From positions 12,616-76,615 of the IMG/VR virus record IMGVR_UViG_3300047368_000324: a stretch of 64,000 nucleotides of DNA; one strand, 5' to 3'. A program made the translations under genes and the position numbers. Each line of letters starts with the position of its first letter. Positions within the stretch are counted from its first letter, which is position 1. Below, in pieces: positions 1 to 64,000 of this stretch. The stretch is from a virus. The notes below the pieces were generated by a model. It saw nothing but the letters and a program-made list of their open reading frames with translations. It was not told where the DNA came from and searched no databases.

Positions 1-63
1 AGAGGGTAGGCTACTTGATTACAAGACAAGACACTTGATCCATGATGCACTACTTTTAGTATC

Positions 64-297
64 ATGAGTGAAGAATCAGAATTATTTATTCACCAACTTC
101 AATCAGAACTTACTCAAGTTATCGTAGAAATCGGAAAGCAATATACCGATATAACAAGTCAACAACAAATGGCAGACTATCTTGAGGTTTTAATTGAATC
201 TTTAAAATATTTTCACGAAAGAGGAAATTACGGAAGAATGGCTTATGATATATATAAAGCAATAGATTTCTTGCCATCTGCATTTCCAATTAAATAA
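64..297 (+). CDS. hypothetical early protein
   Basis: 77-aa ORF with TTGATC...TACTTT promoter-like sequence immediately upstream. Confidence 0.7.
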   Translation: MSEESELFIHQLQSELTQVIVEIGKQYTDITSQQQMADYLEVLIESLKYFHERGNYGRMAYDIYKAIDFLPSAFPIK

Positions 298-298
298 C

Positions 299-460
299 AT
301 GACTGAAGAGATAGAGAATATTATATATAAATATATACAGAATAAAGAAAAATTAAATACTATCGAAGAATTAAATACTTATTTAAATAAATTAAGTGAT
401 GATGATTTTGAAATTCTTGCTGAATATATTTTAAACAAACTAAAAGAAGATAATTCTTGA
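299..460 (+). CDS. small hypothetical protein (53 aa, not in ORF track)
   Basis: ATG299..TGA460, MTEEIENIIYKYIQNK...; stop codon overlaps the next -35 box TTGACT. Confidence 0.6.
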   Translation: MTEEIENIIYKYIQNKEKLNTIEELNTYLNKLSDDDFEILAEYILNKLKEDNS

Positions 461-494
461 CTTTCGGGGCTAAACAAAATAGAATACTTATATT

Positions 495-905
495 ATGGGA
501 TTAGATCAACAAGCTTATAGCAAAAATTCAGAAGGAGAAGAACATGAAATCGCTTATTGGAGAAAGCACAATCGCCTTCAAGGGTGGATGGAAGAACTTT
601 GGCAAGCCAAGGGTAGACCAAACTACGAACCGACTGATAATGGGGGTCTAGGAGACTTTAATTGCGTTAATCTTTATTTAAATGAGCAAGACCTTGATGA
701 CCTTGAGGATGCAGTTTGTGCGAAAGCGTTACCATCGTGCGGTGGATTCTTCTTTGGAGATGATTCGTTCTCTTGGGCAAACAAGCATGGAGAACATCAT
801 GAAGGTTATGATTATTTCTACAAGGAACTAGATATGGAATTCATAGAAAAAGCTAGAGATGAAATTAATAAAGGAAATAAAGTATTCTATACTTGTTGGT
901 GGTGA
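495..905 (+). CDS. conserved phage hypothetical protein
   Basis: MGLDQ..., YWRKHNRLQGWM, GFFFG and C-terminal YxCWW motifs typical of a widespread phage early-protein family. Confidence 0.75.
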   Translation: MGLDQQAYSKNSEGEEHEIAYWRKHNRLQGWMEELWQAKGRPNYEPTDNGGLGDFNCVNLYLNEQDLDDLEDAVCAKALPSCGGFFFGDDSFSWANKHGEHHEGYDYFYKELDMEFIEKARDEINKGNKVFYTCWW

Positions 906-1004
906 ATATGTATTCAATAGACATAATTGATATTGTTAATAATATATTTATCGGAACAGGTTTGGCGGTACTCTTAATATTTGTTTTATTTTTAGCATTT
1001 ACTT

Positions 1005-1217
1005 ATGATGACTAATAACAAAGAAAGAGAATTATTATTAAATATAAATAATATAGAGAACGAATTAAACATAATTGAAAAAGAATTAGATTACATAATC
1101 GACAATGCTCCCGAAGATGGAGAGGTTGCAGAACTCTTAGAAATCGAGCGAGGTTACCTTTTGTCAGAACTTGGCATCGCCAAGGATTCTTATATGTTAC
1201 TTACTAAAGATAAATAA
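1005..1217 (+). CDS. hypothetical acidic coiled-coil protein
   Basis: ORF in early gene run. Confidence 0.6.
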   Translation: MMTNNKERELLLNINNIENELNIIEKELDYIIDNAPEDGEVAELLEIERGYLLSELGIAKDSYMLLTKDK

Positions 1218-1341
1218 TTACATTCTCTATACAATATATATATAAGCATAATATAAGAACAAATAACACACTTATATTATTACTTGATTTATTTTAAGTT
1301 AATGATTATTATTAATTTATATATAAACACTTGTAAATAAA

Positions 1342-1387
1342 GGGATTCCGTTGTGGGTCAAAGTGGGAGAAAGTGGGTCTGTATGGG
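1342..1387 (+). repeat. 10-bp-period TGGG direct repeats (MraZ-box-like; G-quadruplex consensus)
   Basis: ttgtgggtca aagtgggaga aagtgggtct gtatgggcta inside a very AT-rich intergenic region. Confidence 0.6.
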
Positions 1388-1723
1388 CTACGCGACTTCA
1401 ATATATATAATAACTAATATAAATATATTCAAATAACAAATGAAATTAAACAAAATAAACAAAATTCTAAATAATATAAATTCAAAATTGCTTGAAATTA
1501 AACTTAAAAATAATTTTAATAGTAAAAATATATCTAATAATTGCGAAATGAAAATTGATAATGAAAATAATTCAAATACAAAGCGAAATAAATACGGATT
1601 TCCAACTTTATTCAGATAATACTGCTCTTTTTAACATATTTTAATTGATTAATATATATTAATTGGTCGCGTTCGCAAGTTTTCGGTTGACAAGCAAGCG
1701 ATATTGCCACATACTTATAACAT

Positions 1724-1954
1724 ATGAGCGAATTAACACGAAATATAAATGCTTTGCTAGATGAATATAATGATATTAAACAAGATAAATCAATAACAGG
1801 CGATTCTATTGAAAATATAATTAGTGATATAAATAAATTAACTAATAATGGATTAAATGTTAATGATATATTCACAAATAACTACTATGTTAACGATTAT
1901 CAAGAGGATAAGCGTTGTGCGAGTGGCAAAATCTTCGGAGTAAAGCAATCATGA
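1724..1954 (+). CDS. hypothetical early protein
   Basis: ORF preceded by TTGACA-N17-CATACT promoter. Confidence 0.6.
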   Translation: MSELTRNINALLDEYNDIKQDKSITGDSIENIISDINKLTNNGLNVNDIFTNNYYVNDYQEDKRCASGKIFGVKQS

Positions 1955-2154
1955 TTGAATTAGAGACAAATAAACATATAGCACCAAAGACAGGGCAATA
2001 TAAACTAGAAATAATTGATAAAACAATTGATGAAATTATATTAATTTATGAAAATAAAAATATAAATGATTTAATTGAAATAATGAATGGTTTTAGTCTT
2101 AATAAATATAGTAGAAGATTAACAGGTAGTGATATGTACTTGTGGGAGACTTAA
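1951..2154 (+). CDS. hypothetical protein
   Basis: ATGA overlap with upstream stop favours start at 1951. Confidence 0.55.
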   Translation: MIELETNKHIAPKTGQYKLEIIDKTIDEIILIYENKNINDLIEIMNGFSLNKYSRRLTGSDMYLWET

Positions 2155-2327
2155 TATTGCATTATATATCAAGCAATAAACGAAATTAAGATTGAATTTG
2201 AGCCAAATAACTTCAAATAAAGCTATTATGCCATATATACCAAGCATTTATGTCGATAAAACAGAAAAAAATCGACACATTAAAAAAAAGTGTTGACAAG
2301 AGCGACATATTTTGCGATACTTAAACC

Positions 2328-2573
2328 ATGACACAATTACAAAGCACTTACAACACGATCCGCAAGCAACGCGACATTGCGGATGAGGTATCTAACTTGA
2401 GTTCGTACATGAGCGGAAACACAAGCGAGCTTGTGCAACACATAGGCTTTCTAGGAGATAAGATAGAAGACCAAGCACAAATGACTAATGGATATTTAGA
2501 TGATATAAGATCATCAATAGATAAGAATACAGAAGCATTACAATTAATAGCTAGAATTTTACAAAATAAATAA
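2328..2573 (+). CDS. hypothetical coiled-coil early protein
   Basis: TTGACA-N17-GATACT promoter ending a few nt before the ATG. Confidence 0.7.
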   Translation: MTQLQSTYNTIRKQRDIADEVSNLSSYMSGNTSELVQHIGFLGDKIEDQAQMTNGYLDDIRSSIDKNTEALQLIARILQNK

Positions 2574-2604
2574 TAAATTTAATAACATTAATAAATATAT
2601 AATT

Positions 2605-2814
2605 ATGAGTATCGCAAAAAACGCAAGAGCATCAGAAGTAATGAGCAAAGTGCAGAATGGACACTACGCTAGAAATGGAAAGTTTGCAAACTTCGGTTCT
2701 ATCCCCGAAGATAGCATATATTACCACACTTGGTTGGCACAGAAAGCCGAGCAGAAGCAAAAAGAAAAAATGGCTCAACGAGCAATCAGATCGGGGGTTC
2801 GTAGTCATGCCTAA
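2605..2814 (+). CDS. hypothetical basic protein
   Basis: ORF in operon. Confidence 0.65.
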   Translation: MSIAKNARASEVMSKVQNGHYARNGKFANFGSIPEDSIYYHTWLAQKAEQKQKEKMAQRAIRSGVRSHA

Positions 2815-3073
2815 GTATGCAGTATTTGTTAAAATGGTTCACCTTGGCAAGTTTGTTATCGAGGCAGAAGACGAAGAGCACGCAAGGCTTATAATGGATT
2901 CGGGAGAAATTGCAGATGATGAATGTGTGGATATTCAGTCGGTAGAGAGCGAGATTACGACTATTGAACTTGCTGATAAACCACCATTTGAGGGTTTTGA
3001 ATCACCTAGAATACCCGAAGACTTTGAGACAATGACCACTGATGGAGAAATAATAGAAGATAATAAAGAATAA
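2807..3073 (+). CDS. hypothetical acidic protein
   Basis: probable start MPKYAVFV at 2807; IEAEDEEHA motif common in small phage proteins. Confidence 0.6.
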   Translation: MPKYAVFVKMVHLGKFVIEAEDEEHARLIMDSGEIADDECVDIQSVESEITTIELADKPPFEGFESPRIPEDFETMTTDGEIIEDNKE

Positions 3074-3174
3074 TATGGAAATAATAGTTGCATCACTTTT
3101 AACTTGTTTTTTAAATAAAACAGTAATATATATTAAACCAAACCAAGAACAAATAATTTATACAGAAAATACTA

Positions 3175-3203
3175 TTGACAAATAATCAAATATATAGTAT
3201 TAT
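3175..3203 (+). promoter_or_regulatory. sigma70 promoter driving a non-coding region
   Basis: TTGACA-N17-TATTAT. Confidence 0.75.
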
Positions 3204-3248
3204 TAATACATAACAATTGAGAAATAAACTCAATCAAATAAAATAAAT

Positions 3249-3260
3249 TGATCTTTAACA
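3249..3260 (+). promoter_or_regulatory. boxA-like antitermination site
   Basis: TGATCTTTAACA, 11/12 match to rrn boxA TGCTCTTTAACA. Confidence 0.55.
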
Positions 3261-3269
3261 TTTTAAATT

Positions 3270-3690
3270 TTGAGCATAGATCTCGCAAGCATTAAGTTGC
3301 TAAAAGCCAATTCTTGTAAGTCTCAATTCACTTTGGAACAATGAGTCGATAGCTGAGTATCGGACATTGACTCGTTCCATTCTATTTGGAAGGGCTTATA
3401 ATCCTTCCTGTGGGTGACTCGAAATAACCTGTCGTGAGCGGGTTAAGGTATGCAGATCCCTGTGGTAGGGACGGTAGAGTCCAATCGGATGAGCCGAATG
3501 ACAAATGCCAAGTCTAGTCTGTAGTTCGAAGTAGGTAATCCATGAACTGATGTTCACGCCGAAAAGTTGAAGGTATACAGTAGTCCTTCCCCACATTTAT
3601 TTTTACAGGCAAATATGCGGAGGTTGTGTGTTGCCTCTAGTGACTATCATCGCCTGTTAGGTAACTCAATAAAAGCCTAACGCTCCAAAA
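3270..3690 (+). ncRNA. putative large structured ncRNA of unknown family
   Basis: GC-elevated, no credible + strand ORF, many hairpins, long-range pair TGTGGG(3409-14)/CCCACA(3590-95), own promoter and terminator. Confidence 0.65.
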
Positions 3691-3720
3691 GCCCCCATCT
3701 TTCGAGGTGGGGGTTTTTTT
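3690..3720 (+). terminator. intrinsic terminator
   Basis: gcccccatct-ttcg-aggtgggggt followed by a T run. Confidence 0.85.
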
Positions 3721-3757
3721 GTTTGACAAGATCGACCACCTAGTCTACTATGGTAGC

Positions 3758-4015
3758 ATGAACACATTAAAAGACATACTATCACATTTCGGATACATTA
3801 ACTCGGCTCAGCTCGCAGAGCTTAACGAACACTTTCCTCACATGAGGGTGGTTATTAAATGGGGCGGATTGCCTCGTGAACGAGTTCCTGTATGGCAAGC
3901 AATTGAAACCATCGAGAGAGTCGAACGAGAGAACCTTGACTATTGCAGAGAGGTATTTCTATCTGCCAAGGATTGCAACAATCTTCGTGAGGCTTTACAT
4001 ATAACCACTAATTAA
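3758..4015 (+). CDS. hypothetical early protein
   Basis: ATG3758 directly after TTGACA-N17-TACTAT; the track start at 3707 lies inside the terminator. Confidence 0.7.
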   Translation: MNTLKDILSHFGYINSAQLAELNEHFPHMRVVIKWGGLPRERVPVWQAIETIERVERENLDYCREVFLSAKDCNNLREALHITTN

Positions 4016-4023
4016 AATATATT

Positions 4024-4269
4024 ATGAAGTATCAAGCAGAACATAGTGCAGTTGAATTAGGTCTATTAGATATAGATGATAGAGTATATGATAATGAACA
4101 TAGAATGGATTATGCTCAAAAACAAGAAATACAAAGTAGAGTTGAATTAATTAGATTATTATTGAAAAGAAATTTACCTCTAAAAGCTAAACAACAATTA
4201 AAATTCTTAGATAGATATATTGATCAATGCTTATATAATGATTATATGGTGAATGACTATTTATCTTGA
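4024..4269 (+). CDS. hypothetical protein
   Basis: ORF; TGA stop overlaps next -35 box. Confidence 0.65.
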   Translation: MKYQAEHSAVELGLLDIDDRVYDNEHRMDYAQKQEIQSRVELIRLLLKRNLPLKAKQQLKFLDRYIDQCLYNDYMVNDYLS

Positions 4270-4300
4270 CCTTTATCTTAATCTTAATTAGTATTATACT

Positions 4301-4876
4301 ATGATAAATCCAGCAGAAGTAACTAACTATAATCGAACTCAATCTGAATTACAGGAGTTTTTATTATTTTGTATTAATGTCGCAGGTAAAAAGTCTGCAG
4401 TCGAGGCTCCAAAACTAGAAGTCTTCCTCGAAAGAGCAAAAGATATCTCTGACACAGATTCTCCATTTGATGCTCTTCGTGCTCTAGAAAAAGCTGGCAG
4501 ACTACAGGAGGTGCTTCATTGGGCGTCAATTAGCCCTTACAAGCAACGCTACAACAGCTACAAGGATGTTCTTGCTCTAGGAGACCTACAAGCAGTTACT
4601 CTCGCCCGCCTGATGCAGGTGCGAGGTGTTGGACTTAAAACCGCACGATTCTTTCTATCTCACAGTCGCGAGGACTTTGATGAGCCCATGCTTGACACAC
4701 ATATTCTTCGCTTCCTTAGGGATCAGGGTTACAGAGACGCCCCAAAAAGTACCCCTCAAAACCAAGGAATCTACAACTATTACTCTAATGTATTTAAAAT
4801 GTTTGCTCGTACACTTGGCAAATCAGTTACTGATTTGGATTTAGAAATCTGGAAGCAATACTCAAAAACAGAATAA
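4301..4876 (+). CDS. HhH-GPD DNA glycosylase, Ogg2-like
   Basis: HhH motif VRGVGLKTARFFL and downstream LDTHILRFL. Confidence 0.7.
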   Translation: MINPAEVTNYNRTQSELQEFLLFCINVAGKKSAVEAPKLEVFLERAKDISDTDSPFDALRALEKAGRLQEVLHWASISPYKQRYNSYKDVLALGDLQAVTLARLMQVRGVGLKTARFFLSHSREDFDEPMLDTHILRFLRDQGYRDAPKSTPQNQGIYNYYSNVFKMFARTLGKSVTDLDLEIWKQYSKTE

Positions 4877-5027
4877 ATTGGAACTACTAATAATCATAAC
4901 TATGGGTACAGTAATGGGCGTGAAGCTAGCATTCGAATCTTGGAATGACTAAAACGCCAAATACGTAAATGACAAATATGGAAATACCAAATAACCAAAT
5001 AATATATATTCAGCAGAGAGCGCCGCC

Positions 5028-5106
5028 CAACACCCTGAACATCAACGACTTATGAAATTTTCGCCTAGTCTGAGAATCTCGTAAGTCTTTAAGAAGCAAG
5101 GATTTA
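5028..5106. repeat. 80-bp palindromic element, copy 1
   Basis: caacac-N13-GACTTA-N12-CTAG-N13-TAAGTC-N13-GATTTA. Confidence 0.85.
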
Positions 5107-5162
5107 CAACAAAAGTAAAAAAAGTGTTGACAGCAAGCAGTCTGTAGGTTAGTATTATATAC

Positions 5163-5552
5163 ATGATTAATTACGATATACCAAACTCAATCTCACAATT
5201 TCAATCGAAAGCTATGTTGGAATTTTCCCATCTTGATTTCAAGCCACATCGTCATGCTGACGGAGTTCAAGCTGTGCTTGAATTGGGTAATGACATCTCG
5301 ATTTCTGTCGTTGCGAACAACGAAGGAGGTCAAGGGCTTTATGGTAATCTCAAGGAGGATCTTTACGAAGTTGCGTTTTTTTATAAAAATGATATGATTC
5401 CTCTTTCTCCTTCCGATGATGTTGTGGGATGGCAATCTCCTCAGCAGATTTCTTATCTAATGATGAAGGCTCAATCCGAGGGTATTTATTGGGTGGATGA
5501 ACTTCGAGAAGCAAAAAGAGAATATAGAAAAGAATTAGGGCTTGACAGCTGA
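5163..5552 (+). CDS. conserved phage hypothetical protein
   Basis: leaderless ORF after TTGACA promoter; SVV...GLYG...LYEVA...DDVVGW motif. Confidence 0.75.
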   Translation: MINYDIPNSISQFQSKAMLEFSHLDFKPHRHADGVQAVLELGNDISISVVANNEGGQGLYGNLKEDLYEVAFFYKNDMIPLSPSDDVVGWQSPQQISYLMMKAQSEGIYWVDELREAKREYRKELGLDS

Positions 5553-5576
5553 GCACTATTAATCTAGTATTATATC

Positions 5577-5822
5577 ATGACAACAGAAGAAGAATACAGA
5601 CAAAGAGCAGAAACAGTTTTAAACATCGTTAACGGCAATCTTGCATGGTCAAATCCAAGTTCAACAGTTTGCCTTGACCAACATGAGCGTCATCCCGAAA
5701 AGTTCCCAAAGGGAAGTGCATTTCAATCGTTCGATGAATCTTTAGATGACATCATTCGAGACTTGACATCCTATAGAGATGAGACTAGAATAGAATCATC
5801 TTTTCAATCAGCAGAACTATAA
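5577..5822 (+). CDS. hypothetical early protein
   Basis: own TTGACA-N17-TAGTAT promoter. Confidence 0.7.
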   Translation: MTTEEEYRQRAETVLNIVNGNLAWSNPSSTVCLDQHERHPEKFPKGSAFQSFDESLDDIIRDLTSYRDETRIESSFQSAEL

Positions 5823-5834
5823 CCAACACACACT

Positions 5835-6062
5835 ATGTTAACAAACGAAAAACAAATTGCAGAGTTTAGACTCCGCACTCTCCATAAAATGCTCAAGCTT
5901 GAACTTCTTGGAATGAAACGCAGAGGTCAATCGGCTTACGCTATCATAAAACAAGAAACAGGTTTTACAGGATCAAAGCAAAAAGTCTATGACAAACTTG
6001 ATGACCTGCTCAACCCTCCTGCTCACGATGTGGAAATGGAAAAAGCAATTTATAATGCTTGA
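5835..6062 (+). CDS. hypothetical early protein
   Basis: LKLELLGMKR...SAYAIIK motif. Confidence 0.7.
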   Translation: MLTNEKQIAEFRLRTLHKMLKLELLGMKRRGQSAYAIIKQETGFTGSKQKVYDKLDDLLNPPAHDVEMEKAIYNA

Positions 6063-6093
6063 CATTTAATTCAAACTATATTATATTTATATC

Positions 6094-6366
6094 ATGTTAG
6101 ATTATATTGAAGCAAACTGCGAATTACCTTCGCTTGAAGACAAAGCCTCCTACGACCAAGAATCGGGAATGTGGGAATTATATTTCGAGGAGCTTTTGCC
6201 CTCTTGGTACAATCGGAGCGAAGGCGAGCATCCTGACCTCATCACTTTACATTTCGAGAGCGAACACGAAGCTCAAGAAATTCTTAATCAACAATCAACA
6301 ATCCTCAACAAAAGGAATCAAGAAAATGAAGTTAGTTCAGAAAATCAAGAACCTGTTCTCTCCTAA
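6094..6366 (+). CDS. acidic hypothetical protein
   Basis: own TTGACA-N17-TATATT promoter. Confidence 0.65.
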   Translation: MLDYIEANCELPSLEDKASYDQESGMWELYFEELLPSWYNRSEGEHPDLITLHFESEHEAQEILNQQSTILNKRNQENEVSSENQEPVLS

Positions 6367-6556
6367 GTATCAAGTCGTCTATCGCACGCTTGACGGCAGA
6401 ACAGAACGCTATACCATCAACAAACCATCATATGCTTATGAATTTGGCAACAATCAGGAGGGCAAGCAAATCGTTGGCTTCCGTTCTTATTGTCATAATC
6501 GCCACGGAGTGCGTTCATTCCGTTACGATAGAGTCGTAGCATTAGAAAAGGCATAA
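6326..6556 (+). CDS. stand-alone WYL-like domain protein
   Basis: start after AAAGGA SD; VVY...R...P and YCHNRHGVRSFRYDRV match the WYL signature. Confidence 0.6.
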   Translation: MKLVQKIKNLFSPKYQVVYRTLDGRTERYTINKPSYAYEFGNNQEGKQIVGFRSYCHNRHGVRSFRYDRVVALEKA

Positions 6557-6560
6557 TTAT

Positions 6561-6719
6561 ATGACTGCATCATCACTTAAAAAACAGATTCGTCAACTTG
6601 GCTACGAGCTAATGCTTGCAGAGGTAACAGAATCTTATTGCGAAGAATTCATTGAGAAGAGGAAATTGCACGACTCTCTACTTGAGAAATTATATAAGTT
6701 AGAGAAAAGAGTTTTCTGA
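6561..6719 (+). CDS. small hypothetical protein (52 aa, not in track)
   Basis: MTASSLKKQIRQLGYEL... Confidence 0.55.
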   Translation: MTASSLKKQIRQLGYELMLAEVTESYCEEFIEKRKLHDSLLEKLYKLEKRVF

Positions 6720-6730
6720 TTCTACCCTCC

Positions 6731-6810
6731 TAAACCACTATCCCCCAATGACTTGGGGGATTTTGGTCCTAGGCCCGCCGTGCCGGAAGTCTATGATAGA
6801 GAAGCACTTA
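6731..6810. repeat. 80-bp palindromic element, copy 2
   Basis: TAAACC-N13-GACTTG-N13-CTAG-N13-GAAGTC-N13-CACTTA. Confidence 0.9.
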
Positions 6811-6882
6811 AGTAACAAAAAAAATGTATTTATTAGTCATTTTATAGTTGCAATTTAAACCCGTTCTGTCATACTTATATGT

Positions 6883-7116
6883 ATGATAATTAATGAAGAC
6901 TACCAATCAGATGAAAACCCTAGTGCTGAACTCGTTGTCGAGGCGATCATGGATCAAATCTCTGACATACTTATTCAACCTATGCACGAAAAACTTACTG
7001 CTGAAGATCAACTTACGCTTGGTCTTGTAGCAAGTGCCTTAAAGGTATTAGGCAAGAAAGCTCAAGCTTACGATAATTTACAAAACGGAGATTTACCTCT
7101 CGATTGGCAAAATTAA
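6883..7116 (+). CDS. hypothetical early protein
   Basis: TTGCAA...CATACT promoter, leaderless. Confidence 0.7.
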   Translation: MIINEDYQSDENPSAELVVEAIMDQISDILIQPMHEKLTAEDQLTLGLVASALKVLGKKAQAYDNLQNGDLPLDWQN

Positions 7117-7188
7117 TGCTTGACTTTTTATATATATTCACTTATACTTATATTATAACAATCAGATAAACCCAAACTTAAAAAAATT

Positions 7189-7986
7189 ATGTTAGATACA
7201 ACTCAAGAAACTCCTCGTCTTAACCTTCGCATTTGCGGTAACCGATCAACCATCGTTGACATGGATGCCGTTCGTAGAGTGCCAACTCCACAAGCAACCA
7301 ATCGCTGGAAACCTATTGCTCACTCAAAAGTTGTGGATACAACTCGAAACACTCTTGAAGACAAAGGTTTTGAAATTCTTAACGAATGCCATAATGTGAC
7401 CAAAGGTGGCGAGCATTACTTTGGAATGTTTCAAGTCAATCATGCTGACCTTTCCGATAATGGTGGCGAGCGTGGTTGCGTTGTGGGCATGAGAAATTCC
7501 CATGACAAACTTTTCGCAGCAGGTTTGTGTGCAGGTGACGCACCATTCATCTGTGACAATCTTATTTTTCACAATGAAGTTGTATTTACTCGCAAGCATA
7601 TTGGCGATGTTCATGGCGAACTTATTACGAGAGTGAACAAAATCACCGAGTACTTAATCCCTATGTGGACTCGCCAAAATGATCGAGTGCAAGCTTACAA
7701 AGACCTTGCCGTCAATGATCGAGAAGCCCAACATCTTATTTTCGATGTTTACGAGGCAGGAATCAAGACCAATTTGATTGGTAAATCCATGCTTGCCCAA
7801 GCTTGGGAACAATGGAGAAGTTCTGACCACAAAGTTTTTCAAGATCGAAATCTCAATTCATTGTACAACGCATTCACGGAAGTAAGCAAAGGCAGAAATG
7901 TTATGCACTTGCCCAAACGATCTGAAATCTTTCACAATGCTTTTGATCCTGTCGCAGGGGTTGAAGAGGTTGAACTCGTAGCTTAA
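7189..7986 (+). CDS. DUF932-like phage/plasmid protein
   Basis: PIAH, NSHD, FICDNL, FTRKH and LYNAFTE motifs. Confidence 0.7.
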   Translation: MLDTTQETPRLNLRICGNRSTIVDMDAVRRVPTPQATNRWKPIAHSKVVDTTRNTLEDKGFEILNECHNVTKGGEHYFGMFQVNHADLSDNGGERGCVVGMRNSHDKLFAAGLCAGDAPFICDNLIFHNEVVFTRKHIGDVHGELITRVNKITEYLIPMWTRQNDRVQAYKDLAVNDREAQHLIFDVYEAGIKTNLIGKSMLAQAWEQWRSSDHKVFQDRNLNSLYNAFTEVSKGRNVMHLPKRSEIFHNAFDPVAGVEEVELVA

Positions 7987-8016
7987 TTTTAACACTAAAA
8001 ACAAAGGATATATATT

Positions 8017-8244
8017 ATGAAATGCCGTAATCTCAACGAAGTACTCGATTCACGCAAAGGACGATTTGTTTCCGTCCTTCTCAAGAATGGTCTGAAGCGT
8101 GAGCTTTATTCAGCTAAAGTTCACGACTATAATTCTAAAGCCGTCCGTTTCCGTGACACTAATGGGGGCGAGCGTAGAGTTGAACGCTCTATGATTGTCA
8201 GGGCTAAGGTTGCCGAGCGTTATTTTAAACGCTCAAGGAGCTGA
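8017..8244 (+). CDS. small basic hypothetical protein
   Basis: AAAGGA SD, followed by a terminator. Confidence 0.65.
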   Translation: MKCRNLNEVLDSRKGRFVSVLLKNGLKRELYSAKVHDYNSKAVRFRDTNGGERRVERSMIVRAKVAERYFKRSRS

Positions 8245-8259
8245 CCAAAGCCCTCCTTC

Positions 8260-8290
8260 AAAAACCCTTGGGAAACCAAGGGTTTTTTTT
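8260..8290 (+). terminator. intrinsic terminator
   Basis: acccttgg-gaaa-ccaagggt plus T run. Confidence 0.85.
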
Positions 8291-8296
8291 GTGCCT

Positions 8297-8376
8297 TAAC
8301 CTATTGTAGGTCAATGACTTACGGGCCGGCAACCCTAGGGAAATTAACTCGCAAGTCTTTGATTATCAAGCGTTTA
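8297..8376. repeat. 80-bp palindromic element, copy 3
   Basis: TAACCT-N13-GACTTA-N13-CTAG-N13-CAAGTC-N13-CGTTTA. Confidence 0.9.
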
Positions 8377-8420
8377 AAATTAAATGTTGACATTGAGTTC
8401 TTATCTGTTATTATATAGTT

Positions 8421-8822
8421 ATGATTAGAACAAAACCAGACTCTCGCTACGACATCGACTATGACCGCAAGGTGTTCGTATATAAAAATCTTCACAAGAA
8501 TTGCTGGAGCATTCGCCAGGACGGATTGGTTAAGGCTCATTCAGATGGGTCTCCAATCTCTATATATTCAGCGGTAATGAAAGTTAATCAAAAAGGTCGT
8601 GAGCGTGTGATTCGAGAAAAAAGTAAGAATGTTCATGCCGGTATCTTAGGTTACATCCGTCACGAAGATTTGAAAGTATGGGATGGATGGGTTGACATGA
8701 TCGAAATTACATACAATCCTTACAAGTATCATTCTTTTGTAGATGTCGAAAACAAGAAGACAAGATACTTTGCTACTCTTTGCAAACTTTATCAAGATAA
8801 AGTTTTAGTTGAGCGTTATTAA
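8421..8822 (+). CDS. conserved phage hypothetical protein
   Basis: VYKNLHKNCWS, GRERVIREKSKNVHA and ITYNPYK motifs. Confidence 0.75.
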   Translation: MIRTKPDSRYDIDYDRKVFVYKNLHKNCWSIRQDGLVKAHSDGSPISIYSAVMKVNQKGRERVIREKSKNVHAGILGYIRHEDLKVWDGWVDMIEITYNPYKYHSFVDVENKKTRYFATLCKLYQDKVLVERY

Positions 8823-8860
8823 GGGTTGACAAGTTAATTTATTTTTATTAGTATAGTATC

Positions 8861-9601
8861 ATGATTAAAACAACACTTCTCACATCAGGTAATCAAAAAA
8901 TTCTCAAAGGAGAAAAAATGGGTTACATCACAAAAGGTATTCATCTTGCTCCAGCAAATCTTGCGGGCTACGAAGTTTGCCAATGGCGTTCAAAAGGATG
9001 CACCGCTTCTTGTCTCAACACAGCAGGTCGTGGGCAAATGAATTCTGTTCAGCAATCACGAGTTGCCAAGACAAAACTATTCTTCGAAGAGAAAAAAGAT
9101 TTTATGTACAAGTTGTGCAAAGAAATTGCGTCAACTATCAAATCCGCAAGCAAGAAAGAAATGAAAGCAGTTTTCCGCCTCAATCTCACAAGTGACATCG
9201 CATGGGAAGGTGTTTACATGAAAGATCCAAACTATAACATTTTTGAATACTTCTGTGGCGAGCAATTTTATGATTATACAAAGTCATTCAAGAGAATGTG
9301 TGCTTTTCTTGGTAAGCCATTCGCCAAAGACGAGGTAAAATTTCCTTCCAATTATCATTTGACTTTTTCTCGCTCGGAGAACAATGATAAGAAATGCGAA
9401 ATGGTTCTTGCTATGGGTGGCAATGTTGCCGTGGTGTTTCGCAATCAACTTCCCAAAACTTGGAAAGGTTACGAAGTCGTCAATGGCGATGATACTGACT
9501 TGCGTTTTCTTGACAAGCGAGGTGTCGTTGTTGGTCTTATCGAAAAAGGTATGGCAAAGAAAGATGCAACGGGATTTGTCCAAGAAGGTATTGACTCTTG
9601 A
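8861..9601 (+). CDS. GP88-like Cys-containing protein
   Basis: VC....GC...CLNTAGRG, FRLNLTSDIAW, FYDYTK, YHLTFS and GDDTDLRFLD motifs. Confidence 0.7.
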   Translation: MIKTTLLTSGNQKILKGEKMGYITKGIHLAPANLAGYEVCQWRSKGCTASCLNTAGRGQMNSVQQSRVAKTKLFFEEKKDFMYKLCKEIASTIKSASKKEMKAVFRLNLTSDIAWEGVYMKDPNYNIFEYFCGEQFYDYTKSFKRMCAFLGKPFAKDEVKFPSNYHLTFSRSENNDKKCEMVLAMGGNVAVVFRNQLPKTWKGYEVVNGDDTDLRFLDKRGVVVGLIEKGMAKKDATGFVQEGIDS

Positions 9602-9624
9602 TTCTAAACTGATATAATTATATT

Positions 9625-9834
9625 ATGAAAAAAACAAAATTCATCTTAACATTATCAAGCGACAAAATTCCACTCATAGCCGAAGTATGTGCTTTAAGAG
9701 TATTAGAGAATGATGAAAAAGTATTAGGCAAAGCTTGCGTAGAAGCTAATGTAAAGTCAAAAAACTTTATAGATATAACACGAAAAGCTAATTATAGAGA
9801 AGGAAAGTTATATGCTTACGCGGAGTATATTTAG
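9625..9834 (+). CDS. hypothetical protein
   Basis: TTGACT...TATAAT promoter, leaderless. Confidence 0.6.
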   Translation: MKKTKFILTLSSDKIPLIAEVCALRVLENDEKVLGKACVEANVKSKNFIDITRKANYREGKLYAYAEYI

Positions 9835-9908
9835 AATTGATAATTTGCTAAATAGAAAAACGAAATAGGTAAATAGTAAATAGTATATTTTTATCAATGA
9901 AAATTCCA

Positions 9909-9988
9909 TAACATTTTTATTATCAACGACTTACGTAAGTGGTCGCCTAGGTTGAGTTTTGCGTAAGTCTCTAAGTATCAAAGATTTA
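9909..9988. repeat. 80-bp palindromic element, copy 4 (at the strand switch)
   Basis: TAACAT-N13-GACTTA-N13-CTAG-N13-TAAGTC-N13-GATTTA. Confidence 0.9.
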
Positions 9989-10113
9989 AGGAGGGGCTTT
10001 CTGCGACGCAGTCCACCCCTCCCAACCCGATGATTAAGATAAAGTAGGATAGATCAACTCTTTAAAAACACAAGCGATACCGAATCCAGCCAAAAGAATA
10101 ACTAATTCCATAT

Positions 10114-10260
10114 TTAGTTATTTATAATTTGCATAGCTTCGGCATCCCAAATGTCTATAATCCTGCTAAGGATCCATGCTTGGCGTTTTTCTGTGCGAGC
10201 TTTTTTCATTGTCTCGGTAATGCGTTGAAGTCTTGGTTGTGGTTTATTTAATTCTGACAT
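10114..10260 (-). CDS. small hypothetical protein (48 aa, not in track)
   Basis: MSELNKPQPRLQRITETMKK..., promoter upstream. Confidence 0.55.
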   Translation of the reverse strand: MSELNKPQPRLQRITETMKKARTEKRQAWILSRIIDIWDAEAMQIINN

Positions 10261-10291
10261 GATACAACTATAAGGGTTTTAATTTTAAAAG

Positions 10292-10477
10292 TCAAGCGAA
10301 AAGAGGATGCAATTTTACATCTTCGAAACGAATCCCAACCTTGCGGTCGGTGCGATACGGGCGAACCATAGCGATGGTGCCAAGCTCTTCGTGCTCGGTA
10401 GCTTGGATAAATTGAAAGATTTTATTATCTCGAGAGATAAGCACATCACCTTTTTTAAATTTATTTTTATCTGACAT
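10292..10477 (-). CDS. hypothetical protein
   Basis: FKKGD N-terminal motif. Confidence 0.65.
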   Translation of the reverse strand: MSDKNKFKKGDVLISRDNKIFQFIQATEHEELGTIAMVRPYRTDRKVGIRFEDVKLHPLFA

Positions 10478-10485
10478 ATTATTTT

Positions 10486-10668
10486 TTAGTGTTGGGTTAC
10501 TACATTAAAACGAGGAGAGTTTAGATTCTCTTCTCTTTCGATTGTTCTAAGGTATGAAAGACTTGACGCAGTCCGAACCCGTGGGTATTCAGTTCCTGTG
10601 TCGAAGATCTTAACAGACCAATGCGTTGACCATTTTTTGATTCTAACTTGTATTTTATCTTTAATCAT
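10486..10668 (-). CDS. hypothetical protein
   Basis: leaderless after TTGCAA promoter. Confidence 0.65.
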   Translation of the reverse strand: MIKDKIQVRIKKWSTHWSVKIFDTGTEYPRVRTASSLSYLRTIEREENLNSPRFNVVTQH

Positions 10669-10715
10669 ATAACTACTATCGCATATAAATTCAGAAATTG
10701 CAAGAAAAAAGTGAA

Positions 10716-10795
10716 AAAAGATTCTTTTATTTTATTGCACTATTCTGTTCTGACTAGTCGGCAGATGCCGTAAGTCTTTGGCTATGTGCTACTTA
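10716..10795. repeat. 80-bp element, copy 5 (left half degenerate)
   Basis: CTAG(10754)-N13-TAAGTC-N13-TACTTA. Confidence 0.7.
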
Positions 10796-11101
10796 GAACA
10801 CAAGAGCCTCGACATTTTGATTTGATACGGCAAACCAATCGGATGGATTAATGATATGACCATTTAGTACAGGCTCAAAGTTGACCTGACTTACTCCGGC
10901 ATTGACTATTCCATTTACCCGCTCGCGAGTTGTTGGAGTGTTCCAGCCAGCCAGCGACCATATCACAAACCCGCTTGCGTCACGCTTGATTATAGCGTTC
11001 CCATGCAACCAAACGGTGTTACCGTCCGTGCGAGTGTTGCCAACTGTCAAAGGTTGGCGAGATTCAAAAGCTTGTTTAATTTGTTGTGTTACTTGTCTCA
11101 T
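10793..11101 (-). CDS. conserved phage hypothetical protein
   Basis: LHGNAI and LAGWNTPTTRERVNG motifs; stop codon lies in element 5. Confidence 0.75.
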   Translation of the reverse strand: MRQVTQQIKQAFESRQPLTVGNTRTDGNTVWLHGNAIIKRDASGFVIWSLAGWNTPTTRERVNGIVNAGVSQVNFEPVLNGHIINPSDWFAVSNQNVEALVF

Positions 11102-11110
11102 TATTTTATA

Positions 11111-11296
11111 TTAAGCATTATCATTTGGTTTTGCAAGCATAAACTTCATAAAAGTTTCTTGAGCTTTTAGATTGTCTTGGATCTCATCAAGCTCAATCTG
11201 TGCGTTAATTACCATCTGCTGACTTTGGATGTGCCCCGCTTCTGCATTTGGTGTGAGTACTCGAATAAGTTCTTTAAGCTCTTTTATTTTATCCAT
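11111..11296 (-). CDS. hypothetical protein
   Basis: ORF in operon. Confidence 0.6.
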   Translation of the reverse strand: MDKIKELKELIRVLTPNAEAGHIQSQQMVINAQIELDEIQDNLKAQETFMKFMLAKPNDNA

Positions 11297-11447
11297 GGTT
11301 TGAGAGTATTGGAGTTTGTGTTTTGATTTGTAATTGCTTTGCCTTTTTCATGGCTTTAGCGTGAGTCTTTGCGTTATCTACGAGTTTTCCAAAGAGGCGA
11401 ATATCGAACCAGTTTGAAAAGTTTGGGTTTTTATCAACATTAATCAT
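11289..11447 (-). CDS. small protein, paralog A (52 aa, not in track)
   Basis: MINVDKNPNFSNWFDIRLFGKLVDNAKTHAKAM...; own promoter. Confidence 0.75.
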   Translation of the reverse strand: MINVDKNPNFSNWFDIRLFGKLVDNAKTHAKAMKKAKQLQIKTQTPILSNHG

Positions 11448-11478
11448 AAGTCTTATTATGCAGTTTTGAGTTTAAATG

Positions 11479-11679
11479 TCAAGCGTTTCTTTCAACTGAC
11501 TTCCAACCATAAGCTAAAACTTTGTCATTATAGCGAGCTTGTGAAAGCATAGCCTTAAGGTCAGAAATTTTTGCATTGATCCAATCAATTTCGCTTTGAT
11601 CCATTTTACCTTGCCACATTGCAAGTTGGTTTTTTTCTATTGCGATTTCGTTTTTTATTTGTTCTGTTGTCTTAATCAT
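11479..11679 (-). CDS. hypothetical coiled-coil protein
   Basis: own promoter, leaderless. Confidence 0.65.
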   Translation of the reverse strand: MIKTTEQIKNEIAIEKNQLAMWQGKMDQSEIDWINAKISDLKAMLSQARYNDKVLAYGWKSVERNA

Positions 11680-11871
11680 ATTTACAATCTATTCTATTTT
11701 TTAGTAAAAGTCAAGTTTTATTTTACTTTTTTTTAGCTATTACAAAAGCTAAAAGAATTTTTTCTCTTTCGGTGAGTTGTGTTTTATTAATCTTTATCAT
11801 ATAAACAACATAGCAAGAAAATCGCTAAAAGTCAAGAACTTTTTTAATTTTTTAAAACTTTTTTTCTATTG

Positions 11872-11952
11872 TAAGTCTTTGATCTTTAGAGACTTCCGGC
11901 ACAGCCGGCCTAGGCCCGTAGGCCCGTAAGTCCTTGATTACCAAGGCGTTTC
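11872..11952. repeat. 80-bp palindromic element, copy 6
   Basis: TAAGTC-N13-GACTTC-N13-CTAG-N13-TAAGTC-N14-CGTTTC. Confidence 0.9.
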
Positions 11953-12024
11953 GTCTTCTTTCATGTCTTGCCACATGAGGTAGAATACTACAAGCCAAGG
12001 AGAGAATAGGATAATTTCGATCAT
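11938..12024 (-). CDS. putative 28-aa single-TM peptide
   Basis: MIEIILFSPWLVVFYLMWQDMKEDETPW; starts just after the upstream stop. Confidence 0.45.
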   Translation of the reverse strand: MIEIILFSPWLVVFYLMWQDMKEDETPW

Positions 12025-12028
12025 AATG

Positions 12029-12247
12029 TTATTTTTTGCGTTGTTCGTGCAGTACGGTTTGAAACTTTTTGCGAGCTTCTTGTACTGCGTGGAGAGCGTC
12101 GAGGATTGCCATGCCCTGAGTAATGCTCAAGGTTTGATCTCCTTCAGTGTTGCTCGTTTGAGCGAGGAAATTGAGATTTCCTTCAGCTTTAGAAAGTGCG
12201 AGTCCCAAGTCAAGTTCGGGAAAGTCCATTTTTTTTGATTCGTTCAT
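12029..12247 (-). CDS. hypothetical protein
   Basis: probable start MNESKK at 12247, directly after paralog B. Confidence 0.6.
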   Translation of the reverse strand: MNESKKMDFPELDLGLALSKAEGNLNFLAQTSNTEGDQTLSITQGMAILDALHAVQEARKKFQTVLHEQRKK

Positions 12248-12248
12248 A

Positions 12249-12425
12249 TTAGAGAGATATTCTTGCACCTGTTCTGATTGGCTCGCGAAGATCTTGAGCT
12301 TGAGATTCAAGTTTGCTTGCGATTCTCATTGCCTGTGCGTGAGATTTTGCGTTATCAACAAGCCTTCCGTCAAAAAGGATGTTGAACCATTTAGTGAAGT
12401 TTGGGTTTTGTATTATCTTTATCAT
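12249..12425 (-). CDS. small protein, paralog B (58 aa, not in track)
   Basis: MIKIIQNPNFTKWFNILFDGRLVDNAKSHAQAM... Confidence 0.75.
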   Translation of the reverse strand: MIKIIQNPNFTKWFNILFDGRLVDNAKSHAQAMRIASKLESQAQDLREPIRTGARISL

Positions 12426-12472
12426 GTAACTAATCTATAAAAGTTTTTGGTAAAAGTCAAGTTTTATTTTAA

Positions 12473-12721
12473 TTATTTTTCAAAAATTCTATTAATGTAG
12501 TAGCTGTAATCCTCGCCAAAGCTGAGGTGAGATTGTAACTCACGCACACGCTTGGCAACTTGTCGCCGTACTTCATGCTTATCTTTCGCTTGGTATGTTA
12601 ACACATGATTGGTGCTTTCCATCATTACTTGGGAATTTGTGTTTGTATTAAAGAAGGGGAGCTTGCCACCTCCAATTGAACTGACATGGATATTTGCGGT
12701 GAATGTTTTATTTTTAATCAT
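12473..12721 (-). CDS. hypothetical protein
   Basis: own promoter. Confidence 0.65.
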   Translation of the reverse strand: MIKNKTFTANIHVSSIGGGKLPFFNTNTNSQVMMESTNHVLTYQAKDKHEVRRQVAKRVRELQSHLSFGEDYSYYINRIFEK

Positions 12722-12762
12722 AAGTTTATTATAGATTTATATTTTAAGAAGTCAAGACCTAT

Positions 12763-12948
12763 TTACTCGTATTGTGAGTGGAAGCCCCAATCAATGTCAG
12801 GCTGCTCGTCGAACTCTCTCAAGGATAGCTCGTCCTGTAGCTGCCCAAGCTCATTGCGTATTACAACGCGTTGAGAGTCGCTAAGTATGCACTCAGCAAG
12901 AGCGGTTTGTAGTGTTAGTATTTCTCTCTCTATTTCTTTTGTTGTCAT
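12763..12948 (-). CDS. hypothetical protein
   Basis: own promoter. Confidence 0.6.
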   Translation of the reverse strand: MTTKEIEREILTLQTALAECILSDSQRVVIRNELGQLQDELSLREFDEQPDIDWGFHSQYE

Positions 12949-13022
12949 ATATACAATGTAACATATTATAGCTAAAACACAAGCCTAAAATGCAACTATT
13001 TTATTACATTATTATGTTATTG

Positions 13023-13102
13023 TAAGTCATTGTTTATTATAGACTTAGGGCACGAGCGGCCTAGGCCTGCCGGCCCGTAAGTCTTTGATTATTAAGCGTT
13101 TA
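13023..13102. repeat. 80-bp palindromic element, copy 7
   Basis: TAAGTC-N13-GACTTA-N13-CTAG-N13-TAAGTC-N13-CGTTTA. Confidence 0.92.
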
Positions 13103-13324
13103 GAACTCGTCCATCAAAAGCTCGTCCAAGGCGTATGTATCAAGCTCGGGGTCTTGGTAGTTCGCACCATCAGGGGTATGAAGCGTGCCTGATTCTACTA
13201 GGAAATTGGCTAGATCTTTGTAGTGCACAAAACGCCTAGCTAGCTTGTATAAGCTCTCATCGTTGCCTAACCATAGGGCCACATTCCATGTTTCCCAATT
13301 CGCCCAACCGTTGTAACCTTCCAT
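13100..13324 (-). CDS. conserved phage hypothetical protein
   Basis: YNGWANWETWNVALWL...TPDG motif; stop codon lies in element 7. Confidence 0.75.
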   Translation of the reverse strand: MEGYNGWANWETWNVALWLGNDESLYKLARRFVHYKDLANFLVESGTLHTPDGANYQDPELDTYALDELLMDEF

Positions 13325-13501
13325 TATTTGACCTTGGTTAAACGGTAACGGCGACGCTTGGACCCTATGTTCCGGGCTTGGCGTGCACGGAGCAAAGCTT
13401 CGGCCTGCTTTTTGTATAGAGGCATGGACTCAATTGTCCAGCCTGTTTTATCTGAGAACGGTATTGATTCTAGTATGAACATATATTCCTTTGATTAGAG
13501 A

Positions 13502-13798
13502 TTAAACTTCGAAGATTTCACGCATTGTACCGCTGACGCAATCCATATCTACAAGACTTTCGTCATTGTCAAAATCTTCGTCCTCTTCAGCCTCGACAGA
13601 ATCAAGAGAAGTAAATTCATCCTCAATGTCACGCTCGGATGCGTGTTGGATGCCATGCTCAAGAGTAAACTCTTCATTGGCGATTTCTTCCTCGATGTCC
13701 GAGAGCAGTTCAGCGAAGCGACCTGTAACTTTGTTGTTGTTTGCGTTAGCAAGTTCAACGGCTTTGGCGATTAGAGCGATATTATTTTCGTTATTCAT
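13502..13798 (-). CDS. highly acidic protein (possible DNA mimic)
   Basis: roughly 30% D/E, own promoter. Confidence 0.65.
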   Translation of the reverse strand: MNNENNIALIAKAVELANANNNKVTGRFAELLSDIEEEIANEEFTLEHGIQHASERDIEDEFTSLDSVEAEEDEDFDNDESLVDMDCVSGTMREIFEV

Positions 13799-14182
13799 AG
13801 TTTGTATATTATAGTATTATAGAGTGATTGCAAGAAAAAAGTTTGATTATGCGAAAGTTTTTTTATGCTTTGCTTTGCGTGGAAGTACTTTGTTTCTAAG
13901 CTTGTGAGGTCTTGCCTTTGTGAAGACTATTGGCATTCGTACTTTTATCTTATTCATATAAACAATCTAACACATTGTACCGAAAACACAAGAAAAAAAT
14001 TCAACTATTTTACTGCACGATCCCCTCCCCCCCTATCAGAAACCCTACCCCTTTTGTGAAATGAAAGGAATCTATAAAATTCGATTCGACCGGGGGGGTG
14101 GTATTTTTCAATATCTGAATGAATCTGACTTTAATTAACAAATGGGCCGACCAAAAAAAATCCACGGGGTGTATTTTTAGGT

Positions 14183-14392
14183 ATGGCTGATGAACAAGAA
14201 ACCTATTGGTTAAAGAGTATGCAATTCCAGATCCAACAGAAGGACCGAGAAATTGCTGATTTGCTAGTTATTATAGACACGCTTCAGACTAATCTCCGAA
14301 GCGCTTCTACATACATCCCTGAGGAAAAAATCCAAGAAGTTAAAACCCAGAGTTATCTTTGGAGTTTAAATTGGCGACCTGGGGATCAATAA
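14183..14392 (+). CDS. hypothetical protein
   Basis: GTGTA motif 9 nt upstream. Confidence 0.6.
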   Translation: MADEQETYWLKSMQFQIQQKDREIADLLVIIDTLQTNLRSASTYIPEEKIQEVKTQSYLWSLNWRPGDQ

Positions 14393-14494
14393 GTCGTAGC
14401 GCCCAAATGTCACAATGTGACCGCGCAAAAGGTCGTCGAGAGGCATTTTGTCACTTCGGCGGCCTTTTCTGGCTTATTTTGGGGGCTAAAAAAT

Positions 14495-14510
14495 TGGCAT
14501 GGCACCTGCA
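14495..14510 (+). promoter_or_regulatory. sigma54 (-24/-12) promoter of hsp20
   Basis: TGGCATGGCACCTGCA fits GG-N10-GC. Confidence 0.6.
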
Positions 14511-14523
14511 AATATAAAGGCAT

Positions 14524-14910
14524 ATGAAATATTCACTAATTAACCAACTGTTTGAGCAGGCCAACCTGCTTAGTGCGATGGACGACACCGTTTGCAACGT
14601 TATCGATTCCAGTTTAGATTCTTATAAGTACAGGACAACCTTAGATGAGCAAGAAAACAACTATGTTATCCATGCTCAAGTCCCAGGACTTAGTAAAGAA
14701 GATATAAATATCACTTTAGATGATAATATATTAAAGATTCGCGGCGAAAAAGCTATAAATGACCATATGACATGTTCAATTAATAAAGAACTTTCGCTTG
14801 GAAGAGACGTTAATCCATCTAAAATTACTGCAAAAGTAGAAAATGGAATATTAGAAGTTAGTATACCTAAATTAGAGAAATGTAAAACTAAGCAAATTAA
14901 AATTAATTAA
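14524..14910 (+). CDS. hsp20: small heat shock protein Hsp20
   Basis: VPGLSKEDINI...I.A...NGILEVSIPK alpha-crystallin motifs. Confidence 0.9.
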   Translation: MKYSLINQLFEQANLLSAMDDTVCNVIDSSLDSYKYRTTLDEQENNYVIHAQVPGLSKEDINITLDDNILKIRGEKAINDHMTCSINKELSLGRDVNPSKITAKVENGILEVSIPKLEKCKTKQIKIN

Positions 14911-15748
14911 TATCTTTTAATTTTTTTTCAAAAGCCCTTCCCCATGGATAACCTAGCTCTCTATGAAGCATTCGGGTTCTAATTTCCCAGAATTCTTGGC
15001 TGGTCGCCGTTGGATTGATACCGGCTGAATCGTGCTCTAAACTTCGGCGGTCACCCTCCTCATTATCTTGGGGTCTATAAACATAGACAGGTATTCCATT
15101 TTTATTAGATCTTAAGCAGAAAGCAATATCATCTCCAATCAATCTTATGTCATCTGTTATGTCTTCTGCAAATAAATATTTTAATGAAGATTTATTAAAT
15201 GCCATGCCTCCGCATAGATAATCTGCTTTTTTCAGCATGGGCTTATCTGGATCTCTATGATTCTTCAGAGTATAGAATGTTCCAGACATATCTGTGATGC
15301 CTGTAAATGCCACGGCTGTATTTTTATCATAATTTTTACATTGATTATTATATTTATACGTTGCGCTTCTATCTAAATCCCATCCGTAGTTCTGAACCAG
15401 GCAGTCATCGTGGTGCAAGATGCTTACCATTGCCCTACAATAGTCGGGCATCGGGAAACGATCATCATCTAGTGTTATTATTTTTTCTGTAGGAGCAGCT
15501 AATGCGACTTGATATCTTCCAATGTGTTTAAAATTAAAGTCAGAATACACAGTATGAACATTATCCATACCTTTTGTTCTATTTAGCCATGTTTCTATGA
15601 AATTAGTTTTTTCTTTTGGCAATCCTAAAAAACAGCCAATTATGCACTTTGGCGGCAAGCTCTGACTAAAAACCCTATCTAGTTGCTTATTAAGTAGCTC
15701 TTCTGTTTTATTATAATAATTAAGTATAAGAGTATAATCAGTATTCAT
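14903..15748 (-). CDS. GT-A fold (GT2-like) glycosyltransferase
   Basis: LDDD (DxD) motif and GDDIAF. Confidence 0.7.
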   Translation of the reverse strand: MNTDYTLILNYYNKTEELLNKQLDRVFSQSLPPKCIIGCFLGLPKEKTNFIETWLNRTKGMDNVHTVYSDFNFKHIGRYQVALAAPTEKIITLDDDRFPMPDYCRAMVSILHHDDCLVQNYGWDLDRSATYKYNNQCKNYDKNTAVAFTGITDMSGTFYTLKNHRDPDKPMLKKADYLCGGMAFNKSSLKYLFAEDITDDIRLIGDDIAFCLRSNKNGIPVYVYRPQDNEEGDRRSLEHDSAGINPTATSQEFWEIRTRMLHRELGYPWGRAFEKKLKDIN

Positions 15749-15762
15749 GCATAATTTTATGT

Positions 15763-16518
15763 TTATTTTTTAACAAATCCAAATATGCCTAATCCATCTT
15801 GTTCTACAGGATCATAAAACCAACTTTCGTGGCTATCTTTTAATATTGAATTTAATTTATTGAATAATACTGATTGAGTTGGTGCATCTGGGCCGTAATC
15901 CTCGAATCCGTGCCACTCTCCCATAATAGCTCCTGTTTCTTTAAGTATGTCTAGGTCTTCGCAGTCATCTCTCAGGAAACCATTTTCTCCGCCCTCACAA
16001 TCTAATTTTAATAAATCTATACTCTCTATATCATATTCATGCATTAATGATCTTAAAGTATAATGCTTAACATCAAAATCTTCATGTAATTTATATACTT
16101 GTTCTTCTGCTTGATCAACACTTTCTTTATTAGGTATTAATTCATTAGTAAGAAAACCTCCACCAGTTGCTTCTTTAACACTTCTATAAAAATATACTTT
16201 ATCAGGATAATAATTAAGAACACCTCTAATAAGAGTATTGTTATGTTCTTCTAAATTTAATTTACACATTTGATAATTGTCTACGTCAGGCTCTACAGTA
16301 TACGTCTCGCAATCGGGAAATAGGGAATGGCAACGTTTGGAAAAGCTACCTATGTGTCCTCCAATATCAACTACAACTTTCGGTGCACAGTTGATAAACT
16401 GATTAATGGGGTAATTTTCTTCACTAAACACCTCTCCCAAAACATTCTTATCTTCTTCTTGAAAGTGCTCTCTTATTTTAAATGGAATATTGTTATGTAA
16501 TATGTCGATTGTTTGCAT
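15763..16518 (-). CDS. FkbM-family methyltransferase
   Basis: VVDIGGHIGSF, VEP and IDLLKLDCEGGE. Confidence 0.9.
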   Translation of the reverse strand: MQTIDILHNNIPFKIREHFQEEDKNVLGEVFSEENYPINQFINCAPKVVVDIGGHIGSFSKRCHSLFPDCETYTVEPDVDNYQMCKLNLEEHNNTLIRGVLNYYPDKVYFYRSVKEATGGGFLTNELIPNKESVDQAEEQVYKLHEDFDVKHYTLRSLMHEYDIESIDLLKLDCEGGENGFLRDDCEDLDILKETGAIMGEWHGFEDYGPDAPTQSVLFNKLNSILKDSHESWFYDPVEQDGLGIFGFVKK

Positions 16519-16695
16519 AACATATTATATAGTTTGATTTAAAAAAGATACATAATATATTTTGTATTTTGTATTTCATGCCAATCAGGCGATTTCGGCG
16601 AAAGCCGAAAATAAATTTTATTGATTTAATTTAATTTAATATATTGTTTATGGAATCGCCTCGGCAGTCTTGGCATACAGTTAAATTATAAACTA

Positions 16696-18282
16696 CTATA
16701 ACTTTTGATGAATGATGACAGTTTTTGGGTGATTTTCCAGTACAAATTCTAGAGATAGCTCTCGGTCTCTAATTGGAGATATATTAGTAATCAATTTGGA
16801 ATCTATGAGTTTACTGGAACCTTTGTCGTTATAGCAAACTTCAATTCCTGCCATGCTATGAGAAAACAAATGATTCGCCACATCGAAGCTTAAAAATTGT
16901 TGCGCTTTGGATACAATCGAATGCTTCACTAAATTCATAGAACCATTGAGAAGGTACTTTAAGTCGTCTCCCGTGCGATATAAAGCAATGCCATTCAAGT
17001 GTCCCGTCCAGGGCTGTAGAGACGTCTCGCTGCCCTCAAAAAAGCTCTTGTACCTCGATCCTGCAATGATAAAATCGTAAGAATCAATATAATCGATAAA
17101 AGAATCAATCCAATTTTCAATAATATTTCGAGAATCTGTCTCGCACATAAATATGTTTTTATAATATCCATGTTTACCATCTAGTATATCTAGCATAGAG
17201 TCATAGAATAATTTATTAGGTCCAGATGTAAAACCTAGTGCTGGAATATATTTCTTTTCATTGATAAATGTTTGTATTTCTTTAGGATCTGTGATATATA
17301 TGTCTTCTTTCTCACTGATATCCATATTTACAAATTTAATAGAATTTATATTTACATGAGATTCAAAGTTTTGAACCCTTTGTTCTGTTATCTCTTTATT
17401 TGTACATATTATTATATCTATTGAGTGATGAAGTGATGCATTTCCTGCAAAGTATCTACTCATCATCGTATAAAGATGCCCAGATTTAATTTCTCTTTCT
17501 GTTGCGAGGATAAGCATAAGCATTTTATTTGAAAATGTTTTTGTTTTATCGATATATGGCTTGTCCCAAAATTTAAAATCACCTGAATTAACTATATCCA
17601 TAGAGTCTTTGGGATTTATTGTTCTACTCTCTTTAAAAAAGAAACTTTCTGTTTTTGATACGTATGCTTTTTGTGAAAAATTAAAATCTATATCCGAACT
17701 ACTTTCTTTGCACCAATTTATAAATGTTGAGATCTGAGAATATACCGCGGGCTTGCTTAAAGAAACTTCAGGAGATATCAAATCTGAACAATTACTCAAA
17801 AGAGATGGGTTGTTCATTGTATTAGTTAATTTGTGTGCACCGTCCTTAGTTAATATATAGCAAAGCGAATGAGGGTGATAAGTTTTTGATATGTCAATAA
17901 AATCCTGCCCTTCCATTTTTAGTGGGTTTTGCAATAAATTAAACACATCCAAGGCGGAGTTATAGCTCTCCATAATAATAAAAAAATCAAATTGAGATAC
18001 CGCTAAATTATGCCAGCACATAAAATGCGTCAAAAATCTACCATATTCTTGAGGGTACCTTGAGAAGAATAATTGGTCTTCGTGAGTTAGGGGGTTAAGA
18101 GGCAGGTGAAATCTGTCGAGCTCATTGGGTAATGGATTCGTGCATACCTGTTCAAGCAATTCAAACCTAGAAGAAAAATTTTTTTTAAGCAGATTAACCT
18201 TTCTTTTTTGCCTGTAGCCTTCTTCCCTAGATTCAATGTCGCTATGGTTGATATAAATTATTTTAAAATTAGATGTTTGCAT
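16696..18282 (-). CDS. two-domain putative glycosyltransferase (GT25-like N-terminus)
   Basis: IYIN, EYGRFLTH..W and YILTKDGAHKL motifs; C-terminal ETD...HLNGIALY. Confidence 0.5.
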   Translation of the reverse strand: MQTSNFKIIYINHSDIESREEGYRQKRKVNLLKKNFSSRFELLEQVCTNPLPNELDRFHLPLNPLTHEDQLFFSRYPQEYGRFLTHFMCWHNLAVSQFDFFIIMESYNSALDVFNLLQNPLKMEGQDFIDISKTYHPHSLCYILTKDGAHKLTNTMNNPSLLSNCSDLISPEVSLSKPAVYSQISTFINWCKESSSDIDFNFSQKAYVSKTESFFFKESRTINPKDSMDIVNSGDFKFWDKPYIDKTKTFSNKMLMLILATEREIKSGHLYTMMSRYFAGNASLHHSIDIIICTNKEITEQRVQNFESHVNINSIKFVNMDISEKEDIYITDPKEIQTFINEKKYIPALGFTSGPNKLFYDSMLDILDGKHGYYKNIFMCETDSRNIIENWIDSFIDYIDSYDFIIAGSRYKSFFEGSETSLQPWTGHLNGIALYRTGDDLKYLLNGSMNLVKHSIVSKAQQFLSFDVANHLFSHSMAGIEVCYNDKGSSKLIDSKLITNISPIRDRELSLEFVLENHPKTVIIHQKL

Positions 18283-18374
18283 CTCTGTTTCTTACACAGA
18301 TATATTATGTTAAAGTAGTATTTTTACAAACTATAAAATACTATATAAGTGTAATTAGGTAAAAGGTTTAAGGC

Positions 18375-18866
18375 ATGTTTGATATAGAAAATTTAACTAC
18401 AGATAAAAGTCTCGGATATATTAGAGAAATTCATCATACAGATATTAATATTTTGATGTCCGATTTAATTGATGAAGACCGATCGTCTGCTATTGCCAAT
18501 GGATACAGAAATCACCTTGAAATGATTGCTAAAACAGTCATGCATTCTGAGTCTGCTTACAGCATAATTGACCCAGAAGGAAGATTTTGTTCTGCTTTTG
18601 GTTTTATTCCAGTTACCAAAAAAGATAGTGCTTTAGTGTGGTTATTGAGTTGTAATAATTATTTTCTTAATAAAAATAAAATAAATGTATCTAAAAGATT
18701 ATTGGATTTATCTAATAGCGTCCTGGATCAAGTTAATAAGAAATATTCACATATTATATGCAATGTAGAAAAAGGCAATAGCTTTGCCGCAAGAAGAACT
18801 AAATTAATGGGTTTTAAAAAATCTCGGGAACTTAGCCGTGTAGATGAATATATTCGAGAGGCTTAA
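18375..18866 (+). CDS. GNAT-fold protein (T7 gp13/DUF2833-like)
   Basis: AFG...VWLL...NV..GN..A.R..KLMGF pattern. Confidence 0.55.
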   Translation: MFDIENLTTDKSLGYIREIHHTDINILMSDLIDEDRSSAIANGYRNHLEMIAKTVMHSESAYSIIDPEGRFCSAFGFIPVTKKDSALVWLLSCNNYFLNKNKINVSKRLLDLSNSVLDQVNKKYSHIICNVEKGNSFAARRTKLMGFKKSRELSRVDEYIREA

Positions 18867-18868
18867 AA

Positions 18869-21800
18869 ATGGGTTCTAGCGGATATCAGATTAACGAACT
18901 CGAAGGAGGGTATTCTCCAACAATTTCTGAGAAAGGTATTGATATATACGGAGGTCCCAGGGGTTCCTTGGCTGGAACGCTTCCAACATGGATCGCGTGG
19001 TGGGTTGCGAATTACAGATATACTCCTGGACATATCGTATACATGCCTGGCGTTTACAACGCAGATGGCAGCAATGGAACTTACTATGACACCAATGGGA
19101 TGTCCTCAAGGAGGGAAGAGATTGCTTACTCTCAGGACATTCAAGCTGTAAACCTTCAGGAAGGCGGAGACCTTGTTGGTGGAGACATGGGACGCGCCGG
19201 AAGTGAATATTCTACTGGGTCGAATAAAAGGCAATATTTTGAATACGGTGCACATACTTTATGGGTTAAATTATTTGGCGAACCAGATAATAGTTCAACT
19301 AATGATTCTTCGCTGTTAACTGACCAAGACTTTTTTAACGTTACAAAACGAAGACGAAATGGATGGTATTGTTTTTATGAGTTAATGAGTGAAGTTGACC
19401 CTCAGGGCAGTGGCCAGCTTGAAATTGCTTTTCCTCAAGGAAATAGTGTGAACAATAACACTTGGAATAATACAAAAAAAAGATATTCTATCGTTGTTGG
19501 CAATAAAGAGACCTTGAAAGTGGTCTATGGCTCTTGGGGCGAGGATTTATTTAGACAAATTTCATGCGAACCAGGAAGTACAACGGAAATCAAAGTTAAG
19601 CATGACGAGACAGTTTTAAATATGTGCGATAGTTTTATTTTATTCGCCGCTGTAGTTGCTGCGAATACGGGTGGTGATTTAGATTTAATTAATTTTGTCG
19701 TTTGTAAAAGTGTGTTAAGATCTTCTGGCACTATTGAGCAAAATTTAGAAACTTCTCCTGTTGAAGTTGCAATTTTACCTTCTGATAAAGTTTCAATTGG
19801 GGGTAATGTACTCAGAAGTCCTCAAGAGGTTCCGGTTAGAGATATGGTTGACCCCAGTTTTAATGGGAGTTCTGATTTCTTCCAAGACGAAAATGGGCAA
19901 GATGAAACTGCGACAATGGTTTCTGCAGGCTACCCTGGAGTATTAAACCCAGAATCTATTTTTCGTGCAGCGCAAAAATCTAGTGATTTCGATGGTACCA
20001 TAACAAGAATAGCTCAAGGAAACACGGCGGCTAGCGAGGTAATAATGAATGACGCTGACTTAGATGACGACCATTTATATCTAGACAAACTAAAGTTTGG
20101 CAAAGTCCCTGCATATGACCCTAGGTTTGGAGAAGCATCTAGCTCATTAAATAGTTTTATTAGTTCTGTCTATAATTTTTCCCTTCCGATGTCTACTAGC
20201 TCAAGTATTGATTTCTGGCAATCTGGCCAATTTTACAAAGTAGGCAAGGCTGTTAGGTTTTCTCCGAATCAGTCTGAGTATTCAAAATCCGAAGCAAATC
20301 GAACGATTAAAGATGTCATATGGGTAAGTAGAAAAGACCATGCTTCTACATCAAGCAATAAGCCTCCAATGGGGGCGGGGTCAGGTATGCCTTCTGATTT
20401 TGAAAATGAATGCTGGAGATCTTATGGAGTTTTGGCTAATCAACCGAATTCATCATTGTTACAATTGAATGATGTCTACAGGGATTCGGAAGTTTTTGTT
20501 GGAGGTTTAATTATCAATAAGTCTCCAGATGAAATCTTATCAATAAGTGGTGAAATGGTCGACCGCGCTCTACTTGGTTCCGAGCGAAGAATTAGAATGT
20601 CTGAAATGACAGGAGGTTCTAGATTATATGCGAGCTTGACTATATCTCCTGCTAAAAAGTTTAAAGTCAAATATTACAGAAAAAGAAATAGTTGGGGCAG
20701 ACGTTCTAGCGTAACGTTTAGATTTCCGCCCGCAGTAGAAGATGCTGCGGCTGCAGATTTATGGTTATATGCAAATAATTTTAGAAGAGATCACGCGGGT
20801 TCAATAAATTTTGCCGTAACTTTTGTTACGCATACGAGTTTTGTATGGGCTCAAGCGAAGAAACGCAGGAGCTCATTTTTTGGAATCTTATTGGGTGTTG
20901 CATTGGCGGTTGTTGGCATTTTGAATCCAGCGCTGTTTTTGACCGCAGGAATGCAGTGCGCAGCATATGGCTTCGGGGGAGGTTTAGCGCTGGGAGCCTT
21001 AGGTGGAGCTGTTGGGTTGGGCGTGGGCACCGCATTAGGCGCTAGTGCAGAAGCTGTTTATGCCAACTTGGGAAAAGGGGTTGGCCGAAAAAAAGCTTTC
21101 ACAAGAAGTTCTTTCTCTCAAGTTATTAGTAAGATTGCAAATGATGCTCCGTCCGCAAATTATGTATTAGATAGAGGTTCCGCTCCAGAAAATGGCATGG
21201 TTATTGGACGTAATAGCTCAGATGTGTCAAGTATGTATGATACTAATCTAGGAGGTAGTAATGCAAATGTACAATCTGAAAATGATATAATTCGTTTTAA
21301 TTTTGGTAACCTTTATCCATATTTATATGAGAGTAAATATGGTAATACAATTCATGTATCTGGTCAGTATCAATTTTTAATACAAGACTTAAATTCTGCT
21401 AGCGCAATTAAGATTGCTTTTAATTATGAGGAGATAAGTCGTAGAGGTGGTAGGGGCGCCGTTGATAGCTTTGGCAATACATTTTCGGGGTATCCAGCTG
21501 GGACACCCGAAGGTAGTCATGCAGGCGCAAATTCAACGCTATGGAGTCAATATCGAAATGCCGCGAATGAGATTGTAAATGGTAACGCGAGTAGTACTGG
21601 TAATTTAAAATTAATATCTACTAAAAACTATTTTAATTATTTATTAATTGGACCCGAAAACATAAGAGATGATTTGGACCCCTTAAAAGCTTTGGTTATG
21701 TGGTCAATGGATTTGAGTGACGCTCAATTTAGCGCACTAGTCGGCATGATTCAAACAGGCTTTCGAGATTTAACATTTAACTCCAGCGGTTCCTTTTCTG

Positions 21801-24800
21801 ATCAAGATGGGCTTAGTGATTATAAGGAAATTTATACATCTAATCCACCTATAGCTGCTGCAGAAAATGTAGCAGCCACAGGTTACCAACTAGAAATATC
21901 AAACAATACCATAACACACGTTAAGGAGGATAAAACAAACGGTCGGAGGGTAAAAATCCTTAAGAGCGTTGGCGAATCCCAGGGAATGAGCAGAGAAGAT
22001 ATGGAAGTCTTGGCTAAAGGGCTTGCTCCTGGAGAATTTTTGCTTGGAAAAGATTTAGAGAATTCTACGCCACAATATATAAACTTTTTAAAATCTTCAG
22101 CTCTTTCTGGAGCGAAAGAATGGACTTCAATAAATAACGGAGTTAAAATAAATGGCGGAGACGTCATACAAAATGGACAAGATTTTTACTTTGTTAATGC
22201 AACCTTTATCAAGAATAATCAAAACCTATCTGACGTTGCGACTTTAGTTCCAAGATCTTCTTCTCAAATATATACCGCCGATTCATTCTCTCCGAGTTTA
22301 ACACTGGTTAAACAATGGCAAAAAATGCTTGAGTCTCCATATTATACCGAGCAGACAAATGACCGTTCTGCCTCTTATTACCTTGCGGGTAGGAAGTTAG
22401 ACTTTTCTTTCGTTGTAAAAGAAAGTGCAGACCCTTCTTTATTTAATCTATTTTTCTTTGGATTCTCGGATTATATTCCAAATTTTGCCTCAGCAAATAT
22501 GGATACATATGAAATTGATAGCGTTGCCCAGCTACCGATGATTAAAGATTCAAAGGATTTGACTGGAGATTATATTGGTAATGGATCAACTCAATTTGTT
22601 CGTGACGATGCAACTTATACTACTAAACATGTTTTTAGATTAAAAGACAATATTCCTCGAACAGCAGAGCTTCCTGTTGGCGCAATCCCTGGTTTTAAAT
22701 CAGAGCTTTCTTGGGAGTACTTAGGTTCGCCTTCTGATCTTACTCCATCAGTCATATCAGAATGGACGCTACCTGTCTTGAAGGAGACTGTGTCAGAATT
22801 TACTCCTGGGCAGGATGTTATAGCCACTAATAAGTTGCGCCCATTAGGTTTTTGGAAATCAGAGGCGGGCACCAAACTTTCTGGTTCGAGTATTAATGGA
22901 ATAATCGAACAGCAAGAGTTTTCGCTCACGGTCAACTTCCCATGGATTAAAATGACCAGCGCGCCTAGCGATTCGACTGCTCAATATGTTACAACTCAAA
23001 ACAAGGATGGATCTACCGTATATTTACTTTCTCCTTATAGCAAGGTGTCTGGGCAGACTTCTGGAATTAATTTAGCAGCATTTATACCCTCGAATATAAA
23101 TGACACATGGAAGGGGTTAATGAACAATACTATTCTAAGTAGTTCTCAGACCAATTATATACTTGACGCATATCTTACGAATAAACTTGACATATTAAGA
23201 ACTTTTGAAGTTCAAGGTTTTGAGGTTTCTCATATTCAAATTGTTATTTCACCTATTACTGACTTAATCGATAAAATTGAAGTTTGGGATCCTACCGCAA
23301 ATTACTCAGAAGGAGATGTTGTTCTCGTGCATCATACGAATTATAATTACCTTTCAGAAGAAACAGGTAAAATGCAAGCGGCTCAAAGCGAATTTGGGAA
23401 ATTATGGTTATATGCAAGAGCCACGCGAACTATTACAAATGGAGAAAAACCTTTTCATAACGATAATCCAGAGCCTAGTGCTGCTCCAGGCAGCATGGGG
23501 GAATTGGGCGAAGTAATATTACCTGTCGATACAAAATATTGGGAATGCTGTACTGCAAGAGAAGGTTCTACTGTAGACAGTATAACAAGCGGATTGGGCG
23601 CAAAAAAATTAGCAAAATCTTGTTACGGAACCGATTTAGACGTCAAGACCTATACTGTTTCGATGGGAGAAGCGGATACGTTTACGCAGCCAGGCAGAAG
23701 CCAAAAAACTACCGAAATTTACATACCCCAACAAAGAGGAATTTACAATAAAAATGTTTCTATGGATTTTAGTTCCCCTAAAAATTTAATTTTTACAACA
23801 ACAATATCTCCTGAAGCTAAAATTGTTGGACGATTACCTTCAAGCGCCGTGGCGTATACAAATGAAGGAGGAACCTGGCCTGGAACCCTTAACCAGAAAG
23901 ATACGCAATATCTTGAGCCTAGTGATTATGCAAATTTATACGAAGAGAATCCTTTGATTAATTTATTTTTAAGAAGAAGCGTTAATGCTGGGGCAAGATG
24001 GAGTAATTGGATTGATGGAATCATGACGAGCGGGCAGGATGCTGAAATATATAAAAAGATTACATACTCTCAAGGGGATGAATATCAAAAATTTGAGACA
24101 ATGCCTACTGTTGAGCTCGCTGTATCTAAGGATTCTGGAAGTACTTTTGAAGAGTTCGTTGCTAAAAGAGAATTTGACGAAAACTATCCAGTTTTTCATA
24201 AGGGTTTTGATATACCAGTCGGAATTAAGGCAACGATATCAAATGCGCTAGGTATAAATGACAGCCCTTCTAATTCAGTTGGATCAAATTTATATGGCTA
24301 TATAAGCTGTTTATATAACCCAGGAACAGAAGTAGTAGGTGGAGCGTCAGGTTTAATAAATTTTATTGGAGAAGGGACTGGTTCAGAAAACGTTAAGTTA
24401 AAGAATTGGAGTGGGACAGATATAGGAAATTCTACTGCGGCTGATTTTTATGAAACTATCGCCACAGATGATGAAAGTGGGCTTTTGCAATACGGACCCC
24501 AAACTATATCAGACGAACTAACTTTACATTCACTAAATGGAATCAATCGAACGAATTATACACCAGCATTTAAAATATTTCTTCCTGAGACATCAAGTTC
24601 AAGGAATCCTCTTGATCTGTGTGTTCAGAAATGCGTATTAATACTTGGAACAAGAGACTCAAATGACGGCTTGACACACAACCGTACAAAAATTAAAAAC
24701 TTCGTATCTGGAAGTGGTATAGATTTCCATTTTGATAACTGGTTTGCTATCCCCGCTGGACAAAATTCATATGTAGATCAATCCGGTAACACTTGGCCAG

Positions 24801-27800
24801 CCACTGACCAAATTGACAAATTTGGAGAAGAAGACAATGAGTTTATAAAAATAAAATCTAATTTAAACACCCTAACCGAGGCATTGTACGCTTTATCTGA
24901 TGTCGTTGGAGCCTCTACAACCCATAACAATAATTTCATAGATCTAAGTACGACGCAAACCCATTATCACGGTTCGGCAAATCCTTTTACTAATTTTGAT
25001 GAAGTGGGAGTGGGTTACTTGACAAACATATTAAGGGGCGCAGGGGAATTTATTGGCGCAAAAGCCAATGCAAGTTTTAACAATAGCGGAACTTACATCG
25101 GGGGAGTAGGTTTAACTCAAACTACGGTAACTTCTACAGAATTTATGTCAATCTCTCAACCCGCGTTTGAAGATAAGGGTGTGCATGGAAAACCTGAAGG
25201 TTCATATAACATGTATATGTATAATGATTCAAATTATACCTTCCAAATTGATACAGCTATACCCGCTTTATTATATAAGAAATATACTAATATCAATGAC
25301 TCAAATGACGTGGTTAATAAAAACTATTACGATTTACTTCTTGATGATAACTGTCCTGGAGGAGGCGACTCCAAGGCAGATTTTACGGAAGATTACGTTT
25401 TTAACGCCGAAATCAAACTTTTGAAGAATTATTTAATGGTGGGCGAGATATCGCATTATGATTCTAATTTTCAAGAAGCTGATGGATATAAAGGTAGAGT
25501 TTTTCTAACCAGGTCAGAGCTAGGGGATCCTGTTAATAACGATACAGTAACAATTAAAATTGATGATGGAATCAATTGTCCTCATGGAGCTAATTTAAAA
25601 ACATTGAATTTAAGTTATAAGTTAATTGACCCTCCTAACTTGAGTAGTATAGCCAATAATATAAACGGAAAACTATATTATTATGATAATGATACTCATG
25701 TTTATAGCTTTGGCGTAAGTTTTCCTGTTGCAAGTGAATTTGGAGGAAGGCTTGTTATTCAAGATGGTATTGGTCCTGATTTAACTTTTGAATCTCAATC
25801 TGGACCTCCTGCTATAAATTATACTAGACCAGATAGCCAAGCAACCTCAGTCACGTTTACTATCGATGATGGGGTTCCTCACGGGTTTGGCGTTGCGAGA
25901 ACGGGCGCCGCATATCACAATTTAATTTATCCAGGCGGATTTAATCCTGTACAAAGCTTTCCAGTTGTAACAATTGCGGATGTTGCTATCGAAGGATCAC
26001 TTGGTGTTAGCGGAGATGGTTATATTGCCAATAAAGTTGTCGGGGTTTTTCCTGACATGACCATTGTTCAAATAAACAAGCAGTATATTTACAATAATTC
26101 TGATCACGAATACAAAGGCCTTTATATTAGTATGCCCGCGTTTAATATCGCAGACACTACAGATAGAGGCCTCTTTGTTTCAAGGTCTTCAATTTCAAAC
26201 CGAGGAATATCGCGTACGCTTGAGCTCGGGTATCCTGTATTTGGTTTTGGACCAATGCATGCCAAAGCAGTGCTTCATGAAAAAATGTTTCCACCTGATG
26301 ATAGCGGTACCGCAACCCTCTCGATTCAAGATGGAACCCTGTTAGGCTCTACAAAATCAGAAGGAACTTTTGAAATACCATATCAAAGATTAGATAAAGC
26401 TTTTGGAACAATTACGGGAATTAGAACTTCTTCAACATTCAAATTATGGTCCAGCTCTCCATTGATTAACTCTGGAAATATAGATTTAGAAGGGCTCGTA
26501 ACTTGCTGGGAGCATGCAAAGGTTACAATAGAAACTTCAACTAGTGAAGCTATTGAAATTCAAGACGATTTGATTCAAGAATCTGCAGGTTTTACAAATT
26601 TCCGCTGGAACTTCACGGACTACGATTTAAGCCAGAGTATTAATTCTCAAGCTGATCTTATTGATGGTCTTTATGTAACTATTTTAGATAGAAGCCGAGG
26701 CTCTACCGAAGGGGTAGACACCTGGGAAACTTTTAATTATACTGTTGCCGAAGCGATTGATTTGTTTTTTGAGAGTGGAGAGTACCAATATAACTACAAT
26801 ACAGCAAAAAAAGATCTACCAACTGACCCTTTAACGAGAAAGCGTTTTTCCGTACAAATTAAAGCAAAACAAGGTTCACCCGAAAAACTTGTAGTTGATG
26901 ATCAACTTCTAAAAGACGGAGGTTGGACACATAGCGCAAACATATCCCTTGGTTCTATTGGCGACTCTGCCGAGGCTCCAATTTATACAAACCTCACTCA
27001 GTCTTTTAAATACCCTGAGGAGTCTAATAACGTCGTAGTCAATAGAATGGGCGGACAATTTAACATTGCTGACGGAGACAGAAGGTACACTTCAGTAAAC
27101 TCAGCATTAATGTATTCTAGCTATGCAACCCTAAGGTCTATGATTATTAATTATAATCCTGATTCTACTGGCAAAATATATTATACAAAATTTATAAATG
27201 ATAGCCCGAATAGAGTTCCTTATTCTGGTTTTAGGTCAAAAATAAAATATGATCCGTCTAGACCAGGAATGAACGAGCCTAATATTTGGATGGATCGCTC
27301 AAGCTTTGTCAAAAGCGGCATCGATGTAGACGAATACACAACATCCGCTTCTAGTAATGGGGCGATTGATCTATGCCCAAATTCAATAACAACATTTATA
27401 TGGGGCAGTAAGGCAAAATGGCTAACTCATGAGGATGAAAACCCTGAGACGGATTCCTCTCCAAGCGAATTTGATGGAGATAATTTTGTGGTTTGGAATT
27501 CCGAATCATATTACGGCTCGCAAGATTGGGAGGTTATTGGCCGAAGTAATAAAGGAGGAAGCGATAAGAGTTACTTTCACCTTCCTAGTTGGATTCCTAC
27601 ATTTACAGCTAATCAAGACTGGTTTCAAACAAACAGAATTCCTGGTTGGAGCTTAACAACCCCCCATTTGTCTTTTATAAATAATTATGAAAATTTTCAA
27701 AGTTACGGAGCAAGTGGTGCGACTAATTTTTGTAATATAATAAAAAATGGAACTGCTGTCTGGGGAGGATTAAGTCTATCTGACGCTTGGATTAAGAGAG

Positions 27801-30409
27801 AGGATGTTTCTGGTTCAGAAAATTGGTTTGGTTATGATAGGGAGGGTTACATAGGGCTTCAAACTGGCCAGGCTTCGAGAATGAATAAATTTATTCATGG
27901 TCTCGCCCCAGGAGTAACCTATAGGCTTTATATATCTGCCGCCTGGAGACCCAACTATGGCCCTTCTGGCGTAAGGGTTTATGTTTGCGAGCCTGACCAA
28001 TCTCAATCAGATGCAGGAGATTTAACCAATGAATTAATTGGTTATGGAGAATTTACTTGTAACACCGCAAGGTCTATAGATTATAATGCACAAAATCATC
28101 ATGGAGGAAGAGGCGTTCAAACTAATTTTACGCTAGAAGAACCTTATTCCGCTAATCTTAGAAGCGGGGCATCTAATGTTCCAAATGGAGAACGAGAAGA
28201 TTACGGAAGCATCAAGAATCATGTTGGTAGTGATGGTTTTCGTTTATTCTATGTTGAGTTTACTCCGTCTCTAGGCTCTGGGGTTATAGAGGTGAGGCTT
28301 GAGAACGCTTTTGTTAGCGGTCTTTATGCTGGTGTTGGTAGGTCAGATTTGGGTAATTATGATTATACATGGTTCGCTCCAACTCAAGGCGATATGTTTG
28401 ATGTCAGTCAACCCTGGTTTGAGTCAGAGAGAAAAAACTGGACAGAATACTCGGGAGTTTGGGCAAGCAATGGAATAGCTGGTAGCAGTGGAGATCAGAC
28501 GGTTTTTATTGGAGATGTTTTTATTAAAAGCATTAGGCCTTTATATGTTGAAACCGTGAAAGTAAAGGGAGACTGTAAGCAGGGCGGCTTCGAGCTTGTA
28601 TTAAAAAACGGCGACACGCAAAATTCAACTCTAGAAAGGGCATACCTAAGGAGTCCCACTTCTCATGCGGACATATTCAGGAAAATGTCTGCAACAAATT
28701 ATGCTGGAGATAGTGTTGACCTGTTTTCAACAGAAGAAGGTACTCTTGGTTGGTTTGAGGTTGATGAAGATTACGAAATAGATATTATTCGACAAAATCC
28801 TTACTTATTGACGTGGGATCCTTTTGCGGTTGATGCAGAAAATTATTCTGCTCGTGGATCGAATCAAGGCTATATTGCTCAAAAATTCGTTCCTGACGTA
28901 TTTGGTAATGCTGAACATGGCGCTTATGATTTGGACATGGTTGTAAATGATGAAGCTGTTGAGGCTTTATATGAGATCATGCTAGGAAGAGCGGCAGACG
29001 AAGCTGGCAAGACTGCGAAAATTAATAATCAAATGACTGTGAATGAAGTCATAGAGGAGATGCTGGCTAGCTCAGAGTACGCAGATTATAAAGCAATTAG
29101 AAACCTGCCTGACGACCCTAGACCAGGCATGTCAAAAGAAAGAGCGTTTTATTCAAATTTGATGTCAGGATTTTACCTTGGGCATACGTGTTTCTATCAT
29201 GGAAATATATGGCAGCTTAAACAAGAATACAGAACTTACGGCAATGACGGAACAAAGCCCTTGAGACCTGGATACGAGAATTATTTAGGAAATGCTCAAT
29301 GGAACTGGACTACAGAATTTGATGACATTGCACCAAGCTCTACAAAATGGGAAAACATTAGTAATAAAACCTCTAGCCAAATTATTAGCGACGCTGCAAG
29401 TGGAACAGGAGCCTATCATAATAGTTCATTAAGCGAGATAAAGGTTTGGAATAATGATGTTTTTGTAGAGAATCTAGTTGCCGGTTTACGAAGAATATCT
29501 TCGGTCGGTATGATGTGGAGCGCGCATTATTTAGATTCTTTTTTTAGAAGACCTTTTATACAAGAAAATTTAGAAACCCAAGAATTTGATTACTTGGAGG
29601 ACTTAGGCGCAATTAATAATAAGGAAAATACCCTATTGCTTGGAGAAAGCAGAACGCTTTCTGATGCAAGCTTTCGCTTCGGAGACTCATTGTCCATTAG
29701 TAATAGTAATAATTATTGGACTGAACCATCCAAACCAACTAATGGAACTACTAATTGGAAGGCGGTTTATCCACGAATTATGTCATCGATTGAGCGGGAG
29801 ATTGCGCCTCCCCAAATGGGTTGGTATGGAGCGAGCACGCAAGCAATTTCAGGCGCTAATGCGGGAGATGCAGAATTTGCTTTGTGGGCAGGGGGTTTTG
29901 GGGGTATAGATGGAAGGAAGTTAGCTTGGTCTGTAGGTCCAGAATACCCTGTTGCCAAGGTTTATGAATATCAGGGCGCAAGTAATCCAAGCGGATGGTC
30001 TACGTTGCATGATAATCAAGAGATATTGCTCGATCCTTTAGCGTCGAATTTTGATCCCGTTAGTCCAGCTTTAAATAATTCTCAATTTAAAAGAATGATC
30101 GGCAACTCAAAGTTTTCTAAAGCTTACGCTTTTGGGGTTGGCAACTCTGTCGAGCTTAGCTCTAGGGGCGCTTCCAGAGACTCAAGGATTGAACTACCAA
30201 TTTACGCTGATACAAGTTCTGAGTTTATTGGAGATAATTACTACGGAGGATCAAATCCAATACCTCATAGAGGTCTCGCTGGCAGAGTCCTTAATGCGGG
30301 ATTTTTGAATGATTATGCCACGTATAATAGCAGCACTGACCAATATAAATATTCTTCAGCATCGCTTAGTAAGGCTTTTGAAGGAAGGATTAGAATAAAT
30401 TTTATATAA
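18869..30409 (+). CDS. giant (3846 aa) virion tail or adhesion protein
   Basis: G/S/N/T-rich; CBM5/12-like W...Y..GD.V motifs; Gly-rich hydrophobic segment; DUF4214-like motif. Confidence 0.65.
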   Translation: MGSSGYQINELEGGYSPTISEKGIDIYGGPRGSLAGTLPTWIAWWVANYRYTPGHIVYMPGVYNADGSNGTYYDTNGMSSRREEIAYSQDIQAVNLQEGGDLVGGDMGRAGSEYSTGSNKRQYFEYGAHTLWVKLFGEPDNSSTNDSSLLTDQDFFNVTKRRRNGWYCFYELMSEVDPQGSGQLEIAFPQGNSVNNNTWNNTKKRYSIVVGNKETLKVVYGSWGEDLFRQISCEPGSTTEIKVKHDETVLNMCDSFILFAAVVAANTGGDLDLINFVVCKSVLRSSGTIEQNLETSPVEVAILPSDKVSIGGNVLRSPQEVPVRDMVDPSFNGSSDFFQDENGQDETATMVSAGYPGVLNPESIFRAAQKSSDFDGTITRIAQGNTAASEVIMNDADLDDDHLYLDKLKFGKVPAYDPRFGEASSSLNSFISSVYNFSLPMSTSSSIDFWQSGQFYKVGKAVRFSPNQSEYSKSEANRTIKDVIWVSRKDHASTSSNKPPMGAGSGMPSDFENECWRSYGVLANQPNSSLLQLNDVYRDSEVFVGGLIINKSPDEILSISGEMVDRALLGSERRIRMSEMTGGSRLYASLTISPAKKFKVKYYRKRNSWGRRSSVTFRFPPAVEDAAAADLWLYANNFRRDHAGSINFAVTFVTHTSFVWAQAKKRRSSFFGILLGVALAVVGILNPALFLTAGMQCAAYGFGGGLALGALGGAVGLGVGTALGASAEAVYANLGKGVGRKKAFTRSSFSQVISKIANDAPSANYVLDRGSAPENGMVIGRNSSDVSSMYDTNLGGSNANVQSENDIIRFNFGNLYPYLYESKYGNTIHVSGQYQFLIQDLNSASAIKIAFNYEEISRRGGRGAVDSFGNTFSGYPAGTPEGSHAGANSTLWSQYRNAANEIVNGNASSTGNLKLISTKNYFNYLLIGPENIRDDLDPLKALVMWSMDLSDAQFSALVGMIQTGFRDLTFNSSGSFSDQDGLSDYKEIYTSNPPIAAAENVAATGYQLEISNNTITHVKEDKTNGRRVKILKSVGESQGMSREDMEVLAKGLAPGEFLLGKDLENSTPQYINFLKSSALSGAKEWTSINNGVKINGGDVIQNGQDFYFVNATFIKNNQNLSDVATLVPRSSSQIYTADSFSPSLTLVKQWQKMLESPYYTEQTNDRSASYYLAGRKLDFSFVVKESADPSLFNLFFFGFSDYIPNFASANMDTYEIDSVAQLPMIKDSKDLTGDYIGNGSTQFVRDDATYTTKHVFRLKDNIPRTAELPVGAIPGFKSELSWEYLGSPSDLTPSVISEWTLPVLKETVSEFTPGQDVIATNKLRPLGFWKSEAGTKLSGSSINGIIEQQEFSLTVNFPWIKMTSAPSDSTAQYVTTQNKDGSTVYLLSPYSKVSGQTSGINLAAFIPSNINDTWKGLMNNTILSSSQTNYILDAYLTNKLDILRTFEVQGFEVSHIQIVISPITDLIDKIEVWDPTANYSEGDVVLVHHTNYNYLSEETGKMQAAQSEFGKLWLYARATRTITNGEKPFHNDNPEPSAAPGSMGELGEVILPVDTKYWECCTAREGSTVDSITSGLGAKKLAKSCYGTDLDVKTYTVSMGEADTFTQPGRSQKTTEIYIPQQRGIYNKNVSMDFSSPKNLIFTTTISPEAKIVGRLPSSAVAYTNEGGTWPGTLNQKDTQYLEPSDYANLYEENPLINLFLRRSVNAGARWSNWIDGIMTSGQDAEIYKKITYSQGDEYQKFETMPTVELAVSKDSGSTFEEFVAKREFDENYPVFHKGFDIPVGIKATISNALGINDSPSNSVGSNLYGYISCLYNPGTEVVGGASGLINFIGEGTGSENVKLKNWSGTDIGNSTAADFYETIATDDESGLLQYGPQTISDELTLHSLNGINRTNYTPAFKIFLPETSSSRNPLDLCVQKCVLILGTRDSNDGLTHNRTKIKNFVSGSGIDFHFDNWFAIPAGQNSYVDQSGNTWPATDQIDKFGEEDNEFIKIKSNLNTLTEALYALSDVVGASTTHNNNFIDLSTTQTHYHGSANPFTNFDEVGVGYLTNILRGAGEFIGAKANASFNNSGTYIGGVGLTQTTVTSTEFMSISQPAFEDKGVHGKPEGSYNMYMYNDSNYTFQIDTAIPALLYKKYTNINDSNDVVNKNYYDLLLDDNCPGGGDSKADFTEDYVFNAEIKLLKNYLMVGEISHYDSNFQEADGYKGRVFLTRSELGDPVNNDTVTIKIDDGINCPHGANLKTLNLSYKLIDPPNLSSIANNINGKLYYYDNDTHVYSFGVSFPVASEFGGRLVIQDGIGPDLTFESQSGPPAINYTRPDSQATSVTFTIDDGVPHGFGVARTGAAYHNLIYPGGFNPVQSFPVVTIADVAIEGSLGVSGDGYIANKVVGVFPDMTIVQINKQYIYNNSDHEYKGLYISMPAFNIADTTDRGLFVSRSSISNRGISRTLELGYPVFGFGPMHAKAVLHEKMFPPDDSGTATLSIQDGTLLGSTKSEGTFEIPYQRLDKAFGTITGIRTSSTFKLWSSSPLINSGNIDLEGLVTCWEHAKVTIETSTSEAIEIQDDLIQESAGFTNFRWNFTDYDLSQSINSQADLIDGLYVTILDRSRGSTEGVDTWETFNYTVAEAIDLFFESGEYQYNYNTAKKDLPTDPLTRKRFSVQIKAKQGSPEKLVVDDQLLKDGGWTHSANISLGSIGDSAEAPIYTNLTQSFKYPEESNNVVVNRMGGQFNIADGDRRYTSVNSALMYSSYATLRSMIINYNPDSTGKIYYTKFINDSPNRVPYSGFRSKIKYDPSRPGMNEPNIWMDRSSFVKSGIDVDEYTTSASSNGAIDLCPNSITTFIWGSKAKWLTHEDENPETDSSPSEFDGDNFVVWNSESYYGSQDWEVIGRSNKGGSDKSYFHLPSWIPTFTANQDWFQTNRIPGWSLTTPHLSFINNYENFQSYGASGATNFCNIIKNGTAVWGGLSLSDAWIKREDVSGSENWFGYDREGYIGLQTGQASRMNKFIHGLAPGVTYRLYISAAWRPNYGPSGVRVYVCEPDQSQSDAGDLTNELIGYGEFTCNTARSIDYNAQNHHGGRGVQTNFTLEEPYSANLRSGASNVPNGEREDYGSIKNHVGSDGFRLFYVEFTPSLGSGVIEVRLENAFVSGLYAGVGRSDLGNYDYTWFAPTQGDMFDVSQPWFESERKNWTEYSGVWASNGIAGSSGDQTVFIGDVFIKSIRPLYVETVKVKGDCKQGGFELVLKNGDTQNSTLERAYLRSPTSHADIFRKMSATNYAGDSVDLFSTEEGTLGWFEVDEDYEIDIIRQNPYLLTWDPFAVDAENYSARGSNQGYIAQKFVPDVFGNAEHGAYDLDMVVNDEAVEALYEIMLGRAADEAGKTAKINNQMTVNEVIEEMLASSEYADYKAIRNLPDDPRPGMSKERAFYSNLMSGFYLGHTCFYHGNIWQLKQEYRTYGNDGTKPLRPGYENYLGNAQWNWTTEFDDIAPSSTKWENISNKTSSQIISDAASGTGAYHNSSLSEIKVWNNDVFVENLVAGLRRISSVGMMWSAHYLDSFFRRPFIQENLETQEFDYLEDLGAINNKENTLLLGESRTLSDASFRFGDSLSISNSNNYWTEPSKPTNGTTNWKAVYPRIMSSIEREIAPPQMGWYGASTQAISGANAGDAEFALWAGGFGGIDGRKLAWSVGPEYPVAKVYEYQGASNPSGWSTLHDNQEILLDPLASNFDPVSPALNNSQFKRMIGNSKFSKAYAFGVGNSVELSSRGASRDSRIELPIYADTSSEFIGDNYYGGSNPIPHRGLAGRVLNAGFLNDYATYNSSTDQYKYSSASLSKAFEGRIRINFI

Positions 30410-30443
30410 TTTATAAATACAGAATTCTTGCATATTATAATAT

Positions 30444-31241
30444 ATGGATCATATGCTAGAAGGCTTACTTAGAAATAATGTAGTTGAGATGCAGTATTTT
30501 AGATTAGGTTTTTTTCCTACTCGCGCTCTTTTAACTTTAAACCCAAGCTTTACAAAAGAAAAAGGAGCCTTAAATGAAGTTGAAATTGAAGCTTTTGTTT
30601 CTGCCTACGATATATTAAGAAAAAGAATTGTCACATTAAACAATCAAGAAGAAGTTCTTTCAACTAACGTCTTTAACCCTGACGCAATTTCACCTATGCA
30701 GCTGTATGCTAAAGATTTTTGCGCAAATAAAAAAATGGTTGATGATGCAATCTCTGACTTCCAGAGTAAAAGACTTACTAATATATCTAGCGTCGGAGAT
30801 GTTTTTAAATTAAGTTTGAAAAGCAAAATGGTTTTGGTTGATTTATTTATGGCTACGGGCAATTCAATTAAAAATCCTGATGTAATTAATCAGCATCTTG
30901 AAGATATATATTACGCAGACCCAACAATTCGGGGAATGACTCAAATTAGGTACGGCTTCTTTTTCGCAATGGATTATGAATGGGAAGACGACAAGCAGGC
31001 TTTGGCTTTTGCGGCAAAAAAATGGCTTTCATTGATTGATGTATATCGAGAACTTTTTACTCAATCATGTTCGGAGCGGACGAGAAAAAATATAGAAAAT
31101 ATTAAATACCCAGAAATTGATCAATTTGATACTTATGAAAAAATAATAGACTATTGGCCATACGCTATATCTCCTAGACCTCCAGAGGTGCTTGAGTCAG
31201 ACTTAGTTGCGGTTTATGAAACTGCGGAATCTAATGATTGA
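30444..31241 (+). CDS. hypothetical protein
   Basis: 265-aa ORF. Confidence 0.7.
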   Translation: MDHMLEGLLRNNVVEMQYFRLGFFPTRALLTLNPSFTKEKGALNEVEIEAFVSAYDILRKRIVTLNNQEEVLSTNVFNPDAISPMQLYAKDFCANKKMVDDAISDFQSKRLTNISSVGDVFKLSLKSKMVLVDLFMATGNSIKNPDVINQHLEDIYYADPTIRGMTQIRYGFFFAMDYEWEDDKQALAFAAKKWLSLIDVYRELFTQSCSERTRKNIENIKYPEIDQFDTYEKIIDYWPYAISPRPPEVLESDLVAVYETAESND

Positions 31242-32257
31242 GCCAAGCTTCTGTATCCTTCGCTTGTATATCTCTGTGCGCCAAGATAGTATTTATTAAA
31301 ATTCTCTTCATTTAGAGATTCATTTAGGGCAACAGTATTTTCGTGAAAATAAAACATGCTGTCTTCTTTGTTTTTTGGAGCTTTTGTCCTAAAAAGACTC
31401 GTAAGTGGAAATACTTTAAATAAATTATCCAAGTCGAATTTGTCGCTAAAAATAGAGGATTCTTTAAAAAAATCTTCTTCAATAAACTGATCGGCGTGAT
31501 AGCGATAAATAGTGTTTGGTATTTTTGAGAAAAATAAACTTTTAATTTTTTTTATGTCTTTAGTTCTTAACGCTTCAGTTAGAAGCTTTGGGTAATATTC
31601 TTCATTTTGTAAATTTTCATTTGATACTGCAATTTGTACAACAAATAAATTATCTATCTTACCTAATGACTTTCTTATCTCACTCTTTAAAAGATCAAGG
31701 TTAAAGAATGGCTTCACCTTACCCATCTCTTTTAACTCTTCTGTTTGACCTGGGGAGTCAATCCAGTTTATTATGTCATACATATTTACGCATTTTGAAA
31801 TCGGCCCAAAGAGTCCAGGTTGAAATATTTTATTCCAGAAGTTTTTTTTAAGCGCAGCAAGTTCGGTGCGGCTATCGATTACAACCGCGTCATATTTATT
31901 TAGATTAATAACTTCTGATAAAGCATTAATTGTAAAAATGTTTGGGCACGCAAAATAACGCTGTTCATAAGGCTCTATACCACTGCATAATTCTTCGAAG
32001 AAAATTTTAGTGTCGGCATTGTTTATTAATTTTGCTCTTGAGTCGAAATACGTTAAGTCTGACGGTTGTATTTTGGGGAAAGAATTTACTAGAAAATCTA
32101 CTTCGTGACCCATGTCGCATAGGTAATGTGATAGATTTTTTTTAAAAAAATCATTTCGTAGATATGTCCTCGACCTAATAAATTTTGAAATATTCCATAT
32201 TGGCACTTGGTCGAATATTCCCGCAGAACAATTTGTTAGATAGAGAATTTTTGACAT
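31214..32257 (-). CDS. hypothetical protein
   Basis: 347-aa ORF. Confidence 0.7.
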   Translation of the reverse strand: MSKILYLTNCSAGIFDQVPIWNISKFIRSRTYLRNDFFKKNLSHYLCDMGHEVDFLVNSFPKIQPSDLTYFDSRAKLINNADTKIFFEELCSGIEPYEQRYFACPNIFTINALSEVINLNKYDAVVIDSRTELAALKKNFWNKIFQPGLFGPISKCVNMYDIINWIDSPGQTEELKEMGKVKPFFNLDLLKSEIRKSLGKIDNLFVVQIAVSNENLQNEEYYPKLLTEALRTKDIKKIKSLFFSKIPNTIYRYHADQFIEEDFFKESSIFSDKFDLDNLFKVFPLTSLFRTKAPKNKEDSMFYFHENTVALNESLNEENFNKYYLGAQRYTSEGYRSLAQSLDSAVS

Positions 32258-32451
32258 TATTTTTTCTTAGATTTTATTCTTTTAATTTCTTTATCAAGTA
32301 TTTTTTCTACGCTTTCTGGATTACCTTCCAGCATAACTTCTGCTGGAGTTTTCCCGTCTAGTAGTGTGTTTTCAGCCTTAAGCCAAGAGGTTGATTCGTA
32401 GCCGTTTAAGTTTTTGCTGAGGGATTGTAATATTTTTTTTGCGTTTTTCAT
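32257..32451 (-). CDS. MbcA/ParS/Xre antitoxin C-terminal (DUF2384-like) domain protein
   Basis: WLKAENTLLDGKTPAEVM matches WL..PN..L.G.TP..L. Confidence 0.65.
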   Translation of the reverse strand: MKNAKKILQSLSKNLNGYESTSWLKAENTLLDGKTPAEVMLEGNPESVEKILDKEIKRIKSKKK

Positions 32452-32498
32452 ATAATATATATACACTTATTGTAAATCTGTGTATTATATACTCGTAC

Positions 32499-33227
32499 AT
32501 GACGAGGAAAAAATCCACCTTAAAAGAGGATTCCTTAAAGATTCCGCAATTGGAACAATCAATTCACATTGCATCTTTAAGACTTACTGAAAAGCAGAAG
32601 AAATTTCTTTCGATAGCATTTCAAGAAGACACGAAAATTATGTTTGTCGCAGGGCCAGCAGGTTCCACGAAAACATATATGGCAGTTTATTCTGCCTTGA
32701 GGTTATTAAGCGCATTCAATGAGTTAGATTTGCTTTATGTAAGGACTGTTATAGAGAGTGCTGAAAAAGGCTTGGGAGCTCTTCCTGGAGATATAGGTGA
32801 AAAATTTAATCCATACATGGCACCTTTAGAGGATAAGCTCTATGAAATGCTTCCAAAAAATGATACTTCAAAGAGGGACTTGTTGGAAACGGGGCGAATT
32901 TCTGCTATGCCTATTAACTACCTTCGCGGTTCTAGCTGGAAAAATAAGATTGTCGTCGCCGACGAAGCTCAAAATTTTACATATAAAGAATTAACTACCC
33001 TTATCACACGAATAGGAGATAACTGCAAATTGTTTATTTGTGGAGATTTTATGCAGAGCGATATAAATGGCAAAAGCGGTTTCGCGCCAATGTTTGATTT
33101 ATTCAATGACGAAGAAAGTGTATCTAAGGGTATACATTCATTTAAATTTGGCAAGGAGGATATATTACGCAGTGAAATACTTAAATTCATTATTAAAAAA
33201 CTCGATAGCAAAACGAATACTGGCTGA
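32499..33227 (+). CDS. phoH: PhoH-family ATPase
   Basis: GPAGSTKT, LGALPG, YLRG, DEAQN and GDFMQSD. Confidence 0.92.
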   Translation: MTRKKSTLKEDSLKIPQLEQSIHIASLRLTEKQKKFLSIAFQEDTKIMFVAGPAGSTKTYMAVYSALRLLSAFNELDLLYVRTVIESAEKGLGALPGDIGEKFNPYMAPLEDKLYEMLPKNDTSKRDLLETGRISAMPINYLRGSSWKNKIVVADEAQNFTYKELTTLITRIGDNCKLFICGDFMQSDINGKSGFAPMFDLFNDEESVSKGIHSFKFGKEDILRSEILKFIIKKLDSKTNTG

Positions 33228-34101
33228 GGCTTTCAAAAGAAAGCTCTTGACGGTGCCAGTGCAGCCTATTGATGATAGGGACTGGAAGATGCCTGACATG
33301 AATATAAAAGGCACGATCGCTTTAGAAAACTTTTCTCAAAGAGGGAGGACGCTACCTGTAAAAAACCAGGGCCGTATTGGGTCTTGCGTTGGACAAAGTG
33401 GTAGGGTCGTATATGGTTTTTGTAAAGAATTTGATAATACCGAGCCCAGTGTAATGCATATATATAAAACGGGACAAAAATTTGACCCATGGCCTGGCGA
33501 ATCTTATTCTGGCACAACAATTAGAGGCGCAGCAATTGGCCTAAAGAAGCATGGCTGTTGCGAGGAAAGGTATTGGCCGTATACTGGAAAAGAAAACGCC
33601 CCAATGAAGTATGGCGCCGAAGAAGATGCTGCGAGCAAAAAAATTGAGGGCTTCTATGTTATTGACAAAAATGACGCAAATTTAATAAAATCAACTTTAT
33701 TAAAAGAACCCTTATGGACTTCTATAATAGTTCATGAAGAGTTGTATTATACTAGTTCTTCAGGCGTGATAGATGACGAAAAATATCTAGAGTCTAAGAA
33801 ATCTGGAGGGCACGCCATTGCCATGATTGGCTGGAAAACAATTAAGGGTAGACTATATTGGGAATTCCAAAACAGTTGGGGAAAATGGTTCGGGGATGAT
33901 GGATACTTTTATCTATCTGATGATTTGTACAAAAAAATAATCATCAATGCAAATGGACCGTTTTATATAAAAGCGCATTCTGAAAATAGAAAATTTCAAC
34001 CGCCTCCTCCGAAAAAAGAAGGTTTTAGAAAATTTATTATTAAGTTCTTTGAGGGCTTAATAGATCTGGTTATAAATATGTTAAAAAAGAAAGGAAAATA
34101 A
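33172..34101 (+). CDS. papain-family (C1) cysteine peptidase; start uncertain
   Basis: NQGRIGSCVG (Q, C), GGHA (H) and QNSWGKWFGDDGYF (N). Confidence 0.85.
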   Translation: MKYLNSLLKNSIAKRILAEAFKRKLLTVPVQPIDDRDWKMPDMNIKGTIALENFSQRGRTLPVKNQGRIGSCVGQSGRVVYGFCKEFDNTEPSVMHIYKTGQKFDPWPGESYSGTTIRGAAIGLKKHGCCEERYWPYTGKENAPMKYGAEEDAASKKIEGFYVIDKNDANLIKSTLLKEPLWTSIIVHEELYYTSSSGVIDDEKYLESKKSGGHAIAMIGWKTIKGRLYWEFQNSWGKWFGDDGYFYLSDDLYKKIIINANGPFYIKAHSENRKFQPPPPKKEGFRKFIIKFFEGLIDLVINMLKKKGK

Positions 34102-34102
34102 A

Positions 34103-34288
34103 ATGGAAAAACAATTCTGGAAAAGTAAAAAATTCTGGGCTTCAGTTGCTGCTGTTTTCATCCCACTATCTAACCATTTTTTTGGTTGGAATATGGATCA
34201 TAACGCAGTCGTTACCATGATGGCTCCTATGATTGCTTATGTTTTTGGACAAGGCATGGCCGACATGGGAAAAAACTCTAAAAAATAA
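34103..34288 (+). CDS. putative 2-TM holin
   Basis: 61 aa, KSKKFW start, two hydrophobic helices. Confidence 0.55.
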   Translation: MEKQFWKSKKFWASVAAVFIPLSNHFFGWNMDHNAVVTMMAPMIAYVFGQGMADMGKNSKK

Positions 34289-34722
34289 TGGGCCCTATTT
34301 TAAATACAATCCTTGGCGCTGGGATAAAAATAGGCGCCAACTTAATATCCGCTTGGTTAGAGCAAAAGCGGCAAGATCAACTTGCACTAGCTGCGAGAGA
34401 TAAAGATACCTTGGACGCTTTAATAGCTAGCCAGCAAGCTCAAGCTTCGGATCCTTTTGTGAAGGTGACTAGAAGAATTTTATTCATGTCAATTACTTTC
34501 ACTCTTTGCTATCTGATGTTATACTATGCACATAATCCAACTATCAGTTATGATATGATTGTTCCATATGGCGATAATGCTAGATGGGGTATTTTTTCTT
34601 GGTTTTTCGGAGGAAAAGATTTTCATGTGGTTCAGCTTACTGGAGGCTTGATGCTTTCTTCTTTTATGGACTTGTGTTTTATGGTTGTGGGTTTCTATGC
34701 AATTCCTAGTAAGAGACGATGA
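34288..34722 (+). CDS. membrane protein, holin-like
   Basis: coiled N-terminus, two TM segments, GFY..R C-terminus. Confidence 0.45.
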   Translation: MGPILNTILGAGIKIGANLISAWLEQKRQDQLALAARDKDTLDALIASQQAQASDPFVKVTRRILFMSITFTLCYLMLYYAHNPTISYDMIVPYGDNARWGIFSWFFGGKDFHVVQLTGGLMLSSFMDLCFMVVGFYAIPSKRR

Positions 34723-34985
34723 GAAGGTTAATAATATTTTTGGTTTTATTTGTTTGTTCTTGTAGTCCTATATCTAAGTTTAAAAAAGATAACAATGTTA
34801 ATATAAAGTCTCATACATTTAAGCAATTAGATTTAGATGGAAATGGTACCGTTGATCCTTTGGAATTTTATAGCTCTATTGATAATATAAATTCTGTGAC
34901 ACCTGCATATGGATTGGGACTAATTTTATTGAGCGTTATTATTTGCGCGTTTGGATCTTCTTTGTTTTATAGATCAAGAAAATAA
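34719..34985 (+). CDS. lipoprotein with EF-hand and C-terminal TM (u-spanin-like topology)
   Basis: signal peptide with CSC lipobox, DLDGNGTVDPLE EF-hand, C-terminal TM. Confidence 0.5.
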   Translation: MRRLIIFLVLFVCSCSPISKFKKDNNVNIKSHTFKQLDLDGNGTVDPLEFYSSIDNINSVTPAYGLGLILLSVIICAFGSSLFYRSRK

Positions 34986-35000
34986 GGTGTAACAACAAAT

Positions 35001-35594
35001 ATGGAAAATATTGCTATAATAATTGCGTCTGTAGTTTCCGCAATCGGAGGTGTTGCGGCTGTATGGGCGAAGAATAAATTTGAGTATAATAAAAAAGAAT
35101 GCTTAAAGTCTATAACTGATTCAGGTGTAAATGTTTACAAAGCTTTAGATTATATACTAAGCGAAACTGGAGCGGCTAGAGCTTATATTTTTGAGTTTCA
35201 TAATGGAGAAAAATTTTTCTCTGGAAAGGGTCAGCAAAAATTTAGTTGCACTTACGAAAATGTTCGCGCAGGGGTTAGTTCTGAGTGCTTAAATTCTCAA
35301 AATCATAGAATATCAAATTATAATAAATATATCCACGGTTTAATATCCGAAGGAAAATATTTTAGTTTGGATACAAGTCAAATAAATGATTCAGCATTAT
35401 CTGCAATACTTCAAACTAAGGGAGTTCATTCTTTTTATAATGTTCCAATAAAAACTTTAAGTGGAAAGATAATAGGCATCCTGGGTATAGATTATATATG
35501 CCCTGTGGAAAAATTTAGTTTTGGAGCAGGTAATCTTGATCCAGAAGTTTTTATGAAAAGACAAGCTAGAATTATTAGTGGATATTTAGCTTAG
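35001..35594 (+). CDS. N-terminal TM plus GAF domain (T4 holin T-like)
   Basis: RAYIFEFHNG and NVPI....IIGILGIDY GAF-like motifs. Confidence 0.6.
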   Translation: MENIAIIIASVVSAIGGVAAVWAKNKFEYNKKECLKSITDSGVNVYKALDYILSETGAARAYIFEFHNGEKFFSGKGQQKFSCTYENVRAGVSSECLNSQNHRISNYNKYIHGLISEGKYFSLDTSQINDSALSAILQTKGVHSFYNVPIKTLSGKIIGILGIDYICPVEKFSFGAGNLDPEVFMKRQARIISGYLA

Positions 35595-35628
35595 TTGATT
35601 TTTCTAAGAATAATGCTTATTATTGTGT

Positions 35629-35949
35629 ATGTCTTTTACTTATTGTAAATCTTGTGGTCATAAAAATATATACTCTTTAACTGCTCCTAATTTTTGTAGC
35701 GGGTGCGGGGTAAGTTTAGGATCTACCTCAAAGGTAATGCCTACAAAAAAAGTTCGACGGCAAAAAAATCAACAAGACCCTGTTGATTTTGAAGACGGAG
35801 AAGATATAAATAGCGTGCCAGAAATTAGTAATTTTAAATTTTCTGTCTCTAATGATGGCTCCTATAAGAATAAAATAAAACTTGGAGAAATTATCCCTAA
35901 TATAGACCAGGTTGCTAAAGATCAACTGGGGAAAGATGAAGAAGGTTGA
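35629..35949 (+). CDS. zinc-ribbon protein
   Basis: CKSCG...FCSGCG. Confidence 0.7.
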   Translation: MSFTYCKSCGHKNIYSLTAPNFCSGCGVSLGSTSKVMPTKKVRRQKNQQDPVDFEDGEDINSVPEISNFKFSVSNDGSYKNKIKLGEIIPNIDQVAKDQLGKDEEG

Positions 35950-36715
35950 TAAAAAAGATGAGCAAAATTTTACTTTTGAGCAGAAATACAAAGAAATAGC
36001 AGTTGAAATTAAAAAGCGGCGCGGGAAGTGGTTTTTAAATTCACTGGCGTGGTTTGATTTTCAGGATGTAGAGCAAATTATTTGTGCGCATATAAGTAAA
36101 AAATGGCACCAGTGGGATCAAAACAGACCTCTTGGCCCATGGATCAATAAAATTATTACTAATCAGATGAAAAATATTCTGAGGAATAATTATTCAAACT
36201 TTGTTAGGCCGTGTTTAAGCTGCCCTTTTAATCAATCTAGATCTAGTGTTGACACTGGAATATCAAACGGCAGCCTTTGCGGTTTTACCAGCAGCGGGCT
36301 TCAGGATTCTGAATGCCCTTTGTATTTAAAATGGGAAAAAACTAAAAAATCTGCCTACGATATTAAGATGGCAGTTACTATTGAGAATCACGCAGGAGAG
36401 GTAGCGTGCATGTCTGATAAGCAGATTGATATTGATCGCGCAGCAGAAAAACTAAATGAAGAGATGCAAAAAATTCTGCCAGAAAAACAATACAAAGTAT
36501 ATAAAATGCTTTACGTCGACCACATGGACGAAGTTGAAGTCGCAAAAATAATGGGCTACAAGACAAGTGAAAAGGGCAGAAAGGCAGGGTATAAACAATT
36601 AAAAAATCTTAAAAAATTATTTAAGGAAAAAGCCATAAGTATATTAAAGAAAGGAGAAATTGTAGCATATGAAACCGCAGCTAGAATTAACCAAAGATCA
36701 GAAGGAATTTCTTAG
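35936..36715 (+). CDS. phage sigma70-family factor with Cys-rich insert
   Basis: region 2-like DVEQ...WD...L..WI..I..N; region 4 HTH EVAKIMG. Confidence 0.7.
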   Translation: MKKVDKKDEQNFTFEQKYKEIAVEIKKRRGKWFLNSLAWFDFQDVEQIICAHISKKWHQWDQNRPLGPWINKIITNQMKNILRNNYSNFVRPCLSCPFNQSRSSVDTGISNGSLCGFTSSGLQDSECPLYLKWEKTKKSAYDIKMAVTIENHAGEVACMSDKQIDIDRAAEKLNEEMQKILPEKQYKVYKMLYVDHMDEVEVAKIMGYKTSEKGRKAGYKQLKNLKKLFKEKAISILKKGEIVAYETAARINQRSEGIS

Positions 36716-37727
36716 AGAGAATATTGATTCTATTAACGACTTAACTGAGTTAACTAGAACATTATTTAAAAATGATTCACTAGACGGTAGGTCTAGGGAG
36801 GGTAGGGCAGTCAGGGCTTACCTTGCTCAGCAAGAGTTAGATTATTCTACGAAGCATATTGACAAGAAGGAAGATGTTGAGTTAAGTGAATCTCAAAAAG
36901 AGTTTATAAAAAACAATTCTGCGCCCGGAGTTAGTAGTCTGGATCTTGCTAAATTATGTTTTTCAGATGACAAGATTAAGCATTTGAGTAAGGAATTCTG
37001 GGCGGTACATAACTTTATTGTTTCTGAAGGCTTAGATGTCTTTGAGGATGAAACTGGGTTAAATGTCAAATATTCTCCACCCAAGGCAGACAGCAAAGTA
37101 TTAAAAAAGATTAATGATTTCGTGGGTACAGAAATAACCGAAGGCAAGATGAATGTGCAATACAAAAGATGCATGGAGTCTTTAAGGAAATTTTTGTGCG
37201 CACCTAGGTTCTTGCAAGTAATTGAGACTTATACATCGATTGAGGATCGGGATTTGTTTGAGGCAGAATTCGTTAGGGCAACATGGGACAAGCCGGACCT
37301 TTCTACGGACGAAATAAATTTATATATAAATGTATGCATGGATTACATTCAATTAAAAAGAATTCAATCCGCAATGAATAAGCTTAATCGAATGTTTGAT
37401 GAAGCCGAAGATCAACAAGATTTAACTGTTAGACTCGCGGAGCTTTTAAAGACTAAAAGCGAAGAATATAATCAGTGCGAAAAGAGAATGGAATCTTTGA
37501 TTTCAAAACTACAGGGCGATCGATCAAAAAGGATACAAAATAATGTTGAAAAAAACGCCAGTATATTAAATTTAGTTCAATTGTTTCAGGAAGAGGAGGA
37601 GCGATTGATTATGGTAAAGATGGCAGAAATGCAGAAAAGAAGCATCTCTGAAGAGGCCGATAATTTAGAAAAAATGCCCGAATGGAAAGCTAGGGTGCTT
37701 GGAGTAACAAAAAGAGACGTTATTTAA
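36669..37727 (+). CDS. hypothetical helical protein (possible terminase small subunit)
   Basis: HTH-like repeats and coiled coil, upstream of terL. Confidence 0.45.
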   Translation: MKPQLELTKDQKEFLRENIDSINDLTELTRTLFKNDSLDGRSREGRAVRAYLAQQELDYSTKHIDKKEDVELSESQKEFIKNNSAPGVSSLDLAKLCFSDDKIKHLSKEFWAVHNFIVSEGLDVFEDETGLNVKYSPPKADSKVLKKINDFVGTEITEGKMNVQYKRCMESLRKFLCAPRFLQVIETYTSIEDRDLFEAEFVRATWDKPDLSTDEINLYINVCMDYIQLKRIQSAMNKLNRMFDEAEDQQDLTVRLAELLKTKSEEYNQCEKRMESLISKLQGDRSKRIQNNVEKNASILNLVQLFQEEEERLIMVKMAEMQKRSISEEADNLEKMPEWKARVLGVTKRDVI

Positions 37728-38389
37728 TGGAGTTTGAGCAAGTAGTGAACCAAAAGTACACTTGTGGAGAGGGCACTCATGTTCTGTCTCCAGGTCTTAA
37801 ACAGTGTGCTTTAGATTTTTATCGAACTCCTGATTCTAAAGTTTCTCCATACTTGTACAGAAATTGTCGTTTTGACGGCTCTAAGACATTTTGGGCTGCT
37901 AAATTTAGTTTTGAATATCAGCAGTTTTTTGAAGGGTGTAGCTTTATTGGTGGCGCATCTGGGATAATTGACGTATGCAGGGGTGGGGATTTGCAGTTTA
38001 AGAATTGCACTTTTATCGCTAATTCTAGAAAAGCTCAATTATTTATTAGGGGCGGCGCTAAAAATATAGTTTTCGAAAATTGTAAATTTATATCTGATAG
38101 GCCGTTTGTTTTTTCTAGTTGGTTTATTTTTGGAGCTTGGTCTTTGTTTGATTTTTTTTATAGACCATACCTTAGAAATGTAGAAATTAAAAACTGCTCG
38201 TTTAAAAAGGGCTGTTTAGTTAAAGGCATATCTATGTATTCGGAAAAGATCAAAAGGGACAATTCTTACTTTCCCTGGCTCACAATGCCTTGTTGGATAA
38301 TTAGGGCTTATTGGCGAATAAAAAGAAAAATTATGAAGAGTAAAAATATCCCGCTTTTTATGTCTAAAGTCTACCCTGAAGAGTTATGA
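37727..38389 (+). CDS. beta-helix-like protein
   Basis: repeated F.NC.F motifs. Confidence 0.5.
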   Translation: MEFEQVVNQKYTCGEGTHVLSPGLKQCALDFYRTPDSKVSPYLYRNCRFDGSKTFWAAKFSFEYQQFFEGCSFIGGASGIIDVCRGGDLQFKNCTFIANSRKAQLFIRGGAKNIVFENCKFISDRPFVFSSWFIFGAWSLFDFFYRPYLRNVEIKNCSFKKGCLVKGISMYSEKIKRDNSYFPWLTMPCWIIRAYWRIKRKIMKSKNIPLFMSKVYPEEL

Positions 38390-39339
38390 TTGAATGTAAG
38401 GTATGCAAAAAGACTTTTAAGTCAGAAAGGGCCTTGCATTGTCATTTAAAGGCTCATGACATGACCATAGCTGAATATTATACTGAATTTTTCCCAAGAA
38501 AAAATAAATTAACTGGCGGGAGCATTCCCTTTAAGGATAAAGATTCATATTTTGACACAGATTTTAGTAATTATTCTGAATTAAAAAAATGGTGCGACAT
38601 AACTACCCCAAACGAAGTTAAAGAATATATACTGAAGCTTTTAGAAAAAAGAATCTCTTCTAGGAACCTTAATCGCGCGCCAAGCTATTTAGAATTAGTT
38701 ATCAATAAGATGCCAACTATAGATAATTATAAAACTCATTTTGGTTCTTATAGCAATGCTTGCAGCCTGCTTGGAGTAAAGCCTTTGTTTGAGAAAGCAT
38801 TACCCCCTGATTTCAATAACTGCGACACGTCTATGTTAAAAATCTTTGTAGACACCAGGGAGCAGCAGCCTCTTTCATTTCCTAATTCTGAGACTATGGC
38901 ATTAAATATAGGAGACTATACTGCTGCGGGAAGTTTTTATGATAGAACTTATATAGACCGAAAAAGTACTAATGACTTTATCGGAACATTAAGCTTGTCA
39001 AACCTGGATAGATTTAAAAGAGAAATAGAACGGGTGAGAAATGCAGATTCATATTTATTTATTATCGTTGAGTCGAACTTAAAATCCCTAGAAAGCTACA
39101 TGAGGGCAGCAAAAAATAAAAAGTTTGGGCCACATAAAAGTAATTTAAAATTTATATATCATAACATGAGACAGATTACGCACGAATTTCAAGATTGTTG
39201 TCAGTTTGTTTTTGCAGATGATAGGAGTGGTTTAGAAAATATAATTCCTAAAATATTATTTTTTGGTAGTATTATTTGGGGAGTAGATTTACAATATTAT
39301 ATAGAAAAAAATGAGCTGGACATCAGGACAACAAAATAG
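38386..39339 (+). CDS. C2H2 Zn-finger plus ERCC4/XPF-type nuclease
   Basis: CKVC...H..H; VDTREQ, GDY and DRKS. Confidence 0.75.
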   Translation: MIECKVCKKTFKSERALHCHLKAHDMTIAEYYTEFFPRKNKLTGGSIPFKDKDSYFDTDFSNYSELKKWCDITTPNEVKEYILKLLEKRISSRNLNRAPSYLELVINKMPTIDNYKTHFGSYSNACSLLGVKPLFEKALPPDFNNCDTSMLKIFVDTREQQPLSFPNSETMALNIGDYTAAGSFYDRTYIDRKSTNDFIGTLSLSNLDRFKREIERVRNADSYLFIIVESNLKSLESYMRAAKNKKFGPHKSNLKFIYHNMRQITHEFQDCCQFVFADDRSGLENIIPKILFFGSIIWGVDLQYYIEKNELDIRTTK

Positions 39340-41179
39340 AGAAATTAACAACTCAATCAATGAAATCATTTCTGAAAAGAAAGGTTTTCTTGAGGAAAAA
39401 GAGGCCAAGATACTTCTGTACAAATTTCTTCGGGAAAACACAACCTTCACTACAGAGCTAATTTCAGGAATTAAGCTTTTTCCTTTTCAGCACATGGCTA
39501 TTAAGGCAATGTTTGAGACTGATTATTTTATGGGGGTCTGGAGTCGTGGTATGTCTAAATCTTTTACCACAGGCATATATGCATTCCTCGATGCAATTTT
39601 AAATCAGGGTGTTGAGATAGGAATTTTATCCAAATCATTTAGGCAGGCTAAAATGATATTTAAAAAAATAGAAGACATTGCCGCCAAACCCGAAGCCTCC
39701 TTTTTGGCTCAGTGCATTACGAGAAAATCAAAAAGTAACGACGAGTGGCTCATGGAAATTGGATCTTCAAGAATCCGAGCATTGCCATTAGGCGATGGTG
39801 AAAAACTTCGTGGTTTTAGGTTTCATAGAATTATAATTGATGAATTTTTATTAATGCCCGAAAGAATTTATAATGAGGTTATTGTTCCGTTCCTTTCTGT
39901 TGTTGAGAATCCAACCCAAAGGCAGGAACTTTATGATCTCGAGACTAAGCTTATTCAAGAAGGCAAAATGACAGAAAAAGAAAGGTACCAGTGGCCGAAC
40001 AATAAGTTAATCATGCTTTCTTCTGCCAGCTATAAATTTGAATACATGTACAAGCTTTACTGTCAGTTCGATGACTTGATCCACGAGCCCGGCCAGGATA
40101 AAAATAACGCTCATAGAACTATTATGCAATTTAGTTATGACTGCGCTCCTCAGCAGCTTTACGATCAAAATCTGATTGATCAAGCTAAAGCGACAATGAG
40201 CCATAGTCAGTTTGAGAGGGAATTTGGAGCTGTATTTACTGACGATAGTAGTGGTTATTTTAAGACATCAAGAATGGCCGGATGCACTGTAGATGAAGGT
40301 AGTAATCCCTGCGTAGAAGTAAAAGGAGAGCAGGGGGCAAAGTATATTTTGTCTTTTGATCCTAGTTGGGCAGAATCAGAAAGCTCGGATGACTTTGCCA
40401 TGACTGTATTCAAAATAAACCCCGAAACTAAAATGGGAACGATGGTTCATGGGTATGCTTTGAGTGGAACTAATCTAAAGCAACATATTCAATACTTTGA
40501 CTATATACTTAAAAACTTTAATATAGTATTTATTGTGGGCGATTATAACGGAGGAGTTCAGTTTATTAATGCTGTAAATGAAAGCGCTATATTTAAGAAG
40601 CAAAATAAAAAAATAGGAGTTATATCTTCTTCTCTTGATAAGCCTGAGGAATATCATTCGGACCTGCTTGAGTTAAGGAAAGAATACGATCTTGATTCAA
40701 ATAAAATCTGCTACCTAAGAAAACCCTCTTCGTCGTGGATTCGCATTGCCAATGAATTGCTTCAGGCTAATTTTGATCATAAAAGGATATGGTTTGGATG
40801 CAGAGCCACAGACGACCAGTATCATGCCCAGGTTAGAAAAAAAATTCCAATTTCAAAAATTAAATTCTTAAGAACAGCTGATGCAGAAGAGAAGCAAAGT
40901 GATCGGGCTAAAATGATTGATTTCGTGGAGCATCAGTATGATATGATTGAATTAACTAAGTCGCAGTGCGCCTTAATACAAATAAAAACTTCTCCTCAGG
41001 GAACGCAGACTTTTGACCTGCCAGACAACTTGAGAAGGCAAAGTGGCCCAGATAAGGCAAGAAAAGATAGTTATTCCTCTCTTGTACTTGGTAATTGGAT
41101 GATTAAAATATATAATGATATGAATGATGTTAAGATGGAAAATATTCAATCTACGTTTACGCCAATGTTCATTGGTTAA
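39311..41179 (+). CDS. terL: terminase large subunit
   Basis: Walker A SRGMSKS, LRGFR, Walker B IIIDE, RNase H-like SFDPS, RKD. Confidence 0.88.
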   Translation: MSWTSGQQNREINNSINEIISEKKGFLEEKEAKILLYKFLRENTTFTTELISGIKLFPFQHMAIKAMFETDYFMGVWSRGMSKSFTTGIYAFLDAILNQGVEIGILSKSFRQAKMIFKKIEDIAAKPEASFLAQCITRKSKSNDEWLMEIGSSRIRALPLGDGEKLRGFRFHRIIIDEFLLMPERIYNEVIVPFLSVVENPTQRQELYDLETKLIQEGKMTEKERYQWPNNKLIMLSSASYKFEYMYKLYCQFDDLIHEPGQDKNNAHRTIMQFSYDCAPQQLYDQNLIDQAKATMSHSQFEREFGAVFTDDSSGYFKTSRMAGCTVDEGSNPCVEVKGEQGAKYILSFDPSWAESESSDDFAMTVFKINPETKMGTMVHGYALSGTNLKQHIQYFDYILKNFNIVFIVGDYNGGVQFINAVNESAIFKKQNKKIGVISSSLDKPEEYHSDLLELRKEYDLDSNKICYLRKPSSSWIRIANELLQANFDHKRIWFGCRATDDQYHAQVRKKIPISKIKFLRTADAEEKQSDRAKMIDFVEHQYDMIELTKSQCALIQIKTSPQGTQTFDLPDNLRRQSGPDKARKDSYSSLVLGNWMIKIYNDMNDVKMENIQSTFTPMFIG

Positions 41180-41214
41180 TATCTATTTCTTTTAAATAAT
41201 GTGTATCAAGAATT

Positions 41215-42783
41215 GTGAAAAAGTATAAATATTCTACCCAATTTAATTTTGAGGTTTCCGCTGCTTCTCTAGATGAGTATGAAAATGTATCTGAAGCTTC
41301 TTTGAAAAAATTAAGCGACTTAATTCCTGAGGATGTGGATTTAGAACGCAATATCGATATAACAGCTGTAGCTTTTAATGCAGCAGTAGTAAACAAATTT
41401 AATAAAAACGGAGATGGGATCAATAGTAAATCAGCGATAGCGATTAAAGATCTTTTTATTCACAAGCCATGTAATATAGAGCATCAAAAAGATAATGTTG
41501 TGGGACATATAATATCCGCGGGTTTTTCAGAATATAAATCAAATAACGAATTTATTCAACCAGATGCTAACTCATCTGAACCATTTAATATTTGCCTAGG
41601 GGCTATAGTTTATAAAACTGTCCAACCAGAATTTGCAGAACAAATAATTGACTCTGTTGATGAAAAGAGCGAAAACTATCAGTCCGTTTCCGCTAGCTGG
41701 GAGATAGGATTTAATGAGTATGCTGTCGTTGTCGGATCTGGCCCATTTGAGGAAAGAAAGATAATCCGAGATGAAGATGAGGTGAAAACTCTCAGCGCTA
41801 ATCTAAAATCTTTTGGAGGCAAAGGTGTTACAGAAGACGGAGAAGAGATTAATCGGTTGATCGAGGGTGAAATTTATCCTCTAGGAATAGGCTTTACTAA
41901 TAACCCTGCAGCAGACGTAAAAGGCGTTGTAATGAAGGACGATGATGATGAAATTCAAAATGTTGATAATTCGAATGTTATGGAAAAAGAAGATCATCAA
42001 GAAAAAAGTTCTCATTTAAATGATAGCGCTGTAATACAAGAGGAACAAAACTTTTTTTCAAAAACTATGGAAAAGCAAGAACTACTAAAAGATATTGAAC
42101 AGCTCCTTTCTGAAAAGGCGGCTGCAAAAGACTTTTCGGATGAAGCTATCGCTAACATTACCAAGGTCTTTCATGATGCAATTCATGAAAAGAGTAATGA
42201 GTATGTTGAGCAGATTGAAAAAGCGAAAGCTGAGCAAGCCGAAGCGCAAACTCAAAAAGAAGAGCTAGCAAAAACGTTATCAGAGCTTCAAAGCAAGCTT
42301 GAAGAAACTGAAGAAAAACTTCAGTCACTTGAAGTTGAGAAATCAGATAGAGAATCTCAAGCAAAATTTGATGCAAGAATGAATGCTATCGAGGAATCCT
42401 ATACTTTAGAGGATGCTGATAGAAAGATTATCGCAGAAGAATTGTCAAGTATTGATGACTCTGAAGAAGCTTTTGCTTCGTATCAAGAAAAGCTTTCTGT
42501 AGTATTTAAGTCTAAAAGCAATGAGTACATTCAGAAACTAGCTGAAGAAATGGAAGCAAAAATTCAAGAAGAAGTCGCAAAAAGGCTTAGTGAAGAATCT
42601 TCACAAGCTAGCGAAGAAGTATCTGACGAAGAAGATGGCTCCACGTTAATTGAAGAATCATTAGAAAAAGCTAATGCAACAGAAGTTATTCCAAATAACA
42701 ACTGCCAAACTTCCGAAACGGAAGAATCTTTGCGCAGTCGATTTGCTCAAGCTTTTAAAGATTCTGTAAAAGTTACATACTAA
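41215..42783 (+). CDS. prohead protease with C-terminal scaffold
   Basis: NKNGD, NIEH, VGH, SWE and NPAA motifs plus acidic coiled coil. Confidence 0.7.
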   Translation: MKKYKYSTQFNFEVSAASLDEYENVSEASLKKLSDLIPEDVDLERNIDITAVAFNAAVVNKFNKNGDGINSKSAIAIKDLFIHKPCNIEHQKDNVVGHIISAGFSEYKSNNEFIQPDANSSEPFNICLGAIVYKTVQPEFAEQIIDSVDEKSENYQSVSASWEIGFNEYAVVVGSGPFEERKIIRDEDEVKTLSANLKSFGGKGVTEDGEEINRLIEGEIYPLGIGFTNNPAADVKGVVMKDDDDEIQNVDNSNVMEKEDHQEKSSHLNDSAVIQEEQNFFSKTMEKQELLKDIEQLLSEKAAAKDFSDEAIANITKVFHDAIHEKSNEYVEQIEKAKAEQAEAQTQKEELAKTLSELQSKLEETEEKLQSLEVEKSDRESQAKFDARMNAIEESYTLEDADRKIIAEELSSIDDSEEAFASYQEKLSVVFKSKSNEYIQKLAEEMEAKIQEEVAKRLSEESSQASEEVSDEEDGSTLIEESLEKANATEVIPNNNCQTSETEESLRSRFAQAFKDSVKVTY

Positions 42784-42800
42784 ATTTTAAGGAAAATAAA

Positions 42801-43433
42801 ATGGCTACTAGATTAGAACCATACAGAGATTACAGCGAACATGAGGTAGTTAACCTCTTTTCGTTAGCCGTTGCAGACGACCAAGATTTACATCTTTGGG
42901 GACCTGGCGACGCACTCTCGGGCGATCAGGATGCGGGCGTTATTGTTTCAGCGGTGGCAACTGCTGCAGAATTGCCCGGAGATATTCCTGGTTTTTCCGA
43001 TAAAAATGCAGGGACGACTACTTCACTAAGAAAATATCTTGGTGCAAGCGGACAGCCCCATGTAGGATTCAATGCTTACCCAGTCGTAGGCATGAATGTT
43101 GAGCCTGCTAGCTCAGGTGGACTTCCACCAATTGGTATCACATTGAAACAAACTCTCGCTTATGATGAGAACGATGAAAATCTTCTTCGTTACCCTCTTA
43201 AGAAAGACGAACTTCAAGCTGTGCTTCCAGGTCAAGCAGTGCCAGTTTTAACAAGAGGACTTGTTCTTCTCAACGCAATGGCTTTTGAAACCGGTGTCGT
43301 TTTAGGCGCTGGCCAAGGCATTGATCTTTCTGGAACCGAAGATGGCAAATTTGTCAACGGAGGAGCTGGAGATCTCGGTCGAATCATAGCAATTGGCGCT
43401 GGAGGAAAAGCCCTTTGTAAAATTTCTTTCTAA
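42801..43433 (+). CDS. head decoration / minor capsid protein
   Basis: between scaffold and MCP; Gly-rich. Confidence 0.55.
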   Translation: MATRLEPYRDYSEHEVVNLFSLAVADDQDLHLWGPGDALSGDQDAGVIVSAVATAAELPGDIPGFSDKNAGTTTSLRKYLGASGQPHVGFNAYPVVGMNVEPASSGGLPPIGITLKQTLAYDENDENLLRYPLKKDELQAVLPGQAVPVLTRGLVLLNAMAFETGVVLGAGQGIDLSGTEDGKFVNGGAGDLGRIIAIGAGGKALCKISF

Positions 43434-43451
43434 CATTAGGAGATTAATAAT

Positions 43452-44588
43452 ATGGAAATTAAAATCGAAAGAACCGCAGAGCAGGTCGAGCTAGTTAAAG
43501 CTATGGCCTCTAAGAATCGCGAGGTTGCATATGAAGCTCAAGCTGCACTTGGAGACTTTATTGGTCCAGTGCTAGCAGAAGTTATCGCTCAAGCTCCTAC
43601 TCTTAGTAATTTATTTACTTCTCTTCAGTTTAATTCTGAAGATAATGCAAGTATCCCGTTGGATTTATACCACGATATTACAGACGAAGACTATATTCAA
43701 ATTTGGCAGCAAAGCGCCCCAGGCGGTTTGCCAACTAATCATGTAGCACCCGTACAACAAGAAATGAAGTTTACAACTTACCGCTTGGATAGCGCACTCT
43801 CTTTTGATAAGAGGTTTGCTGCCCGCTCAAGAATGGATGTTGTAAGCAAGACTTTCACACGTATGGCTCAAGAAATTTTGTTGAAGCAAGATAAGACATC
43901 TGCTTCCATGATCTTGACCGCTCTTGGTAATGCTAGTTTTAAAGATAGTGCTGGCGCTGATCAGTTCCACGTACAAGACGCGGTCACATCTGGAAGATTT
44001 CTTCTTGCTGACCTGAATAAGCTTTTCACTCTGTGCAAAAGACTTAACACTTCTTGGGCTGGTGGAACTCCTGCAGACCGTCGCGGACGAGGAGTTACCG
44101 ACTTGATCGTTTCTCCTGAAATTGTTGAAGAAATTCGCGGAATGGCTTACAATCCAATCAATACTGTAAGTAATCGTAAGGTTGCTGACGGTTCTGGTGG
44201 AACTGTTGATGGAGGTGGAGACATCGCTGGAACAGAAGCTCTTCGTGAACGAGTATTTAATAGTGCTGGAATTCCAGAATTCTATGGCGTTTCTATCATG
44301 GAGATTAATGAAATGGGTAAAGGGCAAAAATGGAACAGTCTTTTCGGCTCAGTAAAAGCCGGAGGAATTTCCTTTGACGCAGCTACTCAAGAAATTATAG
44401 TCGGAGTTGACTTGTCTCGTGAATCTATGCTTCGTGCAGTCGCAACAGATTCTGAAACCGGTTCTGAATTCGACTTGGTTGTTGACGACCAATTTGTGTC
44501 AAGATCACAAAAGGTTGGATACTACGGGTCTCTTGAAGAAGGCCGCATGCTTCTTGACGATAGAGTCCTTACAGGCATTATTGTTTAA
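43452..44588 (+). CDS. major capsid protein
   Basis: size, synteny, strong SD and terminator; LIVSPE and G.....GV.I motifs. Confidence 0.75.
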   Translation: MEIKIERTAEQVELVKAMASKNREVAYEAQAALGDFIGPVLAEVIAQAPTLSNLFTSLQFNSEDNASIPLDLYHDITDEDYIQIWQQSAPGGLPTNHVAPVQQEMKFTTYRLDSALSFDKRFAARSRMDVVSKTFTRMAQEILLKQDKTSASMILTALGNASFKDSAGADQFHVQDAVTSGRFLLADLNKLFTLCKRLNTSWAGGTPADRRGRGVTDLIVSPEIVEEIRGMAYNPINTVSNRKVADGSGGTVDGGGDIAGTEALRERVFNSAGIPEFYGVSIMEINEMGKGQKWNSLFGSVKAGGISFDAATQEIIVGVDLSRESMLRAVATDSETGSEFDLVVDDQFVSRSQKVGYYGSLEEGRMLLDDRVLTGIIV

Positions 44589-44609
44589 GTTTAGAAATAT
44601 TCTTAAGTT

Positions 44610-44642
44610 AAAAAAATCCACCTTTTTAGGTGGATTTTTTTT
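44610..44642 (+). terminator. intrinsic terminator
   Basis: aaaaaatccacct-ttt-taggtggattttttt. Confidence 0.85.
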
Positions 44643-44692
44643 GTGTTCACGCAGAATATATATTTGTGTACATTGTATAGGAAAAAGGACTT

Positions 44693-45127
44693 ATGAGTAA
44701 TACAAAGAAAAACAAAAAGAGCACTTCTTCTAGAGCAAAAAGTTCTACTAAAACTAGCTCAAGAAAGAAAACACCATTAGAAGATCTTCAACAAACAAAT
44801 GGAAAACTATATGAGCCTACAGTAGATCAGGTTCGTAAATTAGAAGAGATTTTAGAAGTTAAAAAAACAAACCCATTCGGCACAAATGATCTTAGAATTT
44901 TCGAAGAAAATGTTGCGTCAATGAACTTGACGGATATGCAAGAAGTTGCCGTAAGAGCCGGAGTATTTCCCAGCGGCAATCGAACTGTTTTAAAAAATAA
45001 ATTAATTAAAGCTTTTAAGGCAGAGGGTTTTGGCATTAACAAAAGCGTAGTTGAGTCAGATCACCAGGTTACGCTCGATCCGAAAAATAAAAAACATAAA
45101 GAAATAATCGATTACTTGAATAGTTAA
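44693..45127 (+). CDS. hypothetical virion-associated protein
   Basis: follows MCP; basic N-terminus. Confidence 0.6.
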   Translation: MSNTKKNKKSTSSRAKSSTKTSSRKKTPLEDLQQTNGKLYEPTVDQVRKLEEILEVKKTNPFGTNDLRIFEENVASMNLTDMQEVAVRAGVFPSGNRTVLKNKLIKAFKAEGFGINKSVVESDHQVTLDPKNKKHKEIIDYLNS

Positions 45128-45128
45128 A

Positions 45129-45632
45129 ATGATCACTCTATCTTCTATTGCAGAATCAATCTTTGATGCAGAGTTCTATTGGAAAGCAGAACTTAAGGAC
45201 ACTAGGTATTCCACTCCAGAAGAAGAAAGGGAAAAGGAGATATTAATTATAGCAGATTGGCTTGAGGCGCATATAGGAGAGTTGAATATAATGATTAATA
45301 CTCATTTTGAAGCAGTAGATGGCGCGGTAGATTTTTACGAAGAAGAGTCAGCCATACTTCGAGAAATGTATATGATGAATTACTATCGAAAGCAAGGAAG
45401 GAATATGCTTAGGCAATTAGACGGGTCCACCGCGACCGCGACATTTAGCTTTAAAACCATTCGAGAGGGAGATTCAATGATTACTGCACCTTCTATGTCA
45501 GAAAACCAAGCTGTCGCCAGAAGTTACCGTTTATTAATGAATGATTCTAGGCAAGCAATAGAAAAGCTGGTCCATAATTATAACATGTATAGATCTAAGC
45601 CGAATCAAGTTTCGGGAGATGATGTAAATTAA
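45129..45632 (+). CDS. putative head-tail connector
   Basis: synteny and helical character. Confidence 0.45.
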   Translation: MITLSSIAESIFDAEFYWKAELKDTRYSTPEEEREKEILIIADWLEAHIGELNIMINTHFEAVDGAVDFYEEESAILREMYMMNYYRKQGRNMLRQLDGSTATATFSFKTIREGDSMITAPSMSENQAVARSYRLLMNDSRQAIEKLVHNYNMYRSKPNQVSGDDVN

Positions 45633-45655
45633 TTTTTTTTTGTGTAATATAACCT

Positions 45656-46192
45656 ATGGAAAACGAACAATCTAGACAAATTTATTTCAAAGAAGAAAAC
45701 GATGCGGATTCTTATGATGTACGCATGTATAGATCCAATCTATTCCAAGCTGCTAAGAATGCACAAAAAATCTTTGATTATCTTGGGGACGGAGTAGAGC
45801 TAGAGGAATGGATGAAACAGCATATCGTTTCCGCTTCAGAGGAGCTTAATCAAGTTAGGCAAGCCCTAGAGTATAATAAAGAATATCCAGAAAAAGCAGA
45901 ATCTCTTCCCGAAGAAGAAGAAGTTGAGAACAATTATCTATCGAACGAGGATAAAAGATATCCTATGCCGCAAGAATCTGAAAGCAGCGAACAATTCATG
46001 ACAAGATGCATATATGATGCTAACATGAAAAAAAGATACCCTGAGCAGGGAGATCGCTTTATGGCTTGCATGCTAATATTAAACGGACCTAACGAAAACG
46101 TTACAGATAATCCTGGAGAAAAATTTGAAGACCCAATGGACCCTGCAAAAAAAGATATTCCGCTAGATCCTCAAAAACCTATACTGCCTTAA
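45656..46192 (+). CDS. hypothetical protein
   Basis: GTGTA motif 9 nt upstream. Confidence 0.65.
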   Translation: MENEQSRQIYFKEENDADSYDVRMYRSNLFQAAKNAQKIFDYLGDGVELEEWMKQHIVSASEELNQVRQALEYNKEYPEKAESLPEEEEVENNYLSNEDKRYPMPQESESSEQFMTRCIYDANMKKRYPEQGDRFMACMLILNGPNENVTDNPGEKFEDPMDPAKKDIPLDPQKPILP

Positions 46193-48662
46193 TTGTATTA
46201 AAAACTTTTCCATTTTTGATGGAAAACAGTATTCTGGAGTTTTCTTTCAACTCTTTAGAAATTAGTAATGTCGCAAGTGGGTCTTCGATTTGTTTTTGAA
46301 TAATTCTAGAAATAGGCCTGGCTCCAAATTTAGAATCCTCTAATTGCCTAACGATATCTTCTTTGATTGTTTTAGAAATAGATAATTTTATATTTTTAAC
46401 TTTGAGCTTTTCTTTAATTGGTTTCAATTCTAAGTCTATTATTTTCAATAAAGATTCTTTGTCAAAGGGCTTGAACATTACAACTTCTGTTAATCTATTA
46501 ACAAATTCTGGCCTTAGTGCTTGACTGGCTTTTTCAATTAATTTTTCTGTATATTTTTCGTTTTCATTTTCTGCTGGAGCAAATCCAACGCCGGGTTTTT
46601 TATGCGCAAGTTCACTACCTATATTGCCAGTGATTATAATTATTGCGTTCCTAAAGTCTCCAACTCGACCTAATCCATCTGTTAACCTTCCTTCTTCCAG
46701 TATTTGCAACATTGATTGAATAACATCAGGGTGAGCTTTTTCTATTTCGTCAAATAAAACTACGCTATGTGGGTTTTTCATGATTTTATCGATTAAAACC
46801 GAGCCCTCTTCGTAGCCTACATATCCTGGAGATGCGCCAGCAAGTCTAGTGCTTGCAGTCTTCTCTGAATACTCACTCATATCCAAGTGAATTATTTCCG
46901 ATTTCTCTCCTAATAGGCATTTTGAAATTTGTTTAGCGGTGTGGGTTTTACCTAATCCGCTCTGGCCTAATAATAAGAAACTGCCTATTGGTTTGCACTC
47001 ATTTCTTAATCCAGACTTAGATCTAAGTATTGCTTGGCATATAGAATCTACAGCTTCTTTTTGACCTATAATTTTAGCCTCAAGTTTTTTATTTAAATTT
47101 AGGAACTTTTCGGACTCTGTCATTGAGAGCTCGCTCATGGGGATGGAGGTGATTTGGCTTACTGTTTTTAGAATATCTTCTTCTTTAATTTTTATCTTTG
47201 CCTTGAATTTTTTCATAGCCCACTGATTTAATTTTTGTGAATACTTTTCTAATAAAGAATCTTGGCTTTTAATTATTTCAATTTTATCTAATTCATTAAT
47301 GCATTTTTCTTCTTCCTTCATTAATCTTTCTAGCTCAGCCTCCATGTCTTTGATAGACTTAGGCCTTACAAATGCTTTAATTTTAATTTTTGCCCCTGTT
47401 TGATCTAAGATGTCTATGGCTTTGTCGGGGAATTGTCTACTAGGTAGGTATCGATTTGCCAAGTTTACGATTAAGTCTAAGCATTCCTTGGGATAAGATA
47501 CATGATGAAACGTTTCGTATTTTGAGACAATGCCGTTAAGGATTTCTCTTGTTTCTACCGCAGACGGAGGCATGCATTTAATTGGCTGAAACCTTCTGTC
47601 TAGCGCTGCATCCTTAAGTATGCTTTTCTTATATTCATTATGAGTTGTCGCTCCAATGCATCTAATATCACCCCTGGCAAGCATGGGCTTTAAAATATTC
47701 GCAGCGTCCATAGTTCCTTCTGCACTACCTGCGCCAACCAGAGTGTGAATTTCATCTATAAACAATATAAATCTTTCTGCTTCCCTAACCTCTTCCAAAA
47801 GACCTTTGAGTCTTTCCTCGAACTGACCCCTGTATTTTGTCCCAGCGATCATTCCTGCTAGGTCTACGGATAAAATATTCTTATCTAGTAAATGTTCTGG
47901 TGCATTACCTTTTGCGATAATTTGAGAAAGGCCTTCGACTAGGGCGGTTTTTCCTACTCCAGCTTCCCCTAGTAGTACGGGATTGTTCTTAGTTCTTCTA
48001 CATAAGGTTTCGCACATTTCAAGCATTTCGTCGTCCCTGCCTATAATTTTATCGAACTTACCCTGCGATGCCAAAAGGGTATAGTTGGTAGTATATTTTT
48101 CAATTAAAGATGGGCTTTGATTTTTTTTACTTTTTTGCGCTGGCGGACTCAATGGTTGCGCTGGGAAATTAGGGTAAATATCTTGAGGATGAACAACATA
48201 TGGAGTTTCATTACTAATTGATAATTTAAAATAATTTTTAATTTCTTCTATAATTATGTCTTCAGGTATATTAATATCTTTAAAATACTGATTAATAGGG
48301 GAGTTTTCATATTTAAGCATGGCAAGTAATAAATGCTCGATGCCTACATAATCATGCCCAAAGTTGTGACTGATAAGGGTTGCTATCTCAAGTATTTGTT
48401 TGAATTTTTTATCAAAGGTTATGTCTTTAATATCTTTTGCTTTTGTCCTTTTCCATTTTCTGGCCACAGATTCTATTAAAGAAGTTGGGTCCAGACCTAC
48501 AGATATTAAAACTTCATGAACGATTCCTGCTTTTAGGTTTAGGATTCCTAAAAATAAATGCTCTAAGGAAACTTTGCTATGTCCCAGCTCTTTGCAGCAT
48601 TTTTTTGCGATTTCTATTGCTCGCTGTGCGCGAGGCGTAAAGTTTGGCTTATGTTCCATCAT
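46179..48662 (-). CDS. clpC: ClpA/ClpC AAA+ ATPase
   Basis: Clp-N repeats, GEAGVGKT, GQSGLGKT, PGYVGYEEG and ClpP-binding VGF loop. Confidence 0.92.
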   Translation of the reverse strand: MMEHKPNFTPRAQRAIEIAKKCCKELGHSKVSLEHLFLGILNLKAGIVHEVLISVGLDPTSLIESVARKWKRTKAKDIKDITFDKKFKQILEIATLISHNFGHDYVGIEHLLLAMLKYENSPINQYFKDINIPEDIIIEEIKNYFKLSISNETPYVVHPQDIYPNFPAQPLSPPAQKSKKNQSPSLIEKYTTNYTLLASQGKFDKIIGRDDEMLEMCETLCRRTKNNPVLLGEAGVGKTALVEGLSQIIAKGNAPEHLLDKNILSVDLAGMIAGTKYRGQFEERLKGLLEEVREAERFILFIDEIHTLVGAGSAEGTMDAANILKPMLARGDIRCIGATTHNEYKKSILKDAALDRRFQPIKCMPPSAVETREILNGIVSKYETFHHVSYPKECLDLIVNLANRYLPSRQFPDKAIDILDQTGAKIKIKAFVRPKSIKDMEAELERLMKEEEKCINELDKIEIIKSQDSLLEKYSQKLNQWAMKKFKAKIKIKEEDILKTVSQITSIPMSELSMTESEKFLNLNKKLEAKIIGQKEAVDSICQAILRSKSGLRNECKPIGSFLLLGQSGLGKTHTAKQISKCLLGEKSEIIHLDMSEYSEKTASTRLAGASPGYVGYEEGSVLIDKIMKNPHSVVLFDEIEKAHPDVIQSMLQILEEGRLTDGLGRVGDFRNAIIIITGNIGSELAHKKPGVGFAPAENENEKYTEKLIEKASQALRPEFVNRLTEVVMFKPFDKESLLKIIDLELKPIKEKLKVKNIKLSISKTIKEDIVRQLEDSKFGARPISRIIQKQIEDPLATLLISKELKENSRILFSIKNGKVFNTIKAV

Positions 48663-48673
48663 ATTGAATTACA

Positions 48674-51229
48674 CTATTTTACGTCAGCGAGTTTCATATA
48701 GATGCTCTCATTCATGATTTTTAAATTTCTTATGAAAAAGGTTTCATCTCCTTTTGACCCGTAAGCTGCCACTATACTATTTTTTTGTGGAACTTCATTG
48801 TTTTCTAAGAATTCATCTAAGCTTTTACTTCTTCTGTTATTGCAGAGCATGCATTGAAATATGCCGTTTTCGTCCGCAATTTCAACTTTCATATATTTAT
48901 TCCCAGACCTACTCGTTCGAACAAAACTATCTTGAACTGAGCCAATAATGCTCGCTGAATCATTTTGCTGCATGCTTAAATAGTCTGAAAAGCTAATAAA
49001 TTTTTGTCCATTTTTAGAAAAAATATTTTTTAAGTTCTGACTATAAGAATAGCCTAATAGCTGATTCTCAAAATACCAGTCTGCGAAATTACTACTTTGG
49101 ATGTTTTTTTGATATATTTTTCTATAAGGTTCATACTTATTTTTAAAGGTTTGAAACCTAGACTCTTTAAATAAAGGCTTTCCATCATCAGCTGGCAGCT
49201 GTTTGTCTCTGGCGTCAACAATGCTATCTAGTAGTTTATAGTTATACTTAGCTCCGAGTTCCAAGAAGTTTCTTTTTTCTCTTGGGGTTAAAATATTAAA
49301 CACCTGAGCTTCTAAAACTAACAAAGGTCTACTACCTTCAAAGTTAGATAAGGCACCAGCCTGTATTAGAGAACATAGGGTTCCTATATTCAATCCAGCT
49401 TGCTTTGCCGCAATAAACATCTCATACTTTGAGTCCGTATCTTCTCCTCGGAATTTAATAAGAGAGTCTATAGACTTCTCGCTAATACCTTTAATACTAT
49501 TCAGTCCATATCTAATATTTTTCCCTTCGACTTTAAAATCCATATCTGACTTTGCTAGGTTTGGTGGAAGCAATTTGATATTAAAGTTGCTTAATTCTTT
49601 ACTAATTCTGCTAATTTCTTCTTGCGGCGCAGGCTCAAACCTGGTCATTTTTAATAAAGATAAAAAGAATTCTTGAGGGTATTTGAACTTTAAGTAAGTC
49701 GTCCATGCTGAAAGGGTGGAGTATGCGATAGAATGACTTTTATTAAAAGAATAGTTTGCACTATCTTCCGCAACTTTCCATAATATTTCACCAATTTCTT
49801 TAGGTAATTTATTCTCAATAATTTTATTTTTAATTTTATCCCTCCACTCTTTCATTTTGTCGACTTTTTTCTTACCAACAATTCTTCTGAGCTGTTCGGA
49901 TTCATCTAAAGTAAAGCCTACCTTTACTGCCATTTTCATCAACTGCTCTTGATAGAGAGGTATGCCGCCCGTGTAACCCAAAACTTCATCGAAGAACTCA
50001 TGAATACTCTGAAAGCTACCTGTCTGGACATATCTTTCATAATTAGATAAAAACTCTAAGGCTCCAGGTCTTGCGATGGCTAGAACTGCACTAAGCTCTT
50101 CTATATTTTTAGGTTTAATTTTTTTACAAACTTTGTAATCTGTCTCCGCTTCTATTTGAAACAGCCCGTGAGGAGTATTTAAATCTTGAAGCGGTAAATA
50201 TACGTCGCCCGAGTGAAGGTCGATATCTTCAGCTTGAATACCTGCTAGTTTACAGGTCTCATCTATAACGCTTAAAGTTCTTAAACCCAAGATATCAAAC
50301 TTAACCATTAATTCTGCAACCCAATTCATGTCATAACCAGTAATTAAAACTCCTTCGGAATTTTTATGTACGGGGCATATGTCTGATATTTTCTGCCTTG
50401 AGATTGCTATACCTGAAGGATGAACTCCTGTGTTTTTATTTAAGCTTTCTATGCCTTTCGCTACTTCAAAAATTTCTATATTTTCATCCGCCCATTTCTT
50501 GAAATCTTCACTTTCCTCGTAAGCCTGAGATAAAGGTAAAACTTTTCCAAACTGTTTTGGTATCATGTCACTAACTCTTGCTGCCTCACTTTCATCTAAA
50601 TCTCCGACTATTTTAATGCACTCTTTCATGCACAACTTTCCACTCAAAGTATTTAAGGTTAGAATTTTAGCAGTTCTTCCTGGGTGTTTTTTCTCAATGT
50701 ACTCAATTACTTTTGGTCTATGCTCATAAGCAATATCATTATCTACATCCGCTAATAGGCTACCATCTAAATAGATTTTATTATTTTTTTCTATTTTCCT
50801 AGCTCTGCTTTTGGAGACAAACCTTTCAAAAAATAAATCGTTCTCTACAGGGTCTATCTTTGTCACACCAATTAAATATAACACAAGCGATCCCGCTGCA
50901 GAACCTCTTCCTGGGCCTGTGGGTATTTTACTTCTGTGGCAAAATTTCAATATATCCCAATTCAATAAAATATAATCAACAAAGCCAAGTTCATTTAATA
51001 TTGATAGTTCTTCTTTTGCTCGATCATAGTAAACTTGTTTATTGTCTTTTTTATGTATATCAAAATCTTTAATACCTTTCCTGCACAAAGACTTTAAGAA
51101 TTCAAAATTATCTATATCATTTGACACATTTAATTCTTCATATTCTTTATGTCCAATATTAATATTTGGAAGCAATACTCCTGGCTCCATGCAGTCTTTA
51201 TATTCTGTAAAATTATCTGAAAAACTCAT
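48674..51229 (-). CDS. dnaE: DNA polymerase III alpha lacking the N-terminal PHP part
   Basis: GPGRGSAAGSLV, DVDND, KFDILGL and YSFNKSHS. Confidence 0.92.
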   Translation of the reverse strand: MSFSDNFTEYKDCMEPGVLLPNINIGHKEYEELNVSNDIDNFEFLKSLCRKGIKDFDIHKKDNKQVYYDRAKEELSILNELGFVDYILLNWDILKFCHRSKIPTGPGRGSAAGSLVLYLIGVTKIDPVENDLFFERFVSKSRARKIEKNNKIYLDGSLLADVDNDIAYEHRPKVIEYIEKKHPGRTAKILTLNTLSGKLCMKECIKIVGDLDESEAARVSDMIPKQFGKVLPLSQAYEESEDFKKWADENIEIFEVAKGIESLNKNTGVHPSGIAISRQKISDICPVHKNSEGVLITGYDMNWVAELMVKFDILGLRTLSVIDETCKLAGIQAEDIDLHSGDVYLPLQDLNTPHGLFQIEAETDYKVCKKIKPKNIEELSAVLAIARPGALEFLSNYERYVQTGSFQSIHEFFDEVLGYTGGIPLYQEQLMKMAVKVGFTLDESEQLRRIVGKKKVDKMKEWRDKIKNKIIENKLPKEIGEILWKVAEDSANYSFNKSHSIAYSTLSAWTTYLKFKYPQEFFLSLLKMTRFEPAPQEEISRISKELSNFNIKLLPPNLAKSDMDFKVEGKNIRYGLNSIKGISEKSIDSLIKFRGEDTDSKYEMFIAAKQAGLNIGTLCSLIQAGALSNFEGSRPLLVLEAQVFNILTPREKRNFLELGAKYNYKLLDSIVDARDKQLPADDGKPLFKESRFQTFKNKYEPYRKIYQKNIQSSNFADWYFENQLLGYSYSQNLKNIFSKNGQKFISFSDYLSMQQNDSASIIGSVQDSFVRTSRSGNKYMKVEIADENGIFQCMLCNNRRSKSLDEFLENNEVPQKNSIVAAYGSKGDETFFIRNLKIMNESIYMKLADVK

Positions 51230-51867
51230 ACTTCAATGTCCCATATCATTTTTTTAAAAAAATCAACATTTCTTTCAATGTCATACAATGCATCATGCAG
51301 TTTCTCTGCTTCAAATTCTATATCATAATCTTTGCAGCACTGCTGTAGGTTTACTTTTAAATTCCTCTCTCTTATATTGAGCAGTCTGTATTGCCAAGAG
51401 ACTAAATCTGTTTCTTTCTGTTTCTTAATACCTTTTTTAATTGCCCTAGCTAAACACACAGTGTCTAGAGAGTTTTTTACATAACTATAGTCGGTTTTCT
51501 TCCCGCAAGCTTTTCTGTGGATATTATGCATATAAAAATCAAATCCAAAGATATTATGTCCTACTTTAATGATGGAAGGATCATATAGGTATTTCTCAAA
51601 ATGATCAAGAACTTTTTTTGCGCAGACATTATTTTTTTCATACTTTACCTTATTGAAGCCCGTGATCTTGGCTGCTTCCTTTGAGACATTTAAGTTTTTC
51701 CATTTAATAAGATAGTCTGCTTTGTCTATGGTTTTATTTAGATCTGTAACTATAAATGCTAATTGCCATGGCTTATTATCCTCGGAGACAAGATTTAGAT
51801 TGCAGGTTTCATAATCAAAAAACATATATTTTTGTTTTTTATTAAACCTTAATAGTGTTTCTTTCAT
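51226..51867 (-). CDS. DEDDh 3'-5' exonuclease
   Basis: FDYET, GHN..FD and HDALYD. Confidence 0.85.
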   Translation of the reverse strand: MKETLLRFNKKQKYMFFDYETCNLNLVSEDNKPWQLAFIVTDLNKTIDKADYLIKWKNLNVSKEAAKITGFNKVKYEKNNVCAKKVLDHFEKYLYDPSIIKVGHNIFGFDFYMHNIHRKACGKKTDYSYVKNSLDTVCLARAIKKGIKKQKETDLVSWQYRLLNIRERNLKVNLQQCCKDYDIEFEAEKLHDALYDIERNVDFFKKMIWDIEV

Positions 51868-52589
51868 AAATTTTTATGTTCTAGGTAAGACTCGAAGCAG
51901 AACTCATCGCTTCCGAAGTGATCCAGGTTTGGTTTGGATAAGCTTTTCTTGCCAAACCTTCTGTTGCAGATGCATTTGTATGTCTGTAATTTTTTAACAT
52001 CAGATTTCTTGTTGTAATATATGGATTTCACAACCTGCGTGTTTAATTTAAATTGATTACAATATTGCATCACTTTACTTTCCAGTACTTCATCAAAGGG
52101 AAGCCCGCACTTTTCTATGAAAAATGTCGGCTTAAGTTCGTTGAGGTCTGGAGTGCAACTGTCGAAACTCATCATATTTTTAAATATGAAAGAATCGTAG
52201 AATGGTATGCAGAGCATTAGGTCTTCAGGCTCCCATATTTCTTTAAGTTTTGATTCTGTAATACACTCTTGTCCGCTATATGCAAGGCTATATATTTTAT
52301 TTAATAATTTTGCACCTTTTGAATTTTTCGCAAAAACTGCAATTTTATGCTCTTGCTCACATATCTTAACTAATAGTCCAAACCTTAACTTAAAGCCGAG
52401 TTCTTCTGAATTTTTTAAAGCTTCAGGAAGTCCTGTTAGGCTGTTTTCTAATAGATATAGTTCTTGCATGTCCTGCTCTTGTAGGATAGAGAATATACTG
52501 GAACTTCCATCTTGTTTATCTTGATTTGGGTTTCCTAGTGTTAATATACTTTTTCCTATACTATAATGTGAAGAGAATATTGGTATCAT
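51864..52589 (-). CDS. PHP domain of DnaE as a separate gene
   Basis: SHYS and FAKN..G...L. Confidence 0.75.
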   Translation of the reverse strand: MIPIFSSHYSIGKSILTLGNPNQDKQDGSSSIFSILQEQDMQELYLLENSLTGLPEALKNSEELGFKLRFGLLVKICEQEHKIAVFAKNSKGAKLLNKIYSLAYSGQECITESKLKEIWEPEDLMLCIPFYDSFIFKNMMSFDSCTPDLNELKPTFFIEKCGLPFDEVLESKVMQYCNQFKLNTQVVKSIYYNKKSDVKKLQTYKCICNRRFGKKSLSKPNLDHFGSDEFCFESYLEHKNL

Positions 52590-52778
52590 TTATGGATATA
52601 AGTATACTCCAAAACATGATTTATGTCAAGATCGTTTAATTATTATTTAATCTTGATAATAAATAAACAACGCCTATAGAGCAGCATATATAAATACTAA
52701 AAAGCGAGGTAGCCCAAAATAAATAAAATAGAATTAATAGTGCAAGTTGCACATTCTTAAGCAAATTTCTCATGGCAA

Positions 52779-53234
52779 TTATTTAAGCAAACTTATTAAT
52801 TTTTCATCAATCGGCGTTGGTAGTACAGATAGTTTTGATTTTTTAAACCATCCAGATTCGGTATGCTCGTAGCATAAATCTGGAGTCAATATGTCTTGGA
52901 CTTCATATTTAAATATCGATAGCCTTTCTAATGTCCCTACATATTTAAAGTTTTTTTCTGGAAAATCGAATCCAGTCTCTTCTTTTAGTTCTCTAACTGC
53001 ACATTGCAGAGGAGTTTCTCCTTCTTCTATAGAGCCACAAAAGCAAGACCAGTGTCCGGCATAGGGAGGAGGCTTTTTAGAAAATGGACAAATTTCTATT
53101 CTTCTTGCAAGTAGTATAAGATTTTTGTAATATACAACTGTGCCTGCATATAGTGAATTTTCATAACTCGAATTGCCCTGAACATTGCCACTTAGGACAT
53201 CCCTCGTATTGTCTTTTTTCAATTGTTTTTTCAT
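52779..53234 (-). CDS. NUDIX hydrolase
   Basis: GSIEEGETPLQCAVRELKEETG Nudix box. Confidence 0.9.
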   Translation of the reverse strand: MKKQLKKDNTRDVLSGNVQGNSSYENSLYAGTVVYYKNLILLARRIEICPFSKKPPPYAGHWSCFCGSIEEGETPLQCAVRELKEETGFDFPEKNFKYVGTLERLSIFKYEVQDILTPDLCYEHTESGWFKKSKLSVLPTPIDEKLISLLK

Positions 53235-54237
53235 CTTGAGCTAATTCTGTTAAAGAATCCTTATCTTCAATATACACGCTTTTTTCTATTTTACCATCTT
53301 TGTCAACCAATACGTAGTATTCAAAAGCTTTTCTAAAAGGACATATAAATGCTTTTATTGGGTTTCCTTCTTTGTCTTTGAGCTGTTTACCCTTACTCAT
53401 CTTAAAGCCATCTTTTCCGCACGCCAACGGTCCACCAAATGTACCATCCTTAGGATAATTTTGGTCTGCTGCGAAGTTTTCTTTAGCATTATTTTCATCA
53501 AAGTTGTCTATAAAGTTTTGTATTGAAGATAATTCAAATTCAAAACCCTCTAGTACATCGTCAGTTAAGTAGTCCATTTTAATTCTTCCTGGACCAGCTT
53601 CACCTAATAAGTTTTTATCTAAATTGAATTTTAAGAATAGAAATTCTGAAATACTCTTATATTCTGGGAAGAGTTTTTTTACTGCAAGGCAATACATTAA
53701 ATCTTGCATATTATCTGTAATTTCTTTTCCTTTGAATTTCTGCTTACTAGTTTTAAAATCTCGAATGATTGCTGTTTTATCTTTATATAAAAAAAGTTTA
53801 TCTATAAAGCCTCTAATGTTGTATCTTTTTCCATCTTCATCTATTGATAGGTTGAAGTCTTTTTCTGAATATGAATAATCTAAGTCTCCTTCTTCTTTCC
53901 CAAAGAAATCATAATTTAAACCATTTAGGGTCATTTTGTTTATATCCTCTAGGTTTTCTGGATCATTGACATTTAATCTTCTGGCATGCTTTTGGACCAT
54001 TTGGGCTATAGATTTTACAGACCAGATTGATTTATGCTTAATTATTTCTTTTATGTATTTTTGATGCCTTGGGTTGCCTAGCACTTCAAAAACTAAATGA
54101 CATATCCACCCTTTACTTGCTCCGTCGTTACTTTTGTCTGGTAGTTTTAATATATATTTACACCAATATGTCCACGAGCATTGCTGCGCAGTTTTTATTC
54201 TACTTGCCGAAAGGAAGGTTTTTTTTGTTGTTGTCAT
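53161..54237 (-). CDS. PD-(D/E)xK nuclease (AddB/Cas4-like)
   Basis: LSASRI...C, RGFIDK, IRDFKTS and C-terminal cysteines. Confidence 0.8.
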   Translation of the reverse strand: MTTTKKTFLSASRIKTAQQCSWTYWCKYILKLPDKSNDGASKGWICHLVFEVLGNPRHQKYIKEIIKHKSIWSVKSIAQMVQKHARRLNVNDPENLEDINKMTLNGLNYDFFGKEEGDLDYSYSEKDFNLSIDEDGKRYNIRGFIDKLFLYKDKTAIIRDFKTSKQKFKGKEITDNMQDLMYCLAVKKLFPEYKSISEFLFLKFNLDKNLLGEAGPGRIKMDYLTDDVLEGFEFELSSIQNFIDNFDENNAKENFAADQNYPKDGTFGGPLACGKDGFKMSKGKQLKDKEGNPIKAFICPFRKAFEYYVLVDKDGKIEKSVYIEDKDSLTELAQDEKTIEKRQYEGCPKWQCSGQFEL

Positions 54238-55283
54238 TTTATAAATTTAATTTTCTTCGATAAAGCTTGAGACAGTTTGCCCTCGCTTCTCATTTTTTCG
54301 CATGCGTTTTTAATTTTTTCTATTTGATTACCTTTGATGCATTTATCTAGTTTCTCCGACCATTCATTGAAATCTTCGGTATTCATATCTCCAAAGTCGG
54401 ACTTAGTGGGTAGACATATTTTTAATGATTCGGGTGCAAAAAAGGTTGTTAGTTTAAGGAAGTTTTTAAAACACGCATTCATCCCTCTATTTTCAGATGA
54501 AGAGAAATCATTATTAAGAGATAAAATTATATTTTTAATCGGAAGGGAAACTAAGAATGTTGATAGCTTGCTTGAAATATCTAATCCAAATGAAACTAGT
54601 ACGTTGTGGTGGCCATTCTCTTTTAGGTTTAAAAGATCGCCAATGCTTTCAACGATAATTACTGATTGGGCTTCTTCAATATATTTTATTGTATTTTTAT
54701 CTGTATGCATTGGATATATCCAGTTTGTCTTTCGTCCAATATGTTTCCATTTTGGCCTGTTGCTGCTTGTTTGCTTTGACATATCTCTACCAGAGAACCC
54801 GTGGATTAAGTCGTTTTCATTAAAAATCGGGAAAACAAAACGCTGATTAAGTTGACCAGTGCTCGCTAACCCTCCTTTTAGAGATTTTAATGTTTCTGTT
54901 GAAATACCTTTGTCGTTATAAAATTTATAATGCGGCAATAATCTTTCTAGTATTTTTAAGTCATATGTTTCTTCGACTTGTAGTTTAGGGGCTGTCGATT
55001 TAGTGACTGTATTAAATCCTATCGATTCTGCAGGATCTTCGTCTATGTATTTAGATATTTCTTTGGGATCGTTAGTGCCTAGTGTAATTTCTACTAAACG
55101 AGAAAAAGGAGACCAAGGTGTGTTTTCTACATAGTCTTTCCATATGCCTTTATCTTTATAGATTTGAATCGCTGTTTGATTGTCTCCATTTCTGAAAATA
55201 GCATTTGTCTGCCAGTAAGAGCCTCTGTCGTTTAATTTAAAACCTAAGGCTAATAATGATTCTTTGATTTTTTCTGAATTCAT
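54234..55283 (-). CDS. DNA primase (TOPRIM)
   Basis: FPI, GFSGR, PKW, VESIGD and DFGD. Confidence 0.8.
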   Translation of the reverse strand: MNSEKIKESLLALGFKLNDRGSYWQTNAIFRNGDNQTAIQIYKDKGIWKDYVENTPWSPFSRLVEITLGTNDPKEISKYIDEDPAESIGFNTVTKSTAPKLQVEETYDLKILERLLPHYKFYNDKGISTETLKSLKGGLASTGQLNQRFVFPIFNENDLIHGFSGRDMSKQTSSNRPKWKHIGRKTNWIYPMHTDKNTIKYIEEAQSVIIVESIGDLLNLKENGHHNVLVSFGLDISSKLSTFLVSLPIKNIILSLNNDFSSSENRGMNACFKNFLKLTTFFAPESLKICLPTKSDFGDMNTEDFNEWSEKLDKCIKGNQIEKIKNACEKMRSEGKLSQALSKKIKFIK

Positions 55284-56800
55284 GAGAAGTTAGGTGCTTC
55301 AAAGAAGCCGTTTCCAGCATTTGCTTCTACGTCGTTTAAGTCCATATTATCTGCAAGATCCTTAAGATCCCCTTTGTCTGTCACATTAAAATTATTAATC
55401 TCTAAGTTGATTGAATTTTTTCTCCTTGAACCATCTGGCATCTCCACAGGACTTAACGCCCTGTAGACATCTGGACCAAGATGCCTATGCTTTATGCATG
55501 TTAATCTATGGGTTCCGAAATCAGTTGGCTCGTTTTGTAGTTCATCTAAAGTTTTTTGCCTTAAACTTAAAAGGTGAGAAGAGAATTGAATAATTCTATC
55601 ACTGAGAGAAACTATGCTTTCATCATCAACTACAGAATCCGAATTTCTACTACCAACGATTCCTGACCTATTACTCTGCACACTTGTCATCATTGCAATC
55701 ATAGGTTCTCCTTCGTAAACGATTTCCTTTTGAACTAACCTTTTAAACTTATCTACCATTTCTCCTACGACTTGCCACTCGGTTTTTGTGTTAAAATTTT
55801 CGAATGTAGTTTTGATATAATCGAAGCTTAGAATCATTCTGTTGCCTCTTCCGACTTTGGAATAATAAAACCTCTTAACCACATTAATCATGTTGTCTAC
55901 GGACATTCCCCCGACATTGTAATAGTAAAACTTCATGTCTTTCACCTGCTTAAGGGCTCGTCTCATTTTTAGAACAGTTTCTTCTCCTGCTCTGCGCCAT
56001 TTTCCTGTTTCAATTAAATGCAACTGTACGCCTGATATTGCTGCGCATTGCCTATTCATGATTTCTTCCCTGCTCATTTCTCCGTTGTCAAAGTGTAATA
56101 CTGGCGCGTTTTCATATGACATAGATGTTTTAGTGCAGAAGTCCATGCAGAATTGAGTTTTACCCACTCCAGAACGCGCCACAATAACTGTTATGTTGCC
56201 TGGCCTTAGGAGCGAGCCATATAGATTATTTATTGTTTTATGCGGACCTAAGAAGCCGTATTCTTCAACTGGGTTTTCTCCACGCTCCTCTATAACTTCT
56301 TCCATGTCTTCAAATATATTGCTTGGAAGATCATCGCCTTCTTGGAATAGATCTATTTTTTTATTATAAATTTCATCTGCAGTTTCGACTATTTCTGAAT
56401 ATGTTGCGGTGTTTGGTAGTTCTTGTATTTTTTTAGCCATTTCAGAAGATGCACTGCACAGTGTTCTTTTGACGGTTAATTTTTTTAATTCTTTTGCAGA
56501 CACCATTAAGGAGTCTTCAGATACTCTTCTCATGGAAAGAGATTTGATGTAGTCAAATATGTTTAAATTATCTTCAAAAGAGATGCCTAGGGAATTTACT
56601 CTTTCTGCTAAAATTACCTCGTCTATCTTTTCTCCAGAAGACAAGGCCTGCCTTAAAACGCAAAAGATTGTTTTATTTACCTGACTAGACAGATCAAAGA
56701 AATCTTCATCAGATATAAATGGTGCGATTTCAGCGTAAGCCCCTGGGAATTTAATTAACCCAGCTAAAAGTTGTTGTTCGCATTCGTAAGAATATATCAT
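55280..56800 (-). CDS. dnaB: replicative DNA helicase
   Basis: ARSGVGKT, EMS, DY, Q.NR and KHRH. Confidence 0.88.
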   Translation of the reverse strand: MIYSYECEQQLLAGLIKFPGAYAEIAPFISDEDFFDLSSQVNKTIFCVLRQALSSGEKIDEVILAERVNSLGISFEDNLNIFDYIKSLSMRRVSEDSLMVSAKELKKLTVKRTLCSASSEMAKKIQELPNTATYSEIVETADEIYNKKIDLFQEGDDLPSNIFEDMEEVIEERGENPVEEYGFLGPHKTINNLYGSLLRPGNITVIVARSGVGKTQFCMDFCTKTSMSYENAPVLHFDNGEMSREEIMNRQCAAISGVQLHLIETGKWRRAGEETVLKMRRALKQVKDMKFYYYNVGGMSVDNMINVVKRFYYSKVGRGNRMILSFDYIKTTFENFNTKTEWQVVGEMVDKFKRLVQKEIVYEGEPMIAMMTSVQSNRSGIVGSRNSDSVVDDESIVSLSDRIIQFSSHLLSLRQKTLDELQNEPTDFGTHRLTCIKHRHLGPDVYRALSPVEMPDGSRRKNSINLEINNFNVTDKGDLKDLADNMDLNDVEANAGNGFFEAPNFS

Positions 56801-56849
56801 ATGGTATAAATATACCAGCTTAGGGCTTTTTTGTCAAGTAATTAACTTT

Positions 56850-57107
56850 TTACTCCCCTGGATTTATATCAGGCCTCGTCAATAAAGAGCACTCCTCGAG
56901 GTAGTCTTCCGCAGCTTTTCTTAAACCCATATCTATAACGGGAGAGCAGGATTGAGATATTATTTGTGGAGTACCTGATTGATCTGCAAAGATTAAAATG
57001 AAACCTTTGTTTTCTTCAGAAGAGCCCGAGAATTCGTATATTTTACTAAGCAAATTACTTGGCATAGAAAACTCAGGAAGAGAGTCTGGATTAATTTCTT
57101 CACTCAT
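56850..57107 (-). CDS. hypothetical protein
   Basis: ORF in operon. Confidence 0.65.
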   Translation of the reverse strand: MSEEINPDSLPEFSMPSNLLSKIYEFSGSSEENKGFILIFADQSGTPQIISQSCSPVIDMGLRKAAEDYLEECSLLTRPDINPGE

Positions 57108-57513
57108 TATCTTTAATTACACTAGAAATACTGCTTTTTGAGATTTCGTCATTATAGTATATCTCTACTAGCTTGATATTATTTTTTTCACAAAACTCTC
57201 TTTTTTGATGATCCCGCCTTAGCTGAGAGATGTAATTTATTTTATTCTTTCCATGAAAGAAGGGGGTATATTTAGTATGCTGTTTACCTTGAACTTCTAT
57301 TGCAATTTTTTTTGTAGCATTATAGAAATCTAAAGTCATTTTAGAGCCAACCACAGGAAACTCTTCAAATACTACATGCTCTTCCCATAGTTCTTGAAGA
57401 ATCTTTTTTACAGAAAATTGTATCTTGCTTCTGCTTGAGCCTGTCCAATTAATTTTATATTTATGAGCTTTAGGTACTCTTTTAAGGACACCGAATAATG
57501 TCTTAAATCGCAT
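57100..57513 (-). CDS. DUF559/Vsr-like endonuclease
   Basis: LDFY, IAIEVQG.QH and RD..K...C..N.I. Confidence 0.7.
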   Translation of the reverse strand: MRFKTLFGVLKRVPKAHKYKINWTGSSRSKIQFSVKKILQELWEEHVVFEEFPVVGSKMTLDFYNATKKIAIEVQGKQHTKYTPFFHGKNKINYISQLRRDHQKREFCEKNNIKLVEIYYNDEISKSSISSVIKDNE

Positions 57514-58594
57514 TACTAAATTTCTTAAATTCTTCGTAAAGAAAATTTGACAGCTCTTGATTGGATTCTAAGTAGTTCAGTAGTTTTTGTTCTCCTTGAA
57601 ACTTACTTTCGTATTCGATTGAATTGCTTTCAAGTTCTGCGATTAAGTCTTCTGAGAACGATATCCATGCACCCTTTTTAATTGCCATCTGAAATACAAA
57701 CATCATATCTAGGGCTTCTTTTTCTTTCCAGACAGAATTACCACCAGTCCTTCCGTATCTTATTGGATATCTTACTTGGGCTCCAGTTTTTTCATTCACA
57801 CTTTTTCTGAACCTTATTTTACAATAATGACCAATAGGATCTCCCTTATCTTCAATTCTGGTTGCAGATGGATTAGTAAACATGATATCAGATGTATATC
57901 TTTCTTCAAACTCTAGTATGAAATTTGCATAATGTTTTACAGCGTTTCCGCCCGCTTGTTTTGTTTTAGGTCCTCCTCTCGAGGCATAGGGGTTTGTTGA
58001 GACTTCAACCCTCACCTGACTAGTTAAGATCATTAAGTGGCCCATTTTACTAACTGGTAGAACCATTTTTTTAAGAAAAACAGAAGTTATTAAAGCTCCT
58101 CCAGCGACCTGCTCTGGCTCATCGAAACCTTTATCTAAATCATTGATCCTGCATAACGCATCTACGCTATCAATAATGAACATATATCTTCTATCATCTT
58201 TATTTTCCATCACTAGATTCCTGACGAGCTCAAAGACTTTCTCGAATACATTACAGTCAAATACAAAAAACCTATTAGGATCTGTATCTATACCACTTCT
58301 TTCTAGGATATCTTGACTTAACCTGCCTTCTGACTTAACAACGATAACCATCGCTTTTTTTCCAAAGTGATCTTGAAAGTTCTTGGCAAAAGAAAGAGCG
58401 CAGCTAGTTTTACCGCCTTCATTTATCCCTGTAAATCTATGAGCACCAGATGTCAAGCCTCCGCCCATTGCTATATCTAAATTTAAGCTTCCTGATGGAA
58501 TTCTATAATTAAGCTCTTCAAAATTATTGAAATGATATTTTTTATTGTCTTTATCGTTTAAAAACTGTTCTATTTGTTCTTGAGTATTATTCAT
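57503..58594 (-). CDS. recA: RecA-like recombinase
   Basis: SGSLNLDIAMGGG, GGKTS, IIDSV, SQVR and GGNA. Confidence 0.85.
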   Translation of the reverse strand: MNNTQEQIEQFLNDKDNKKYHFNNFEELNYRIPSGSLNLDIAMGGGLTSGAHRFTGINEGGKTSCALSFAKNFQDHFGKKAMVIVVKSEGRLSQDILERSGIDTDPNRFFVFDCNVFEKVFELVRNLVMENKDDRRYMFIIDSVDALCRINDLDKGFDEPEQVAGGALITSVFLKKMVLPVSKMGHLMILTSQVRVEVSTNPYASRGGPKTKQAGGNAVKHYANFILEFEERYTSDIMFTNPSATRIEDKGDPIGHYCKIRFRKSVNEKTGAQVRYPIRYGRTGGNSVWKEKEALDMMFVFQMAIKKGAWISFSEDLIAELESNSIEYESKFQGEQKLLNYLESNQELSNFLYEEFKKFSNAI

Positions 58595-58907
58595 TTAAAA
58601 AATCCTTAATATTTTTCGTCTTAGTTTGTATTTTGAAATCTTCGCCCCATGAAAAAGAGAAGGTGTCCTGCTTTTGCTGGCTAGAAGTATAATCTTTATA
58701 TTTAAGGGATAGTATATTGCCGCCCTTTTTTGTCTTAAAGAAAAAGAGACTTGTCAACGGAAAGTCAAATTTTATATTACTCCAGAATAACTCATCTGGA
58801 TAATCTTTGAGCAAACTCTTTAGTATTGAGACCTGCTTGAAATAAGCTTTCGAGTTTTGAATTAGTTCTTTTGAGACAAGTCTTTCTATTACCTTTTTCT
58901 TATTCAC
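58587..58907 (-). CDS. hypothetical protein
   Basis: ORF in operon. Confidence 0.6.
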   Translation of the reverse strand: MNKKKVIERLVSKELIQNSKAYFKQVSILKSLLKDYPDELFWSNIKFDFPLTSLFFFKTKKGGNILSLKYKDYTSSQQKQDTFSFSWGEDFKIQTKTKNIKDFLNE

Positions 58908-58930
58908 TTGTTGAGTATAGCATACTAAAC

Positions 58931-60877
58931 TTAAGTAGTCAAGACATTATATTTTGGAACGTTATAGTTTATAAACTTTTTAACTGAAACTTTATACTCA
59001 TGCTCAAGGTCTTCGTTTTTAACGTCTTTAAGTTCATTTACTATTTCATGAAAATATTGATTTGATAATTTGCAATGATTTTCAGGGATCAAAAATTGAT
59101 GAATCCTTTTGCCTTCTTTTATTGATAGTAGTTTGCCTTTTTCTTGCTTTTGGCAAATTTCATTTATGTTTGTATTTTTTAATATATCTATTACGCTAGA
59201 ATTATCTACAGCTTTTTGGTAGGATTTTTTAAGAGCTTCAATCATTTCTTCTTTTTGCTCTATTTCTTTATCTTGGTTTTGTATTTTGACTTTGTTCTGC
59301 TCAATATTTTTATTTATTTTATTTAAATCGCTAGATATTAATTTAATATCTTTTTCTTTTTCTTCAAGAATTTTTTTAGCGTTTTTAACTTGATCAAACT
59401 TATCTTTCTTTTCTTTGTCTAGATCTCCTCGTTCAACTTTAAATCGCTCTTGATCTTCTTTTAATTTTTGCTGCAGCGATTTAAGTTCTTTTATTTCTGC
59501 ATCATATTGATTTTTTTGATTTACTAAATCTTCTTCAATCAATTTTATTGATTTCTTTATTTCTTTTTCAATAGATTGGGTATTTTTTATTTCTTTTTTA
59601 AGATTAGATAGTGATTCGTTTTTATTTTCTACTTCAATCTTGATGCATCTTAGTTCATCTTCAGATTCTGATAAACAGTTTTGGTTATCTTCTATTGTTT
59701 GTTGCATTGATTTGCAGGCTTTTTTATTGTAATCTAATTCTTTTTGAGATGATTTGATTTTAGCATTAATTTCATAAAGATGCTCCTTTGCTTGTTTGTA
59801 TTCTGGCTGACTTTTAGGTAGATATTTTTCTATACTAATATTTGCCGCGATCACCAATAATATGGCGAGTGGGTCGAATACCAATACAAGAATGATAATA
59901 ACTATCCTGACTGCCTGAGATATGTCGAATTCTTTCCCAGTAAAATCTGCGATTGCTTCTGCTACATATTTTACAGGCCCAACTTCAGCCTCTAGTTCTC
60001 TAGCGCTATCTGTAAAGCCTATCTTTTCTACTTCTAATATGTCAATCCTTCCATGCGCATCTGCAATGTTTTTAGAGAACTGCTCTATTTGGGGTAAAGT
60101 TGTCGTATCTTTTTCATTACTTCTATTTCTGAATTCAGTTATCTTATTTTCTATCTCTTTGATTTTTTCATTCGCCTTATTTCTGAAAGTTGATATATTG
60201 CTATTATATTTTTCAATGTTTGCTAATATTAGATCTCTAGAAGTTTTTTGATTTTTATATAGTTCTTCCAGCTTTTTTTTCTTATTAGAGAATAATCCTC
60301 CATTAGAATTTTCTAAAGCTTGCACGGCAGCATCTAGCTCTTCTAGCTGTTTCTTTTCGTCAGATATTCTAGATTGCTCAAATTGCATATCTTTATTTAA
60401 TTGTTCTGTAATATCTTTAATTTTTTGTGTTTCTTGATCAATGTCTAGCCTTGCTGTATCTGCTGTTTTACTACTTCGGTTTTCAAGGTTTGCCACTTGC
60501 TGCTTCTGCCTCTCGATAAAATCTTGCTCTCTCTGGATTTTACTGTCAATTGTTTCTGACATTGCAACAGCTCTTTGAGTGTTTGTTTCGTGCTCTATAT
60601 GAGCCCTTGATAGGAACCCAAAGATACCCATGCTTGTAATACCCATGAGTACAAGCGTCGCAAAACTTAAATAAGTTTTTACCAGAAAAGGAGAGCTTTT
60701 CCAATTTCTATGCAGCCATATTGCAGTAACAATTTTTCCAATTTCTAAAACTCCACCCATAATAACTACGGAGGTAATTGACCCTGGGAATATTGTAGCT
60801 AAACCTATGACGCTAAAGTATGCAGCAACAGCAGATATACTTAACGCGGATAGTAAATACAGTATACAAAAAAACAT
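58931..60877 (-). CDS. membrane-anchored long coiled-coil protein
   Basis: N-terminal TM segments, ITSMGIFGFLS, EAEVGPVKY and VFDPLAI motifs seen in large phages. Confidence 0.7.
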   Translation of the reverse strand: MFFCILYLLSALSISAVAAYFSVIGLATIFPGSITSVVIMGGVLEIGKIVTAIWLHRNWKSSPFLVKTYLSFATLVLMGITSMGIFGFLSRAHIEHETNTQRAVAMSETIDSKIQREQDFIERQKQQVANLENRSSKTADTARLDIDQETQKIKDITEQLNKDMQFEQSRISDEKKQLEELDAAVQALENSNGGLFSNKKKKLEELYKNQKTSRDLILANIEKYNSNISTFRNKANEKIKEIENKITEFRNRSNEKDTTTLPQIEQFSKNIADAHGRIDILEVEKIGFTDSARELEAEVGPVKYVAEAIADFTGKEFDISQAVRIVIIILVLVFDPLAILLVIAANISIEKYLPKSQPEYKQAKEHLYEINAKIKSSQKELDYNKKACKSMQQTIEDNQNCLSESEDELRCIKIEVENKNESLSNLKKEIKNTQSIEKEIKKSIKLIEEDLVNQKNQYDAEIKELKSLQQKLKEDQERFKVERGDLDKEKKDKFDQVKNAKKILEEKEKDIKLISSDLNKINKNIEQNKVKIQNQDKEIEQKEEMIEALKKSYQKAVDNSSVIDILKNTNINEICQKQEKGKLLSIKEGKRIHQFLIPENHCKLSNQYFHEIVNELKDVKNEDLEHEYKVSVKKFINYNVPKYNVLTT

Positions 60878-61101
60878 TACTTACCTTCCTTGTTTGAGTT
60901 TGGAAAAGCGTTAGGGTGCGCTTGCTTATTATTTTGGCCTAAGCCATTATTGCAATTCGAGTAATAGTGCTCGGTGTTATCATTTCCATAGTAACCTCTA
61001 TCCGATTTAGTCTTCGAGGGGTCGTGGACTGTTTGGTTAGAATAATTTGGTTTATTTAGGTTAGATGGATTATTATTATTTGGGTAATCTATTTCGCTCA
61101 T
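60877..61101 (-). CDS. Asn-rich hypothetical protein
   Basis: GTGTA motif upstream. Confidence 0.5.
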   Translation of the reverse strand: MSEIDYPNNNNPSNLNKPNYSNQTVHDPSKTKSDRGYYGNDNTEHYYSNCNNGLGQNNKQAHPNAFPNSNKEGK

Positions 61102-61119
61102 ATTGATGTTATTTACACA

Positions 61120-61314
61120 TTAATCAATGGTTTCTAGAACATCTTCTTTTTTAACATGAACCTCTTCATGAGTGTCTTTATCTTGAATCACTATGAAATG
61201 TTGCCCGTCTAGAGGGCCACCAGATTCTATATATTCATCTATAATAAAACCCTTTTTATTCGAACCCCTGCATATATAAATGCAGGATCGAGGATATTGT
61301 CCAAAATGTTTCAT
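61120..61314 (-). CDS. hypothetical protein
   Basis: GTGTA motif 9 nt upstream. Confidence 0.6.
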   Translation of the reverse strand: MKHFGQYPRSCIYICRGSNKKGFIIDEYIESGGPLDGQHFIVIQDKDTHEEVHVKKEDVLETID

Positions 61315-61334
61315 GTAATAATTTACACATGATA

Positions 61335-62351
61335 TCAGAAATCATCCTCTAAGGACCCACTTTGTTGGTACTCTCTTACTCTTCTCTCAAAGAAATTACC
61401 CATGGCTTGCACATCCACAACTTCACTAAGCCATGGAAAGGGGTTTGTGTCACTAGGGAATTGGTACCAGTCTAGACCTATTCCTTGCAACCTGCGATTT
61501 CCAATGTAGTACATGTAATCCACAAACATTTCGGCGTTTAAACCTAAAATACCTGTTGGAAGAACATCATGAGCATAAGCTATTTCTAGCTCTACTGCTT
61601 TCTTCATGTGTTCTACAAATTCCTCTTGTATTGATTTTGTCCAAATCGATGGGTTTTGTTCGATTAAAGTGTTGATTAAATATGTTCCGAATGCAATATG
61701 AGAACTTTCGTCTCTTAAAGTATACTTAATTTGATCAGAAATACCTTGTAATTTATTTTGTCTTCCTAAAGCAAGTAACATAGCAAAACCACTGAAGAAA
61801 AAGGTTCCTTCGCAAACGATCCAATATGTTAGGAAATTTCTTAATATTTCTTGCTTACCTTCCTTTGTGTACGGGTCGAAGTCTTGCCTGCTAATGTCGT
61901 TTGTAATACTCATTAGAAAATCGTCTTTAGCTTTAATGCTTGGAATAGTTTCATATGCAGTAAAGACTTCATCAATATCTAAGTCTAAGCTGTCGCACAC
62001 ATAAACAACCGTTAAGTTGTGAAGGCTTTCTTCAAACGCTTGACGAAGGATGTACTGGCGGCACTCAGCGTCAGTAATAAATCTAAAGGCGCTAAGCAAA
62101 AGATTATTACCAACCAAAGACTCAGATCCAGCAAAAAACCCAAGGCAGCGTTTGACAAGTAGTTTTTCATCTTCTGTAATTTCATTATTCTTCCATTGTT
62201 TTATGTCGTTCTGCATTGAAATCTCTGTTGGCATCCAATTGTTTGCGCAACTCTTAATAAAGAGGTCCCATGCATATTTGTGTTTGTGGGGTAATATCCT
62301 GTTTACTCCAGCGATATTCTTTGTTAATAGTTCTCCTGTTTTATCTTTCAT
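61335..62351 (-). CDS. nrdB: ribonucleotide reductase beta subunit, class Ic-like
   Basis: W.PTE, EESLH, EGTFF, RDESSH and NFFERRV.EY. Confidence 0.92.
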   Translation of the reverse strand: MKDKTGELLTKNIAGVNRILPHKHKYAWDLFIKSCANNWMPTEISMQNDIKQWKNNEITEDEKLLVKRCLGFFAGSESLVGNNLLLSAFRFITDAECRQYILRQAFEESLHNLTVVYVCDSLDLDIDEVFTAYETIPSIKAKDDFLMSITNDISRQDFDPYTKEGKQEILRNFLTYWIVCEGTFFFSGFAMLLALGRQNKLQGISDQIKYTLRDESSHIAFGTYLINTLIEQNPSIWTKSIQEEFVEHMKKAVELEIAYAHDVLPTGILGLNAEMFVDYMYYIGNRRLQGIGLDWYQFPSDTNPFPWLSEVVDVQAMGNFFERRVREYQQSGSLEDDF

Positions 62352-62402
62352 TTTTTATGATACTAGCATTTATAACGATAATAGTCAAGAAAAAGATCAC
62401 TA

Positions 62403-63038
62403 TTATTTATCTGGGGTTGGACATATTTGTTCGATTAATTTATTCTTAATATCCTGTGGAGAATTATACCATTGAATTGCGGTGTCCTTTCTCATTTTTT
62501 GTATTTCAAGCTCTTTTTCTAATAATGAATTTTCTATTTCTTCTATTAAGCCAATACTTATGTCAGATATATCAATATCTAAATCAAAGGATATGTTTAT
62601 GAGATCTTCAATTTTATTTTGTTCTTTAGCTTGAGATGCATTAATAAATATTTCTTTAGCCTCTTCTTCTGTCCCAGGGTTTTTGTCTGGGTGCGTTGCC
62701 TTAACAATCTCCCTATAGATAGACTTTACCTCTTCAGAATCTACATTTTTATTATTGTCACCTTTTTCTCTTTCTTGCTCTATTGGTTGAAGTGGGTTTT
62801 CTGCCGTAGGGTTTTTTGTGCAATATTCTCGTATTGTATTAAAGAAGTTTAGTTTGGCTTCGCTAAGTAAATCTAGAACTTCTTCATATTCTATATCCAG
62901 GTATTTTGTTTTATGCTTAAGCTTTCTTATTATTTTGGCCTTTTCTGGGTCTATTTCTTTTTTTGTGTTATTTTTTTTATTCATGTGATTATATTTATCA
63001 ATATTATCTCTTTTCCAATTTTCAAACATATTGAACAT
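62403..63038 (-). CDS. J-domain protein
   Basis: YREIVKATHPDKN. Confidence 0.8.
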   Translation of the reverse strand: MFNMFENWKRDNIDKYNHMNKKNNTKKEIDPEKAKIIRKLKHKTKYLDIEYEEVLDLLSEAKLNFFNTIREYCTKNPTAENPLQPIEQEREKGDNNKNVDSEEVKSIYREIVKATHPDKNPGTEEEAKEIFINASQAKEQNKIEDLINISFDLDIDISDISIGLIEEIENSLLEKELEIQKMRKDTAIQWYNSPQDIKNKLIEQICPTPDK

Positions 63039-63054
63039 GTATATTTTTACACAC

Positions 63055-63082
63055 AAAAAAGGAGACTCCGAAGAGTCTCCTT
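63055..63082 (-). terminator. intrinsic terminator
   Basis: ggagactc-cgaa-gagtctcc with a T run on the minus strand. Confidence 0.85.
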
Positions 63083-63106
63083 AGAGAATTTAGCTAAGCT
63101 AAAATA

Positions 63107-64000
63107 TCAGTCTGTGACGATGATGTCCATTTTGTAATTATTTCCAACAATGTTATCAGAAAATACAAACTTACATCCTGTACTTGATACTGTTCCAACT
63201 AACATAGGTATGATAATTGAAGCGCTAGCGTCCGTATTTCTCATCATCGCTGCAACCGCTGGGGTTGAAGTGAATCCTTCCATGGAGAGATCGCTGCTGA
63301 AATTAATTTCAACAGACTCCGCTCCAGAAGTGAGCGCTAGTGTTGCGACTTGGGTCGTTTTTTCTTCCAGTCCAAGCCTGGTATCTATACTTGCAATTTT
63401 GTTAGCCTCGGTGCTTTCTTCAAGAGAAATGCGAGTGTCGATACTGTCTACGTCTTCGGAACGAGCAGTTTCTTCTATCCCGAATCGAGTATCTAAGCTG
63501 GCAATGCTAGTTGAATCCGAAGATCCAGCGCTTGCTAATCTTGTGTCGATACTGTCTACGTCAGTAGAACGAGCAGTTTCTTCTGTTGTAACTCTTGAGT
63601 CAATGCTGGAAACCTTTGCGGCTTCGGTGCTTTCTTCAAGAGAAACGCGAGTGTCGATGCTGTCTACGTCTTCGGAACGAGCAGTTTCTTCTGCTGCAAC
63701 TCTTGAGTCAATGCTGGAAACCTTTGCGGCTTCGGTGCTTTCTTCAAGAGAAACGCGAGCGTCGATGCTGTCTACGTCTTCGGAACGAGCAGTTTCTTCT
63801 GCTGCAACTCTTGAGTCAATACTGGAAACCTTTGCGGCTTCAGTGCTTTCTTCAAGAGAAACGCGAGTGTCTACGCTGTCTACGTCTTCGGAACGAGCAG
63901 TTTCTTCTGCTGCAACTCTTGAGTCAATACTGGAAACCTTTGCGGCTTCAGTGCTTTCTTCAAGAGAAACGCGAGTGTCTACGCTGTCTACGTCTTCGGA
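63107..64000 (-). CDS. 5'-truncated repeat-rich fibre-like protein (not in track)
   Basis: open frame from the window edge to TGA63107, ending ...NYKMDIIVTD. Confidence 0.8.
   Translation of the reverse strand, partial: SEDVDSVDTRVSLEESTEAAKVSSIDSRVAAEETARSEDVDSVDTRVSLEESTEAAKVSSIDSRVAAEETARSEDVDSIDARVSLEESTEAAKVSSIDSRVAAEETARSEDVDSIDTRVSLEESTEAAKVSSIDSRVTTEETARSTDVDSIDTRLASAGSSDSTSIASLDTRFGIEETARSEDVDSIDTRISLEESTEANKIASIDTRLGLEEKTTQVATLALTSGAESVEINFSSDLSMEGFTSTPAVAAMMRNTDASASIIIPMLVGTVSSTGCKFVFSDNIVGNNYKMDIIVTD
63400..64000 (-). repeat. 108-bp coding tandem repeat
   Basis: tctacgtc recurs at 63447, 63555, 63663, 63771, 63879 and 63987. Confidence 0.9.

Follow-up and report, generated by a model that had tools for sequence, protein, structure and literature searches.

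A phage copy of the manA RNA in an undescribed, rRNA-operon-like expression setting

The window analyzed here, a stretch of 64,000 nt of viral DNA, contains at 3388–3599 a phage copy of the already known manA RNA (Rfam RF01745), and the expression setting of this known RNA family, which resembles that of an rRNA operon, is previously undescribed. Since 2010, manA has stood as an orphan "riboswitch candidate," and RNA cages of 10 to 60 subunits were described in vitro in 2026 in a preprint that attaches no biology to them. In this locus and in ~35 related units, the context favors a free-standing product that is deliberately made in large amounts over a switch in a gene leader. The core finding is ordinary, in that the RNA belongs to a known Rfam family and its role is not revealed by this membership. 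The unit offers a natural expression cassette with predicted ends and a cheap, testable hypothesis, namely Nus-dependent synthesis and folding, and it adds to the few cases of boxA use beyond rRNA operons and lambdoid phages.

Results

The conserved core is a full-length manA RNA

Using the Rfam covariance model, manA RNA was identified at 3388–3599 on the + strand with a score of 73.6 bits (gathering score, 55.2 bits; E = 1e-18), and the match covers model positions 1–192 of 192 without truncation. The original prediction had proposed a novel RNA and had itself named a match to a known family as the result that would remove the novelty; a full-length match above the gathering score is what was found. 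All of the stems that had been listed are present. Six of these (GGAAGG/CCTTCC, TGTGGG/CCCACA, AACCTG/CGGGTT, TCCCT/AGGGA, TGAAC/GTTCA, and GAAGG/CCTTC) make up the Rfam manA fold, and the hairpins at 3335–3378, AGGCAA/TTGCCT, and GTTAGG/CCTAAC are kept in few relatives. The absence of tRNA and tmRNA signatures was confirmed by tRNA and tmRNA scans, which identified neither in the window. The features of the unit are collected in Table 1.

Table 1 Features of the manA transcription unit and of the start of the next gene (window coordinates).
Feature	Position	Strand	Details
Sigma-70-type promoter	3175–3203	+	−35 TTGACA 3175–3180; 17-nt spacer; −10 TATTAT 3198–3203
Small 5′-proximal hairpin, boxB-like in position	3216–3234	+	ATTGAG-AAATAAA-CTCAAT; in the MFE fold
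boxA GATCTTTAACA	3250–3260	+	TGATCTTTAACAT at 3249–3261; wider conserved block AATTGATCTTTAACATTTT at 3246–3264
boxA-manA spacer	3265–3384	+	Module 3265–3334, then hairpin GGAAC..GAGTC/GACTC-GTTCC 3335–3378
manA RNA	3388–3599	+	P1 hairpin 3388–3408; closing helix TGTGGG 3409–3414 / CCCACA 3590–3595; internal hairpins and junctions
U-rich tract TTTATTTTT	3596–3604	+	Immediately 3′ of the closing helix
3′ module	3607–3681	+	Hairpins AGGCAA/TTGCCT 3607–3636 and GTTAGG/CCTAAC 3656–3681
Intrinsic terminator	3687–3718	+	14-bp stem, 4-nt loop, T-run
Next gene's own promoter	3723–3760	+	−35 TTGACA 3723–3728; −10 TACTAT 3746–3751; ATG at 3758, 6 nt past the −10

Sixteen relatives were retrieved via a neighboring protein (protein-anchored relatives), and 35 distinct units were obtained in all; the order promoter, boxA, manA is found in each of the 16 and in the 35 distinct units. 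At the equivalent place, manA scores 61–89 bits in all 16 protein-anchored relatives, and likewise in 12 more loci. Covariation supports the manA helices: in an alignment of 30 relatives, 13 of 34 predicted pairs in manA change on both sides yet stay paired. The P1 hairpin covaries, with GGAAGG/CCTTCC, GGAGAT/ATCTCC, and GGATGT/ACATCC represented, and the closing helix is invariant among relatives and therefore uninformative for covariation. An antisense ORF at 3396–3596 (66 aa, minus strand) was rejected as a base-composition artefact, as its frame shifts among relatives (eight combinations) and an ATG start is present in 6 of 34.

The whole unit (3210–3722) has a more stable fold than shuffled sequences, with z = −2.8. 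Because the 5′ hairpin and the 3′ hairpins are lineage-specific, the conserved structured RNA amounts to 212 nt. A unit of about the predicted size (~500 nt) thus exists, but it consists of the 212-nt manA core and lineage-specific hairpins within ~510 nt and is not a single conserved 500-nt RNA.

Lineage-specific modules flank manA

Among the relatives, boxA and manA are separated by 16–224 nt, in which at least five unrelated inserts occur. The hairpin at 3335–3378 is common to three of these relatives (L013, L062, and L065), and the module at 3265–3334 is common to L117. The 3′ module is common to L002 and L111 only, with the second stem in L111 reading TCAAAGG/CCTTTGG, a compensatory change; other relatives either lack an insert at this site or contain another, of ~150 nt (L105 and L129). 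No above-threshold Rfam match was identified in the flanks at 3204–3387 and 3600–3686. The sub-threshold matches on the 3′ flank (rnk_pseudo, 29 vs 55 bits; Yfr10, 23.7 vs 43; RNAI, 18.9 vs 47) all correspond to the terminator hairpin and were set aside.

The leader contains a promoter, a small hairpin, and a boxA

The promoter that had been predicted at 3175–3203 is borne out, with 11 of 12 consensus matches and the best score within 2500–4500. When 14 aligned relatives and a wider set were compared, the −35 was invariant and the −10 conserved. The promoter would place the transcript start near 3210. Of 34 distinct leaders, 30 have the small hairpin, and one lineage carries the double change TTAAG/CTTAA; it is absent from the L030, L050, and L056 types, in which boxA is kept and directly follows the start site. 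Conservation extends beyond the boxA 11-mer to the whole 50-nt leader, the A-rich linker included. The sequence upstream of the −35 and that between boxA and manA are not conserved, leaving the promoter, hairpin, and boxA as conserved blocks.

boxA begins ~40 nt past the predicted start and 15 nt past the hairpin at 3216–3234, in the promoter-proximal part of an untranslated transcript. Each of the 16 protein-anchored relatives carries it in the form GATCTTT(A/T)A(C/A)A; position 8 is T in 6 of these 16 unbiased sequences, and position 10 is A in one. Its invariance in L048–L132 is partly by construction, since these loci were retrieved using the boxA pattern. Among the matches listed, more than 120 bacterial genomes have the exact 11-mer GATCTTTAACA 96–156 nt ahead of the 5′ end of 16S (AGAGTTTGATC), as against a chance expectation estimated at about 4 genomes. 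A boxC-like GTGTGGG (GTGTGGGTG) follows the 11-mer in most of the beta- and gamma-proteobacterial rrn matches listed, as it does in E. coli rrnH, whose boxA TGCTCTTTAACAA is identical to that of the unit at 11 of 13 positions. The rrn operons of B. subtilis open with a small hairpin followed by boxA, and this boxA, AUGAUCUUUGAAA, which likewise has A as its second base, is bound by NusB (PMC13753749). From the published gamma-proteobacterial consensus GYTCTTTAANA (PMC5725501), GATCTTTAACA departs with A, and not C or T, at position 2.

Within the window, the boxA match is not above chance (three sites with at most two mismatches from the E. coli boxA vs 3.95 expected); support for boxA comes from its conservation and from bacterial rrn leaders. 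In one sampled bacterial class, the 11-mer is a minority variant, found at the rrn position in 3 of 401 genomes. Three AT-rich 11-mer matches (L144, L163, and L201) are genomes of 0.8–1.0 Mb whose labelling is uncertain. The distance of boxA from the promoter is fixed, whereas that from manA varies over the range given above, which fits a nascent-transcript signal and not a part of the fold. manA is downstream in all of the ~46 viral contigs in which the leader stands behind a promoter and which are long enough to show it. In the leader RNAs, the candidate target of NusB-S10 would be GAUCUUUAACA or GAUCUUUUACA. The call of a boxA at 3249 holds up and, on these sequence comparisons, is better founded than a reader of the sequence alone could know.

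The unit ends in a terminator and is followed by a separately promoted gene

The U-rich tract follows the closing helix in 30 of 30 aligned relatives, and a clean T6–T8 run follows manA where no separate terminator is present (units L030, L049, and L056) and in 28 T4-like cyanophage manA loci. This tract, at 3596–3604, may be a first termination or 3′-end site. In L030, L049, and L056, the gene follows at once after manA and the T-run, and manA looks like a 5′ leader there. The strong terminator that had been predicted after the stems was recovered as a 14-bp stem with a T-run, and a hairpin of −18 to −27 kcal/mol with a T-run is found 53–211 nt past manA in ~30 of 35 distinct units. The sequence of the terminator stem varies between relatives with pairing kept, i.e., it covaries. 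A conserved alternative pairing between sensor and terminator, as in a riboswitch platform, was not found; with a gap of 53–211 nt that runs through unrelated inserts, and a terminator sequence that is not conserved, no such pairing could couple the fold to the terminator. The U-tract next to the closing helix may nonetheless serve as a built-in termination platform.

Past the T-run, a new −35 is found within 7–29 nt in 28 of 35 units (7–12 nt in all but two), and the gap between the −10 and the downstream ATG is 6–7 nt, except for one unit with 4 nt. No Shine-Dalgarno sequence precedes this ATG, and the mRNA of the downstream gene is probably leaderless. The promoter at 3723–3751 is outside the RNA gene and marks its boundary. 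The Cis-reg label of manA is based on a 5′-UTR placement, and here the terminator and this promoter stand between manA and the next ATG; as such placement belongs to the annotation and not to the RNA fold, membership in RF01745 is unaffected. In its predicted elements, the layout of the unit is gene-like and not 5′-UTR-like, and the original prediction of a structured noncoding RNA with its own promoter, boxA-type leader, and terminator is supported. The gene after manA is on the same strand and of the same family in all 16 protein-anchored relatives, and the unit points into ~6 kb of same-strand small genes.

Neighboring proteins, transcripts, and literature

The source phage is uncultured and marine. 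A blastn search of 3100–3800 against 50,697 phage records gave no match, and a search with the DnaE-type polymerase protein identified relatives of at most 34% identity and no close cultured phage. When the proteins neighboring the unit were searched against Pfam and PHROGs, no informative family and no N-like protein were identified, and the 85-aa downstream protein had no match at all. One RNA-library contig is identical to 3300–3571 and more such contigs overlap 3215–3603; this is weak evidence of transcription, as DNA carry-over is possible and the comparison was made with assembled contigs, from runs picked with words from this stretch, which show neither transcript ends, strand, nor level. 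The flanks at 2400–3200 and 3610–4600 are uncovered in three of four RNA runs, which is no evidence of differential expression. As candidate antisense targets, 10- and 11-mers elsewhere in the window that are complementary to the tail, leader, or 5′ insert occurred no more often than for shuffled sequences, or within the range of these (k = 11: tail, 1 vs 1.9; leader, 12 vs 11.5; 5′ insert, 5 vs 3.7). In the literature searched, no paper links manA with boxA or Nus factors.

Discussion

What is observed directly is that the RNA belongs to the manA family, that the architecture is conserved, and that boxA is identical to natural rrn boxAs. Alongside these observations we propose, as the probable though by no means assured explanation, that a self-contained unit, arranged in the manner of an rRNA operon in miniature, carries manA as its payload and yields a free-standing product with the assistance of Nus factors. 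In the predicted order, a consensus sigma-70 promoter is followed by the 5′ hairpin, a boxA that occurs in identical form in the rrn leaders of many proteobacteria, optional spacer hairpins, manA, the U-tract, optional 3′ hairpins, and the terminator. The unit would be transcribed by the host RNA polymerase early in infection, starting near the site that we infer from the promoter. The nascent boxA would load host NusB-S10 together with NusA, NusG, and SuhB, as on rrn operons, and the resulting complex would shield the untranslated transcript from Rho. With the 5′ end held at the polymerase, formation of the long-range closing helix (3409–3414/3590–3595) would be helped, and termination at the U-tract or at the terminator would release a discrete manA RNA, presumably stable and abundant, that would act in trans.

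Given the 2026 cryo-EM preprint, manA RNA may act as a homo-oligomeric assembly. Decamers and 60-mer cages are formed by manA RNAs in vitro (bioRxiv 10.64898/2026.07.01.735769), and cage formation was seen in vitro only, at high RNA concentration, and with family members other than the present copy. A bolder reading, which we consider quite unlikely, is that manA RNAs are not riboswitches but stable-RNA genes of phages whose products, made with the aid of Nus factors, assemble into RNA-only cages in infected cells, with the 5′ and 3′ modules decorating or loading the cage. If this is true, the in-cell cages would represent the first RNA shell in nature that serves a biological role.

Rfam and Weinberg et al. 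2010 (PMC2864571) class manA as cis-regulatory and "probably" a riboswitch. A cis-acting riboswitch or attenuator, in which a ligand-dependent closing helix beside the U-tract (or terminator) gates read-through into the gene at 3758, would agree with the constant position of manA before a same-strand gene, which is of one family in the protein-anchored relatives, with the U-rich tract 3′ of the closing helix in every relative, and with the T6–T8 run that precedes the gene in L030, L049, L056, and the 28 cyanophage loci. We nevertheless regard it as unlikely, as a separate, conserved consensus promoter serves the next gene, and a start codon this close to the −10 and without a Shine-Dalgarno sequence would be buried in a read-through transcript. 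The terminator is of variable sequence, is separated from the fold by unrelated inserts, and has no conserved anti-terminator; no ligand is reported in the literature searched, and in the 2010 alignment, some manA copies are flanked by tRNA genes and come with an annotated terminator of their own. The conserved synteny, with a hairpin and boxA at the 5′ end of a unit that faces ~6 kb of same-strand small genes and a strong terminator in between, would also suit a nut-like site of processive antitermination. Here, polymerase modified at the hairpin and boxA would read past 3687–3718 into the early genes, the modification being due either to Nus factors, possibly aided by an N-like protein of the phage, or to the manA fold itself in a role like that of the HK022 put or EAR RNA; polymerase-modifying RNA elements (epsC/EAR) are known from the same 2010 survey. 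This we consider very unlikely: with a consensus promoter directly following the terminator in 28 of 35 units, read-through is not needed, the hairpin precedes boxA as in rrn leaders and unlike in lambda nut, the hairpin is dispensable in three lineages, and no N-like protein was identified among the neighbors, which are without Pfam or PHROG family.

A free-standing manA gene could also be headed by a block that has nothing to do with Nus factors, the boxA block being a processing site (single-stranded and A/U-rich, as preferred by RNase E), a site bound by a protein of the phage or the host, or a promoter-proximal element, and its likeness to rrn boxA convergent or accidental. This explanation gains from the boxA match being no better than chance within the window, from the deviation at position 2 and the A or T at position 8, from the conservation of the entire 50-nt leader with its A-rich linker, and from the motif being a minority variant in the class sampled. 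We see it as doubtful, if still a real possibility, given that the block is the exact rrn-leader boxA of more than 120 genomes among the matches listed, at the canonical distance from 16S, that hairpin and boxA follow in the order of E. coli and B. subtilis rrn leaders, that the element persists in lineages without the hairpin, and that it heads an untranslated structured RNA, the sole context in which boxA is expected. An uncatalogued RNA class of ~500 nt, as originally predicted, would be in line with the flanks at 3204–3387 and 3600–3686 having no above-threshold Rfam match; with a core that is full-length manA and flanks that are not conserved across relatives, it is scarcely credible.

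Comparison with known systems

The RNA shares with the manA family the same helices, the conserved blocks (GUGAC-GAA, UAAGGU, the GUGGU loop, and the GGUAUACAGUA loop), the U-rich 3′ flank, and the origin from marine phages. The 5′ closing strand is GUGGGUGAC here, compared with GGGAGUGAC in the manA consensus. The family is filed as a cis-regulatory 5′-UTR element of T4-like cyanophages and Photobacterium, whereas the present phage is not T4-like (DnaE-type polymerase, 3846-aa ORF), and what sets the unit apart from manA as filed is a dedicated promoter and terminator, a leader with hairpin and boxA, lineage-specific hairpins added to the RNA, and a following gene with a promoter of its own. 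Like ROOL, GOLLD, and OLE, which the 2026 preprint cites and which are structured noncoding RNAs that are often phage-borne and form homo-oligomers in vitro, manA members other than this copy have been seen as oligomers; manA is much shorter than these RNAs (~200 nt) and resembles them neither in sequence nor in fold.

With lambdoid nut, HK022 put, and EAR (epsC), the unit has in common a promoter-proximal signal of boxA and hairpin RNA before a terminator and same-strand phage early genes. In lambda, boxA precedes boxB, whereas here the hairpin precedes boxA; in contrast to the nut systems, an N-like protein was not found and a separate promoter serves the genes downstream. In neither sequence nor fold does manA resemble put or EAR.

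The antiterminator of rrn leaders consists of a boxB hairpin, boxA, and boxC, and it directs formation of a complex of NusB-S10, NusA, NusG, SuhB, and S4. The present unit differs from rrn in that its product is a 212-nt phage RNA and not rRNA, that the hairpin and boxA are 15 nt apart compared with 4 nt in E. coli rrnH, and that it has no separate boxC, a boxC-like GUGGGUG being found within the manA closing strand. The likeness is one of sequence, with Nus binding putative here, and it extends over the whole layout: a strong promoter, a small hairpin, boxA, an untranslated RNA whose structure is closed by a long-range helix, and an intrinsic terminator.

Identification of the structured RNA as manA

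In an Rfam scan of the whole window, only manA RNA (RF01745) came out above threshold; the match reaches 73.6 bits (gathering score 55.2) over the full length of the model, and membership of this RNA in the manA family is virtually certain. The original prediction had described the flagged stretch (window 3175–3720) as a novel structured RNA of about 500 nt; the novelty is lost because a known family was matched, the outcome named beforehand as removing it. The stems listed within 3388–3595 are the helices of the Rfam model, namely the first hairpin (P1), the closing helix, and the internal hairpins. In an alignment of 30 manA cores, both sides of 13 predicted pairs had changed with pairing kept; we conclude that the structure is real and maintained by selection. 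The predicted length did not stand, the conserved RNA being the 212-nt manA core, and the 5′ and 3′ hairpins flanking it are each common to only two or three relatives. Weak Rfam matches on the 3′ flank were rejected as terminator look-alikes, and a 66-aa antisense frame was rejected as a gene because the frame is not conserved. The tail, leader, and insert were no more complementary to the rest of the window than expected by chance.

Features of the flagged stretch and of selected genes in the window
Feature	Window position	Strand	Remarks
Unit promoter	3175–3203
5′ leader hairpin	3216–3234
boxA	3250–3260
5′ hairpin	3335–3378
manA (RF01745)	3388–3599	+
manA P1	3388–3408		GGAAGG/CCTTCC
manA closing helix	3409–3414 with 3590–3595		TGTGGG/CCCACA
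manA internal hairpins			AACCTG/CGGGTT, TCCCT/AGGGA, TGAAC/GTTCA, GAAGG/CCTTC
3′ hairpins	3607–3681
Terminator	3687–3718
85-aa gene with its promoter	3723–4015
85-aa protein	3758–4015
3846-aa ORF	18869–30409	+
827-aa protein	46179–48662	−	PHROG 4871 'ATP-dependent protease', E = 6e-230
DnaE-like polymerase	48674–51229	−	≤34% identity to any phage record

The manA motif was described in 2010 as marine, occurring in cyanophages and Photobacterium upstream of varied genes, and was graded 'probably' a riboswitch (PMC2864571). No ligand was reported in the literature searched. Cryo-EM work in a July 2026 preprint (10.64898/2026.07.01.735769) shows that, in vitro, several manA RNAs assemble into decamers and a 60-subunit cage; this self-assembly is the sole experimental hint as to how manA acts. 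The literature searched gave no description of a boxA-led setting for manA expression; the RNA family itself is known.

The virus record (76.6 kb, about 58% complete by CheckV) comes from an uncultured lineage whose related contigs are 125–214 kb long, and similarity searches against phage records found no close cultured phage. The window has a G+C content of about 36% and encodes a terminase, a DnaE-type polymerase, a replicative helicase, the 3846-aa ORF, and long same-strand runs of small genes; the flagged stretch sits between two small genes without known family.

Architecture of the unit in relatives

A search with the 85-aa product of the gene just downstream, for which no Pfam or PHROG family was found, yielded 16 IMG/VR loci at 63–87% identity, and manA lay directly upstream of the homologous gene in all 16 (61–89 bits). 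Conserved and free blocks alternate in an alignment of 14 of these relatives. A conserved promoter (−35 and −10) is followed by a hairpin of 5–6 bp whose loop is A-rich, an A-rich linker, and the conserved block AAT(T/C)GATCTTT(A/T)ACATTT, which contains boxA; then come a spacer of 16 to >200 nt, unrelated between lineages, manA with a U-rich tract, extra unrelated hairpins in a few lineages only, and a terminator hairpin with a T-run, its stem varying in sequence with pairing kept. An invariant TTGACA stands about 10 bases or less after the T-run, then a −10 element and an ATG 6–7 nt later. Scanning IMG/VR with the boxA-block pattern gave 86 matches, about 46 with a promoter in front, and manA lay behind every promoter-bearing match long enough to show what comes next; the remainder had no promoter and look like coding sequence or chance. 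After deduplication there were 35 distinct units, about 30 with a terminator hairpin of −18 to −27 kcal/mol and 28 with a next-gene promoter and an ATG close behind.

The unit acts like a scaffold open to RNA modules on either side. Appended modules that differ from those of the window, and are larger, occur in relatives L105 (251–460 and 679–890) and L129 (3′ of manA): L105 has a 224-nt 5′ insert, and the two share a 3′ module of about 150 nt; no Rfam family other than manA was found at these loci. In one relative, L003 (977–1070), the leader hairpin segment is duplicated ahead of boxA (TTGAGAAACAAAAAC... then CTGAGAAACAAACTCAAT). The L030 contig, which also bears the unit, carries a tmRNA (10941–11374, minus strand; 102.6 bits) whose tag is basic and longer than usual to an uncommon degree (GAKKHVRALGFKNRIAAKRFGYKSRKLALAA).

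Six RNA-library runs shared words with the flagged stretch, and four were compared. One contained a 272-nt contig identical to 3300–3571, others contigs of relatives from leader through core, and one covers flanking genes too. The stretch is present in RNA libraries of four studies, in assembled contigs that report presence rather than ends, strand, or level.

Conservation and occurrence of boxA

Taken alone, the boxA match is weak evidence, with three sites in the window within ≤2 mismatches of E. coli boxA against 3.95 expected. It departs at position 2 from the published gamma-proteobacterial consensus GYTCTTTAANA (PMC5725501). Conservation, geometry, and an exact counterpart in rrn leaders strengthened the original boxA call. 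All 16 protein-anchored relatives have boxA once, at the same place (nine GATCTTTAACA, six GATCTTTTACA, one GATCTTTAAAA); loci fetched by the boxA pattern, invariant by construction, were left out of this count. boxA stands at a fixed distance from the promoter and anywhere between 16 and 224 nt from manA, and it is kept in three lineages without the leader hairpin; a signal read on the nascent RNA would behave in this way, and a part of the manA fold would not.

With distance calibrated on the E. coli rrnH leader, whose boxA precedes the 16S primer site by 139 nt, a scan of one genome for each prokaryotic species looked for GATCTTTAACA 96–156 nt upstream of AGAGTTTGATC. At least 120 loci were found, against about four expected by chance on our own estimate (~3 × 10^5 16S sites × 61 positions / 4^11). 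Those listed are mostly beta- and gamma-proteobacteria and include Thiobacillus, Dechloromonas, Chromatiaceae, Salinisphaera, Reinekea, and Arenicellales. Within the one class sampled the motif is a minority variant, at the rrn-leader place in 3 of 401 genomes. The sequence of the phage boxA is thus identical to a boxA variant that occurs naturally in rrn leaders. Five AT-rich matches (L142, L144, L163, L173, L201) have near-identical leaders, and the three examined for size are genomes of 0.8–1.0 Mb; their labels conflict ('Pseudomonadales' versus candidate-phyla names), and one label is probably wrong.

A gene or a gene leader

Catalogues list the family as cis-regulatory, a reading that fits relatives L030, L049, and L056, in which only a clean T-run follows the closing helix and a gene comes next. 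A related layout is found at 28 T4-like cyanophage loci (among L018–L047, e.g. L023:1809–1961, minus strand), where a sigma-70-like promoter adjoins P1 and a T6–T8 run lies 2–3 nt past the closing helix, followed by a Shine-Dalgarno sequence and a gene (gene 32, transaldolase). Some cyanophage promoters have a T4-late-like TATAAATA. The manA fold itself may act as an intrinsic terminator throughout the family; we infer that the closing helix and U-tract are a built-in 3′-end or termination signal shared by its members, which a canonical terminator would back up in most of the clade.

The evidence here, however, points away from cis-regulation. The unit ends in a terminator of its own, and because the inserts between this terminator and the fold are unrelated and differ greatly in length, a conserved anti-terminator is impossible. 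A separate, conserved consensus promoter, TTGACA-17-(C/T)A(T/C)(A/T)(C/A)T, serves the next gene, whose ATG, 6–7 nt after the −10, falls at the expected transcript start without a Shine-Dalgarno sequence, both here and in 27 of the 28 promoter-bearing units; its mRNA is probably leaderless, and read-through RNA would bury the start codon. Some manA copies in the 2010 alignment lie among tRNA genes with an annotated terminator, which fits a stable-RNA gene. The predicted promoter and terminator hold up, the former shared by relatives and the latter keeping its pairing in about 30 of 35 units, and manA here is likely a free-standing transcription unit.

Proposed expression and comparison with rrn leaders

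Host polymerase would initiate at about 3210, and boxA in the nascent RNA would recruit NusB-S10 and the other rrn antitermination factors; we give Nus loading at boxA an even chance. On rrn operons, the antitermination complex protects untranslated RNA from Rho and holds the 5′ portion of the transcript close to the exit channel (PMC13753749), an arrangement that would favor the long-range closing helix. Transcription would stop at 3596–3604 or 3719, releasing a discrete, trans-acting manA RNA. On balance, we lean towards the combined explanation of manA as a free-standing unit with boxA-type, Nus-assisted expression.

In most rrn matches listed, a boxC-like GTGTGGGTG lies 12–20 nt after boxA, as boxC does in the E. 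coli leader. In the clade, the 5′ side of the manA closing helix (window 3407–3417) reads CUGUGGGUGAC versus GGGAGUGAC in the cyanophage consensus, and resembles the boxC (UGUGUGGGUGCUC) found after boxA in rrn leaders (compare L133:255–275); the likeness may be accidental, or the fold may incorporate a boxC. In B. subtilis, rrn operons begin with a small hairpin followed by boxA AUGAUCUUUGAAA, which binds B. subtilis NusB (2026 mBio, PMC13753749) and has A at position 2, as does the phage boxA. Both the rrn leader and the phage unit place first a hairpin and next boxA in front of a structured RNA that is not translated.

Follow-up and report, generated by a model that had tools for sequence, protein, structure and literature searches.

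Composite boundary elements between small early-gene cassettes in a clade of uncultured marine phages

Seven copies of a composite DNA element separate small early-gene cassettes in the window (the 64,000-nucleotide stretch analysed here, part of a viral record of 76,615 bp), and elements of the same family form such boundaries in a clade of uncultured marine phages whose genomes measure about 130–210 kb. Each element consists of two 25-bp palindromes (TAAGTCGTTGA-N3-TCAACGACTTA), called arms below, around a GC-rich core. We give about an even chance to the view that they are a variant of the PeSL-type promoter/terminator cassette boundary, equipped with architectural protein sites, at which general recombination exchanges cassettes; PeSLs, or promoter-early stem-loops, belong to T4-type phages (Arbiol et al., 2010, PMC2839356; Comeau et al., 2014, PMC4122927).

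Occurrence and architecture of the element family

The initial annotation had reported seven elements confined to the early region. All seven were found again by re-reading the sequence and with an nhmmer profile made from all of them, at 5028, 6731, 8297, 9909, 10716, 11872 and 13023; the E-values were 2e-12 to 2e-17 for the six full copies and 4e-8 for copy 5. The profile detected exactly these seven in the 76,615-bp record, in which nothing else scored better than E 0.1. The copies and the features next to them are the following.

5028–5106, no strand: element copy 1; left arm 5028–5052, core 5053–5081, CTAG 5065, right arm 5082–5106; E 1.8e-12
5108–5155, + strand: A-tract linker of about 20 nt, then promoter TTGACA-17-TAGTAT (promoter scan 10/12)
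6731–6810, no strand: element copy 2; E 1.7e-14
6848–6875, + strand: promoter-like TTGCAA-16-CATACT, read from the sequence, 37 nt past copy 2 (36–41 class)
8263–8292, + strand: canonical intrinsic terminator of the upstream cassette (hairpin and T8), read from the sequence, 4 nt ahead of copy 3
8297–8376, no strand: element copy 3; arms 8297–8321 and 8352–8376, CCTAGG 8334; E 1.8e-14
8387–8414, + strand: promoter TTGACA-16-TATTAT (promoter scan 11/12, with TG), 10 nt past copy 3
9909–9988, no strand: element copy 4, at a switch from + to − strand genes; E 3.8e-13
10716–10795, no strand: element copy 5, a hybrid; normal right arm 10771–10795, CTAG 10754; E 4e-8
11807–11871, − strand: promoter TTGACT-17 of the next − strand cassette, separated from copy 6 by a 36-nt linker with three A-tracts
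11872–11951, no strand: element copy 6, among − strand genes; E 3.4e-15
13023–13102, no strand: element copy 7; arm pattern perfectly matched at 13023; E 2.4e-17

A 42-bp inner pattern with at most two mismatches matched at five places, and its reversed control at none. The single-arm pattern alone, with three mismatches, gave 48 matches versus 35 expected, which is not above chance; it is the complete element that gives significance. Extending the scan to relatives provided 251 non-redundant elements, from about 40 contigs of uncultured marine phages, the longest measuring 211 kb. Within every near-complete relative, the arms were gathered in one region of about 10 kb. Confinement to a single region per genome would suit signals for pausing of DNA ejection, for packaging or for initiation of replication. 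That role is very improbable, however, as copies match cassette boundaries and promoters one-to-one, their number among relatives ranges from 0 to more than 14, and no replication or packaging genes are adjacent.

The elements had been described as two dimer-type sites around a symmetric core, with rigid spacing and a CTAG at the centre of a 30-bp spacer. The two-site layout was supported. The spacing is rigid within one genome but not between genomes, the arm-to-arm distance being 41/42, 46–50, 52 or 55 bp depending on the genome; in the window, the core of copy 1 measures 29 nt instead of 30. Core sequences evolve fast, and core length is constant in each genome and varies among genomes. Comparing orthologous copies of the window and of relative L122, the arms were 71–77% identical and the cores 50%, with core length kept. 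In copies 1–4 the left arm has a degenerate outer half, and the inner halves are best kept. The central CTAG, present in all seven copies of the window, was found in only one of seven in the closest relative and in 68 of 251 elements (27%) family-wide; it is lineage-specific. The GC content of the cores is 68%, their hairpins have energies of −8 to −12 kcal/mol, and many cores are perfect palindromes with no loop, such as CCTAGG; in relative L129, G6C6 palindromes occupy element positions. Copy 5 had been regarded as a right half only; its left part is in fact a different module with ATTGCAC in it, a form that is standard in L129.

Gene ends, promoters and the level of action

The intergenic placement of the copies, with copy 4 between convergent genes, was confirmed from the sequence. 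The beginning of an element coincides with, or directly follows, the stop codon or terminator that ends a cassette. Past copy 1, which has an ortholog in L005/L122, the next cassette has its ATG at 5163, 7 nt past the −10 box. The left arm of copy 2 overlaps the hairpin and T-tract that end the upstream 52-aa gene (stop 6719); a C5AA/TTG5 hairpin is visible there in the RNA fold, and an ATG at 6883 follows the promoter-like sequence. The promoter past copy 3 is followed by an ATG at 8421. A G/C hairpin lies at about 9990–10022, just after copy 4, and the core of copy 6 contains small GC hairpins (sequence and fold). The right arm overlaps the stop codon of a 102-aa gene in copy 5, and that of a 74-aa DUF7249 gene (13100–13324, − strand) in copy 7.

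Promoters scoring at least 10/12 in the promoter scan were found 40 times downstream of elements versus 6 times upstream. In 66 sequence clusters, the distance from the arm to the −35 box of the sigma70-type promoter downstream peaked at 17–20, 29–31 and 36–41 bp, and no case fell at 21–25, 32–33 or 42–56 bp. The arm to −35 distance has a periodicity of 10.3 bp, with R = 0.53, a value reached in none of 5000 random draws, and these figures are inflated by shared ancestry among the relatives. The helical register between an arm and the next promoter is thus kept, with arms at about −58 to −90. The linker to the −35 box contains one to three phased A-tracts, so that, seen from RNA polymerase, the arm would always lie on the same helical face. 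Forty-one of the 251 elements, including copy 4, lie between convergent genes and have no promoter to serve.

The TAA of the arm is the stop codon of the upstream gene in 20 of 141 cases, and only 14 of 154 had a T5+ run in the 40 nt upstream. Since open reading frames often end inside the arm and many upstream genes run into it with no canonical terminator of their own, the element is at least partly transcribed. It could then work in RNA, as a cassette 3'-end hairpin that terminates or attenuates transcription, marks a processing site or stops 3' exonucleases, as PeSL stem-loops and REP elements do. The GC-rich core hairpins and a mean fold z of −2.5 for whole elements agree with this, and termination has been demonstrated for PeSL stem-loops, which are often poly-G/poly-C (PMC2839356); the L129 palindromes are of this kind. 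Nevertheless, the seven copies had RNA-fold z values of −0.3 to −3.1, five of them weaker than −2, and several folded no better than shuffled sequences (−0.3, −0.7 and −1.1). The hairpins have no U-tract behind them, many cores have no loop, and copy 3 already has a canonical terminator just upstream. Furthermore, no bias for G:U over A:C was observed on the sense strand of the arms, where the non-Watson–Crick pairs were A:C versus G:T 199 to 123 and 153 to 119 (131 to 126 in cores), and double deviations in the arms, i.e. compensatory changes, were not in excess; sequence is kept rather than pairing. We consider action in RNA unlikely. Given the missing G:U bias and the missing compensatory excess, together with the IHF-type pattern and kink spacing described below, the arms behave as protein sites in double-stranded DNA.

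Predicted binding protein

Information in the arms peaks at TAA..TTGA and TCAA..TTA, and TCAA…TTA fits the IHF consensus WATCAR-N4-TTR (an E. coli consensus; for the phages studied here, WhiB and psbA markers were negative and no close cultured relatives were found). In the 76.6-kb record, WATCARNNNNTTR has 20 matches, 6 of which are within the 560 bp of elements versus 0.15 expected; copy 3 contains two full matches to the IHF consensus, at 8352 and 8364. TCAR-N4-TTR is kept in 55% of 1004 half-sites. For IHF-H', the distance between TTR base 44 and the closest kink is 6 bp, and HU/IHF proteins distort DNA at points spaced by about 9 bp (PMC5829579). This geometry places the predicted kinks at arm positions 8/9 and 17/18, on ApA/TpT steps that are also 9 bp apart. 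Given the fit of each half to the consensus and this kink spacing, the most probable reading is that each arm forms a single site for a dimeric DNA-bending protein. The arm consensus is narrower than that of E. coli IHF (ACTTA versus TTR, with a partly conserved N4), and the W-A positions carry little information. Arm-to-arm distances (42, 47, 49–50, 52 and 55 bp) are not whole helical turns across genomes, so that phase-dependent cooperation of the two arms is not required.

The binding protein is probably a host factor of the IHF/HU family, because early promoters must be active ahead of any phage protein synthesis and the phages encode no HU/IHF. The arms might instead be operators, two per element, for a phage-encoded dimer that serves as a shut-off repressor of early transcription or as an early activator, as SPO1 TF1 and phi29 p4/p6 do at early promoters. 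The palindromes are sequence-specific and kept across genomes whose proteins are only 70–94% identical. In some lineages both half-sites change jointly, from TTGA/TCAA to CTGA/TCAG, with compensation in 15 of 15 cases, as a co-evolving dimer would produce, although WATCAR also permits the TCAG variant. The region is rich in ORFans with no known fold, and a family of small basic helical proteins (5835–6062) is present in 76% of arm-rich versus 18% of arm-poor loci. However, this 75-aa candidate correlates loosely with arms, and its model (pLDDT 88) gave no significant PDB match. No HTH, RHH or HU/IHF domain was found in any of about 25 early proteins, and the location of the arms, off the promoter core, is unusual for a repressor. 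A phage-encoded regulator is conceivable but somewhat unlikely.

Of the functions first proposed, that of a multi-protein DNA-organising element is favoured by the IHF-type consensus, the kink geometry, the promoter register and the behaviour of arms as double-stranded sites. If the elements are PeSL-type boundaries with architectural sites, each arm of a pair would be bound by a dimeric bender, probably of the host IHF/HU type, and two sharp protein-made bends together with a stiff GC core would form a nucleoprotein boundary. This boundary could shape the DNA upstream of the promoter, activating it or insulating it from the neighbouring unit. Upstream architectural activation of promoters is exerted by IHF at lambda pL or ilvPG, by phased A-tract curvature and by UP elements. 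The elements share with these a bending site, predicted in their case, about 58–90 bp upstream of the start, a phase of about 10.3 bp and A-tracts that reach up to the −35 box; the known cases involve one site at one promoter, whereas a symmetric two-site element with a GC core is repeated here. Enterobacterial IHF-containing BIMEs (RIB/RIP) combine IHF sites and GC-rich palindromes at the ends of transcription units. They share with the arms the WATCAR-N4-TTR pattern, the 9-bp kink spacing and the location between genes. RIB/RIP differ in having one IHF site between two REPs instead of two symmetric sites around a GC core, and the putative sites described here are palindromic, phage-borne and extended by a conserved ACTTA.

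Cassette exchange and related systems

The gene-order map revealed that blocks between elements are shuffled among relatives. A colinear block shared with L122 (blastn, 6058–9988) ends exactly at the end of copy 4, and colinearity resumes at 10767, at copy 5. HSP ends numbered 98 in the 0–9 bp bin at the far element edge versus 18–36 in adjacent bins, counts that common descent of the relatives also inflates. A cassette of about 388 bp lies between two elements in L144, and L143 has a single element that aligns to both; repeats of 66–82 bp flank indels. Gene-content breakpoints between relatives thus fall at the elements, with homology resuming at arm edges and not at the CTAG centre. These comparisons indicate that element-bounded cassettes are gained and lost at the elements. 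Many adjacency breaks were also observed at junctions with no element.

Site-specific recombination or cleavage at CTAG had also been suggested, and nothing was found in its favour. Tyrosine, serine and Y1/HUH recombinases (PF00589, PF00239, PF01797) were absent from the record, in line with the lack of a visible integrase first noted for the window, and from four relatives rated 95–100% complete; the attC core-site pair RYYYAAC/GTTRRRY was present in 0 of 251 elements, and the CTAG is not conserved. A dedicated recombinase or nuclease of an unrecognised type could still move the cassettes, making an integron-like system in a lytic phage: units are cassette-sized and element-bounded, homology stops at element edges, stop codons lie inside the outer box, two dimer sites surround a symmetric core in each element, and, as in chromosomal integron arrays, cores are uniform in length and sequence inside a genome but not from one genome to another. 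In addition to the results of these searches and the location of breakpoints, several observations oppose this. Cassettes come with promoters of their own and lie on both strands; most copies are at orthologous positions in the window and L122; the flanking repeats fit ordinary homologous recombination; and adjacency breaks are common where no element lies. We regard such an enzyme as quite unlikely.

Like the elements, integron attC sites are imperfect palindromes in which protein sites, in two pairs, surround a variable centre; they are located at cassette 3' ends, some over the stop codon, and uniform within an array while differing between arrays. In contrast with attC, the elements have no integrase, no attC core sites and no single-strand folding bias, and their cassettes, in both orientations, carry promoters. 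From their sequence, they do not look like integron-type recombination sites but like DNA "punctuation marks" between cassettes. REPINs, the REP doublets mobilised by RAYT, are also two inverted short palindromes with a spacer in many intergenic copies; here there is no RAYT/Y1 transposase, and copies are orthologous in position and tied to promoters.

In the PeSL-type scheme, the dispersed homology of 70–80 bp would let general recombination add, delete and swap cassettes, the part that PeSLs play in T4-type phages. The phages described here differ in not being T4-like and in having a DnaE-type polymerase; their elements have two conserved 25-bp palindromes with the IHF-type pattern around the core, a core length fixed in each genome and an arm in helical register with the promoter. 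Terminator activity and mini-circles are features of PeSLs, the present elements being known from sequence. Elements and PeSLs alike are short intergenic cassettes repeated in an early region that is hyperplastic and rich in ORFans, both contain, in order, a GC-rich palindrome, an AT-rich stretch and a strong sigma70-type promoter, and in both the repeats bound indels or replacements between relatives with no dedicated recombinase.

Architecture and distribution of the elements

All seven ~80-bp repeats of the early region (copies 1–7, starting at 5028, 6731, 8297, 9909, 10716, 11872 and 13023) were found where the initial annotation had placed them. As that annotation had suggested, a profile of the seven copies was run over the whole 76,615-bp record, of which the window spans positions 12,616–76,615; it recovered the six full copies with E-values of 2e-12 to 2e-17 and copy 5 with 4e-8, and no eighth copy better than E 0.1. 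A loose single-arm pattern by itself matched at chance level, hence the signal resides in the full architecture, in which two 25-bp palindromic arms of two half-sites each surround a GC-rich core. The geometry first described needed amendment: the two palindromic arms are present, but in copies 1–4 the left arm is degenerate over its outer half, and the core of copy 1 measures 29 nt. Copy 5, which had been read as a right half only, is actually a hybrid whose left part is another module, with ATTGCAC, the form usual in the related phage contig L129.

The array encodes a 246-aa GP88-like protein; used as the query to gather relatives, it returned 54 related loci (contigs up to 211 kb, protein identity 53–94%); such phages are thus common in marine metagenomes. 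In the closest relative, the 128.6-kb IMG/VR contig L005/L122, copies occupy the same intergenic positions and share the flanking sequence. The arm palindrome is TAAGTCGTTGA-N3-TCAACGACTTA. Scanning ~1 Mb of related loci with the arm consensus (at least 16 of 22 positions) gave 607 matches vs 5 in shuffles, and the pairing of neighbouring arms gave 251 non-redundant elements.

The core contains 68% GC in genomes of ~36% GC, is moderately self-complementary (0.52 paired vs 0.33 in shuffles) and evolves faster than the arms, the identity between orthologous copies being 50% in cores and 71–77% in arms. The arm-to-arm distance is near-constant in each genome and variable across genomes: 41/42, 46–50, 52 (the commonest) or, in the window, 55 bp. 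Helical phasing between the two arms was dropped as an explanation because of this variation. The central CTAG was confirmed in 7/7 window copies but occurs in just 27% of the family; being lineage-specific, and also unremarkable in the genome (216 sites vs 252 expected), it was rejected as a functional centre.

Two other forms of junction were observed among the relatives. In L123 (8650–8722 and 9852–9934) and the related loci L128 and L133, a third arm variant has the inner half-sites CAATTA/TAATTG in place of TAAGTC/GACTTA and retains ATCA(R)-N4-TTG. The 184-kb genome L129 is devoid of TAAGTC-type arms, and its junctions (11912–11974, 13412–13474, 15269–15331) combine a G6C6-type palindrome and a ATTGTGCAAT box with AT-rich DNA and a TTGAC promoter. 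Window copy 5 is of the L129 type in its left part (10716–10745), which indicates that two boundary types can join in one element.

Gene ends and early promoters

The gene upstream of an element often ends inside an arm, and its stop codon is the arm TAA in 20 of 141 cases, as in copies 5 and 7; at copy 3, a canonical terminator precedes the element. Sigma70-type promoters (score of at least 10/12) were found 40 times downstream vs 6 times upstream of elements, and the linker between arm and promoter is built from one to three ~10-bp A-tracts that reach up to the -35 box. The interval between arm end and -35 box was compared over 66 sequence clusters; it fell into three classes of 17–20, 29–31 and 36–41 bp, with none at 21–25, 32–33 or 42–56 bp, and showed a periodicity of 10.3 bp (R = 0.53, reached by 0 of 5000 random draws), these distance and periodicity counts being inflated by shared ancestry among relatives. 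The centres of promoter-proximal arms consequently lie on a single face of the helix, near -58, -68, -79 or -89. Promoter activation is not their sole role, since 41 of the 251 elements, copy 4 included, lie between convergent genes with no promoter to serve.

We are nearly certain that these repeats are genuine boundary elements, conserved and linked to gene ends and promoters. The initial annotation had also envisaged an ejection signal, in view of two dimer sites flanking a symmetric core; in near-complete genomes the arms are indeed confined to one region of ~10 kb, yet, placed as they are at gene ends and promoters, a function in ejection, packaging or replication appears extremely improbable. 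The early regions of the related phages consist almost entirely of genes of no known function, and the boundary element provides an easily recognised marker for annotating their cassettes and promoters.

The early genes themselves look leaderless. In the early regions of the clade (window 1–14000 and L122–L175), 764 distinct strong sigma70-type promoters were collected; the first ATG lies 6 or 7 nt past the -10 box in 292 of them, vs ~11–39 for control trinucleotides. Leaderless-type promoters of the window are located at 5127, 5542, 6059, 8387 and 9591.

Probable recognition of the arms by a protein

Whether the arms act as DNA or as RNA was addressed in three ways. First, an RNA hairpin under selection should show more G:T than A:C mismatches; on the sense strand of the arm stems A:C was at least as frequent as G:T, and likewise in the cores, which points to double-stranded DNA. 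Second, departures from the consensus in the two halves of an arm coincided no more than chance would allow, with one lineage-wide exception (TTGA/TCAA to CTGA/TCAG). Third, RNA-fold z-scores of the seven window copies ranged from -0.3 to -3.1. Together, these tests point to double-stranded DNA in which sequence, not pairing, is conserved. An RNA-level terminator or stabiliser could draw on the core hairpins, with energies of -8 to -12 kcal/mol; their mean z-score is -1.1, they are followed by no U-tract, and we consider this reading quite unlikely. No Rfam family was found to overlap the elements. The arms are probably recognised as double-stranded DNA by a protein, judging from these patterns of conservation.

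Information content peaks at TAA, TTGA, TCAA and TTA, so that each half-arm can be written (W)(A)TCAA-N4-TTA, in agreement with WATCAR-N4-TTR, the consensus for IHF. Over the whole record, 6 of 20 matches to WATCAR-N4-TTR fall within the 560 bp of elements vs 0.15 expected. In the family, 204 of 1004 half-sites match it in full, and TCAR-N4-TTR is retained in 55%; the E. coli consensus is less specific than the arm, whose W-A positions are weak. In the IHF-H' complex, base 44 of the TTR lies 6 bp from the nearer kink, and distortions of the HU/IHF type are ~9 bp apart (PMC5829579). As sequence geometry only, the ApA step 17/18 and the TpT step 8/9 of the arm, where the kinks would fall, are 9 bp apart and symmetric about its centre, and T24 lies 6 bp from step 17/18. 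This apparent resemblance to IHF sites is one of pattern and geometry, short of proof.

No HU/IHF gene (PF00216) was present in the record or in four searchable relatives. A host bender of the IHF/HU type is a tentative candidate for the binding protein, one that we would place somewhat below an even chance. A regulator encoded by the phage itself is unlikely: no DNA-binding domain was detected in ~25 early proteins. When the local region was searched for a candidate binder by phyletic distribution, just one family of small basic proteins of ~63–75 aa, represented in the window by a 75-aa protein (5835–6062, plus strand), accompanied the arms, in a loose correlation (76% of arm-rich vs 18% of arm-poor loci). 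The model of the 75-aa protein is a bundle of four helices (pLDDT 88); Foldseek found nothing below E = 3 in the PDB, and its Atlas matches were unnamed viral clusters only. With symmetric sites of IHF/HU type held in helical register with early promoters, the elements offer a well-defined case that can be tested, and the 80-mer could reveal how, within the first minutes of infection, host architecture proteins are recruited by a phage.

The arm palindrome was also observed in bacterial MAG contigs (L176–L295, e.g. L179:4528–7107), at no fewer than 120 sites, intergenic in 125 of 130 cases. They lie mostly in Bacteroidota and WOR-3 MAGs, with Bacteroidota over-represented, and the palindrome recurs many times in single MAGs, WOR-3 QQ_bins.197.1 (within a ~215-bp repeat unit) and Microscillaceae Prado074. 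Several are plain AT-rich terminator stems, some beside tRNA genes, and the scan therefore cannot name the binder. One 5.7-kb contig of a Rhodobacteraceae MAG (L229:4530–4623) carries a full two-arm element with a GC core; it is either a weak hint to the host or a mis-binned phage fragment.

Cassette turnover and comparison with known systems

The early region is hyperplastic, the same small genes occurring in different orders among relatives. Gene adjacency was kept at a mean of ~0.18 across element junctions vs ~0.43 across others, both values being low. The prediction that gene-content breakpoints fall at the elements was borne out: between the window and L122, the right edge of copy 4 (9988) is the exact end of a 6.6-kb colinear block, and homology restarts at 10767, within copy 5, with unrelated genes in between; over all locus pairs, the 10-bp bin that covers the far element edge held 98 alignment ends vs 18–36 in neighbouring bins. 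These crossovers were at arm edges instead of at the central CTAG, where they had been expected. In L144, two elements surround a cassette of ~388 bp, and in the close relative L143 both align to one and the same element, which is the footprint left when two direct repeats exchange. Repeats of 68–82 bp also bound three more indels that distinguish close relatives.

The recombinase search proposed in the initial annotation was negative: no tyrosine (PF00589), serine or Y1/HUH enzyme was found in five records, four of them 95–100% complete. That the elements are homologous-recombination hot spots for cassette turnover is, in our judgement, somewhat favoured. A still-unrecognised site-specific system, for which the sharp edge of the alignment ends might speak and the recombinase search does not, is improbable. 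More speculative still, the elements might be recognition sites of a phage-borne cassette-exchange or chromatin-like boundary system, in which one protein, phage-encoded or injected, would place two dimers on the four half-sites around the genome-specific GC core, insulate early units and either catalyse or guide the excision and insertion of cassettes; if true, lytic marine phages would possess an integron-like device that uses no known recombinase family. Our best explanation remains the combined account, in which boundary elements are bound as double-stranded DNA by a host bender of the IHF/HU type and cassettes turn over at them by homologous recombination; we regard it as evenly poised.

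Among described systems, the PeSLs of T4-type phages come closest. In these repeated intergenic cassettes, a stem-loop (often poly-G/poly-C) is followed by AT-rich DNA and a strong sigma70 promoter; PeSLs concentrate in hyperplastic regions rich in ORFans, where they mediate replacements, indels and the formation of mini-circles with no dedicated recombinase (PMC2839356, PMC4122927). Like them, the elements have a strong early promoter of the sigma70 kind, preceded by AT-rich DNA (here A-tract linkers), and lie in a hyperplastic, ORFan-rich setting, where indels and replacements between relatives are bounded by repeats; the orthologous junctions of L129 show almost exactly the simple PeSL form. 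As a possible counterpart of the stem-loop, the elements have a GC-rich quasi-palindromic core (0.52 paired vs 0.33 shuffled; -8 to -12 kcal/mol, mean z-score -1.1) with no U-tract. The phage is not a T4-type myovirus, having a DnaE-type polymerase and best cultured matches below 40% identity that are not T4-like. Four features are new with respect to PeSLs: the conserved pair of 25-bp palindromes around the GC core, the IHF-type pattern in the arms, the fixed, genome-specific core length, and an arm-to-promoter spacing in helical register, in a phage lineage outside the T4-like group. The element is therefore not a strict member of the PeSL family, and it extends to a non-T4-like lineage the use of regulatory repeats as recombination points for ORFan shuffling.

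Unlike integron attC sites, the elements lack the core-site pair RYYYAAC + GTTRRRY (0 of 251 elements; neither site in any window copy), and an IntI-type tyrosine recombinase is missing from the five records. They differ from REPINs/BIMEs in the absence of PF01797 (Y1/HUH, RAYT) and in the grouping of copies in one ~10-kb region, not genome-wide.

The region had no match among 50,697 cultured-phage records (megablast and blastn), the DnaE, ClpB-like and TerL proteins of the phage have distant cultured relatives only, and the host markers WhiB and psbA were negative. A search of viral contigs for exact occurrences of a pattern with ~15 specified bases was set aside, as its matches (at least 117 loci) were all due to chance except the known relative L005. 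Three further features of the window were recorded:

3388–3599 (+): manA RNA motif (RF01745), upstream of the array; full-length match of 73.6 bits vs a gathering score of 55.2; its sequence is conserved in 33 relatives, seen there as spurious minus-strand ORF matches
10036–10113 (-): putative 25-codon hydrophobic mini-ORF, read by eye, in the gap that separates the last minus-strand gene from the hairpin next to copy 4
18869–30409 (+): single ORF of 3846 aa adjoining the early region, with no Pfam or PHROG match
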